In this document: positions 1 to 64,000 of the stretch, piece by piece | How positions within the stretch are numbered: the stretch's first letter is position 1 | How the letters are laid out: each line of letters begins with the position of its first letter | NCBI GenBank assembly: GCA_002189035.1 | Contig: NEEC01000010.1 | Coordinates: forward strand, 372,001 to 436,000 | Length of the DNA: 64,000 nt | Direction of reading: 5' to 3' | Source of the DNA: Utricularia gibba | Taxonomy: Eukaryota > Plantae > Magnoliophyta | Position numbers and translations under genes: made by a program | Notes under the pieces: model-generated | Seen by the model: the letters and a program-made list of their open reading frames with translations, nothing else | Told to the model about the DNA's origin: nothing | Database searches by the model: none

Positions 1-250
1 TCCATCTACTTCCCTATAATTGTTTTTGTGTTCTCCAATGGGAGAGATATTTTCTTCTCACTCTCATCATCACAAAAATCTTCTTTTTCGTCATTTTGAG
101 ATTTGGGTGTACTTGATTCAACCTTTGTCCATATCTCCTATAACTTCACTATTCTCTTTTGGCCCCTCGAGATTTGAGTTGCTGACATATGCTGCATTGC
201 TCAAAAACGATTTAGCTCCAATTAAGAGTAAAAGATACAAACATTATCGT
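1..250. mobile_element. Degenerate Athila-type internal fragment
   Basis: 1-230 aligns by eye with 53385-53600 (ATAATTGTTTTT.GTGTTCT.CAATGGG.AGATATTTT; GCTGCATTGCTC), which lies inside an Athila internal remnant. Confidence 0.4.
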
Positions 251-1427
251 TGATCAAAAAAATGCAAAAATACATGATATAATATAAGTTTTGTAGCATA
301 ATACTTGATAAGTGATTTTGTGTCGTTCAAAAACATGTTTTTCCATTATTCTTGAGTGTTATTTTTACTTATCTTAAACTCCACTTTCTCATTATTTTCA
401 ATTAATTTTGTATCTTTCACACTACTTTAATCATTTTGGAGAGAAAGTGTATTTTATGGATTATTTTAGAGTACTTTTGGATCAATTTGAGGAGAAATCA
501 AGACCCACGAAATTTTGGACTAGATGGGTCACGAATCTCTGCCCACGAATCGGTCAAACGATGAAGATTTGGTCCAAGATTCGTGGATAAGATAGAGATA
601 TGAAGAAGACCTTCGAAGATTTAGATAGAAGATCTTATTCAAGCCTATCAAATAAGCTTAATACGAAGCCTTGGATCTACTCTCTATAAATACCTTACTC
701 TCTCAACTATTAGAGACGTCTTTGACCACTTTTCCTTTGTATTTTTCCTATTTTGTGTCTATTTTCATGTTAGAATCAAGTCTGCACGTGTAGGCGCTTG
801 CAGCTGAGGATCTGTGGTGAAACCTTGCTTGCGCAAGTCCTACGCGTGTGACTGTTTTACTATGTTTTTTTATATTTAAATTGAAGTTTGATTCTATTTT
901 TCGCAACGTTTTCTTTACCAACGTGCTCTTTCGTATCACTTAACTCGAAGGAAGTGTGAGAAAATCAAAGGTTAGCCTCAAACACCTAAAGAGAAGGGTT
1001 CAATCGGACATCGTTGGTAAGACACATTCTGTCTAATCTGTCTGCGAAGTGTGAGGTGTAGGGGTTAGATTTGGGTGTGGGGAAAACATGGGTTATCACA
1101 AGAGGTGATGCGGTTGATTCCATAATTCCACAAAACAAGGGATGGTGCTATGACGGTCACCGAATAACACTACTTTAGAATAACACCCTCATAGCTTACA
1201 CAAGAAGGTCAGTCTTCAAGGTTTGCACACACGCAAGGACAAATTTTAAGTAAGGTGGATCTTAGATCCAATGCCACTTTTTTTATTGTTTTTAAATACA
1301 AATTTTTCTTTTGTTTTCAGTCTTTTTGAATTTTTGTTTGAATAGAAAATTCTAATAACAATTCCCTTTGGATACGATCTTATTTTATTACTTCGACGGT
1401 TTCTGTGCACTTGTAGAATCGCCATCA
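251..1427 (+). mobile_element. Athila-type LTR, probably solo
   Basis: Ends with a typical Athila LTR 3' terminus (TTATTACTTCGACGG..GTGCACTTGTAGAATCGCCATCA at 1427); TATA box CTATAAATA near 685; start at TG 251 or 275 is uncertain; second copy at 4560-5285. Confidence 0.6.
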
Positions 1428-2297
1428 ATACTAATCACTCATCTATCCTAAAGCACTTAAAAATATGCGTTATCAATATCATAATTAAATGCTCATTCAA
1501 AACGATAGCATACAATTGAAAAAAAGGCGCACAACTAACTAGCCTTTTTTTTTTACATGAAATGACATTAATGAAGGTAAAACATCAAAAACTCATTTGA
1601 TTTCAGCATAATATAAATAGAAATCACGATAAAGACCCATGTTCAATTTTTGTTCAATAGAAATATAAATCATTTACCTGGATTTTTGGGATGAAGAACT
1701 CAAGCGACTTCAATCTGCGTGTGAAAACACTAAAAATCAAACTTGAGATGCTTTTTGAACCTCATTTATATTTTGGGGGGAAATTATCAAAAATCTTTAA
1801 ACACCGTCATCTTAAAATACTAAACACGAATTTTAAAATAAAACTATTCACTACCAAACATACCCTAATAAAACTATATTTTAATTTGAAGAAAATACTA
1901 AACACGAATTTTTAAAAATTAATGACTTTTAACCTCATTAAATTCACTACCAAACATACCCTAATAATCTAACACTTACAACCGAGCAATCACTTTTACC
2001 TTTTATTAATCATTGAACCGCAACTGGGTTTCGAAATCTGGTTTACCAAACGTAATTTCTCTATTGGGGCTTCATTCCAACGGGATCTTTAAACTTCAAG
2101 GCCCAACTAATCGGCCCAGTTATAACAACCAGAGTAAGGTGCATCCTTCCTTTCTTCGCTGAAGCATACATATATCATTTATCTCTGAGAAGCCAATTGT
2201 AGCCATTCATTCTACACTCTTCTGAATATTGGACTGTTGAGACTTGAAGCGAAGTCCTTGTTCTGTTTCTCTTTGCTTCTTTCAAAGGTAGCAAACA

Positions 2298-3204
2298 ATG
2301 CCCACCTTGAACTTGTTTACCAATGTCCCTGTCGATGGGTGGTTGCCTCTGATATTCTTAAAGATGCCACCAAAGCTGTTGCCAAGATAATCAGCAAGCC
2401 GGAATCGGTGAGACCCTTTATGAATCACAGCTTCTTTATCTGCAATGATGACCATTTTTCCAACGCCCGCGATGTGTTCGTTGAAATTCCTCTTCCTTTT
2501 TGCATCGTGCTTATGTGGTGATGTTCATTTATGCGATTGGAATCGTTCGGACAATCATTTAAGTTGCATGTTTGATTCTTCTGCATCACTGTATGGTTTT
2601 TGTAGTATGTCATGATCCTTGTTAACGGTGGAGTCCCAATTTCATTCGGGGGAACTGAAGAGCCCGCTGCTTATGGTGAATTGGTTTCTATTGGAGGCCT
2701 GAGTCCTAGTGTCAATGCCAAACTCAGTTCTGCTGTTGCTGATATTCTCGACACCAAGCTTTCTATACCGAGTTCCCGGTTTTATATTAAGTTTTATGAC
2801 GTTCAGGTAATCTATTCATTCTTTTTCCCTTAATATTCATGCTAAATGATCCAGAGAAACCTAGGTCAGGATTAAATGTAGTTAATGGGGCAGGAGGAAT
2901 TCAGTGTGGCTATTAATCCAATATGAAAAACGGTCACCCCATTAGAAACTTAGGTCAGTGAAAAAGATAATGCTGTGGTCTGTCATTTCACGAAGGTGGA
3001 TCTAAGAAAATGAATGAAAGCTGAGAGGTGGAAAGTATTCCACTCTGGTGATTGATCCTCATTGCCTCATCTCTTCGTTTCACGTTTTGTGTTCATGAAT
3101 CTGATAATGTAGAATCAGAATCTGGATATGGGGATTGACTAATGGTATTTTCCCTTTCTTTGATGAAGCGCCCCTTCTTTGGGTTCAACGGCTCCACATT
3201 TTGA
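2298..3204 (+). CDS. MDL1: MIF/D-dopachrome tautomerase-like protein (MDL1-like); exons 2298-2407, 2606-2806, 3169-3204; 1-bp frameshift in exon 1
   Basis: MPTLNLFTNVPVDG / VVASDILKDATKAVAKIISKPES | YVMILVNGGVPISFGGTEEPAAYGELVSIGG...RFYIKFYDVQ | RPFFGFNGSTF*. GT-AG introns; catalytic Pro2 kept; 115 aa if one G is restored at 2336-2339. Confidence 0.93.
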
Positions 3205-3719
3205 CTCCCCTGCGGGTGTGCCGCCCTCAGTTGCATGCACTGGGTAACGCATTACTTATCTATTATGTTGGTTTGGTGCTGAAATTGCTCTCCATCTAAT
3301 GTATCTCCCCACTGAGAACTAAAATTGTGAAACCCATTTACTCATACCCAACACAACCCGTTAGGGGCGGTGGAGCCCAGATTTGGTGCTGATTTGGTGA
3401 TGATAATTGATATTAAATATATGCTGTGCAATAATTAAAAAAAATGAATTTGGAATCTATTTATGACTTGTGCTCATATTTTCGTGTAGAAACAAATTAG
3501 GCTTCCATTGTTATCTTACATTCCGATTGTTTAGAAGATATTTTGTTGAATGAGTGCAAATTATTCCAAAAAAAAACTAAAGAGCAAGTTCTACACGGAT
3601 TAGATTGGCATTCAACTTCAATTCACTGGACGTGCATAAACTAATCGTGGAAATACAAAATAAAATATTTTTTTTTAAATTCAAGTATCTAAAAACACTT
3701 ATATTGTAAAGGGTTGAAA

Positions 3720-4560
3720 AGGGGTTTCTAGGCCCCGCCTTCAGGGTACACCCTACAAAGGTATCAATACCTTGTTTAAATGTATTTTTAGTATTTATTT
3801 TTCAAAATAGATGATATTTAAAAAGATTTTATAAAATAGGTGATGTTTGAATTTTATTTGATAAATAAATGATTTTTGAAATTTTATAAAAACAATATAT
3901 TTAATTATTAGTAAATATTATTAATTAAATAACAATGTAATATTTCCATGATATTTTAAAGAATTTAAACTATTCAATATATATTCAAAAAAGTTGTTTA
4001 ATACAAATAAATTAATATTGCTATGAATTTTATTAAATTAATTAAGTATTAAAGAATTTTTTAGTCATAATTATTTTGTAAGACTATTTATTTTCATTTA
4101 AATTCATAGAAAATCAATAATTAAATAATCATAATTTAATATTTTAGTAATATCATTGATTTATTAAATAAAAAAACTACATCTATCTCAATAATTTTTT
4201 ATAAACCTCATCTATTTTGATTTACATCTATAGAGGCAATGGAATCTGAAAAAATGACGATTCCTTTTATGAACTAAAGAAATGACATGTTTAGATATAC
4301 TTTTGATTTTTGGTTTATGATACAGATGGATGTTTAAAAAATGTTTGTGAAATATATAATGTTTTAGTTTTGATTTGTAAAATAAATGAGTTTTGAAATA
4401 AAAACAATATGTTTAATTATTCAATTATTAGTAAATGTTATTAATTAACTATATATTATTTCCATAATATTTTAAAATAACTTATGCTATTCAATATATA
4501 TTCAAAAAAACTGTTTAATTAATACAAATAAATTAATATTTCTATAAATATTGATAATTG
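3720..4560. repeat. AT-rich modular TIR-like DNA-transposon remnant
   Basis: AAAATAGATGAT modules; 3860-4030 is repeated at 4380-4550; 3800-3860 is an inverted match to 7480-7545. Confidence 0.45.
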
Positions 4561-5285
4561 ACTTTATATCATTTATGTTTATGTTTTTTGGTAGTCAATT
4601 AGGTTGGTTTTACATTCTTTTTATTTTAATTTCCCTATATTTTTAAATAAATTTTATATCTTTTACATCATTGTGATTTCCATGGAGGGAACTTATTTTG
4701 CACGTGTGATTGTTTTACTATATTTTTTAACATTTAATTTGAGGTTTGATTTAGTTTTTTCATGAGGTTTTCTTTATCAACATACTACTTAGTATTAATA
4801 ACTTAGGAGTGTGAGAGAATCCAAGGTTGACATCAAGCATCTAAGAAAAAAAGCTTAATCGGATATCGTTAATAAGACACATTTTATCTAATCTATCTCT
4901 AAGATATATAATGTATTGGTTAGATTTATATGTGAGGAAAATATGGGTTATTATATGAGGTGAAATGATTTTAGTAGTATAGTTGATTTTATAATCCCAC
5001 TAAATAAGAAACAGTGTTATAATGGTCATCAAATAACACTATTTTATAATAACACCTCCAAAATTTATGCAAACAAATATATTCTTAAGGTTTACACACA
5101 TTGACATAGGCGAGTTTTGAGCAAGATGTATCCTATATCCAAAGTTAATTTTTGTGTTGTTTTTTAAAACCCAATTTATCTTTTTGAGTTTTTGTTTGAA
5201 AATAAAATTTTAATAACAATTCTCTATACTTACGATCTTACTTTATTACTTCAACAATTTTAATGCATATGTAGAATTATCATCA
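4560..5285 (+). mobile_element. Degenerate 3' part of an Athila-type LTR (same family as 251-1427)
   Basis: Colinear with 720-1427; ends GTAGAATTATCATCA. Confidence 0.65.
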
Positions 5286-5989
5286 AATGTTTTTATAAAA
5301 ATATATTTTCCGTCATTTTCTACATTAATCTGAGGGCAGGAGTTACAAATCAATGTTTTTACATTATTATTCATTCTAGCTCAGGAACGATCAGCTCATT
5401 TGGATGAGCATTGTTTGATTAGTCTACAAAGCTGTTTTTAGTATAGGGAGAAATCAGGAATTACAAATCAATGTGAGAAGCTGAATTGAAATGAAGGATA
5501 TTTTGTGAGCATCAAAAAAAGAAGATAAGGAGAATTGTTCTAGGCCAAAAATGGAATTACAGGTCTACTGTAATTGAAAAGTAGGATGCTGACAAGTTTG
5601 ACTGTGAGGATATGGGACTAATTGGCATGATCTGATTGCATGTATAAAAGAAAAAATAACTCAGAAAAAAAAGTGGATGATTCCAGAGGGAAGCTCTAGA
5701 GACGAACAAGAGATCTCTGTGTAGAGATTTTCTGGTAAGAACTTTCATATTTTCCAAGCGAAGAAATCGGAGGAGGAATAGTTTTAGAATGACATTAGAA
5801 CCAATCTTTAATGGCTAGAGCCCATCAGAAACAAAGACCTATCTTTTGAGGAGGAGACAATGGAAGCAATTTCACAGTGATACTAGAACTACCTCCATCT
5901 CCTTGAATAGTAGCAAAACTTTTCAAAGCGAAGCATGATCATCCTGTTAGAGAAGAAGAATGTAACACGCGCACAAGAATTGATTTGCA

Positions 5990-6555
5990 GGATTGAATGA
6001 ACCTTTTATTTTTCTGGACAAACTTACTATCTGCACTTTCTTTCATGAACATGTTTGTGTATTCCATTTACAGCCTAAACATTAACCTTGTTGCAATGTA
6101 TGCCATGCCTCAACATGCCTTCTTTGTCATTTTCATATTTAATGCATGAATTAGAACAATTAATGGAGCATGATAGGTTTTTATTTTAAGCATGGTTTAT
6201 TTTTCGGATTAGTGAAATGTTTACTTTTCAATTTTCAGAAATGCTGATCCATTCATTTTGTTGTCTATTTTTAGTGTAGAAACAATCTTAAGAATTTTAC
6301 TAATTTATTTAGAGTGGAAACTAATTTCCTGAAAAAACCCCCTACTTAATCTCGCTTATACATAAAACTTACATTTGAAAACGGTTTCTTCCTTGTGGAT
6401 TGATCTGGATTTGTTACTATTACATTATTTTCTTTTTTAATGAGATATACATTGTTTGCTTAGTTTAATAAATATCTTTTGATGTAGAAAACCTTTAGAT
6501 ATGATATACCTTTAGAATTTTCCATCAATCGAAATATCATCATTGCCGGGGAGCT
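5990..6555 (+). mobile_element. Athila LTR 3' remnant with partial primer-binding site (PBS)
   Basis: CCTTGTGGATTGATC..TTACTATTAC LTR-end-like motif; ..TATCATCA followed by TTGCCGGGGA (tail of the Athila PBS). Confidence 0.35.
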
Positions 6556-6607
6556 AGTGTTTTTTACACATTTGTTGTTAATATGTTTGCATTCTTTTGT
6601 AGGTGAA

Positions 6608-7075
6608 ACTAGAGGTGCGATCAGTTCAAATCAGAACCACGGTTCGAACTGAAACTGACGGTTCTAGTTTTGGTTCAAATCCACATATTTTGAATCGTGG
6701 AATCATCGGTTCTAACCCGTATGGAACTGATTAAACCGACGATTCCAAACCAAGAACTGTACGATTCGAATTAACATATTCAAAAATTTCAATACATACT
6801 TTCTAGGGACCCACATGAGACAATGTGGGTGTCTGGCAAATGATCCCACACGTACTTCCTAGACACCCACATATAGTGGTGCAACCGGTTCCGAATCATA
6901 CGGTTCCAGAGAACTGTCGGTTCCAAAACAACGGTTCACTATGGGCAACGGTTCCGGTTTGGGTTCAGAACTATATCCCTAAACCCAAAACTGAACTGAA
7001 ACCAAAATCGTATGGATGGTTTCGGTTCAAAACCGGAAATGTGATTCACACATTGAATCAGAATCGGAAATGATC
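6608..7075. mobile_element. hAT-like non-autonomous element (GGTTC/AACCG subterminal repeats)
   Basis: Dense CGGTTC/GAACCG motif clusters beginning TAGAGGTGCGATCAGTTC; no TSD resolved. Confidence 0.45.
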
Positions 7076-7810
7076 AGTTACTATTTGAATGTGTTTTCCA
7101 GGCACCCATATGAACTATTGTGGGTATATAGCAATGAAGTTTTTAACAATTACTAATTTTGTATATTTTAATATTATCAAATGATATATTTAACAATATT
7201 AATTTTTCGTATTTAATTGGATATACTATGTTAATTTATAAAATACTTTAGTTTAGATTACATGATAAAATACTCAATAAAATATCATTAACAGTTAATT
7301 AAAATGATAAAATTATTAGCATTTGAAATTGCATATGATAAAATTAAATTTTTTGAAATAAATACAATAACATTACAAATTATATAAAACAAATAAAGTT
7401 ATTATTTATGTATTTATTTTTTAGAATGAATATTTTATATAGTTATTTTATATAATCTCTTATAAATATTATGTATTTTCTAAATTAAAATCAAAACATC
7501 ATCTATTTCATTAAATTTTTCCAAACTTCATCTATTTTGGAAACCGGAAGTAAAAAGGATTCAATAGATTTGATATACAAAATTAATATCACACATTTCC
7601 CATATATTTTGTGGAATTGTTTCTAGACACCCTTGACAATTGTAAAGGGTGTTTAGAGAAGAATTTAGGCATCCTTAAGAATGGATCAGAGTATCTTGAA
7701 ATTCGACAACCACAACCCAAGACACACTGCCTAGACACACTTTACATAGCTTATGCGTGTCTATAAGTGATCAAAGGTACCCTTAGAAATCATTATGAGT
7801 GCCTCGGAAT
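6803..7810. repeat. Cluster of 32-bp imperfect palindromes (TAGRCACCC..N..GGGTGYCTA) plus an AT-rich TIR-like tract; probable MULE end
   Basis: Examples: TAGACACCCTTGACAATTGTAAAGGGTGTTTA (7623-7654) and TAGGGACCCACATGAGACAATGTGGGTGTCTG (6805-6836); further copies near 7097, 7730 and 7775. Confidence 0.6.
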
Positions 7811-7980
7811 TAATCTTGAGGATCACTATTTGCTAGAGCATATTTCACACAATGAAAATGAGAATTTAATGAATTTAATCCTAACAACAACATTATTGTC
7901 TTTTATAAAAAAAAAGTCAACAACAAAAGTATTTCAAGTACAACATAATTGTTCACAAGAATTAATATTAGAAGTTGTCT

Positions 7981-9030
7981 CTAATTATCTCGAAGACATG
8001 CATAATACTCCCATAAGACATGTCCCTCACGTATAGGAGGCTGTCCTATTCAGTTTTTATTAACATAGCTTGGAACATCATGAGCAAATTGTAACCCTTC
8101 AAGGAACGTCCGCATCTCAACTTCAACATTTAATAATGAATCATCTCTATTAGTATGAAAAAAAAAGCATTATTTCGTAAAAATTTTAGGGTTAGTATTC
8201 ATATATAACAAAGTGTATGCTATAAGAGACTAGCCAAAATGGCTTACCAGATTTTTCATTGACTTGTAAGGTGAGTCATCAATCAATAAGGTGAGTCAAC
8301 TCGTTCATGTAGACTATGTTACTAGGATTGCTATGAACATGTACACTTGTGTTCGTAGTTATCGATTGGTCCCACACGAAAATGAGTTTATCGAATAACG
8401 AAGGTGGAAAGACCCATTTAGTGATTGCTTGCAATTGCTCCCTATAAAAGAAATCAGTTGCAAGTATTTGTGTAATTCTAAATACAAAAAAAAAAAAGAT
8501 GCAGCACACATACATGCCACGTGATGATTGTAAGGCTATATCAAAATTATCCAAACACTACCTAATAAAGTCACGAGCATATGGACGTAGAGAGATTAAA
8601 TAAATTATACCAAAAACTATCTATGATATCTTACAAAGTGTTAATGCATATAACACACCAAAATAAGTATTGTGTTAACATACCTGATCGACCACATATG
8701 ATTTTGTCTAGAGGGATTCATGACCATATCTATGAGATGTTTGGATTTTTCAAAACTCCATGGTCAATTTGAGTTTCTGATGCCCTGTATACAATGTTTG
8801 CGAGCACATCATTTATGTCCAAGATAATCAACTTTTGTTCAGGCTCAAAGACACTCAAAGAGAGTTTAGTATACACATAATGGCTCTCATACCAATCTAA
8901 CTTGTAGCAAAGCTCTTCATTCTCCTTTGTTATAAATGCAAGTTTATCATCCATATCATTGAGATCATGTGTGTGCCCATCCCTTTCAATATCATTACCA
9001 TCTTCTGTCCTCTCATCCCTAGAAACATCT
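7981..9030 (-). pseudogene. Degenerate coiled-coil + FCP1/NIF (HAD-superfamily) phosphatase-like gene, intron-containing, probably MULE cargo
   Basis: KENEELCYKLDWYE...KLIILDINDVLANIVY (8787-8834); RPYARDFIR*CLDNFDIALQSSR; KLIFVWDQS; TLLIDDSPYKSMKN; MRTFLEGLQFAHDVPSYVNKN*IGQPPIREGHVLWEYY. These follow the motif order of plant FCP1-homology proteins; stops and a deletion are present. Confidence 0.85.
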
Positions 9031-9039
9031 TAATTTCAA

Positions 9040-9062
9040 CTCCCTAGCAACGGCACCAAAAA
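9040..9062 (-). other. Athila primer-binding site
   Basis: Reverse complement TTTTTGGTGCCGTTGCTAGGGAG matches the Athila PBS consensus TTGGCGCCGTTGCCGGGGA; adjacent to the LTR end. Confidence 0.75.
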
Positions 9063-9063
9063 T

Positions 9064-9538
9064 TGGATGCGTGTTATTTCCACAACAAATTTTAAAGATT
9101 TTTAAAACTCGTAAAACACAAATGCGTCTTCATTTCAACTCCCTTTAGTCCTGCTGTGACTTGAAGTTTCTTGAAAGAAAGCTTCTATTCCGACACTAGT
9201 ATGCTAATGATTTCGCCAATCAGAAACTCTCGTGTCCCTCACGTCAAGGCGCATGATTAAGCGTTTGCAGTGTTCAAAAAATCAAGGAGATGTCAGTTTT
9301 GGAAGATGCATTTTCTTGCCATCTGCTGCCTTCTTTCTCTCACTTCCTGCCACATGTGCGCCTTTAGAAAAACTTGAAGAAAACTAGACAAAACATTAGA
9401 TAAAATACAAGATTTAGGAAAATTACCCTAAACTAGATAAAAACCTAAATCTTATATTATAAAATCCTAACTAAAAAATTCTAATCATATTTAGATATAA
9501 AAACAACCTAAATTGTAGTGAGAAAATGACACTTAACA
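9064..9538 (-). mobile_element. Short, diverged Athila LTR (TGTTAAGTGTC...CACGCATC family)
   Basis: Both termini match the 1.3-kb family LTRs; polypurine tract (PPT) TTTAAGTGTGGGGGAATA on one side (9539-9556) and PBS on the other. Confidence 0.75.
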
Positions 9539-10289
9539 TATTCCCCCACACTTAAATCATGCTTGTCCTCAAGTATGAAAACAGATAGACAATCCATAGA
9601 TATAGCAGTACCTAACGCATGATGTATGACTAAGGTAATCTATTTCTGTCTAACTGCATGTATCACCTTCTATTTCCTTCCAAACTCTTTAAATCAATTT
9701 AAAGCATGCAACTCAAACAACATAATCGGGAAAGAGACAGTTCGAGATCACTCTCAGATTTTCAAAAAGTTTGGGCCACAATGACTTATTCCTCTGCCTT
9801 TTTTTTGAATAAGGACCCCCTCTCTAAGGAAGAACTTTCTAGACTATGAAACCTTATTCGTGGTTCATAAGGAAAGATTGTGTCATCTATGGTTTCGCCA
9901 TGCAGTTCTTACCTTTGGCATCCTTTCTTTTTTAAATGAGACGTGTCACTAGATCGTGGATATACAAAAAAATTGTGAGAGCAATCCTAAACAAGTCTCA
10001 GCCCTAATGCATGTCATAAAAGCAGGAAATTAAGAGTAAGGAAAAATCTAAAAGGCTTGCTAGCAGCAAGATAAGTCTAAGCACCCTAATCATGGATCAG
10101 TTGTAGGGAATACCTAAGTATGGATGTCATCTAACTTAGGGAGCAGACTCAAAAGATAAAAAGCAAACATAGAAATAAAACATACGAAATATTGTCCAAT
10201 TACGGCAATGAAAGATAGTTCGTTCAATAGAGAAGAGCTCCTTCCCCACATTTAATTTTGAGGATGTCCTCATCATCAAACATGTTGGA

Positions 10290-11110
10290 GGTTAGCTTAG
10301 TGATGGCGCGGCATAGAGGTGATGAGGGTGTCTAGTTTGGATGACAGTGTGGTGATCTGGCACTCAGATCTTGAAGAGCAAACAGGAGGTTGCGTTACCT
10401 CAGAGGAGTCACCACATGGATCTACAATCATGTACGGTATCACGGTGGTCTTACTCTTTGTTCCCGCTTGGACACAGCACGTCCTCCAGCCTCCTTGAGG
10501 GGGCTACAGTGAAAAAGATCAACTAGGTCAAGGCATCTACCTTGGGTGTATTGGCAGTGAGATCCACATTGAGGTGCATTGAGAGCTTAGTGATGAGGGA
10601 TGCGAATGGGAGCACTTGTTCGCTTCGCAATGCCACATGATTCATGTGCGTGGTGATCCACCAGCCAAGGTTGATTGGGATCTTCTTCATCATAGCCCAA
10701 AAGAAGAACACTACCACCTTGGAGACCACATTGGTGCCTTGGCGGGTGGCAGAATAGCATCCTCCGAAATACCTATTCAAAACTAATAGCACAGGAGCCC
10801 TCAAGTGATGGGTCTTGAGTTTGGAACTGAGGAAAGGTGGCTCATAAACAAACATACAACCATAAGCACTATGAACATCGAAAGATGACAGATAATCAAT
10901 TGCAAATAATGAGTGGAAGTCAATTCATCCTCAGACACAAAACCAAGAGCGACATTGAAATCATTCACAAAAAGTTCAAAATCTTTCCCACCTTACCGAA
11001 AAGAAATGAGAGGTTCTACAATGGGATTCCCTTCAACATCATCAAAAGTAAACGTTGCGTCAAACTCAAAGAGCACTCAAAGACCGGTTTTGGAAAAACA
11101 TGAAGATCAA
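10290..11110 (-). pseudogene. Athila env-like / additional ORF remnant
   Basis: VVFFFWAMMKKIPINLGWWITTHMNHVALRSEQVLPFASLITKLSMHLNVDL fits the Athila extra-ORF pattern; it lies between integrase and the PPT. Confidence 0.7.
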
Positions 11111-12108
11111 CTTTTGAAATTCAGATGAGCTAACACAGGAGCATGTAGATGAAAAAAAACAAGATGTAGCGACTAGTTAATGCATTAAAAAGGGCCTGAG
11201 ATTTTTTTTTTGGGAAACTTGACAGTGTTCTGGAGTTGAGTCCAGGCAAGAGATTCCAACAAACGATCTCGCCAAAACTTTTGTCGCCCACGTTATCCTT
11301 TTCCATGCTTCCTATTGGTTTGGGCGGCGTTGATGGCCTGCTCTCCGTCTTGGAACGTTAGTGGTGGTCCTTCACTAGTAGCTCCTTATATTTCTGCAAT
11401 CCACAAATCCACTTCAGAATCAATGTTATCATCCTCACCTTCTCCTTCCGCATGGGTGAGCATCTACATTCAGCAGCTGGTGGGTTGGCTGCCTCTTCTT
11501 CTTCTTCTTCCTCCAAGTCGTTCAGTCCGAAATCCTCATCAGAGCTATCAGTATGGACCTTGATCGCAACAGCATCTTGCTCCAGTGTATCATCCACAAC
11601 AGGGTCAAGTGTGGCCTCTTTTTTTGGGTTGCAGCTTGCATTTCATGGGTTGCTGAAGTTCCTCGTCCTTCCACGGGAGGTACAAAATAGGAGAAAGTTC
11701 TACTAAGGGAGCAGTAGAAAATAAAAGAGAAAACTCGTAGGAGGAAGTTTCCAGTGGAGGCACAGACTAGCATTTGTGAGGTCTCGGCAAGGGTGAAGCA
11801 GAACAGCGTTTGTTCATCTGTGATGGACCTTCAATGTTGGACTTGCGTCGCCCAGCTGTGCGGGGTTTCCTAACAGGGGTACAAAGAGATGAAACAGAGG
11901 AGGTTCCCTTCATGGCTGGTTGATGTGGTGGGTTGCGAGGTTGAGGAAGAAGGTAAAATGGAAATTTTAAGAAGTGGGCGTAATGTCTTACGCAAGAGTG
12001 AGGGAAGTGGGTTAGTGGAGGAAGTAGTGGTGTGAATGGGGAAGAGGGAAGTTATGGTGAGAGAAGGGAAAGTAAAACTGTCAATTTCTATTGGTAATGA
12101 TGTGTAGG

Positions 12109-13398
12109 TGTTGCGTGTTGTTTCCTCAACAAATTTTAAATATTTAAAACGTAAGACACTAAAAAGTGTAGTACGAGTATCGATCACAGGGAATTGTTTT
12201 TCGTGAAAAGTGTTTTGTAAGAAACTTCTACAAAATGTCACGGTTTTGTAAAAGAGGGTTTTTAAGATGCATAAATGAAAGTTACAACCTAAGTGATGGG
12301 CCTTGACTGCGGGACGCAGTTCCTGGAAATAAGACTCCATCTCCTTCTTTTGTCCGTCCTTGCCTCGATTTTCACCGATTTCTTCCGAATAGCTGGTTAT
12401 AGGAGCAAGGAATAGCCTACTCTCCCTTACACTCTGATTGACAAGGAGGCACGAGAATAGCCTCATGTGATTCCCCCTTCGACGATTAGGAAGACAAGAG
12501 GATTGCCTTCGATTGCCTTCAAAACCGAATTGTGCGCGTGTGCCCAGCTGTTGCCAATGGCCAGTGGCAGGTACGAGTTCACAACCTCTCCATTGTTGCG
12601 GTACCTAGGCCACAAACAATATGCTATTTCCCTCGAACCAGCAAGGTTGGAGTTGGTGCTCTTCACCTTGATCTTCACCAAAATCCACGAGAAGTGGCCT
12701 ACTACTCATGGACCTTGACTAAGAGTCGTTACAGAAAGACTACAACAAGAATCGTGGAAGTATGCGGAATCCGAATTGAATTCAGTGAAGAACCGAGTGT
12801 ATTGCTCAAGACTTGGAAGGAAACTTCATTTACTTCCCAGAAACTAAAGATTTTTAGCCCGAAAGGGCCATGGAAACAGAAATGAAAAGAAATTAAGTGT
12901 TCTTCCTCCTTGAGAGGAGGAAGAACTCAAAAGTTCTAAGTACAAGAGAAATTGTTCGAAAAGTCCGAAACTAAGTGCTCCAAGTGGTTTTTATATGACT
13001 TCCCACGTGCATTAACTCCTTTGGATCCCCTTCGCATCATTCCTTCTGTCTTGCGTGCACCACCAGACTTTCTTTGCATGCAAGTTTGCGCCTAATCATT
13101 GCTGCAGACTCTGACATGTCGTAACTCAGGGGCCTTGACTAGTGTCAGTCTTCCGCCCAGAATCATTCCAACTCGCGTACAAGGCATGAAAACTCAGAGT
13201 CTAACACTCTATGACAGTCTCCTCACATGTCTCGGTTAAAGTGTGAGAAAAAAAGACATAAAATATACACAAAATGAGAAAATAGGAATTTTGTAGTAAA
13301 AATTAAATACTTAATAACAAGACTCATAATTTGGGCGACTTCATACATAATTAACACATAATAAAACCTAATAATTAACTAGAAAATGACACTTAACA
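12109..13398 (-). mobile_element. Athila-family solo LTR, 1290 bp
   Basis: TG...CA termini; perfect 5-bp TSD GTAGG (12104-12108 and 13399-13403). Confidence 0.92.
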
Positions 13399-13537
13399 GT
13401 AGGATTGCGTGTAATCCCAACAGAATCCTAGGGAACCTGCATTGTCAAAAAAAAGTAAAAGGGAAAAGAGAAAATTAACTCATGGGTTGCCTCCCACGTA
13501 GCACCAATTTAAAGTTGTTGGCCAACTTGGTATGCTA

Positions 13538-13930
13538 CTAATGGTCCTCGAAAAGAAGCAAACAGTAGACTGTTTGCGGCTGAAAGCTCTCATAATATGG
13601 TTTCAATATATGGCCATTGACCTTGAAACATTTCTCTGTCTCATAAGAACGTATAATAACAGCACCATAAGGGAAAACATATGAAACTTTGTAAGGTTTT
13701 TGCCATTTGGATCTCAGTTTTCGAGGAAAAAAATTCAAAGTGGTATCATAAAAAAGAACTTTCTGACCAATTCGAAATTTATTCTCATGCAACAAACTGC
13801 CATGGAAGTGTTTTACCATCTCCTTGTAGATCAAGTGATTGGAGTAGGCATTCAAACAGATCTCCTCTAATTCATTAAGATCTAGCAGTCTTTTTTCTCC
13901 TGCTTGATCACTAACCATGTTGCATGCTTT
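13538..13930 (-). pseudogene. Athila integrase C-terminal fragment
   Basis: AGEKRLLDLNELEEI..AY..KE..FH...KFRIGQKVLFY...FFPRKLRSKWQKPYKVSYVFPYGAV...FKVNGHILKPY. Confidence 0.9.
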
Positions 13931-14532
13931 GGCAGCTTTTCAGCAATAATTTTTGTTGTTTTCATGTGGGAAGAGTTGCTCAGTTGAATCGATGCGAACC
14001 CAGGGTGTAATTCTTTTGCAAGTGCTAATAATTATTCCAATTTTGAGGTACACGTAACTGCTAATATGGGCGACTGGCAGAACACTTCCTAAATCAAGGC
14101 ACTAATACTAGAAATTTGTGAATAACAAAATTTAAAAGTATTCTTAATTTTCAGAAATAATTATTATATCGTGCGCTAATTGGATTATAAAAAATTGATA
14201 ATAAAATTCTTCAATGTACTCTAAATACTAAAAAAAAATTAAATCACATGTTACGTAGACCATAAAATAAAAGTGCAGTAAATAAGAATTCGTCTTTCAT
14301 TGGGACCGTTTCCAAATACCCACATTGGCTCGTGTGGGTGTTTGGAGTAAGAATTTTAAGTTTTTCCATGGTACGTCTTAGACACCCACACGCCCAGATG
14401 AAATTAGCTGCGTCAAGCTCGTTCAGGGTCTTCTCCTGTTCTACCATGATGAAATTAGTTTGAGTTGCAGCAGGGACTCTTCTCAATCTTGCTGCTTCTC
14501 TCACCCTTGTGAAGTTCTTCCCAAAGCATGCA

Positions 14533-15500
14533 ACATGGTTAGTGATCTAAATGGAGCACAGAAAATTATGGAGGAGTACAATTGGCCTGATTAATCCTAT
14601 CGAGGGATCTGCATAAATTTTCCAAAGGAAGCCACTGCATTTGTACACAAACCAGGAATCATAAACCTTTTCTCCAAAGTTCTTATGAAATGGTAAAGAA
14701 GATGCAAACCAGCACCTGGATGGCTATCTTTCATCCAGTGCTACGGTCAAACCGAAGGAGATATTGAAGGATAACATGTTGCTAGGAGTTTTTCAATGTA
14801 CTCTTGAAAGAGATGCGAAGGATTGGTTCAACACCTTGGAATCAGGAACCATAGGAGCTGGACAGAAATGAAGGATTTTTTTAACAAATATTTTAAATTT
14901 ATAAAGCAAAGGAGTTAAGAAGAAAAATTGCTGATATTTATCAGCTCATGGGACATCTACTACATGAGTATTAGAACAAGTTCAACAGATTGTTTGCGAG
15001 GTGTTTGCATCATGGGCATGACAAGCATACCCTGATGACAAACATACAGTTAGATGGTGCTGCTAGAGGAAACATGAGGTCACTCACCCCCACTCAAGCC
15101 TAGATGAAAATCAAAGAGATGCTGGAACATTCTTGCCACTCTTATTCTTGAAAAAAGATGTACACCCAAGTAAATTCTGTTGAAGGAAGCTCAATGCCGC
15201 ATAGGAAGATGAACCAAGGCTTTGATAATGTGAACGAGATAGACAAGAAAATTAGTGAGCTACAAGACATTATGAGAGAATTATGCATGGCACAATTTAA
15301 GTTAATTCTATGTGGGAGTCAATGCTATGGGATATGCAGAAAATCGAGAGGATGATGCCAAACCTAGCATTATGTTCCCAAACATCTTTTAATTTGAGCT
15401 AAAGGAATGGGAAAACATTGAACCAACATCTGCTATAGCAGAATCAGCAACATCAAGTCACTCACCCTCAATACATACCCATATAGGAATGGAAATACTA
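14533..15500 (+). pseudogene. Athila gag remnant (plus strand)
   Basis: Across frameshifts: HKPGIINLF..EDANQHL..LLGVFQCTLERDAKDWFNTLESGTI.SWTEMK..C.HHG..DGAARG. Confidence 0.75.
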
Positions 15501-16129
15501 CCCCGCGGATTTTGGAGAGAAGCAAGGTGGAAAGCACCATCTCGAGCCCTTTTGGCAGCAGGAAGACAACGTTTTTTCTGTGGTCGTACCTCAGGATCAA
15601 TGGACAGGTAGTGACCTCGTATCTGGACTCATTGGGTCATTGGCAACACTCGGGCACACGCGCGCAATTCGGCTATGAGGGTACGCTGGCAAGACCTCTT
15701 ATTCTCGCGTTCGTCCAAGGAGGAGCAACATCGGGCTATTCTCGTGCCTTCTTACAAGAGAGTGTAAGGGAGGGTAGAAAATTCCTTACTCCTATAACTG
15801 AGTACTCAAGAAGACCAGAGAAGAGTGAAGACGCAATGAACATAGCTGGACAGGATTTCAAACCCAAGAACATTCACTTTATTTAAGGTTCATCACTTAC
15901 ATTTATTTCAGTTGTTTATTCAAACCCCATCTTATTCTCTTACTCAAGCTTCATCACCAACATTTCTCGTACCTTTTACTTTCAAAACCATTTACAAATT
16001 GTGACAGTTGTATTCGGGGTACCTCACCTTTCACTCAAAAACAACTCCCAATGTTCGACACCCGTACTACGCTTTTGAGTTTTACGAGATTTAAAGTATT
16101 AAAATTTGTTGTGGAAACGACACGCATCA
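15500..16129 (+). mobile_element. 3' half of a diverged Athila-family LTR inserted between gag and protease
   Basis: Ends GGAAACGACACGCATCA; colinear with 52500-53093. Confidence 0.8.
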
Positions 16130-16937
16130 ATGGCTCTGACTGGAAAGAAAGATGTGAAGAAAGATGTGGCTCATTACATTTTTGCTAAGATTGGAGAAAA
16201 GGAAATCCCAAGGGCATTGGTTGATCATGAAGCAGCGATAAACCTGATGCCATTGGACATGTACGAGTCTCTAGGACTTGAATTCTTGAGGAAGACTGTT
16301 ACGGGTAAAATCGGTATCTGGTAGGAGGCCCATTTAAGGTGATAGGTGCAATCGGGGATGTCACACTTAGTCGCGATTTTCAGGGTTTATTTGATTGAAG
16401 TAAAAGTGAGCAAAGATTTTTACGTGGAAACGCCGAAAAGTGGAAAAACCACGGAGCTACCGGAGCTCACCAGAAAAGATTTCCACTAGATGAAGATGGC
16501 GAAGACGGGAATAGAAGTTCCAGCCCCTCTTTTTCTCATAGTTCCTTCTATTTATAGAAGGGATCAATCTGACCGAATCCTGACATCTGCAAATGTCGGT
16601 TGCTTTCTGCATCTGCTATACGATTTCTCTTTTTAGATATCGGCCGCCCGTTATGCCGTAATTCGGCCGCTTTTCAGACTGCGTCATATGGCTATACCTG
16701 TCAAATTTCTGAGAGATATCGGTCTGTCGGTTGGCATTATCCCCTCAAAGTCCCTTTTTGCAGCTTTTCAAAATCCGATTAACCTTGGCCGACTTTATCC
16801 CTCATCATTCAGCCCCTCTGATTCGTCGATATTAGCCTTTTTGGGGTAAAACTGGGGATTAGAACTACTACGATACCGATTCCTGAACTGGCGCTTCCCC
16901 CAAAGAAGCCACATGCCGTTCTCTGCCACACGTCGGC

Positions 16938-17821
16938 TGATAACGCATATTTTTGAGTAGCTCAATACATATAATTTACTCATTTTGCGCTACAAAAATT
17001 AAGTTTTATTGCCTAGTTTCGTATTTTTGCGCATAAGCACCGTAATTGTGTTATTTTAGTCTTAGTTGATTTAGTCCCAACCTTCTAATAGTTTTATTCG
17101 AGCAATGCAGTGTAGATCGCAACACAAATCCCAAGGAGCTGAACATGCACAATGTAGTGGCAGAAGATGAGTCCAAAAGTTTGAAAAGTGGTGCACACAA
17201 AATCCAAGGAGAAAAAAGGGAGATTTTGGACAACAAGAGGGAAAGGTGGAGAGAGAAGGCATATCTCCCTTGAAGACTCACTAACACATTTTTCTGGGAA
17301 GGTTTTCTAGGGAGGAAGAAGAAGGAAGACAAACATGAACGAAGCTGAAGTTCAAGATTATTTTCTGTCTTCGAATAACATTACTCCTAGCTAAGAGTAG
17401 CTAACAACCCTAATTAGAGGTAGACCAAAGATTAGGGGGGAAAACAAGAATTCGGGTGGACCTAGACCTTATGAGTTAGTTGTATGATTTGTAGTTTGTG
17501 TGAGTTTGTTTAATGATGAGCATACATCCTCGAGGAGTCCCAAGGCATCACCCATTCCATTCCAGAAACAACCGAACTCTAGAACTTATTACTTTTCTTT
17601 ACTGTATTTCGTTTTAGTTCTGCGTTAGTCTTAGCTAAGACTAATTTTACCAACGTGACATTAATTCCTTGCATTGACCTTCACATAGCAAGCACCTAGC
17701 TCATTGTGTTCGACCCTAGTCCACTATGCTCATAATTTTTTTATGCTTGAATGTGTATTAGGTTATAAATTTATTTGATAGGAAAATTTACATTTACGAC
17801 TTGTGAATTTTTCGTTTATCA
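16938..17821 (+). mobile_element. Athila-like solo LTR (884 bp) nested in the Tat 3' UTR
   Basis: TGATAACG...TTTATCA with perfect TSD TCGGC; the empty site is visible in the sister Tat copy near 51215-51230. Confidence 0.9.
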
Positions 17822-17988
17822 TCGGCTCATCAATGGGATTTTTACATTTCCAAGTATCATTCGGTTCTTCGTCTTTTCAGTTCGGTCTTCTGGGATTTTT
17901 GACGGGTCCCCCTTGTCATTCTAAGTCCTCCACCCTTCCTGGCTCATGCCTCGTTCTAGGGTTTTGGGCTTCTTTCAATTTTTTGAAA

Positions 17989-19876
17989 ATGGGTAGGAGA
18001 TCTAGTGAACTAAGCATCCCCTCCCTTCGCATTCGGTACTCGATCCCTAATGAGTACCAGCTTTCTCATGCTCGGGATACTGAAATCCCTTGGGGGTAGG
18101 TGAGGGCCCCCTGCCTCCGTTCAGCCTCCCAATTCCGCTTGCCTATTTCGAAAGCAGTTTACGCTTCCCTCTTCTTCCTTTAATAGTTCGTTTTCTCTAT
18201 ACCTTTGCAATCCCGATTTACTGTCTCGGCCCAAATTTCATATTCAGCTTTACTACTTTCCTTTTCTATTCGGCCGGTATGGATCTGACTTTGACTCTAG
18301 TAGACTTCTGTCCCCATTGGCCTGATATCATTCCTTTCGACGGCACCGATTCGAGAAACTTTCCTCTCAGCCCCTCTCCGTCACTTCCTCTTGTTTCGGC
18401 TTCATCCTCGATCCCCCCACCTGTTCAAACCGGCGCCCCCAAGAAAAAGAAGAGGGTTAAAGCACTCGCGCACAAACCCTCAAAGAGGCAAAGAGGTAGT
18501 TGGGCTCAGGTTTCCCGAGTTTCAGAATCGGCATTATGCCTTATTGATTTTCCTACTTCCGTTTTAGCTGAAGAGATGGCTCGAAGAAACTCCCTGGAGG
18601 ATTCGGTGATGGCGCGGTTCTCTGTCGAGATGCAGAGGGCACAGGAACCCGAGGTGCCCTCCCCTGCACAGGTTTGTCTTCTATCTAACAGTTACTGCGA
18701 ATTCCCGTTTATAATCTTTTTCAGTTTTTCTTTCAGATTGATACGTTTGGAGCTCAGCCGGACGCCACCGATCTCTCCTTGGGGGAGGATTCAGTAGTAG
18801 AAGTCTCCGAGACTCGGGAGTTGACTCCCCGTCCATCAACCGGAAAAGGGAAAGAGAAACTCCCCATCCTTCAGCCGGAATTGACTTGGGAGTTGATTCC
18901 CATTCCTGATGCGAGATTCTTTTCGGCTGGTGCTTCGACATCAGCTCCCCCAGTTGAGATACAGAGGGATTCTTCCCTTGTGGAAGTAAGGGATAACCCG
19001 GTGCTCCCCCAACCTTCAGTTCTAGCTGAACTAAGGAGAATCCTAGATGGAGCTATGCCTAGTACCTCGGATGTTCGGCTGGAGATGATACTTGAACGGA
19101 TCTAGCAGGTACGCATCCCGTTTCCTCTTCTAAATTCTAAGTAGTCGGTTCTTGACTTGGCAATATTCCTTCAGGCTTTAACTCTTAGATGGGGAGTGGT
19201 TAGAGAGATTGGTTCTCAATCGGAGGTAGTCTCTCGGCTTCAAGCCCAGGTTGTGGCTCAGGATGCCCAGATAAAGTTGATGGAGGAGGAGGGGAGTTCG
19301 CTGAAGACCGTTTTAAGGAAACGCACCCGCCAGGAGGATGAATTGTGGAATGTGGTCGAGGAAATGGGAAAGGCGGTTGACGACGCTAAATCGGAGAGAG
19401 AAGGCTTCAAAGTCCGATTTAAAGAGGCAGAAGTGGAGTTAGAGCATTCCAGGGACCGCATCTCGGCACTAGAGGCCGAATTGCTTGATCAACAAGCATC
19501 TCGGCAGGGTCTTCTGAATGATTTTGTCAACTCGGCCTGTTTTGCCGAACTCTCCAATATCTATGCAGGAGACTTAATCAGCTTACATCTATACCGTCAG
19601 AGGCGACAGTTTAGCCGGGAATTCAGGCTTTCAATGATGGATCCGCGATTCGACAGGGTAAACCCCTTGACGAAGGATGAGAACATGCTTGATGTTATCG
19701 CGGATACTTTCCAGGCCCCGGAGTTCGCGTTCGACACTGATCGGGAGCGGCTGATTGCACTGATTAAGGCGAGGATAGGGCGAGAGAATGACGTCAAGTT
19801 GAGAGCCAGGATGGAGCGACATACCGGCTCCTCTACCAATCCTCCCATTAATCTCCAGAGTCCTCTAGCACTTTAG
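17989..19876 (+). pseudogene. Antisense additional ORF of the Tat element: Transposase_28-like domain + coiled coil, two introns (18672-18736, 19109-19174)
   Basis: LRIRYSIPNEY..YFESSLRFPLLPLIVRFL..LGPN; C-terminal heptad-rich region; both GT-AG introns are phase 0 and join the flanking ORFs in frame; frameshift near 18092 and TAG at 19103. Confidence 0.8.
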
Positions 19877-20685
19877 TGACTTTTTTAACTTGGTGTATTT
19901 TCCCCCTGTTGTGGGGCTTCTTGAACATTTTTGATATCCCGGTTCGGGATTTCCTTACTCCATTTTTTGCGCATCATTTCTGCCTTTGATGATATCACAT
20001 TTTGGGGGAAACCATGAGTTGGTTTTTTATGTCTATCACGTGTTTAGGCTTGGAAGGTTCGCCTATGCTTTTGTGATCCGGGGGTGGGTGTCTCTTCGCC
20101 AACCCTTTGGTTGGGCTTTTTGATTTTTGTTTGCCTTAGTATTTCCTCATGCGTGCTGAACCGCTGCTAAGGAAGTAGGTCGTAACCCCACATGGGTTGA
20201 GTGACTTCCCCAATCCGGAAGGGCCCTCTTCTGGCCGAACCCCATTGTTTTGAGCATGGGTGGATTTGCTTTGGGTGCTCTTGTCGTCTCGAGATTTCGA
20301 CAATAAGGTCAATACTTAAGGGCTTTTCGGGGCTTACGCATGCGGTTTACGAACCAGTGCCCGAATTATACCAGGGCTTATTCTTGTCACCGACTTATGT
20401 CTGGGTTTTGGGAGATCACATGTATATATATCGGGGAGATCCCGAGTTGGTTTGCCGTATCCCGCAGGGGATACCGATTTGGGGGATTTGCCTGGGCTCA
20501 CGTTGCTTGGCCAGAGCTTGTGGTTTAAATCTTTTAGGGTCTGCCTGGGCTTACGTGACTCGGCCAGGGCTTATGGTTTCGTTTACTCATCTCCACTTTG
20601 GAGGAATTTACAGGCGCTTGAGTGTTTTGAGGGAGAGAACACTGAATTCTGTGCAATCCTGTGATGGAGATTGACATTGAGCTAG

Positions 20686-23600
20686 TTAGGTATATAATTT
20701 CCTTAGGTGTGATGCATTCCACGACCTTGAGAATTCCACGCCGTCTAATTGTTATAGACGATACACTCCTTTTCCGATTACCCTTGAAATCTGATAAGGG
20801 CCTTCCAACTTGCGATCTAATTTTCCAACATGTCTCTGTGGTTGAATGCTTCGGAGCACCAAATCTCCCTCATAGAATTCCCTTGGGGACACCGACTTGT
20901 TATATCTCTTCTCCGTTCTCCTATGATGAGCCCCTAGTCGGCTATAGATGCTTTGCCGTTTTTCTTCCAATAGCTCCAACTCCAGTTTTCGCAAGTCAGC
21001 ATTTTCTTCTTCATTATAATGTTGTACCCGGTAGCTTTTCAGGGTTAGTTCGATAGGGCATACGGCTTCTGAACCGTAACCCAATAAGAAGGGGGATTCT
21101 TCCGTGGTGGTTCGAGGGGTGGTGCGATATGACCACTGCACTTCATCCAAGCGATCTGCCCATGATCCTTCAAAATCTTCAAGCTTAGTCTTTATTCCTA
21201 GCCGGAGGGTTCGATTCGTTACCTCTGTGAGACCATTGCTCTGCGAGTGATACACCGAGGTGAAGTTGTGCTCGATCGTATATTTATCAATGAATGCCTC
21301 CATTCTTCCCCCAGCGAATTGGGTTCCATTATCGGTCACCAGTTCTTGAGGGATTCCGAACTGGATGAAGATATTTCTCCACAGAAATCGAATAACGGTC
21401 TCCTCTGATATTTTTGCCACGGCCTCAGCCACCACCCTTTTGGAGAAATACTCGACTCCCACGATGACAAATTTTCTTTGGCCGAGGTTTGGGGGAATGG
21501 CCCCATAATATCCACTCCCCATCGATCGAACGGGCATGAGAATGGAAGAGAGGTCAGGTTATTTACCGGCTTTCTCGGTGTACTCGCATGGTATTGGCAT
21601 ACTTTGCATTTCTTCACCATTTTGGTAATATCCCGCTCCATAGTTGGCCAATAATACCCGCTTCTCAAGGCTTTCCTGCATAAGGATCGTATGCCAACGT
21701 GGCTGCCACATTCCCCTTCATGCAGATCGGTTATAAGTTCTTGAGAATGCTTTGCCCCGATACACCTCAAGAGGGGTCCATCTAAGGATCTGCGATAGAG
21801 AATTCCATTTACCAGTGTATATCTCTTTGCTCTAATCTCTAACTGTCGGGCTTTGGATTTATCAAATGGTGTTTCTCCATTTCTTAGATACCGGACGTAG
21901 GGTGATGTCCAATCATCGAGGTGACTCAGCTGTGGAGAGATATCATTTCCTGGTTGCTAGTAATATAATTCACTGCTTGCAAGGTCACTGAAGGTTGATC
22001 CCGCAGCCGAAACCCTACAGAAAATCGGGCGAGGCTATCTGCGGATCCGTTCTCCTCGCGCGCCACGTGCGACAGGGTGAATTCCTTGAAGGTCTTTGCC
22101 AGCTCCTTTACCTGAATATGGTACAAAGCCATGAGGGAGTCATGGGTTTCGTATTCACCCGAAAACTGCCCTTGCGTAAGTCGTGAATCAGTGTAGACGT
22201 CGAGCTCCGCAACTCCTAGTTCCTTGGCAATTTTCATTCCTTCAATCAAGGTTTCATATTCGGCCACATTGTTGGAGGCTGGGAATAAGAATTTCACCGT
22301 GATATAAATGTGTTCCCTGTCCTGGGTTCGGATGTCTATTCCTCCTCTAGGGTCGTTGTATGTCGAGCCATCTACGTGCATGGCCCATCGGTCATTGGCT
22401 TCTTCAAAACGGTCTATAGGCCTGGTCATTTCGACCACAAAATCGGCAAGAGGTTGAGCCTTGATTGCTGTTCTCCATTTAAACTCAATATCTATTGTAC
22501 TCAATTCGACCGCCCATTTGGCAACCCTTCCGGAAATCTCTAGTCGAGATAGGATACTCTTCAGAGGCTGATTGGTGAATACCATGATGTGCCGATCTTG
22601 GAAATATGACTTCAGTTTTGTGGCCGCCATCTTCACAGCCAAGATGAATTTTTCTGTCACCGTATATCGGGTTTCGGATGGTAACAGAACCTTGCTCACA
22701 TAATACACCGGCAAGTGGTTATCTGCCGAGATGGTTGTCAACACTGCGCTGACTGCAACGGGCGATATAGACATATATAGTCCTAAAGGCTCTCCTGCTT
22801 TCGGTGCCACAAGAAGCGAGGGTGATTAGAGATATTCCTTGAGTTTTTCAAAGGCAATCCGGCAATCCTCGTTCCATTCTAAAGCATTTCCATTTCGCAA
22901 GACTTTGAAGAAGGATGCCGACTTATTGGCTGACCGAGATATGAAACGGCTGAGGGCAGCCAATTTACCCGTGAGGCTCTGGTACTCCTTGATTGTCCTT
23001 GGGGGTTGCATTTCGCATATTGCCTTAATCTTCCCAGGGTCAGCCTCGATTCCTCTCTCCGATACGTAATGCCCCAGGAATTTTCCACTTTGCACCCCGA
23101 AGCAACATTTTTGTGGGTTGAGTTTTAACCCGTATGACTGACACAAAGAGAAACAAGAATCCAAATACGCTAAGTGGTCTTCTTCATTCATAGATTTTAC
23201 GATCATATTGTCCACATATACCTCCATCGAGGTGCCGATTTCAGAAGAGAATATTTTATTTACCAACCTCTAATAAGTCATCCTAGCATTCTTTAAACCG
23301 AAAGGCATGGCCACATAACAGTAAACCCTATCCTTGGTGTAGAAAGTGGTTTTCGGTTGGTCTCTCTCGGCAACGGAAATTTGGTGGTATCCCGAATAGG
23401 CATCCATGGTGCTCAGGAATCGGGATCTGCCAATGGCGTCCACTAGCTTGTCAATCTTTGGAAAAGGATAGGGGTCCCTTTCGTAGTAGGCGTTGAGGTC
23501 GGTGAAGTCAATGCACATCCTCCACTTTCCCCCAGGCTTCGGAACGACGATTGGGCTTGATATCCACTCGGAATACTGCATCTCCTTCACATAACCGGCT

Positions 23601-24564
23601 TCCAAGAGCTCCCTTGTTTTTTCTTTGATAATTTGGCACTTTTCCTCTAAGAAATGCTATTGCCTCTGCCGAACCGGTTTTGCCCCAGGGTAGGTATCAA
23701 TGCGATGCTCGGCGACAGATTGATCAATGCCTACAAAGTCTGCAGCAGTCCAGGCAAAAATATCGGCGTTCTTCATCAAAAGTTCAACTAACCTCTTCTC
23801 AAATCCGGTGTCTAGATTGGCACCAATGCAGGTTGCTTTCTGCGCATCTTCTGGTACTAGTTGCACCGACTTGTACCCTACTGGTTCCATTGCTTGTCTA
23901 GGGGTTCTCAGGGTTCCTTTTCTACCATCATCACTCTCGGCCTTTTCGCGCAGGGTCTCGGCAAGAAGATACATAATAGGACCGGGCGGTTGGTTGGACA
24001 ATGCCCATCGTGCAAATGACCCCTAGATGTCGGGAATTTAATTTTCAAATGCACAGTGAAGGGTATCATACCAAATTGGTTGATGCCGGGTCGCCCGAGG
24101 ATAATGTTGTATGAGACCTCTGAATCCAGGATCAAGAATTCCAACCTCTCGGTTCGGTTCTGCCCTGCCGCTCCGAATGTTACGGGCAGGGTTATTTTTC
24201 TGATAGTTTGCACGGCCCGCTGGTCGAAGGCGTATAACTCCATGCGCACGTGGCGGATGTTTCCTTCGTTGGATGATGCCAGTAACTCGGCTACTTCCTT
24301 CTTCATGATGTTGCAGGAGGATCCTTGAGCAATAAGAATCCTTCTTACCTTGGTGCTCACGCATATTCCCGATACCCCCAAAGGTTCATCTCTTGCGGCT
24401 GGGGTGACTGGGACGTCTCTGCTGGAGAAGCTGATCTCTTCTTTTTCCCAAGCAATTCTCTCAGTCGGACCATTTCCGATCTCGAAAACTTCTCCTCTTC
24501 TGGCTTCTCGCGCGTCAGCGCTTCCGTCCTGAGCCGGATCGGTGGCTGTGCTATTTTCCGCCAT
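20686..24564 (-). pseudogene. Tat pol: protease, RT, RNase H, archaeal-type RNase H, integrase (fragmented)
   Basis: RILIAQGSS..YNIILGRP; WRMCIDFTDLN..MPFGLKN; YVDNMIV; RYTVTEKFILA; WAMHVDGS..NNVAEYE; HHCC zinc finger; FDRWGVDIMGP; SNGLTEVTN; no chromodomain. Confidence 0.93.
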
Positions 24565-25218
24565 GATCCGTGATTAACGGGTGGCTGCTGTGTGTTTCTT
24601 GAGTGGGGCTATGGAACGTCGCCCTACGGTGGGTGCCAAAAAATGTTACGGGTAAAAACGGTATCCGGTGGGAGGCCGATTTAAGGTGATAGGTGCGATC
24701 AGGGATGTCACACTTAGTCGCGTTTTTCACGGTTGGTTCGATTGAAGTAAAAGTGAACAAAGATTTTTATGTAGAAACCGCCGAAAAGCGGAAAAACCAC
24801 GGAGCTAGCGGAGCTCACCAGGAAAGATTTCCACTAGATGTAGATGGCGAAGACGGGAATACAAGTTCCAGCCCCTCTTTTTGTCATAGTTCCTTCTATT
24901 TATAGAAGGGCTCAATCTGACCAAAACCTAACATCTGCAAATGTCGTTTGCTTTCTGCATCTGCTATACGATTTCGCTTTTTAGATATCGGTCGCCTGTT
25001 ATGCCGTAATTCGGCCGCTTTTCAGACTGCGTCATATGGCTATACCTGTTAGATTTCTGATAGATATCGGTCTGTCGGTTGGCATCATCCCCTCATAGTC
25101 CCTTTTTGCAGCTTTTCAGAATCCGATTAACCATGGCCGACTTTATCCCTCATCAAAGACCAACAGGAAACTGATTCTGGCAATTAGAGTGTAATACCAA
25201 AAAAAATTGTTGAGGACT

Positions 25219-25857
25219 TTTAGGTGTCATTTTTTAATTTATTATTGGGCATTATTAGGTGTTAATCTAGTATAAAGTCACCCAAATTAGGAATCTTAGT
25301 ATTAAGTATTTGATTTTATTAGAAAATTCCTCTTTTTCTATTTTTTATATATTTTCTCTATCTTTTTCGTGCACTTTGACCGAGATATGTCATGAGGCAG
25401 TTGTGGAGTGTTGTAGGAGTATTATAGGAGGTCACACTCTGACTTTTAATGCCTTTTATGCGACTTGGAACAATTGTAGGCGGAAGACTGACACCAGTCA
25501 AAGCTCCTGACTTACAGCATGTCAGAGTCTGCCGCAATGATTGGGCGCTAACTTGCACGCAAAGGAAAGCTGGTGGCGCATGCAAAACAGAAGGAATGAT
25601 GAGAAAAGGACCAGAAGGAGTTAATGCACATGGGGAGTGAGATAAAAACCAACTTGGAACACTTGTTTGAGAACTTTTCGACTTTTGACACTCTTTCTTT
25701 TTACTTAGAACTTTTGATTTCTTCCTCTCCTCAAAGGGAGAAAGAACACTTTGCCTCCATTTTCGTTTTTGTTTTCATAGCCCTTTTGAGCTAAACTCCT
25801 TTAGATTCTGGGAAGTAGATGAAGTTTCCTTACAAGTCTTGAGCATTCCACTCGGAC
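25219..25857 (+). mobile_element. 5' half of an Athila-family LTR (truncated)
   Basis: Starts TTTTAGGTGTCATTTT (family start TGTTAAGTGTCATTTT); reverse-colinear with 12800-13398. Confidence 0.8.
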
Positions 25858-25864
25858 TCATGGG

Positions 25865-26790
25865 CCATTATCTTGGTATTAAAGTGTGCCAAATGAAGGA
25901 TGACATTTTTATTTCTCACAGCTGATATGTTAAAGATCTTAGGTTTGATTAAAGCATTGCATGCAAGCTAATAATTCAATAGCAAGAGTAATGAAATTTT
26001 TTATAAATAATTCTAGTGAAAATGTAGATCCAATACTCTTCAAGAGTTTGGTTGGAAATTCGAGATATCTTATCAGTACCAGACCTAATATTCTGCATTT
26101 TGTGGGTTTAATGAGTTATTTCATGGAAGTTCCAACCTAGATGCACCTAACAGCTGCAAAAAGAATCTTGAGATATGTTAAGGGGACTATAAGTTTTGGC
26201 CTTTGGTTGGTTGAAGAATTTTGATAATTAATATTTGGTTGATTATCGTGACAGTGATTGAAAAGGTAGCTAAATGATACTAAGAGTATGTCTGGTATTG
26301 CATTCTTCTTTAGAAGCATGGTCTTTAGTTGGAGTTCTAAAAAGTAGTCAATTGTAGCAATTTCCATATCAAATTATTGTGTCTCTCAAGCAATATGGCT
26401 TTAAAATCTTTTGAGTAGTGTCGGGTTTATCCAGATAGGGCCTACCAAGATTCTGATAGATAATAAACCTGTCATTGAACTTGATTAGAATCCATGCATG
26501 TAGCCACAAGGTATCATCCCATTAGAGAATATGTTGGTGAGAAGGTTATGGAACTTGAATATGTTAAGTCACAAGATTCGTTGGTTAATATCTTCACAAA
26601 CCTTCTATCTCATGGAGTGTTTGTTGTGCTAAGAGGATTATTAAGAATGAAGGATGATTCAAGGATGAGCGTTGGAAGCAAGTCTGAAAACCATCAATGA
26701 AGTTATGCTGCTGGAAAAAGCCATCACCAAAGTTGTCATGTTGGAAGTTCTATGAAGCGATTATCAAGGGGTAGCTGCCAAATATGTATC
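25865..26790 (+). mobile_element. Ty1/copia RT-RNase H remnant
   Basis: YLGIKVCQ..IFIS; FKSLVGNSRYLISTRP..HLTAAKRILRYVKGT; FSWSSKK..VA; HVATRYHPIRE; many stops. Confidence 0.85.
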
Positions 26791-27351
26791 ATTTAGGAAG
26801 TTCAAGGCTTGTATGAAGTTAATGAGTTATAGTAATATCTGTAACATGTGTTTATTTGTACTATGAAATGTTGGATATATAACAAAGAAAACTTTGGCAT
26901 AACTATTTGAGGGATACTCTATATGTTGTTTAAGGTCTTCTGGTTTGAAGCAATGGAATTTATTTCGCTTCCAACATTAAACAAATCATTTTGGACCGAT
27001 TTGTGTTTTCTCCCAGATCTGCAGGTCTTGGATATGAGGGGTGCATTTGGATGGATTCTCACACTAAAACTATGGGACTATCATATGCATGACTCTCATG
27101 ATGTCATATCCATGACCACGTGCATATTAAATATTAATTATGATTATTACTGCACTGGGCTTTTTTGAAGAGGAATCACGTGGTGATTTTTCAGTACGAT
27201 CTCGGCTGGGCGCATAATTGGAGGAGTAAAAGAAAAGGAAGATGCTAGTTAATTTGAAAGTACTCATCTCTCTTCTAATTAATTTGAAAAATATCCATAG
27301 TCTCAAAACATTTTACAAAATATTCATTCTTAATATTTCTTTTAAAATATT

Positions 27352-27851
27352 TGTTGTGGGTAAAATCGATGTCCGATGGGGGGCCGATTTTAGGGTGATG
27401 TAATCGGGAATATCACACCTAATCACATATTTCACGGTTGATTCGGTTGAAATGAGAGTAAGCGAAGATTTTTATGTGGAAGCTGCTGGAAGACGGAAAA
27501 ACCACGGAGTTATCGGAGCTCGCTGGAAAAAATATCCACTATACGGAGGTGGCCAAGAAGAGGATACAAGTTGAAGAGTTCTCAGAGTCCACCTTTTCTC
27601 CTTAATGGTTTCTTCTATTTATGGAAGAGCCCAATCTGGCCGAATCCCGATGTCTGCTAATATCGATTGCTTTCTGCATCTGCTATACGATCTCGCTTTT
27701 CAAATATCGGCCGCCTGCTATGCCATGATTCGGCCGCTTTTTAGACTGTGCCTCTGATTTGCATCATTCGGTCGACTGGCGCGATCCTATCAGAACATAT
27801 CTTGACAGCTTTTCAGAGGTCGGCTTATTATACCCGATTTGTACCCCATCA
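27352..27851. mobile_element. Tat-family solo LTR (500 bp) inserted in the left MULE TIR
   Basis: TGTTGTGGG...CCCCATCA; perfect TSD ATATT; homologous to 16297-16807. Confidence 0.88.
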
Positions 27852-28987
27852 ATATTTTTTTATTTTTATATATACGATTATCTATATATCTATATGTATA
27901 TTAATTATTTTATTAAAATTCTGAAAAGCAATAATAAATATCATACTATATGATTTAAATGGTATATTATTGTAAAAAATTGTAATATATAATATTAATA
28001 AATTTAAAAGACATAAAATAAATTTCGATATAAATATTTAGTAATTATGTATCCATATATTGGAATATTGAATCATTTCATAAAGAATACGTAAAGATTA
28101 TTTATAATTATCATATAAATATTTGGTATCTATATGCATATTTATTATTTTATTAAAATTGTATGAAACAATAATAAATGCCATATTATATGATTTAAAT
28201 TGAATACGATTGAAAAATATTGTAATAAAATTTGATATATAATATTATTAAATCTAAAAGACATAACATAAATTTCAATATAAATATTTGGTAATAATTA
28301 TCCATATATTATAATATTAAATCATTTGGTAAAAAAATACGTAAATATTATTCACAGTTATTATACTAAATGTTTTATCATGTCTCTATTAAGAATATAA
28401 TTGATGTATAACAGTTTATTTGAAATATATATTTTTTAAAAAATAACTAAATATAAATATTTTTCGAACGCTTCTTAGAATCACAAGCAATGCTCAACAT
28501 ATTCTGGGTGCCACTTGAATAAGGAGCCGCACCCAACAAAGATCTCATGAGTGAATACATATTGCATCACTCTTTGAAAATATGAGCATTTCAATAGAGT
28601 GATATAGTTTCGATCAATAATTTTAGAATTATCCCCAAAATATTTTATCCATTAAAGCAACTAAATCTTTGTGTTCATAATAAAATTACATTGTGTATAT
28701 TAGTAATTTAAACAACAATGATAAATATAATTTGATTTGTATTTAAACTATATATTATTAAAAACATTTTGTAATAAAATGAGATATATTGTATTGTGTA
28801 ATTTAAAAATATAAATAAATATCGATATTACTATTTGGTAATTATTTTCAATATAGTTTTATAGTAAATCAATACGAAAAATGCATAAATACTGTATAAT
28901 TTTTGGACGCTGCTAAGAATAACAAGTAGCATGCAACATTTTGTGGGCGGCGCTTCAAATAAGAAGCAGCATCGAGGCGCGGTGTTT

Positions 28988-30069
28988 CTAGTAATACATT
29001 ATACATAACTCTTTCGAAACATCTGCACGTCCCTTGTCCATGTACACAATATCTGCAAGTAGACCGTTAATATCTAAAATGCTTAATTTCTTTGGACTTG
29101 AAACATCAACTTCCTGCAAAGTGAACATTGGATACCTTGTTTCATATTGGTAGATGGTTTTCTTCAATTGGTCTACTTCCTTTCTGGCCTCTTAAGGCTC
29201 AGAACGCAATTGCACAACATCATGATCTTCTACTTTTATGGAGCAAATGAACTGACAGTCTCCTTCTCATAAACATCATTATGTGTTGTATGTTATCCTT
29301 CTACCTCATGTTTTTCGAGATGAGTGTGCACTATTCTTATCCTATGAGGAGTGCCACACCAAATACGTATTGCACCTCTGACATTCGAAAATGGTGGTTC
29401 AATATCTCTCCATCTCATGTCTTTTGTTATTAGTAATGCTCCAAGACACTGTTTGTCATCTTCATCCAACAATTGGATACTTTATAATATAAAAAAATTA
29501 TTAGTTGAAAACATAAACAATGTTAAGAAAATCAAAAGAGTCTTACAAAGGAAGCATTTTCTATCTATTGGTTTTCCAACATTGAACGAGGTTGAAAGAT
29601 GTCTAGGTATTCTTATTCGCATATCTTCAGGTGGAGTGACCCATACGAAACTAGTCCACTAATTTCCATCGGAGTCTCGTAAACCTGTAACTATTTTAAT
29701 TCCCGCCTTTGATGATATTGTGAAATGATTTGTGTGAGCAACCTTGGAACATTTTGCAATGCTAAACAATGCAACAACACTAAGTGGATATCTATCATTT
29801 TCACATAACCTCATAAATGCAACAATATTTCCAATAGAAGCTGATGTTAAATGAGATAATGGAAGCCGCACCGAACGAAGCACGGACTCTACAAAGGGTT
29901 GGATAGGTAACCTTAACCCACATCTGAAATGTTCGGTGCTAACTGCAAAAGTACGAGTGCCAACACGCTGTGGTGGTTGATCTAAAATTTGTTCATCTTC
30001 TTCTTTGTCTGATATAATGAAATTCTCAGGAATTAAGTATCTTTGTCTAATCTTGTCTTCAAAAGTCAT
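28988..30069 (-). pseudogene. MULE cargo gene: Transposase_28-like domain - coiled coil - start of an FCP1/NIF HAD domain (truncated)
   Basis: IRQRYLIP..PP..FAVSTEHFRCGLRLPIQPFVESVL..LSHLTSAS..IVAFMRLC..IVTGLRDSDGN*WTSFVWV; candidate intron at about 29480-29545; EARKEVDQLKKTIYQYETRY; KKLSILDINGLLADIVY at 29042-29092. Confidence 0.82.
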
Positions 30070-30519
30070 CTATCATTGTGAATGTTAGTGGAGTTAGTAA
30101 AAATACAACATGTATAGAATATAAAAAATAGAAAGACGTCATATACCTTGAATGAATTGGTTGGATTTGAAATGGTATGCGAGAAGAATAAGATTTTTCT
30201 CAAGAAAAAAAATTTATGTGAAGAAAAATTCACATACATGGTAAAGAAGAAGGTGAAGGTTGGTGAAGATACGACGGAAGAGGATAAGAGGGTATAGGGT
30301 TTGAAGAGGAAGTTTGATGTGTATTTAATTGAGTTAGTTATATATTTAATTTTTTGAAATATTTTGAATTTTTCCAATAATATTTGAAAAAATTAATTAT
30401 AATTTTTCATAACAAGGTCATGAGTATATTTTTAATAACAAAATAGGACATTATGACTACAAATTGTAAAGAAGTAAATAATTAAGACTTTATTATTACA
30501 AAATTTTCACTCTCTAAGC

Positions 30520-30820
30520 ATTGGGCATTGTTTGCTGTACTAAGCAGCACCTAGACATCCATGGACGTCACTTACAGATCATAAGCAATGCCTAAGGATG
30601 CTATGGGTGTTGCTTATGGATATAAGTGATGCCTAGAAACGCACTGAGCATTGGTTTATAATGCCATGGGCACTACTTAGATGTATAAGCGACGCCCAGC
30701 TCCACCTTTGGGTGACGCTTCATGATATGAACGACGCCCATCATGGCCAGTCGTCGCCTAGAAATATTTGTAGCTTCCAATAGTGTCGTGGGCGTGACTT
30801 ATGTGTCTATACAGCGCCCA
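30520..30820. repeat. Tandem array of about 7 imperfect 32-bp palindromes TGGGCRYYRCTTA-N6-TAAGYRRYGCCYA
   Basis: Examples: TGGGCACTACTTAGATGTATAAGCGACGCCCA and TGGGTGTTGCTTATGGATATAAGTGATGCCTA; period about 40-45 bp; the same motif occurs at 28465-28540, 28905-28980 and 33040-33370. Confidence 0.85.
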
Positions 30821-31099
30821 AGAGGTGAATGAGTGATGTTTTGTGTGAGACAATATAAAATAATTTATATGACATTCTTTAAAATACAATGATAATGACA
30901 TTCTAATTCATTTTTTACTTACAGAGAAAAATCTCATAACTCTTTCAAACTTAGACTTTTTTCCATGAACACACTATGTAGTAGAGGTACCAAACTCATG
31001 TGTATCATACATTTGTTGTGTCGCAGAATAATGCACCGATGATCTAGGTTGCACATCGATGGGGTATTGGTTCGATGGGATGATGCCTGAAATGATGCA

Positions 31100-32800
31100 C
31101 GATGTCTCTGTGACTGACTTTCTTGAGTGAACTCTGTTTCAAGTGACTCGTCTCGTCTGCCCGTATATCATCTCGATTTTCTACCTTGATAATCCATTGG
31201 CATTGTAAACCTCATCAATGGGGTCTCCCATGGCAGACATTTTTTTTTGTGGTTGGAGTCATGGACCATTAAAAACGGTGCTGGCGGCCATCTATCCTCA
31301 AATTGCAATGGCTGAATTTGATTCTCATATATTTGAATCTGCTGGTCAAGATGTAACATGGAATTGATCACATCCATATGATCAATATTTAGCATTCGGC
31401 ATGCCTTCACACATGAAGTTACAAGTGAGTATGATGCAAAAGATAAAATACATAATCAATGGAGTCGAGCATGTACCTGCTGGGCATGGGAGCATGGAAT
31501 TCCAATATTTTGCCACTTCCTACACTCGCACATGCCTTGACTAACCATCACTATTAACTTCTTTTGTTTTCCATTTTTTCTGCGAGTGGTAACCATAACC
31601 TTCTTTTGAGCATGATCAACTACTTTTATTGATGCATGAGTGATTGGTTTATTCCAATGTGAGTATAGTTTATGAGGTTGGTCTACGAACACAATGTATC
31701 GTTGACGTTGATGTAGTACCTTTTGTAGTCTATCAGAAAAGTAGCGCTCACATCACGCAAAATTTAGCCTACTCATAAAAAGGAAAGCATTGGTAACTAT
31801 ATTTGTGAATATGCATCTAGAATTAATGGTACCTATGCCAACGAGCACAAAGGTAGGTGTCTCATGCCCTTTAATATTCCATTCATGCCTTCAACTTGAT
31901 TTGTTGTTAAGATCCTGTACCTACGTAATATGCAATAATGTAGATTAAACATTAGATGAGCATGGAAATATTTATGACTGCATCTTGCTCCTTCATCATA
32001 CACTAGAGTCTAGGATTCAAGTTGTAACCGATTTAGGTACTCCAATTCTTCTAGGTGTATTTTGTAAATTTCTTCCATGTAGAGCCTCAACTTAATTGTC
32101 GATGTGGCATACACGTCTTTCATAAATAGTTCACGCATACATGGAAATTTGTCATACTTGCTGAGAAAATTGGACCGCAAGTGACGTATGCAATATCTAC
32201 GTGAACCTCCATAGTCAGGCATGAATGTCCTAACTTTTGATGTCGCATTTTCTATAGAGAGGCACTGATCTGATATACTACAACATGCCCAGTTAGCAAC
32301 CATATGCCGATCCAGTAATTGAATAAACCAATGCCACGAGTCATCATTTTCACTGTCAACAATCGCAAATGCAAAAGGCAAGAGGAGACCAAAAGTGTAC
32401 TATTATAGCAATCAATAATTTATGAGAGTATCGCGAATACAAATGGGTGGCATCCACCGTGATCACAGGTCAACAAAAATGGAATGTCTGAATGCATTAT
32501 CCAAAAGACTAAAATACGTATTTCAGTATCTTGGTTTCATATACGTCCGGCTGCCTATGTTGATATTCCACAATGATGCTTGGATTTCTAAATTGTACTT
32601 CCAAAAGAAATTGAGGTAGAAGGGGTACTGAAGACTCCCATGTCCCATAAATAATTTTAGAGCTTTTTTGCATGTCATACCACGCTCGATAATAGGAGAC
32701 ACTATAGCCGGTTTTCTCTTTTTCCGATCCCAATCTAGGTAATTTATCCCGAGGAAAAGCCATGTAGAAATCAAGGAAGAAGAAAGGGAAAAGAGAAGAA
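31100..32800 (-). pseudogene. MuDR/MULE transposase remnant with SWIM zinc finger
   Basis: VSYYRAW; PFAFAIVDSENDDSWHWF..RRYCIRHLRSNF; TTNQVEGMNGILKG; CECRKWQNIGIPCSHA. Confidence 0.92.
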
Positions 32801-34190
32801 ACAATAGGAGATGGTCATGATCTTTGTTTTGAATGTTTTGTATGAAAATTTCGTAGTAGTGACAGACTTTTAGTTTTTTGGTTGATAATTTTGAATGTTT
32901 TGTATAGCACTACACTTTTTGTTTAGGGAGAAATCTCAAGTTGTTGATCTCATATGTATAAATTCAAAATTGTGTCACTCTATTGGAATGCTCATGTTCT
33001 AGAAGAGTTATGCAGTATGTATTACTTATGAGACCTTTCATGAGCGCAACTTCTAATTGGAAGTGACGCCCAAAATATGTTAGACGCTACTTATTATTCT
33101 AAGCGGTGTCTGATACATCTTGGGCACTGCTTGTTATTCAAAGCAATGTCCAGAATATATACATTAGTTTCTTTAATAAAATCGAAAATCGAATATATAA
33201 CATTCTCAGGTTGTTGATCGATATTGTATCACTCTATCGGAATACTCATGTTTCAAAAGAGTGATACAGTATGTATTCATTTATGAGACCTTTCCTAGGC
33301 ACGGCTTGCTACTCGAAGTAGCGCCCAGAATATGTTGGACGCGATTTGTGATTTTAAGCAAAGTTCGAAAAATATTTATGTTTAGTTCTTTTATAAAAAA
33401 TATATATTTCAAATAAATTGTTATGCATATCAATTATATCATTAATAGAGACATGATAAAAATATTTTAGAATTAAACATAATGTGCTGAAATCATTTAA
33501 TAATATTTACATATTTTTTACGAAATGATTCAATATTACAATATATATAATTATTATCAATTATTTATATCATTATTTATTTTATGTTTTTTAGATTTAA
33601 TAATATTATATATCAAATTTATGACAATGTTTTTCAATAGTATACAATTTATATCATATGATATATTATTGATTATTGTTTATTATAATTTTAATAAAAT
33701 AATGAATATGCATATCTATATATATATATAATTTCATACATAAAAAAAACAGAACAAAATCAAAAAATACATTGACATGTCAGTGTATTTCATTTTTTTG
33801 ACATTTATTTATAAAAAAAATATAAGGATGAGTATTTTGTAAAAGGTTTTGAAAGAATGAATATTTTTCAAATTAAATTGAAGATATATGAATATTTTTC
33901 AAATGGACCTACGGAGATGCCCAAATTGTATGGGTACCCTACCCTACCCTCCCCTGGATGGAGCTTTTGAAGAACTTGAGAAGATCCTTGGACGATTGTA
34001 TTGGAAGGCAGGGTTTTTGTGACAATGGAAGGGAACCAACCATTTTCCCCATTGCTTGCTAGTTGCTTCATTTGCTGATGTTGCGTATAAAAAAATGGGT
34101 AGGTTGATTTGGCCATTATTAACGAGCGCCTGCCTGGGTCAGTTTGTTCACAAGGGTTGGGCTGTGCTGAAATGTGAGGCGGAGAAGGGC

Positions 34191-34215
34191 TGGTCTGGTC
34201 TGGTCTGGTCTGGTC
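34191..34215. repeat. (TGGTC)5 pentanucleotide repeat
   Basis: Direct reading. Confidence 0.9.
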
Positions 34216-35019
34216 TGCACCCAAGTTGCCAAGTAGAAGAACCCTGCCCGAAGCCAAGCCAATGGAGTAAATGAAAGATGCCAAACAGCACAGGGACCGG
34301 CTACCGACAAACACGTGCTGTGGTGGTAGTTGTCCAATTAATGGGGGTGGGGGTGTAAGAGTAATTTACAATTTCCATGACAACAAAGAAGACGGCGTGG
34401 CGTGAGGAGGGCACAGTTCGTTCGTTTTACCAATACCCAAACATTGGAACAGCAAAACTGCGATGGGGGGATGCTTTTCTTTCTTTTATTGGGTGGATGA
34501 GTAACTCCATCACCAACCTGCATATGCCCACAGGCAATGAAACCTGAACGAATAAAATGGCATTCGGTGTTTGTGGAACACTGGATTGCCGAATTTGACA
34601 TTCAGTCTTATTCAAATTATTGATATAGAGTTTGAATGTCCAAGTGTGCTTCGGATTAAATCCACCGATTTATTCATTATTTTATTTTGAATAGTTTTTT
34701 ATGATGGGTTGAATAATTTTATTAATTTTTTATAAGAATTATTGAATGTAACCCCAAAAAATTATTGACAAAATACAACAAGACAGGAGGAGAAAGTCGA
34801 TAAACGGGAAGGATTCCGGAGTGGGTGGCAGAGGTACACAAGATAGGCATTTTTCCTAAAAACGAAACCCACGTTCCTGTCTGAAATGGTATGCAAAAAG
34901 ACAGAGCAAAAAGCAAAAAAGGAAAAGATAATGAACTCGAATTCCACAACGGCGACAGTAATCCAACAAACCCTAAAGGAGAGTCAGAGAAAGCAACTCA
35001 CGCACAGCCATCGTCATCG

Positions 35020-36978
35020 TCAGCTCCCCTGGTTCATTGCAGCTACGGCAGCCTCTATCTTCTGCTTTAAAACCTCTTTGTCCTCCTCTCTGCCCTAAAA
35101 CATTAAAACCCCACTGAGTTTCTGCTTGAGTTTGGGATTTGCTGAGGGAAGAGGAAGAGAGAAGAAGAAGAAGAAGATGGTAGGTTTTCAATGGGCCTCC
35201 CAATGATTTACTTGAATAAATTAATCCTCCCCTCCTCCCCCCTCACATCACAAACACACAATAAAATAATAAAGAAAGATGCGCATTTATTACACACAAT
35301 AAATTATAAATAACGTTACTTTCATTAACCTACAATAAAATTCAATCAAGCATGTTGTAAAAACTTGAAATATAAAGACCAGCTTTTTCAGTGTAAACTG
35401 TTCCTCTGTGGTTGTCGCAGTTAAGGAAATGATGGTCACGTGGATTTTCTAATTTTCTTGCAAGAAAGCCCACCTGTGATTGATAGGTGCTGTATCCCAA
35501 ATGCAAATAAAAATACCTTTTTTCTACTCACTGCAATTAAAAATACTTTTAAACACCTTTCGACCTACTCAGGCGACCCTTTCAATCGATGAGTCTTAAC
35601 ATGATATATGAACATCTGATTGAGCGACCAATACGAGTTTTGAGGTTAGTTCCATTCAGTCCGATAAAAACACAGAAACAAACAAACACACGGCACGTTG
35701 AAAGAAAATGACAAGTACCTCAAGCATAGCGTTCATGTGAAGCTTTCCTTGGAGCGCAGTAGTGTTGCATGTGATAATCTTCAGGTTCAGCGATTCCAGG
35801 ACTTGGAAGAGGTGGACGATTGTTTGTCTTCTTTCTGTGGAGCTTAAGCTTACAATCATTGTGTTGCCTCCCATGCTCGTCACGTTTAGCTGCCATCAAC
35901 CATTCGGATAAAATTCATACAAAATCCCCGAAAGTTTTCTTCGTACGATCCGAAAAACTGAACATGTTACTAATGCTACCACGTTTTTGTTACAAAACCG
36001 GAATTGACTTTTGTTTAAAAATAAGCAGAAAAGCAAGAAAAAAAATGATTTGATTAAAAGGGGGAAAGAAGAAGTCGGTGTTTTTAATTGCTAGCTGTGC
36101 AGTAAACAGACCTCGAGGACTTCAATGGGAGAAGAGTCAGAAAATGATGTGACTGTTGCCTTTGGGATTGAACAATCTGCACTCGCCTCTTGATCAGATT
36201 GAGGGTTTCTTCTTTGGTTAACAGACTGCAACTCATTGATTTCTCCCTGGATCTTCTTCTCTTCTTCTTGAAGTGACTGTATGAAGCTGATGGCATCTTT
36301 CACTGTCGAGGCCTTATCCATCTGCATCAGACAAGCAGCAGCTTCACTCGGGCAGACTTAGAATCTCTAAGCAGTACTTCTTCTAGATTTAAAGGATTTA
36401 TAACCAAGGGAGTGTTTCTTGGTTTTGACTTTGATTTTCTTTTGAAAATTACAATGTGATTCTAGTTCTAAATTATTGAAAAATATAGAAGCATGAAGGA
36501 AACATAGAATGAGATTTTATTGAACATTTCATGAAAGCCAATTTAATTGAGAAGTGGAATTTCAATGGGTAACAAGTGCCAGTCAACAACAAAAGGCCAA
36601 CCTTAGAGATGTTGGGAACAACTGATCTGAGCGCGTAGAGAGTTTCATTGAGCTTCTTCCTTCTGTTTCTCTCGGAAGCAACGGTTTTAGATGCTGCAAG
36701 TGATTGGTCAACGTCCGGAGAGCTGGAGCTGGGATCATTGAAACTGCTGGAGGAAATCGGATCACTGCAGCCCGATAAGGGTAGGGGCAGGGGCATTTTT
36801 TCAAAGCAACTGCACCACATGAAGCATCTTCGTCCTTAATTAGGCCATAGAGAAGCGAGAAGAAGAAGAAGAAGAAGAAGAAAGCTCCCATTCCAAATAA
36901 ATACCTCTGGAGCTCTTCGATTTCGTGGAACATTTTTGTTTCCCAGTAGTTACTGTAATCATCATGGTCGCCATCCAT
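35020..36978 (-). CDS. bHLH35: bHLH transcription factor with C-terminal ACT-like domain (bHLH35/27-like), 245 aa; exons 36978-36905, 36809-36602, 36321-36112, 35889-35719, 35094-35020
   Basis: SNYWE; SKTVASERNRRKKLNETLYALRSVVPNISK|MDKASTVKDAISFIQSLQEEEKK; IEVLE|LNVTSMG..ESLNLKIIT; all splice phases are consistent (738 nt). Confidence 0.92.
36859..36882. repeat. (GAA)8 microsatellite in bHLH intron 1
   Basis: Direct reading. Confidence 0.9.
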
Positions 36979-37942
36979 GTTTTTTTCGCTCTACCGTTTG
37001 TAAGAGGAGGTATGGGAGAAGGGATTGGGTATTCTCAGCCGGGTATGAGACTTCGAATGGTGTACGAATATTGCAGATTTAAAATGAGGAAATGGTTCCC
37101 ATTTCCAGTTACAACTTTTTGGCATTTGGATATTTTTATGTCCGACCTCATGTTACCCCACGCCTCAATCTGCAAATGGGGCTTTTTTAGTGGAAAAACT
37201 GTCCCAATCGTAATGATTTCGATCCCACATTGTCTGTCTGTGTAAAAAGAAACTATTAAAAGAGTTCTGGCCACATCTTTTATTTCGATTCTTTCATATA
37301 AAGTATACGACATTTGGGGTTCCGGCTCCTGAGTGCAGTGCAGTTTACGTTTGAGTTAGCCCTCCGTTGTGGTTGGTGACTTTCTGTAAATTGTCATCGT
37401 TATGACAACAGGATCGCCCACGGCGTGAGCCTGCCTGAGGCTGAGGGAGGGAGCTTTTGTGTGTGTTTTGAATTGCCGGGAATACATGCGACAGACATCC
37501 TTCCTTAGGCCGCTTTGCCTTCGAGATGCGCTCTAACCAAAAATAGCTAATTAATTATTAATGGAAGGAATCGTAGTTGGAAAAAGTGATGACTACCTAC
37601 TCCGGTTTAATAAATAAAAAAAATTCAATAAAAATATCGAAAATCTGATTAATTCGTGTAGAAAAGTCATGCTCCAATCCATTGGAGGTAAAGGTAAATC
37701 CACCTATTATATAGTTTTTTTTTTTTTTATTGAGATTGAGGACAAATAACACTAAAATGCTGAGGTTTGGGCTTCCTTTAATAAATAGGGGTCAATTTTG
37801 GGCCTTGGGTCCAAATTTGACGCCGTACGGATGCTTGCTAGATACGGTGAGACTTCAACTACCCAACGCCCGTCTTGGCATCTACAGTCTACACCGGCGA
37901 CTTCCAGGGCGTTGTTCACGGCGGGGACTTCTCTTTCTTGGA

Positions 37943-39204
37943 ATGGGTAGAACAAAAGCTAAAAAAGGGAGCTCCTCCGTTGTTGCTGAGGTGAAACTCC
38001 TAAGGCAACGCATGAAGATACCTTTCCTTCTTCATTTTTTCTGGTTTTCTCCTTTCTTTTGTGTGCGCGTCGCTTCTCTTGCTTGCTTAGAATTGCATTT
38101 TTTGCGCACCTATGTCCTTGTTCAGTTTTCCCCTAATTTCCTGGGTTCCGTCTGTGGTGGCATTCTATGCTTATTTAATTTATTTCCGAAAATGGGTTCT
38201 GACGCAATGTGATGTTTTCTGTATAGCCCATTCTCACAGAGAATGCTTGTTTCGGAAACCCGAGATCGCTCTCTGTGATCGATACCGGAAATGGGGCTAC
38301 TGAAGTTGAGAACAGGCCTCATTCTTACGCCTTAACTACCAGCAAAAGGCCAAGGGAACAAAATGCAACACCAGTCCGGAGATCTGATAGACTTCGACAT
38401 TCATTGTCCAATGGTGGCGACAGCATTGTTGAAGTTGGTATTCTCCAGATCAAAGGTGCTGGTGAGGAGGGAAATTCAGACATTCCGGAGATGAATACTT
38501 CTCCGGAACAACGACCAGGGGTTGAGCACCATCCTTCGAATTTCGAAAGAGGCAGATTAGACGAGAAACTCGAGTATCTGGTTGAGGCAGTTAAAGAATT
38601 CAAGGCCGAGGTTGCAATTGTGCTGTCTTTTTGTATTGGGAATAGATCTTCAGATTGATGGTTTCTTGTTCTTATCCAGATCTTTGGGGAACAAAATGGC
38701 GGTTCGAGCTCCAGCTACAAGGTGATGTACATGGAAGCGCAGAAGAAGGTAATACCTTGGTACGTTTAAGTGATCCGGGTGCCATCTGAATTACACTACA
38801 GGAACGGGTTACTATCTTGTGCATTGTTGAGGTAGTTAATCGGAGAGCATCTTTGTTTGCGTAGATTGATGCTCTGGTAGAGGCGAACTACGAGCTGGTG
38901 AAAAAGCTGCAGTTTGCTAGTGGGAAAGTTGAAGCGGTAATTTTCTTAGACCTACCTTCCTGATTACATTGGGCTTAACAGGTGCAAACAGCATGTCCAA
39001 TTACTAATGGCTTCTCGACGTGTGTTTCAGTTCCAATCAATTCACCACGCCATATTTGGTCCTCCTGAGAAAGTGACGGTAGCACCTGGCATTGTTAGAG
39101 CTTCTCAAACCATGGCAAAATCACCTCGCAGGAGACTGAAGAATCCCAACACTTGTGCCGGTGATGATGGCAAGTCAAACGGTAAGCAGCCAACGAGGGC
39201 TTAA
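37943..39204 (+). CDS. Uncharacterised plant coiled-coil protein; exons 37943-37990, 38242-38610, 38680-38748, 38865-38936 and probably 38992-39204
   Basis: In-frame GT-AG joins: MGRTKAKK..; VRRSDRLR; LDEKLEYLVEAVKEFKAE|..YKVMYMEAQKK|IDALVEANYELVKKLQFASGKVEA. The last intron is only 55 nt, so the final exon is less certain. Confidence 0.7.
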
Positions 39205-40017
39205 AACTGTTTTGGCTGCTTTTACCAACAATGTAAGTCTAGCATGCAGTTTCAAGTGTTAGTGGAGCTGAAAAGGGCTTGGCTCTCCTGTAATTGATGC
39301 TGTTGTGTATTAGTATTGTGTTGTTATGTTCTATCTGAATCAAGTCCAGTGCTTATGGCAGACACCTTGAGTATGTAATGCAAAGATTAATCAAACAGCC
39401 TAAGGGTAAGCGCAGTAACTTTTACGTTTACGGAAATATAAACCACAACCTCAGGAATGAGAATAATGCTTCAGATTGTTTTCAAAGCACAGGTGTGATT
39501 CATCTATTCAGGTGATCTCCTTGATGTAATTTATGGTATTCATAAAGTACAGTAGTGACTTCATCTTCTAGGACAGGTAATCTAGTCATAATAGCTGTAG
39601 TCAAGTCACGAACTCTTCATCTAACTGTCAACGGTGCACCTGGCGTTGAGGAAGGCATGACCCCGTGAATAAGTTGAAGATTAAGTAACCTATCTTTCTT
39701 CAGGTGTGCGAGGCATGAAATTGTACTAAAAAGAATGCTACTTTCATTCAGCGTACACCCAGGGAACACGCACTCAAACTCATGTATGTGTGTGTATAAG
39801 GAAATGGAGCTCGACAGCTCTGATGATATTGTTAAAATACGAGATCGAATAAGTCACTCTGAGATGTATTGATTGAAGTAAGGGTTAGGCAGGACAGATT
39901 AACCATGCAAAGTGGTGTAGTAATAAAAAATTACCATCTTCACTTAATATGATCCTAATCCAATCTTATGCAACAAATATTCCGCAAATTTCGCCTACTT
40001 AAGCGCACTCAAATCTT

Positions 40018-40704
40018 ATGCGAAAAGTCAGCAAGAAAAAAATGGCAGAGAATTTGGAATCCAATGTCCAGAAAGCATCTATTCGGCGCCCACGTGGCAG
40101 GCCGGCGGGGTCTAAGAACAAACCGAAGCCGCCGGTGATCATAACCAGAGACAGCTCCAACGCCCTGAAAGCACAGGCCATAGAGATAACATCCGGCGCC
40201 GACATCGGCGACTCTCTCGTCACCTTCGCCTGCAAAAAACAGCGCGGGGTTTGCGTTCTCAGCGCCGCTGGCTGCGTCACCAACGTCACTCTCCGGCAGC
40301 CGACGTCATCGGGTTCCATCGTGACGCTTCATGGAAGATTCGAGATTCTTTCGTTGCTGGGATCTGTTCTCCCGCCGCCGGCTCCGGCGGGAGTGGCGGG
40401 TCTGACTGTCTATCTCGCCGGATCTCAGGGGCAGGTGGTCGGTGGAAGTGTTGTGGGGGCGCTGGTAGCTTCCGGACCAGTGGTGATTATGGCTGCCACT
40501 TTTATGAACGCCGCCTTCGATCGGGTTCCTCCGTTGGATGAGGACATCCCGGTATCGGCGCAGCCGTATCGGAATACCCACGGGCACGTTGAAGTTTCTG
40601 AGGTTTATGGGATTCCTGTCCCACATAATTTGCTTACGAACGGCACTCTGACTTCAGAGGCTACGTGCCGCAGGTGGGGGACTCCAAGACCAAGTCTTGA
40701 ATAA
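40018..40704 (+). CDS. AHL16: Clade A AT-hook motif nuclear-localized protein (AT-hook + PPC/DUF296), AHL16/TEK-like, single exon; start at 40018 or 40042
   Basis: [17 protein letters not shown]; [36 protein letters not shown]; orthology assignment is from memory. Confidence 0.88.
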
Positions 40705-42111
40705 AAAAGTCCATATTTTACGGATTAATGAAGGAAAAAAAGCAGGATTTGCATTCAATAAATCAAATTCGCATGAAATTTGTATTCATATGTTTTTCAT
40801 AAAAGTATACCCTAAAAATCAAATCATGAACAAGTCCTTAAGTTTGCCTATAATGAAAATAATTATAATAAAAAAAGGGTATTTTATATTATTCTAAATT
40901 CGCGTTAAAGTTAGAGTTAATTGCATCAAATATATTCAAACCTGCATATTTACAAAAAGTGTGTTAAAATATCTATTTTTATTACACCAAATGTGATTTT
41001 AATAGTTTTTTTTTTTTCAAATGTGTATTACACGTGCACACGAGAAAAATGGTTAGGACACTATTTATTATAATCTTTAACATTAATATGAAATGTACTT
41101 TAACATTTGAAAATTACTTCAAATGTATGAAATACAGACAACATTATAACAGTCTGTAAATTTGACATATGACTAAATTCATACATACAAATGTGATTTT
41201 ATATCTCTTCTCAAATAATTTATGATAAAATAACAAATCGTTTTATCAAAAAAAGATATTTATAATTTTTGTTTTTTTTCCTCCCAGGTTCATTCTTGTA
41301 TGCACTTTTTATTAAATATTCATGACCTATTAACAGGTTTTTATAGGTCTTTTTTGTATTTAATATTATTGTTGACCTGATACTAAAGATAAATCCAATA
41401 CAAACCTATAGAAAAAGATTTTTAAAATCGATGCAAAGGTGAATTATCTAGATGTGAATGTCATTTAGGTTTGAAAGATTTTACCACGTACATTTTTTAA
41501 ATTTAAGTGCATGTGTGTACATGTTCATATAAATAATATTTTATATAAGAAAACTATATTTTACACCCTCTAAACCCATAAAATGAGATTATCTAAATCC
41601 AAATTATTTAAACCTGAGTTTAGGCAAAAACCAACAACCAAACGCACCCTTAGAGTAAAATAGTAACACTCATTTAGGGTTCTCAAAATTTTATTGGGTA
41701 AAAATTTGGATTTAGGGACACTTGTACTCATGCACTTATAAATCACATTTGATATATGAAAAATGAATAATTAAATACAATGGAGTAAATATAAAAGTCT
41801 GTATATATTTGTTGCAGCTAAAACTTTATATATATTTGGAATAAAATACTATAATAAAAATAATCTTACATTATTTCAATTCCAAAGAATGGCTTGTCAA
41901 ATGCCAAAGGTTTGGCAAGGTTATTTGAAAAAGTAATCCTAGGGCGTTGACTCTTTTACCATTTCATATTTTTAATATTTTTTTATAGAGATAAGACTAT
42001 TTATTACCATAATCATTTTCTTCCATATGATAAAGCTCTAGAATTGATAACAAGAAATCATAGCATCATTGATGATAATTTTACAATTGTACATAAATTG
42101 TTAAAGTAATA

Positions 42112-42630
42112 TGATGAGGTATAAATCGACTTCTGAAAGGTTGTTAAAAGAAGCCCTGACAGGACAACGCCAACCGACATGCCGATATGTGTTAGATATT
42201 TGACAGCGGTGGTGGTATGACACAGTCTGAAAAGTAACCGAATTACGCCAGAACAGACGGCCGATATCTGAAAAGCGAGATCGCATAGCAGGCGCAAAAG
42301 TGATCGACACCTGCAGAAGCGAGGATTCGGTCAGATCGACCTCCTCTATAAATAGAAGAAATCATAATGGACAAAAGGTTCGACCCTAAGCCTCCCAATC
42401 TGTATCTTTCTTCATCACTTTCGACTAGTAAAGAGTTTCTCCGGCGAGCTCTGACAGCTCCGTGGTTTTTCCGTCTTCCGGCGGTTTCCATGTAAAAACT
42501 CTCCGCCCGCCTCTGCTTCTGTTGATTGAGTCGAACAAATCATAATAAAGCATAACGAAGTACGATACTACCAACTTTACCTATAACCCGAAATTGGCTT
42601 TGTCCCAAATACCGATCTTCACCCCCAACA
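42112..42630. mobile_element. Tat-family solo LTR (opposite orientation to 27352-27851)
   Basis: TG...CA termini; 4/5 TSD (TAATA/TAATT); reverse-homologous to 16297-16807. Confidence 0.8.
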
Positions 42631-43020
42631 TAATTAAAAAACATAATTTTTATATAAAATTAATTAATTTGCTTTTTTTTTTGAAGCAAATGAAGGTAAC
42701 TAGAAAACAAAACAAACGACACATGCAAAACAATGGAAAATAATGACCTCAAATTATGTAAGTTCTGAAAAATATTATTCTTCAATAAAACACTTTTTTT
42801 GTTTAATAAGATTATAGAATTAATCATATCATTAGAGTCATTTCATTTTATGTGATAATTATATTTTTTTCATATCAAATTCTAATCTTTATAACTCATA
42901 CCTTCATAGACAGATAAGACCAAATGTAGTTTGATACTGATTTATGAATGAGCCAATCTTATTAAGTACTTTAGGTTAATTTTAGATTTTCCCATATACT
43001 ATTGGGTTTTAGTGGTAATG

Positions 43021-44157
43021 TGATGCATATCGTTTCCTCAACAAATTTTACTTTAGAAAAACATAAAACACAATAAAGCATAGTACGAGTGTTGATCTCA
43101 GAAAGTTGAGTTTTGTAAAAAGTGTTTTATAGATAACTTTTATAAATTGTCACGGGTTTATAAAAAAAGGTTTTTGAAATACAGAAATAAAAGTTATAAT
43201 GTAAGTGATAGACCTTGACTAAAGGTTGCAATTTTTGGGAAATAGATTACGTTTCTTCCTTTTGTCTATTCTCGCCCTAGCTTTCACTGATTCCTTATGA
43301 ATAACTAATTATAAGAGTAAAGAATAGCCTACTCTTTCTTATATTCTGATTGACAAGGAGGCACGGGAATAGGCTCATGTGGTTTCCCTTTGGACGATAG
43401 AGAAGACAAGAGGATTGCCGTCGATTGTCTTCAAAACTGAATTGTGCGCATGTACCTAGTTGTTGCCAATGACCAATGGCAAGTACGAGGTCACTACTCG
43501 TCCATTGTTGCGGTACCTCCGTCATGAACAATTCGCTACTTCCCTCGAACCAGTAGGGTTGGAATTGGTGCTCTTCAGCTTGCTCTTCATCAAAATCTAC
43601 GAGGATTGACCTGTTACTCATGGACTTTGACTAGGAGTGATTATAAAAAGACTGCAATAAGATGCATGAAAGTATGCAAAATCTAGAATGAATTCAACAA
43701 AAAACCGAGATTAGTGCTCAATACTTGAAAGGAAACTTCATCTACTTTCAGAAACTAAAAGAGTTTAGCCACAAATGGCTATTAAAACAAAAAAAGAAAA
43801 GGAAAGCTAAAGTGTTCTTCCTCCCTTAGAGGAGAGAAAGAACCAAAAGTGCAAAGTCTAAGAACAAAGTGTCAAAAGTCCAAAGTCTAAATTAGGGGCC
43901 TTGACTAGTGTAAGTCTTCCGTTCACAATTGTTCCAAGTTGTGTGCAAGGCACAAAATGTCAGTGTCTGGTCTCCTGCAACACTCCTACCTCTTGCCACG
44001 TTTCAGTCAAAGTGCACAAAAAAGATAATGAAAATATATACAACATACAAAAATAAGATTTTTCTAAGAAAATAGAATAGTTTTTAATATAAATCCTAAA
44101 TTAGGTGACTTAATACTAAATTAATACATAATAATAACTAGAAAATGACACTTAACA
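43021..44157 (-). mobile_element. Athila-family solo LTR
   Basis: TGATGCATATCG...GACACTTAACA; 4/5 TSD (TAATG/TAATC). Confidence 0.85.
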
Positions 44158-44329
44158 TAATCTAATACACATTATCATTCTCAGCCTCTAATTGATTAGA
44201 TTTCAAACAATTCCGAATTAAGGTCATATAACTCATATCAGTGATCTAAAGTTGAAAGAACAATCTCATTCATATTTTTAGTACTCGAATTCACACCAAT
44301 CATGTTAAGAGAATTATAAAATTCACAAT

Positions 44330-45330
44330 GCACATTCAATCCAGCAAGAGAGAGGCAATTGATTATGAGGAAACCTTCTCTCATATAGCCATGCTTAAGT
44401 CCATTAGATATCTCTTGTCTATTGATGCACATCTCAATTATGAGATTTGGCAAATGGATGTCAAAACCTCTTTTCTAAATGGGTTCCTAAAAAAGGAAAT
44501 CTTTATGGAACAGACTAAGGGTTTTGAATCTACAGATAGTACCAAAGTGTGCTAGCTGAAAAGATCTATTTATGGATTGAAACAAGCATCAAATTCTCTG
44601 TGATTTGATGAAGCTATAAAAGGTTTTGGTTTCATTAAAAATCCTAATGAATCTTGTGTGTATAAGTTGGTTAATGATAGCTTTGTTGTATTTCTTATCT
44701 TCTATGTCGATGACATTCTACTGATGGGAAACTATGTATGAAAGATTTGGGAGAAGCTATCGATAGTCTTGGCATTCGACTTTATATAGATAGAATGAAA
44801 AGAATATTGGGCTTATCTCAAAGGACATACTTGAAAAAGATGTAGAAGAAGTTCAACATGCTTGATTCCAAGAAAGTACTTTTTTGAGTTAGACATGGTA
44901 TTCATTTCTCCAAGCAAATAAGGCCCAAAACCCCAAAGGAGAGAGAATCCATGACTAAAGTTTCATACGCTTCGGCGATAGGCAATTTTATATATGCAAT
45001 GCTTTGTACAAGGTCGGATATAGCTTTTGCTGTCAGTATGGTTAGCAAATATTAGTCTAATCCAGGTCTTGAGCATTGAACTCGGTCAACAATGTCCTAA
45101 AGTACTTGAGAAGGACTATGGACATATTCTTGACATATGGAGCAATCCATGACTTGAAAATCATTGGATATACGGATTCAAATTTGCCGGCAGATGTTGA
45201 TGATAGAAAATCAACTTCTGGATATATTTTTACCTCTAATGGTGGAACAGTTGATTGAAAGAGTTCCAAACAGGAAATGACTGCTGATTCCACCATAGAA
45301 GCCAAGTATATTGTAGCTTTGGATGCTGCA
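44330..45330 (+). mobile_element. Ty1/copia (Angela-like) RT-RNase H remnant
   Basis: IDYEETFSHIAMLKSIRYLLSI..EIWQMDVKTSFLNG; LKRSIYGLKQAS; YVDDILL; GYTDS..DDRKSTSGYIF. Confidence 0.9.
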
Positions 45331-45409
45331 ATTAACAGCAATGCTACTAAGACTACAATGTTTTTATTAGCATCATTGATATTTAAACATGCACTTACCC
45401 ATCCGATGT

Positions 45410-46080
45410 CTGACTCAGGTGTAATGGCAAGTGGAGCTTTGATCATAAATAGATGTATGTAGTAAAGAACGTCTATGCCACATTCACTCAACCCTCTTTG
45501 ACATGATACCTGGAAATAGATCAATAGTTTAGAAACATATTCCTCATACTGATTGTATTGCATTACGTACCTCCACAAGAATAAGGGGAATGTTCCTGAC
45601 AGTCTCCTCTTATGAGAAAGAATTCTCCACCCTAGACTCATACACATATCATATGAACTTGGATGCGTGCATATGCAATTTAAAACTAAATATGCATATT
45701 CTTGTAAAGACTCAAAGTGATTCTAACATTCCCAATTCTTCAGTTTTTGTCTCCATCATATTAGTAGAGCCCATGGAGTCTAAGTATAAGACACATTGTC
45801 TCACTGGTTCAATGGCAGCAAAGTTGCACAAAATTAACATAAAAAATGACCCCTAAAATGAAAAAGAAAAAACTGATATTTCCTTCCCATGAATAGTGGT
45901 CCGAGATTCCTTGCTCAATGCTGCTCAGTTGTGTCGTAGTATTGAGAGCTTGTAAACTCAGATATTTCCTGAATTGCGAGGGGGAATGATTCGACTATCT
46001 TCCTGCATCACATCATCCATGAGCGATAATCCAACTTTTCAACCATGACATTGAAAACAAATTAATACTTACGCCAATGC
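45410..46080 (-). pseudogene. Ulp1/C48 SUMO-protease-like remnant, probable cargo of the MULE at 46800-50520
   Basis: GHF..LILCNF....QCVLYLDSM (45760-45855) and QVSCQRGLSECGIDVLYYIHLFMIKAP (45420-45530) match the His, Asp and Cys motifs of Ulp1. Confidence 0.72.
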
Positions 46081-46799
46081 GTAATCTAACATCAGATCAT
46101 CGAGCATTCCATATACATGTAAATGCAGAGGGCGCTTAATTTTTTCCTGCTTACTTGAGCCTTGAGGCCGCATTTTCTGCTTTGGGTGTGTGGGAGTGTG
46201 GTTGATATTGTACTTTATGGTTTGCTTCCATCTCCTGTTGCAATTTGAACAACAATCTTTGTGTGAGCCTTAAGAGACACCTTGGGACCTCCTTCACCTC
46301 AACATTAGTTCATTGCCTCTTGTTTGATTGTACACACAACAAATAAAGTGCATCAATAACATAGCAGAATATAATTTGAGTTTATGACAATGATAACAAC
46401 CTTTTGATCATTGATGGCATTGGAACCATGATCTTCTTGAAAATCAGACGTTCCTTTGGATTTGATTGGCGATGCCGGTGTACTTGGTATGGCAGTCGGA
46501 ATGCTTGCATCGCTTATACCACTAGCGACCTGTTTCTAATCGGAGAATCCCCTATTTCTCTACAATGATATCAAATTATAATGAAGGTAGCATAGGAAAA
46601 AAGTGATGTCTTTAATAATTTACCTCTAACTCATGTCCATTTCCATCTGCAGGGGTTAGTCTATCTTGCTGATTATTCTCAGAGGGTGGTGATTCAGGGG
46701 GGTTTTTGCGATTTAGACTTGTGTTTATTGTAAGAACGTTCATACCTCTTCACTGGACATCACCATGCCTTGTGTCCCAGTGCATTGCAAATAGTACAA

Positions 46800-49700
46800 A
46801 CTTATAATTGACAAATCATTTGATGAAACCAAAAATGCCAACTATTGTTATTATTGATTTATTGACATACCTTAACAAAAGCATTATCTGGATCATCTTT
46901 ATTATAGTTGGATTTGAATTTCTTCTTCTCCTCGCACCTTCTAATGTTGTGACCAACCTGGCCGCACCAAGAGCATCCTTGTGGATCAAAATTCCCATGC
47001 CTAAAATGCTTTCTGTCTTTAGTGGCTGCACATTTCACATAGTATCGTCTCAAGCAATGCTTCGGTAGCAACATCATTATCATTGTGGTGGAAGGCCATC
47101 TTGACTTTCCAAGGACATCATGTAATCATATAGCTCCTTTTATGAGTCTATGTAATAGCAATTGTCTACATAATTGTGCATCGGCCTTCCTAAGTAGTCA
47201 ATGACTGTGACACCATGGTTGTTGCGTGTCATTTACTCAAAAAATTTTAACTATGTAAACGTAAAATACAAAAGAGCGTAGTATGAGTATCGATCTCAGG
47301 AAGTTGAGTTTTGTGAAAAGTGTTTTGTAGAAAACTTTCACAAATTGTCACAGATTTGTAAAAAAGGGTTTTTGAAGTACAAGAATAAAAGATACAACTT
47401 ATGTGATGGACTTTGGCTAAAGGTTGCAGTTCTTGGGAAATGGGCTCTGTTTCCTCCTTTTGTCTATCCTCGCCTCGACTTTCACTGATTCCTTCTAAAT
47501 AGCTAGTTATAGGAGCTTAGAATAGCCTACTCTCCCTTACACTCTGAATGAGAAGGAAGCACGGGAATAGCCTCATGTGATTCCTCCTTGGAAAATTAAG
47601 AAGACATAAGGATTGCCATCGATTGCCTTCAAAACCGAATTGTATAAGTGTGCCCATTTGTTGCCAATGACTAGTGGCGAGTATGAGGTCGCTACTCGTC
47701 CACTGTCACGGTACATTGGCCACAAACAATTTATTACTTCCCTTGAACTAGCAGGGTTGGAGTGGGTGCTCTTCACCTTAATCTTGATCAAGACCCGTGA
47801 AGAGTGACCTGCTACTCATTCACTGTGACTAGGAGTCATTATAGAAGGAATGCAACAAGATGCGTGGAAGTATGCAAAATCCAGAATGAATTCAACGAAG
47901 AACCGAGTGGAATGCTCAAGACTTGGAAGTAAACTTCATCTACTCCTAGAAAAGTCACAAAGGACCATGAAAACAGAAACGAAAATGGAAGCTAAGTGTT
48001 CTTCCTCCCTTGAAGAAGAGGAAAAACTCAAAAGTTCTAAGTCTAGAAACAAAGTGCGAAAAGGTCCGAAAATAAGTGTTCCAAGTTTATTTTATATCAT
48101 TCCCCATTGGTATTAACTCCTTCCGGTCCTCTTCCCATCACTCTTTCTTTCTTGCGTGCGCCACCAGCTTTCCCTTGCGTGCAAGTTAGTACCCTATCAT
48201 TCCTGCAGACTCTGACATGCCATAAGTCTAGGGCCTTGACTAGAGTCAGACTTCTGCCCACAATTGTTCCAAGTCACGTGCAATGCACGAAAAGTCAGAG
48301 TCTGGTCTCCTACAAGAATCCTGGAACATTCCACACTGCCTCTTGATATATTTCAGTCAAAGTGCACGAAAAAAGACAAAAAAAATATATACAAAATAAA
48401 AAATAAGATTTTTCTAAGGAAATGGAATATTTATCAATATATATCCTAAATTGTACGACTTAACACTAGATTAATATATAATAATACCTAATAAATAACT
48501 AGAAAATGACACTTAATAATGGTATACTTATCACAATGAATCGGCAATACTACTGTAATTAATATTAACAAATCAGGCATACCTGTATGACATAACTTAA
48601 AAAATCATGCATACTACTATTAAAAATACATTCTAGCATAATACTGTAACAGACCTTAAATTACTTATATAACAAACCCACAATAATCACCTCAATCAAT
48701 CAGCAAATATGTTACTATAAAACACTTCAATAATGCAGTTACATACCTAAAAATTCAGGCACAAGGTTATCAAAAATCACTTTTCTTAGTTATTGTTACA
48801 GATCTCCAAAAATACCATCTCAATGAATCCATTATATTGTTGTAGTAAAACACTTCAATAAAGTATTAACAAACTGAAAAATCCAGGCACAATACTATCA
48901 AAAACCACTACTTTAGCATCAATCAAGAATACTAAAATCTTAATAGCATAGAATACACACTCTATTTTCCAGGTAATTGTTTCAATGTCTTCGCCTACGA
49001 ACCACTCCCATCGATCACTGGTGGAGCTATGTATTCAGCCCTCTCATCCTTTCTTGGCCCCTTCTATGATCACTCCAAAAATGTTAGTGCATACGACATT
49101 TGCCATACATGTGGCCTCAACACGTCTTGCGACAATACACTCACACAATAAAACTTGAATTGCCTCTAACAAGGGGATTATTGGCCTCAACCTCGCCCCA
49201 AAAAACATAGCATTGAACGACTCAATCATGTTATTCAATAGGATATCAAACTTGCTAGATGGCCTAGAAAAGGCAATGCACCAATGCTTGGGTGGGATAC
49301 ATAACATGTAGAGATATGCTTTCTCGTTCATCTTCACTAGCACATGCATCTCGGCCTTCCATCCGGCGATGGTGCCTTGTTGCACAATGTCCCTCACCTG
49401 ACTACATGCATTCACTTTCCCACTAGGCTTTCCTTTAAGATTCTACTATATATGCCTGACGTAGTGATGATGCTACATAAAACAGCATCAAATTAACGAA
49501 AAGTTATCTATAAAAGCTAATGCGACCGTGTTGATTGTAGTTAGAACTACCTCACAGCCCGGAAAGAGGTTGGCGATAGCTTCCCGAATAGATACATTGC
49601 GGTCTTACGTAATGCATTGTTCATCCAACCTCTCAATGTTCAAATCATAACATAACAGATTCAAAAACCACATCCATGCCGCTTTGTCCTCCATGCCTAC

Positions 49701-50520
49701 AACTTCCCAAGCAAATGAATATGTACCATTATTGGGATCCAAGCCAACGACAACAAAAATGAAACCAGCAGCTTCGGTCTTCACATGAAAAGCATTGACA
49801 CAAATAAAGGGTCTGCAACAAGTCCTCTAGCCTTGGATCAATCCTTTGGGGCATATGTAACATGCTTTAAACGTCTCTTCTCCATCACTAATGGCTTCTG
49901 TATCGATCACAAAAGTACTCTGTGGATTTAATTGAAGAAATTTCTCCCTATAATCCCACAAACGACTAAACTCCTACACACGTCGACCAAAAATGATCTC
50001 TTTTGCCTTCTTGCGTGCTCAATGCAAAGTTGCCTTATGAACATCCATGCCGATGGCATTGAAAACCTCCCAATGTAACTCTCAAACCATCATTCCTGGC
50101 TTTTGAATGAAACTCGAAGGAATTTCCTAGTAATCCAACCAAATCTTACAACATGACTTTTCCTAACATGGTGATAGTCATCCTTGTATCGTAGCTCCAT
50201 TACAAACGTCAACCAACACAAACCAGGGACATTGTTCTATTGGGTTTTGAGAGTTCTCCTGTGAAGAAAACAAATTTAAGATCCAATATATAACTGATGT
50301 TATTGTTGTACATAACAAATACAAACACATGTTATCTCCTCATCATTCGCTGCATTTTTCCATGCCATATGCTCCTTACGAGTACCACACACAAATTTGA
50401 GATATTGTGCATTGTTTTTGGACACATAAAACTCGAATCCCTCTTCAATGCAAAAGTTGGTTAACGCAATTTTAGCCTCTACCTTTGATGTAAATTGAAT
50501 ACCCAACCTGAACGCATTAA
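46800..50520 (-). pseudogene. MuDR/MULE transposase remnant (different family), interrupted by a solo LTR
   Basis: GIQFTSKVEAKIALTNFCI (MuDR N-domain); FICVNAFHVK; HWCIAF..DILLNNMIESFNA; CSWCGQVGHNIRRC zinc knuckle. Confidence 0.88.
47220..48518 (-). mobile_element. Athila-family solo LTR, 1299 bp
   Basis: Perfect TSD ATGGT; terminus mutated from CA to TA. Confidence 0.9.
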
Positions 50521-50541
50521 TAGAATAAAGATAAGAGCATT

Positions 50542-51250
50542 TTTTATGGGTAAGATCGGTATCCGAGATGAGGTCGATTTTAGGGTGATAGATGAGGTCG
50601 GTTTTAGGGTGATAGATGAGGTCGGGAATATCGCGCTTAGTTGTGTTTTTCGTGGTTGGTTCGGCCTGATCGATTGAAACAAGAGTGGAAACCGCCGGAT
50701 GACAGAAAAACCACGGAGCTATCAGAGCTCACCGGAGAAGATTTTCACTAGTAGGAGGTGGCTAAGAAGATGATACCAGCTGAAGAGTTCTTAGGATCCA
50801 ACCCTTTTTCCATAATGGTTCCTTCTATTTATAGAAGAGCTCATTCTGGCCGAATCCTGACGTTTGTCAATATCGGTTGCTTTCTCCCCCTACTATATAA
50901 TCTCTCTTTTCAGATATCGGCCGCCTGCTATGCCGTAATTTGGCCGCTTTTCAGACTGTGCCATACGGCCATATCTATTAGAATCAGACGGATATCGGTC
51001 TGTCGTCTAGCATTATCTCTTTAGAGTCTCTTTTGGCAGCCTTTTAGGAACCGATTACGCTCTACTGATTTATCCTCCATCATTCAGCCCCTCTGATTTG
51101 CCGATATTGGCCCTTTTGGGATAAGTCGGGGAATTAGAATTACTACAACGCCGATTTCTGAGGTGCCACTTTCCACGAATGAGCTGCAAACTGCTTTGGC
51201 CCGACACCTCTGTCACGTGTCAGCTCATCAACATGCCACGTTTTTTCCTG
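50542..51250 (-). mobile_element. Truncated Tat element: 3' LTR, PPT and start of the 3' UTR
   Basis: LTR about 50542-51082, followed by TTCAGCCCCTCTGATT and UTR colinear with 16808-16937 plus 17827 onward. Confidence 0.85.
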
Positions 51251-52269
51251 CTCATTTTGGGCATCTCAAACGTCACGTCGCTTTGTCTCCCGAATATCTC
51301 CATTATAAATATGTGCACCCCCTGTCCTTTCTCTCCTCTGCATTCTTTGTTCTCTCACGAGATTCCAGCGTTCTTTGAACTCCGTCGTGTTGCTCACCGT
51401 AGACTACACATTTTCCAGGTATCCACGCCCTCTCCACAACTTTTTGCATTTCTGATTCTGCTTACTCTCTGTTACAATTTTTTTTATTAAAAGCACAATG
51501 TCCGTTTGATCTATTTTTTTTTTAAAAACTTGTTTATTGATTTAGTTAAATAGATTTTAATATTATTTTTTTAGTAAAACATGCTATAATTTCTATTGTT
51601 TTAATATTTTTTATCTTTAAAATATTTATTGTATCTATATTTTCATACTTATAATGTTGCATTATTTCATTCTAATTGTTGATTACAAAATTCAGTATTC
51701 ATTTTTTCATCTAATGGAGTATTTTAATATGTTGATTTCTTAGTTTCATCTTGAAAAACAGAAAATTCTAATGAAAACACAAACAAATCTACATTGAAAT
51801 CATTTTCATAATGACAGTATCGAATCGTATCCAAATTTTGAAATTTTTTTAAAAAATAAGAAACTTTAGTATTTAAATGTTAAAAATCAGCAAACTTCGA
51901 TGTTTACAATGTTGGTTATTTAACAAGTATATGGAGTCAAAAGATAATATTTATAAAAGCGAATGGGCCAAAACATTATAATTTACAAACAATGTGACCA
52001 TTTTCACCAATTAGTTGGGTTATTTCTGCCCATGCTACAACCGGTTTAGGTTATTATTGTCGAACCGGAAATAACGTGGGTTTAAACAGAATATCTTGTA
52101 AAACTAAAGATGTCAATTTAAAAAACTATTGGGTCAAAAGAGTATTATATATAAAATTTGTTGGGTCAAAATTGTATTATTTAAAAACAATGTTACCATT
52201 TTTGCCAATTAATTGGGTTATTTACATCTAACACATTAACGGAAAAAAATAATTAAGTCATTTTTATCA

Positions 52270-53093
52270 TTTTGAGTTCTTCCTCCCCTCAAGGAGGAAG
52301 AACACTTAGTTTCCTTTTCGTTTCTGTTTCTATGGCCCTTTTGGGCTAAAAACCTTTAGTTTTTGGGAAGTAGATGAAGTTTCCTTCCAAGTCCTGAGCA
52401 ATACACTCGGTTCTTCACTGAATTCCATTCAGATTCCGCATACTTCCACGCGTCTTGTTACAGTCTTTCTGTAACGACTCTTAGTCAAGGTCCATGAGTA
52501 GCAGGCTACTTCTCGCGGATTTTGGTGAAGATCAAGGTGAAGAGCACCAACTCCAACCCTACTGGTTCGAGGGAAGTAGCAGATTGTTTGTGGCCTAGGT
52601 ACCGCGACAGTGGACAGGTTGTGACCTCGGACCTACCACTGGCCATTGGCAACAGCTGGGCACACGCGCACAATTCGGTTTTGAAGGCAATCGAAGGCAA
52701 TCCTCTTGTCTTCCTAATCGTCCAAGGGGGAATCACATGAGGCTATTCCCGTGCCTCCTTGTCAATCAGAGTGTAAGGGAGAGTAGGCTATTCCTTGCTC
52801 CTATAACCAGCTATTCGGAAGAAATCAGTGAAAACCGAGGCAAGGATGGACAAAGGAAGGAGATGGAGTCTTATTCCCAGGAACTGCATCCCGTAGTCAA
52901 GGTCCATTACTTAGGTTGTATCTTTCATTTCTGCATCTTAAAAACCCCCTTTTACAAAACGTGACATTTTGTAGAAGTTGCTTGCAAACACTTTTCACGA
53001 AAAACAACTCTCTGAGATCGATACTCGTACTACGCTTTCTAGTGTTTTACGTTTTAAAATATTTAAAATTTGTTGAGGAAACGACACGCAACA
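52270..53093 (+). mobile_element. 3' two-thirds of an Athila-family LTR
   Basis: Near-identical reverse complement of 12109-12940; ends CACGCAACA. Confidence 0.88.
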
Positions 53094-53329
53094 AAGGTTG
53101 ATTAGTAATTTCTTCCCTTTTCACCCCAAGGCACCCCTCTAAATGCTTAGCCACTTATAATAAGGAAAAAGAAAACATTTTCATAACATATTCTAAGCAA
53201 CATTCTGGTCTCAAAGTTAAACAACAACAAATAGTACATAATAGAAACAGAGAAGCCAAATGGTTCATGCAGTAAAACTAAAACTAGTATCAGCTACGAA
53301 CAGTGTTCTTCAAGAGTAGAAGAAATCTT

Positions 53330-55155
53330 TAGAGGCGAGCTTGGATCATGGTTTCATCTTCTTCGTCCTCTATGGTACTCTCTCCTTCCAGATATCCCCT
53401 CCCATAATTGTTTTTCGTGTTCTTCAATGGGGAGATATTTTCTCTTTCCTCATTATTTTCAAAATTCTTTTCTTCTCTTCCTTGGGATTTAATTGTACTT
53501 TCTTTAGCTTTTTTTTCATATCCTCTGCAATTTCACTATGCCCTTTTCAGCTTCTAGAGAATTGAGTTGGCCGGCAATTGCTGCATTGCTCCAGAAAACA
53601 ATTAAAACTGAGTTAGTTGGCCAACTAGGAATAAAACATGCGACTGCAATACTAGTTGCAAAAGCATAGAAATTTATGTTAGAACTTGAGTTTTGTGGCA
53701 AAATATTAGACATTTTCCTATTCCTAAACACTCAAAAATATGTGTTATCACATTATGCTACAATAACACTAGACTTGTCCTCAAGTCTAAATTAAGACTA
53801 ACAAAATCCTGAATTCAAAATCATTCAAGGTGAATAGACGTGACGAACCCATGAGTTCAGATGCATGAACCATAGGTGTGCTTGTGTGCGAAACATTTAA
53901 CACTCGAGTAGGTATGAATAAATTCTCCTTGGAGAGTCCATTCAAAGATTAAAACCATAAGTTAACATATTCAAAGCAAGTTAAAGATCGTGACAGCCAA
54001 CTCATTGTATTGTTTTTCTTGTTTTTCTCTCCTTTTTACATATATGAAATAGTGAATGAATAGTATTTCAGAATTCATTTAGGCATAAAATTTCAAGATC
54101 CCCTAATTTAAAGAATGTTGGCCAAGCACTCTCACCTTATAACACCGGGTCTTGTTCTACTCCTCCAAACAAATTCATCCTTGCTCATTCATTCACTTCT
54201 CAATGAGTTTGCATATGCTTTTCAATTGTATGCTGCTTTTATGGACCCACATTCTCTTCATTTTTTTTCTACTTTATTGGCAATCACTAATCTTTGTATC
54301 AATGAAATTTATCAACTCACGTAAACAAATATAGATTGCACTCTCTAGGTTCCTCTAATCATACTTGCACTCACAAAAAAAAGAAGATTAAGAATAATGC
54401 TCACAAGGGTTCAAAAGGATTCAAACAAAGCTCATGCATCCTTATCATCACAAAATCATCATATTCAATCATTGAATCATTCGAAGTAGAGCCTACCATC
54501 ATATAAAAATGCAACATACAAGCAAATAATTCCTAACATAGACTAACACTAAGGCTATGCAATACAATAAACAAAATAAAAATAAAATAAAAGCAATAGT
54601 AGCAGTGGTTACTAGACCAGGGAGGAGTCATTCACTCCCTATTTCAGCTCTTTTTCTTCCTGAAGCAAGTCCCCAAGGTGACCAACATTTCAAGCTTCCT
54701 TAAGTTGCACAAAGGGAGTAGAAGCATGATTGATTTGTTTTACCATTGGCACACATTTTATAAATTCCTGCAACTGACTTAGAACAAATCTATTTTCCTT
54801 GCATTGTTGGTCCATGAGAATTCAATATTAAACATTAAACTTGATTCTCATGTCAACATAAAAAAAACTAAATCATGAACTCTATCAACATATGTGCAAG
54901 AATTGTAACAATCTAACAATAACCATGTTGTGCTAATTTAAAAATAAAAGCCATAAACATTAATTAGCACCATTTCTTGGAAAAAATAAACCATGATTTT
55001 CAGCGTACTTAGAACTAACTCCAATCAGGGACAAAATGCAACAAAAGTATTTGAAACCTAATCAATTAAAATAAATCGGAATACTGAAAATAAAATGCGA
55101 AATAAAGCTTAGCTATGGGTTGCTTCCCACAAGCATTCCTATTTATAGTCTCGTA
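53330..55155 (-). mobile_element. Athila internal non-coding remnant
   Basis: CTTGTCCTCAAG (3' UTR motif also at 9563) and GGGTTGC.TCCCAC (post-integrase motif also at 13484). Confidence 0.55.
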
Positions 55156-55156
55156 C

Positions 55157-55560
55157 TCAACTCTCTTTGAGGCTACGTGAAGTATCAAATTCCTTAAATC
55201 CATGTAACCAATTACATGCAAAAATAAGAGATTGCACCGTATTCGGAAGTAACCTACTTCTATACTTACTCAAAATGTGCCTTCCAATACTAAAAGTAGA
55301 CTCTAAAGCACTTGTGGTCATTGGAATACTCAAAATATCTTTTGTCATTACTACTAATTTAGGAAAACGATAACCGTGTTCCAATAACTGTAGTCATTAC
55401 CCCCCCCCCCCCCCAAGGCCCATTGGGCTTTTGGGGCCTAAGCCCAATCAGCCCTAGGGACTTTGGGCTCAAAAGCTCGATCAAGTTTCGGGTCATCAAT
55501 ATTTAGGCCCAAGCCCGATTTTTTTAGGGTCGAGCCAGGCCAGCCCATGGATTTGGACTT
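55157..55560 (-). mobile_element. hAT transposase dimerisation-domain remnant with GGGCC/GCCCA subterminal repeats
   Basis: RFPKLVVMTKDILSIPMTTSALESTFSIGRHILSKYRSRLLPNTVQSLI..NWL. Confidence 0.85.
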
Positions 55561-58500
55561 AGACTTTTACCCTTCTCACATGATTTAATGAAAAGGTATT
55601 ACTTAGGTCAAGATGTTATAACTTGATATATAAACTTATGGATCAAACTAAAGGGAGTTTCAAATTCAGAAACTCGAAGTGCATCATATACATATTAATT
55701 AAAAATATGACATGCTCACTTTGCAAGTTGTGGATTCATAGATACCTTCAAGGTTGATACCGCATAAAAATTATTTGAGGCATTATTAAGCTTATACAAA
55801 ATACACGATTTATTATATCAAATTCAAAATCTACATTTGTAATTTTTGTGCACCAATGTGGATCTCAATGGCCTAAATGTCAAAATCCTTATCTTCATTA
55901 TCCATTTTTTATCAATGCATGAAATAGTATTAACTATGTAATCCTTATCATTACAAACACAACAAGAGTCAGCAATGAGACCAAATATGCATTTCATAAA
56001 GGCACTTAATGAAATTAAACATGCTTTTTCATTCAATTGGTTAAATGGTATTCTAATTGCTTTTCTTCTTATAAAGGGAAGAAAAGAATTTGGTATTTTT
56101 GTTTTATAAAACAAGTTACATAATAGTTTTCAACATCATTCAAATATTTTTCACTAACAATGAGAACAAGGACATATTCAATATGAGAATATTGTATATT
56201 AAATACAATTTGGATATAGAAGAAATACTTGAAGAACCATCTTCCATAATCAACATTTTGTGCCTAGTATCATGAAATAGTTTATCCATTAGATACTTTT
56301 TTATATTGCACAAAAAATTGTTAGTTGCTCCCAAATACCATGTTGATAAGAAGCTCGACAATATTTACAATACACTGATTTTTTCTTCATCATAATTAAA
56401 ATGATCATATCAAATTGATTTTATTTTTTTGGTAGAACAATAACTGTTGATATGATTCTCTTGACTAAAATTTTCTAATTAATCAAATAATTCAACAAAT
56501 AAATTTTGTGGAATTGATCTATTATTGATTTCATCCATATATTTAATAAACTCAATTTTTTGAAAATTCTAATATAACAATTCTCTATATTAATACCCTA
56601 AACGACCACAATAATGTAAAAAAAAATTAAATTTAACAATCATACTTCGTAAAATCACACAACAACAATAAAAAAAATACAGATACATAAAAATGGAAAT
56701 AGTATACAAATAACTTTCAAAATGGCATAAAAATACGAATTGAAACAGCACAGAATAACAGGAAAAATATGAATCAAAATAAGAGAAAACAAATGAAATA
56801 CGTATTGGAATTTAGTCAAGATTTAAATCCTAGAAAAAAGTTAGAAATTGCAAGATGGAAGTGAGCGACAAGAAAATAAAGAGTGAAAATTGATGAAGAA
56901 ACTTCTGGTTGAATAATCAAAACAAGAAAGAAGAGATTAAGAAAGTTGGAAAACTATGGTTGAAATTGAAAGAATAATTATAACGAGTGTATATCATTAA
57001 AAAATACGGATTAATTTGGATCAAGATAAAAAATACTTAAGATATTTTTTTTATAATTTCAAAATTTGAAAATTAAATTTTTTACCTTGATCACAACTTG
57101 AGGCATTTTTTTAAAAAAATTTTCTCCTCCTAAATTATATATCGTCATTGGCAACACCTCACAAACTTGCGCATAACTTACCTTTTCCTTTTCCAAATAC
57201 GATAGATAATACATGACACGTCGTGTGCCCGCATCTATCTACATAGTTACCCATCGTCATCCTTATCATATTAGTGTGTGGTGTTCCACTCATGTGGATC
57301 CTATTTAATTATTTACATCGAGAGGCGCAAAAGTACAGCTATCGAGGACTTGACATGACTTGTGCGTACTCGCCCACGTAAACTAACTTCGGGTATGCTT
57401 CTTCTCTTCCTCTTACTCTAACTCCATCCATGGAGATAGGAACACCCAACCCTCCTCAAAACACCATATCAACATACAAGAACAAAATATGTGCGAGTTA
57501 GCATAAGTTTCGTTTATCCCGACTGTAAGTTGAGGTTTCAGCGCACTAATTTCGACCCCATTTTCAAACATTCGAAGTTAGCATTGTGGGAAAATTTATA
57601 GGAAAAGATTTTTACAATGACAAACAATGACCTTGCTGATGAAATTGTATCCGATGAGGCAAGGCATATTGATAATCTTCTAAATATAATGATATTTCAA
57701 AATATCAATATCATATTTGAACCGTATCCAGCAATGTATCTATCTCTCATCTATTTATAAATAAGTTTTGTATGATTTGAAATGTGCGAACATCTGCTCA
57801 CGAGGACACGGCAAGGGACTTTTCCATGATTTGAGGCAGGATCCAGATCGACTTCTTAGAGCCGTTTGGAGGAGATCTTATACATGGTTTATATGCATAA
57901 CACCATGTTTGGTATTGTCATTCAATTTTGGTTGCTTACTACATTGCATTCAGTTCTAGTAAAAAACCAAACATATTTAGATCTTACTTGTTACATTGTA
58001 AACTCGAGTATAATATTATCTTGTATATTGAGCCCTACTCGTTTTTCCTTTGAATTTTTGAGTTATCAAAGTTCGTGTCTTTACTTACGGATGCTTTGAT
58101 CACAACCACCATCTACGCAAATACATCGAAAGTAACATAGATGAGATTTTAATCAACTTGAAAGGATTAAAAATCAACATGGGTTTCCAAGACACAAGAA
58201 TACCAATATTATCCCTATTGATCATAAATATCGAAATGGTGCCCAATATAGATATATATGTATATTATACAACTAAAATTATTGTTAGAATGATTAAGTT
58301 GGTTTATGCTGTGCTAACAACCAAAGGATCACCATCAGTCCAGCCGTTTGGTGGCGTGCATCCATCTATCACAGTATTATTTTCCACCCATCTCTCGGAC
58401 CGGGAATATGTGATAATTGATTGTGCAATTTGTCATATGATTTTGAGTGCTCACCTTCTTCCACCCTTTTAATTCATACGATTATGAAAACAGTCGAAAT

Positions 58501-58736
58501 CGCTATTATTCAAAAAAGGCCTTCTTTTTATAAAAATAATTTATCTTTTAGCTTTTGAATTTTGGACTGCGGTCAAGCCGCTGTTGACACCTTTTGGCAT
58601 GATCCAAAATCTCCAATGACCAAATTACCCTCGCCAACCTCCATTATCCATCCATCAATAACAAAATCAAGGGAAAAAAATTCCCTTCTGTTTTCGTGGA
58701 TGTGGCGCCAATGTTGTATTGGTTGCTCCTACCATC

Positions 58737-58914
58737 CACGTGTCTGACCCGGATTGGTCCAAAGCTGACATAATACCGAACACCATGAATGCGAGAAGAT
58801 ATGTGTTCCATGCAACCACTGCATGTCGTAGGTCTTATCGCATTAGCTGTACTCCATCCGCTTCCCTAATCCCGCGCGCCCTCCGCCGCCACCCCTCCGA
58901 TCACTCTATAAATA
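58737..58914 (+). promoter_or_regulatory. XTH proximal promoter: G-box/ABRE (CACGTGTC, 58737), CGCG box (about 58872) and TATA box (58907-58914)
   Basis: Motifs are read directly 75-250 bp upstream of the ATG; function is inferred. Confidence 0.5.
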
Positions 58915-58987
58915 TCACACCTCGACCTCCACTTCAACTTACAAACTCAACCACCCACTTGGGAGGTGCAGAATAGCAAGCGCAAGT

Positions 58988-60007
58988 ATGACACCATCAA
59001 TGACTCATGTTACGGATGTCATCGTCTTGGCGCTTCTCCTGCTGTCTAGATTTGGGTCGGCTTCGAGTCTCGACCAGAGTTTCGACATAACGTGGGGAAA
59101 CGGGCGGGCCAAGATTCTCGGCGGCGGAAACCTGCTGACGCTGTCTATGGACAAGGCTTCGGGCTCAGGCTTTCAGTCCAAGAATGAGTTTCTGTACGGG
59201 AAGATCGACATGCAGATTAAGCTCGTCGCCGGCAACTCCGCTGGCACAGTCACCGCCTACTACGTACGTACTCAGAAACTACCTTGTACTGTCTCCTCCA
59301 CACGTGCTTCTTTCCAATTCTCATGTAACTGCCATCCAACTAACCTTCCTTTTGATGTTGCAGCTCTCGTCGTTGGGGGCGAACCACGACGAGATAGACT
59401 TCGAGTTCCTGGGGAATCTCAGTGGCCAGCCGTACACTCTGCATACAAATGTATTCGCACAAGGGAAGGGAGGAAGGGAGCAGCAGTTTCGCCTCTGGTT
59501 CGATCCTACACAAGACTTCCAGACTTACTCCATCCTCTGGAATCCACGTAGCATCATGTAAGGCAGCAGCAGAGCTCATAGATGTCGGGTGATTTCAAGG
59601 AGGCATACATACCGTACTGATGCGTTGCTTGAAACAGATTCACTGTAGATGGGACGCCAATCAGGGAGTTCAAGAACCTGCAATCAAGGGGAGTGCAGTA
59701 TCCAACGAGCCAGCCAATGAGAATTTACGCGAGTCTGTGGGATGCGGAAGACTGGGCAACCAGAGGAGGACTGGTTAAGACGGATTGGGGCCAAGCTCCA
59801 TTCACGGCTTCCTTCAGGAATTTCAATGCTTTGTCTTGTTCAAACTCATGCCAGAATTCTCCTGCGAATTCCTGGTTTTCACAGTCACTGGACGCTGCAG
59901 GGGCACAGAAAGTGAAATGGGTGCAGCAGAACTACATGATATACAACTACTGCACCGATCGCCAGCGCTTTCCACAGGGCCCCCCTGTTGAATGCTCCAT
60001 TGCTTGA
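58988..60007 (+). CDS. XTH: Xyloglucan endotransglucosylase/hydrolase (GH16, TCH4/XTH22-23-like), 279 aa; exons 58988-59263, 59364-59557, 59638-60007
   Basis: Signal-peptide-like N-terminus; [10 protein letters not shown] catalytic motif with the adjacent NLS glycosylation site; C-terminal [18 protein letters not shown]; splice phases are consistent. Confidence 0.96.
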
Positions 60008-60390
60008 TTCCGGGACTCAATGTGTGTAGCATAAGTTCGCAAGCTGCCAGCTGTTATCATATCAGATCAAAACAGATACTTGTATGCATACGCTTAATTC
60101 TCACATATGGATCCATTCGTGGGACCTCTTACCTGTGTCATCATTCAGACATATAGTATATGAAAGGAACTATCTCTATGTTCTCTTCAGATCCAACATT
60201 ATGGAAATGAATTGAAATCTCAAGGAAACCTCGACGTTTCAAATAAGCCATCATCATTCAAATGAAAAAAATCCTCGCACATGTGGGGCTACCGAAGGAG
60301 ATTATATCTTGCAAGTGAAGATGAAAATACACATAATAAAGGAATTACGCTGGAAACTAGCTTAAATGAAGCAGGTGTATGAAAGGCGGG

Positions 60391-62345
60391 CTAAATATCC
60401 GAAGCCTCTCCATAATGCCAGGAGACCACAACCTTATACAACAAGCTACCCCCAAAAGTGTCCAAGGCACTACCAACAGTGACATCTATCCTGCCTACTC
60501 CAGCAAATTTTATGGTCTGTAGATCAGCCATTGTGATAACTCCATAGGCATACGTTCACCAGAATCTGACTTCAATAAAAGTATCCAATGAGAGTCGAAT
60601 TCCATATATGCATGTTTCTTTTATGCCGAATAAGCAATTTGAAGAGGCATGAGTGATACTAACACTACTGCAAAACATAGAGTAATAAAGCTTTGCAACC
60701 CAGGTCAATGTAAAAGTCAGCAAAACAAGCAGTCCATACGATAAAATGAAACGCTAGCTCTGCAACCGAGGATACAAATGTTTACTCCAATTTGAAATTT
60801 ACCTACTGGAGGGCATCTGCGACCAAAACAACAAGTTCTTCATCTATTCCTAGCCTTGATACCATGTTTGATGCACAAAATCAGGGACCAAACCTAGGAA
60901 CCAAAGTTCTCTTTCTCTACTAAAAGCATTGTCTGAACTAAAATCTAATCTTGCAATAAACCGTTTTTTGGGTGTCAGCACTCATTTTTTTCCCTCAATA
61001 TCAATTCCATGCACAAGGAACTCATCCGCATACTTGGCAAACAGCAATTGTTGATCAAGAAAAACATCAGTGAAATTTTTCCATCTATCCCTGACAACTG
61101 CATATCTACCCCCCAGCATAAACCCCTTAAGTTAATGGGGAATGCATATGACTGCTATATTTCCTCTCTTGAAAAAGGACCTTGATCAAGATCCTAGTAT
61201 TATACATCTAGATTAAGCACGTCTTCAGAAAGAAAAAAACCTTTTTTCTGGCAAATAAGATTCAATACAAGTCCCTGTTTACCCAAAACACAGGGCGCTT
61301 CTTTCAGCCTTTCAAAATCAACTTGCTAACCACTGAGTCACTTAGAGATAGAGCAATAAAATAAGCATCCAAAGAGGCAGTAAGATGCATATGCAAAATC
61401 ATTTACAATGTTTAATTAAGCATAAAATGCTAAGGGTAAAATTAATAAGCCTATTAACCTCTTGTTTATGTTTACCTCATGCTAAGTGGCATTTGCTATC
61501 TTCAATGGATTCCATTTTCTAGTTTTTATATTCTTTGACTTAGCAGGAAACAATAGAAATACAAGCTCTGAGCAATAAACTCCCCTAATATTCCAAAACT
61601 GTTGGCAGCAACATTTACGAATCAGAAATTGACTAACCCCAAGTCACTATCGTATTCTCAACATGTAACCAAAATCCAATATTGAACAGGAGCAGCATGA
61701 AATTATGTTTTCTTGGCAGTCCACATGAACCACTAGAGAATACAATTTTGGCCTCCCTATACTGATGTGAGGATTCACTGACGACTAAGAATGTTTAAGA
61801 AATTTGTCTACTGATCTAACAGTGATATGGCTTGCCCCCTCATCTATCTCAAGGCGTTGTTGGGACAGATACCACCTCGGATTTGCAAGCCACCTATATC
61901 TTTATGATTGAGATACGGCCAATGGATCTCTCAGTTAAATGCTTCAGAAACAGTAGACCCAGCATATCAGGAAATGCATGTAATTCTTCAACAGCTGCGG
62001 ACTTACTCAGTGGATCAGCCCCAAACATGATGACATGACCACCAGCAGGTCCATCATTCTTATACAATTTAGCATGTTCCTCAGCCGTAAGAATTCTCCA
62101 TTTTAGAATCTCCAAGAGTGGATCTAGCAACCTGGTTCACCTTACCCTGAAGTAAGTTTCAAACATTCTCCTCAACCGCCAACTAGAGAGACTGAATCAG
62201 GAATGGGTTCCTCATCCACAGACACCATATTCATTAACGCAATAGGAAGAACCAATGCTGCAAATAAAATCGGACCCTGTGAATATATCAATACAAGGGC
62301 GAAACAGAAGCCCACAACGAACCGATAGTTTTGTGATTCTGTGAA
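60391..62345 (-). pseudogene. HISN3: HISN3 (BBMII isomerase, HisA/His6-type) unprocessed pseudogene
   Basis: FRPCIDI; [11 protein letters not shown]; [25 protein letters not shown]; GGLQIRGGI; EGASHI; [25 protein letters not shown]; LGIDEELV; [21 protein letters not shown]. Frameshifts, deletions and a GT-to-AT donor mutation near 61969. Confidence 0.9.
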
Positions 62346-62879
62346 ATGAAATGCACCATATGATTACAAATACGGGCGTTCATTACACGACAATTACCGT
62401 AAACCAATCAGCAGGAGGGCGAAGACGGAACAAAAAGCATACTTGGACCCACGCGTGGTAACGTATCAACATGTGTTCACCTTCCAGGGGTAATTACCCA
62501 AGAAAGTGTTTCCCGAGTAAACTTGCCCGGCAGATGAGAAAAATGCTCATTGCAGAAACTTCAATGAAAATTCTGTAACTGTATGTTTATTGATTTTCAG
62601 AAAAGTTGAGGTGACTTTCTTTTATTAAATTTACTTTATGAAATTTTTTAAATTACTTTATAAATTTTCAAAAACATTCTTTACAATTTAAAATCTAAAT
62701 TTCATAATATTAAAACATTTTCAACACAAAACATAATATGAAATTAGTTGATTAACTACTAATCATAGAATACATCAATTTAAATTAATCCAAATATGTT
62801 CGATCAAATTTTTTTTCAAGCGATTGAATACTGCTATCACAAGAATACTTCACTCAATCTAGATAATTTTACATATTCA

Positions 62880-63900
62880 TTCCAATATCTTTGTAACTTA
62901 CTAAGGGTTGGATTATTATAGATCAATCATATCCATCTATATCAGTATCTCCAAGAATAAAATGTACTTCACTTTCAACAATCATATTATATAGTATAAT
63001 AAATGCATACATGATATCCTGAATTGACTTTGCAATATTCCAAAAGTAATTTCTATGTCTTTTTTAGTACTCTCTTGGAATTGAGCAAAAAGATGTACTT
63101 TTTGTCCCTATGAAAGTGTAATAGATTTCATGAGCAAAGCTCAATCAAAATAAATGTCATTAACCAAATAATATTTCATGTCATAAATAGAACTATTTAT
63201 TGTGAATTGTACTTGAAGGGCAACATCATTATGCAATTCATTTAGTAATGAAAAATGCCATAAAACATTGAGATTATTATTCACCTATCATTCCAAAAAA
63301 AACATGTCAAATCCACGTACCTGCAGAGGCTACTGCTTCTAACATGAGTCATATTTTGCGATGATCATCACACTGAAATTGACTATGTCATGCAATTGGA
63401 TAATTTTTTAATTCCCAATGCATACAATCCACATTATCAAGCATGTTTGGAAAGCCCCAAGATTATGCTTAAGCAAGCAAAACTTCCAAATCTTCAACCG
63501 TAGAAGCTCTCAAATATTATTTTAAAAAACAAATACGAATAGCAATAACATAATGCTATATACATTGAATAGCTGTTGTCTCTCCAATTCGAATATATTC
63601 ATCTACACTATCACCACAAGAACTAAAAGGTAACATACGTATAGCAACTATGCACTTTTGCAAAGAGCTTAGCCCTAAATGACCTGTGCAATCCATATTT
63701 TCTTGAAAAAATGAATCCTTACTTTGGAAAGTCTCAACTATTCTTACAAATAAATATATTTTCATTCGAAATCTCCTACGGAATTGTTCATATGTGTAAG
63801 TTGCATCATTACAAAAATAATAAGCCACCAACCTTTTATGTCCTAGTTCACAATTGCGCTTCACACGTTGGCGTGATCGTCACTGTCTTGAGGTTTCTTA
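62880..63900 (-). mobile_element. PIF/Harbinger transposase remnant
   Basis: FRRRFRMK..LFVRIV..LSSLQKCIVAIRML..DEYIRIGETTA; GFPNMLDNVDCMHWE; KKDIEITFGILQ. Confidence 0.9.
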
Positions 63901-64000
63901 TTGCTCTGCATGTATTTCATTACGGATGAAATCAATCCCTATGAATGATCACTGTATAATCAATATAATTTTTTTATGAAAAACTCCAGTGCATGACTCC

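Follow-up and report, generated by a model that had tools for sequence, protein, structure and literature searches.

The window analysed here, a 64,000-nucleotide stretch of AT-rich plant DNA from Utricularia gibba, was found to carry at 28988–30069, on the minus strand, the remains of a gene which is a real but dead, truncated member of an apparently undescribed family of transposon accessory genes. The gene begins with a Transposase_28 (TRP28) domain and lies inside a decayed MULE. TRP28 domains have so far been described only in retrotransposons; here such a domain heads the second gene of a cut-and-paste element. The locus probably represents a MULE copy, one of many, that is dead and has undergone an internal deletion; its second gene would once have encoded a TRP28 module, a helical linker and a C-terminal NIF/FCP1-type HAD domain. 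If this is true, a fusion of TRP28 with a CTD-phosphatase-type domain in a MULE would show an exchange of modules between transposon classes.

The gene remnant starts at a minus-strand ATG at 30069, which opens an ORF of 136 aa (29659–30069) translated as MTFEDKIRQRYLIPENF...HFRCGLRLPIQPFVESVLRSVRLPLSHLTSASIGNIVAFMRLC... and containing the strings RQRYLIP, HFRCGLRLPIQPFV, LSHLT and IVAFMRLC. An in-frame TAG (29659–29661) closes this ORF and the same frame runs on beyond it as WTSFVWV (WTSFVWVTPPEDM...KCFL), the TRP28 exon as a whole being delimited at 29545–30069. After an AT-rich, intron-like stretch follows a middle stop-free block of 59 aa (29296–29472), which is in the frame of the TRP28 exon, ends at a TAA (29293–29295) and gave no family match in Pfam. 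The last preserved coding block (29024–29191) consists of a charged helical stretch and then KKLSILDINGLLADIVYMDKGR, and is cut at 29023±3. It forms part of a stop-free run of 67 aa at 28991–29191 (EARKEVDQLKKTIYQYETRY...SSPKKLSILDINGLLADIVYMDKGRADVSKELCIMYY), within which KKLSILDINGLLADIVY occupies 29042–29092, on the strand of the TRP28 exon and in a different frame. The strings quoted in a preliminary description of this DNA, together with the ATG at 30069 and a TATA-like box near 30340, were all located on reading the sequence, and its predicted 'coiled coil' corresponds to approximately 20 charged residues. The box, TATATAA at about 30338–30344, is unremarkable in DNA which is so AT-rich and is regarded as a putative promoter element only. 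The stretch that separates the transposase from the second gene (30070–31167) contains this box and, at 30580–30740, four copies of a 15-nt TATAAGCGACGCCCA-like motif with a spacing of 41–63 nt.

The first block is a true Transposase_28/TRP28 domain, as had been proposed from the letters of the sequence. In the Pfam search, residues 44–91 of the 136-aa ORF matched PF04195 with an E-value of 1.5e-8 and a score of 35.2 bits, the gathering score of the family being 26.2 bits. A custom profile built from eight database TRP28 proteins matched residues 37–130 with an E-value of 2.6e-21, thus reaching the premature stop, well outside the 69 residues of the Pfam core; as this profile did not include the correct-frame translation of the ORF, the value is not due to self-matching. 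Alignment with nine database TRP28 proteins identified a common N-terminal R-x-R-Y-x-I-P motif. When the ORF was compared with the consensus positions of the Retand proteins (G21, P25, L34, P46, N47, and F55; PMC11963269), the G, P, L, and F were found to be kept (GLRLP...L...AF), while the P-N pair is replaced by S-A, the Retand LTPNS reading LTSAS in the MULE-borne ORF.

The predicted fold is in agreement with this identification. An AlphaFold (AF2) model of 29662–30069 (minus strand), calculated from the TRP28 alignment, had a pLDDT of 82 and a pTM of 0.73 and superposed with a TM-score of 0.78 on ESM-Atlas clusters labelled PF04195. The model also resembles the Atlas cluster 'At3g60930-like' (DUF1633 + Transposase_28 + DUF601) with a TM-score of 0.76, so TRP28-type folds occur in other plant protein architectures as well. 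Fold searches gave no significant match among solved (PDB) or viral structures, and thus no support for DNA binding by TRP28; a broader search had a best Z-score of 4.2, with recurrent MerR-type winged-helix rows at Z 2.7–3.6, which are too weak to serve as evidence. An exhaustive search of 1.8 billion representative proteins with the 136-aa ORF returned 12 weak matches, of which the plant ones were plain Transposase_28 proteins and three were unrelated repeat proteins (PAN, Calx-beta and a third repeat protein). The W-x-x-F-x-x-V block that the family conserves comes directly after the TAG at 29659–29661, so this stop interrupts the TRP28 module and the gene is broken.

TRP28 is regarded as a hallmark of one retrotransposon lineage: 97% of recently active Retand clusters carry it in antisense ORFs which occupy the interval from pol to the 3′ LTR, and it is a domain without an assigned function, for which DNA binding is only predicted (PMC11963269). 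The Retand/Tat antisense ORFs and the MULE-borne ORF share the same domain by Pfam, custom profile and predicted fold, and both have a helical region after it. The MULE-borne ORF differs in that it resides in a class II element, has the orientation of the transposase and leads on to a phosphatase-like stub. An ORF with the Retand-type placement, which is not that of 29659–30069, does exist in the window at 18084–18794 on the plus strand, antisense to the remnants of RT, RNase H + RVT_3 and integrase at 20755–23266 (minus strand) of a neighboring Tat/Retand-type gypsy element. It corresponds to the second such ORF earlier announced at 17989, and was recognized by the TRP28 profile (E 1.7e-6) and weakly by Pfam (E 0.058). 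No DNA similarity was detected between this ORF and the MULE-borne TRP28. The gypsy element itself spans 16297–25029 (minus strand), with LTR-like repeats at 16297–16681 and 24644–25029, and carries a plus-strand coiled-coil-like ORF (19157–19873) besides the TRP28-like one. Further LTR-like fragments of the same sequence are found at 27352–27748, 50685–50962 and 42221–42506.

The element surrounding the second gene is a decayed MULE. Its transposase survives at 31168–32804 (minus strand) in several frames with stops, comprising, besides typical flanking ORFs, a PF10551 MULE domain at 32013–32381 (Pfam E 1.7e-6, 28.8 bits against a cut-off of 27.6) and a SWIM finger at 31459–31692 which, with 18.4 bits, remained just under its cut-off of 19.6. 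The left outer TIR (27252–27354) pairs with the right outer TIR (33801–33904) with about 83% identity over 100 nt. Inside these TIRs each side has about 1 kb of subterminal inverted repeats, the pairs being 71–88% identical. The left subterminal region (27860–29013) is partly tandemly duplicated and reaches the breakpoint of the gene; the right region, delimited together with its outer TIR at 32964–33904, was recognized by its inverted-repeat pairing. Inverted matches connect 27860–28102 and 28132–28629 with 33499–33749 and 33202–33715, and 28906–29013 with 33003–33110, while direct copies within the left arm lie at 27887–28124, 28127–28375 and 28714–28891. The left arm also contains the LTR-like fragment at 27352–27748, which is 75–82% identical to 16297–16681, 24644–25029, 50685–50962 and, inverted, 42221–42506, and which has no counterpart in the right arm. 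With the PF10551 and SWIM remnants upstream of the second gene on the same strand and matching repeats on both sides, it was possible to confirm the placement originally described, namely that of a gene remnant within the TIRs of a MULE, downstream of the transposase and in its orientation.

It might be argued that the gene belongs to a host family, of TRP28-NIF or of NIF only, and is present here by accident, with MULE repeats merely flanking it after nested insertions or rearrangements. No target-site duplication (8–11 bp with at most one mismatch) was detected within ±6 nt of the element ends, although in an element of this age such an absence is weak evidence, and the left arm has indeed been rearranged by the LTR-like insert and the tandem duplications. 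However, the gene has the orientation of the transposase and is enclosed by the transposase remnant on one side and the innermost margin of the matching subterminal repeats on the other, and one genome holds hundreds of related contigs, which would not be expected for a host gene. An accidental host gene is a very improbable explanation.

The contigs in question derive from one DNA run of the same species (X5) and were compared with 28700–30400 of the window. At an identity of at least 80%, 233 contigs were obtained, covering all 30 bins of this interval, with 15 at 99% or more, 45 at 95–99%, 79 at 90–95% and 94 below 90%. One diverged contig extends from motif I to the middle block (29023–29405) with 43 differences and another begins at the upstream border of the middle block and enters the TRP28 exon (29465–29777), with 49 differences. 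Together these two contigs indicate that the order of TRP28, middle block and motif I is common to copies about 11–16% diverged, and the tiling of contigs with the same order of blocks means that the arrangement is not unique to this locus. The differences between the window copy and the contigs are rich in transitions, with C>T at 69 places and G>A at 84, an excess as expected of methylated, decaying transposon DNA.

The same comparison located the truncation. Six contigs agree with the window as far as 29022 and are unlike it afterwards, while six others follow the gene down to 29023–29026 before departing from the window sequence. As contigs depart from the window on both sides, the junction at 29023±3 is private to this copy. 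On its left it is adjoined by the subterminal repeat DNA, which extends to 29013. The junction cuts the supposed phosphatase domain some 22 residues from its beginning, in the codon that follows ...VYMDKGR. A consensus from one loose end reads on in frame past this point, but as it consists of 30 nt from two contigs it carries little weight. The repeats and the diverging contigs bear out the earlier description of the copy as cut just after motif I. An internal deletion would here have fused the gene, directly behind HAD motif I, to the subterminal repeats of the left arm, thereby removing almost all of the phosphatase-like domain. This loss, the premature stop in the TRP28 module and the exon frames which no longer join leave the copy dead, as had been described.

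What survives of the phosphatase part is the stub KKLSILDINGLLADIVYMDKGR, amounting to about 20–22 residues of the supposed domain. A hydrophobic strand is followed in it by D-I-N-G (LSILDINGLL), the motif-I-like D being encoded at 29072–29074 and the N at 29066–29068 (minus strand). The last block is 44% identical over 48 aa to a second site in the window, 8787–8927 on the minus strand (tblastn within the window, E 1e-4), where a second, strongly diverged and broken copy of the helical stretch and the phosphatase-like gene was delimited at 7981–9030 (minus strand). Motif I of the form DxDx(T/V) with both aspartates is absent from both copies, which read LDINGL in the first and LDINDV in the second; the first Asp is kept in each and the second is replaced by Asn. 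Motifs II–IV and the remaining Rossmann-like core were lost from the first copy at 29023±3. The second copy runs further downstream and includes ...LIFVWDQS... and ...LLIDDSPYK..., which on reading by eye are like later NIF-type motifs.

Assignment of the last block to motif I of the FCP1/NIF type, as put forward in the preliminary description, was only weakly supported. Pfam searches (E up to 10) with the stop-free pieces of both in-window copies gave no match to PF03031, a result which, given how short the pieces are, does not exclude membership, and the PDB sequence search with the two pieces returned chance rows only (E > 0.5) and no phosphatase. Of the two profile matches anticipated for the gene, therefore, the one to PF04195 was significant and the one to PF03031 did not appear on these short stop-free pieces. 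In the Atlas feature search the nearest neighbors of the two in-window pieces, which are 37–44% identical, were NIF clusters, with scores of 0.88–0.90 and 161–188 shared features (0.89 and 188 for the second copy); scores under 0.9 are rated by the tool as leads only. Below the NIF clusters came other HAD phosphatase families (PNK3P, MDP-1). From the language-model neighbors and the homology with the second copy, the stub is probably a NIF/FCP1-type domain. It shares with the FCP1/SCP CTD phosphatases (NIF, PF03031) the motif-I-like hydrophobic strand and D-x-x, with NIF clusters as nearest neighbors, and differs from them in giving no HMM match, in having Asn as the second acidic residue of DxDx(T/V) in both copies and in the deletion of motifs II–IV from this copy.

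The absence of Pfam and PDB support for the pieces would also be consistent with an ordinary Retand-type protein of TRP28 and coiled coil carried in a MULE, with LDINGLL as a chance look-alike of HAD motif I, since Retand-type TRP28 proteins are typically continued by coiled-coil regions (PMC11963269). This is quite unlikely, as two pieces of only 37–44% identity both lie nearest to NIF clusters and then to other HAD phosphatases, and the homologous second copy goes on with the blocks FVWDQS and LLIDDSPYK, which by eye resemble later NIF motifs.

Whether the blocks belong to one gene was considered on several grounds. All of them lie on one strand and keep one order, and a start codon of its own opens the first. 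On reading by hand, simple GT-AG introns cannot bring the blocks of this copy into a single frame: one possible join was found from TRP28 to the middle block and none from the middle to the last block. The same exhaustive search with the 136-aa ORF yielded no database protein with both TRP28 and NIF, and homologue searches with this ORF, with the two motif-I pieces aligned and with the 92-aa piece of the second copy returned nothing, such searches being blind to longer fusions. Metagenome scans found no relatives, and neither these nor the protein databases provided an intact copy of the TRP28/NIF-like gene. The gene neighborhoods of seven database TRP28 proteins held no NIF-like sequence by annotation, Pfam or tblastn. 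The single spliced transcript which had been anticipated did not appear, three runs presumed to be RNA containing no contig that matched 28700–30400, although this does not prove silence. All the blocks probably belonged to one spliced gene, although their colinearity, their common strand and the tiling by diverged contigs support this only weakly. The preliminary description was aware of no Transposase_28-FCP1 fusion, and a full-text literature search likewise revealed neither a description of one nor a paper in which PF04195, PF03031 or FCP1 is connected with MULEs, Harbingers or DNA transposons.

It is well established that MULEs pick up pieces of host genes and string them together, and like the Pack-MULEs this element contains a non-transposase, possibly chimeric coding sequence. 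It could accordingly be supposed that unrelated fragments, one of a retrotransposon TRP28 ORF and one of a host NIF gene, were brought together as junk, never formed a working gene and have spread only with the element. The lack of an intact ORF and of a transcript, the frames which cannot be joined here and the second copy with its phosphatase-like part and no TRP28 (none within 3.5 kb upstream, as searched with the TRP28 profile over 9000–12600) are all in keeping with this. In contrast to Pack-MULEs, however, the element has a transposase of its own, represented by its remnants, and the cargo recurs in many diverged copies. The TRP28 block is hardly a random fragment, as it opens with an ATG of its own and spans the module in full, N-terminal motif included, and at the DNA level it does not resemble the Retand copy of the window. 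More of the contigs of at least 80% identity also cover the coding blocks than cover the putative introns or the upstream spacer, which fits coding constraint, although depth is a poor measure of it. Assembly from junk is accordingly judged improbable, and preference is given to the dead copy of a multi-copy MULE whose second gene joined TRP28 to a NIF/FCP1-type domain.

On the same strand as the second phosphatase-like copy and about 1.5 kb upstream of it, a remnant of PF20167 Transposase_32 ('putative plant transposon protein') was noted at 10526–10992 (minus strand; E 3e-8, below the cut-off).

Accessory genes are a familiar feature of MULEs, examples being VANB and VANC of VANDAL elements, the Ulp1-MULEs of the KAONASHI type and maize mudrB, and VANC is a MULE second gene which acts against silencing. 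As in VANDAL, KAONASHI and mudrB, the gene described here is a second gene beside the transposase in an autonomous-type MULE, while its content of TRP28 and a NIF-like domain differs from all of these, and a sequence relationship is not to be expected. On the transposase strand, the ancestral gene would have coded for TRP28 at the N-terminus, then for a linker containing a short charged helix, and for a HAD domain of the NIF/FCP1 type at the C-terminus. In HAD enzymes the residue two positions after the first Asp is the general acid/base. Its replacement by Asn suggests that the domain, if NIF-like, was likely a poor enzyme or a phospho-binding module. In an intact ancestor TRP28 might have served for targeting, perhaps by contact with nucleic acid or chromatin, while the D-x-N NIF-like domain may have been a weak phosphatase or may simply have bound phospho-Ser/Thr tails, the CTD of Pol II among them. 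Such a protein could then have helped the expression of the element or shielded it from silencing. The TRP28 module may, as the preliminary description proposed, have passed from a class I to a class II element, and the phosphatase part may stem from a host gene. This combination of targeting by TRP28 with CTD binding or weak dephosphorylation is a tentative proposal and, on balance, a doubtful one. A still broader and somewhat less likely scenario would make TRP28-NIF a long-maintained accessory protein of several DNA transposon superfamilies, common to or derived from Retand, and a new class of counter-silencing factor. TRP28 would bring this protein to the DNA or chromatin of its own element, where the D-x-N domain would bind or slowly dephosphorylate the CTD of Pol II, or that of partners of Pol IV/V, and so favor transcription of the element or block RNA-directed silencing.

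The nearest functional analogy, and it is an analogy only, is offered by the host modules of PMD and PP7, in which MAIN/MAIL1 act with PP7L in trans and MAIL3 and VvMAIL2.2 are fusions, linked to gene expression and TE silencing (PMC7156037). As in TRP28-NIF, a transposon-derived domain of unclear biochemistry is there paired with a phosphatase-type domain. The two differ in that the domain is PMD and not TRP28 and the phosphatase is of the PPP type and not of the HAD type, and in that host genes with genetics are set against a dead, transposon-borne copy. The PMD-PP7 case is evidence that a pairing of this kind is capable of controlling both gene expression and silencing (PMC7156037). If the fusion is true, it would provide a first biochemical handle on TRP28 proteins, pointing to phospho-protein or polymerase-tail biology. 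Beyond a deletion derivative with an exactly located breakpoint the locus itself contributes little, the value lying in the family.

About 2 kb from the right end of the MULE, ORFs at 36091–36820 (minus strand), read by eye, resemble a bHLH transcription factor (...ERNRRKKLNETLYALRSVVPNISK...) and probably belong to a host gene.
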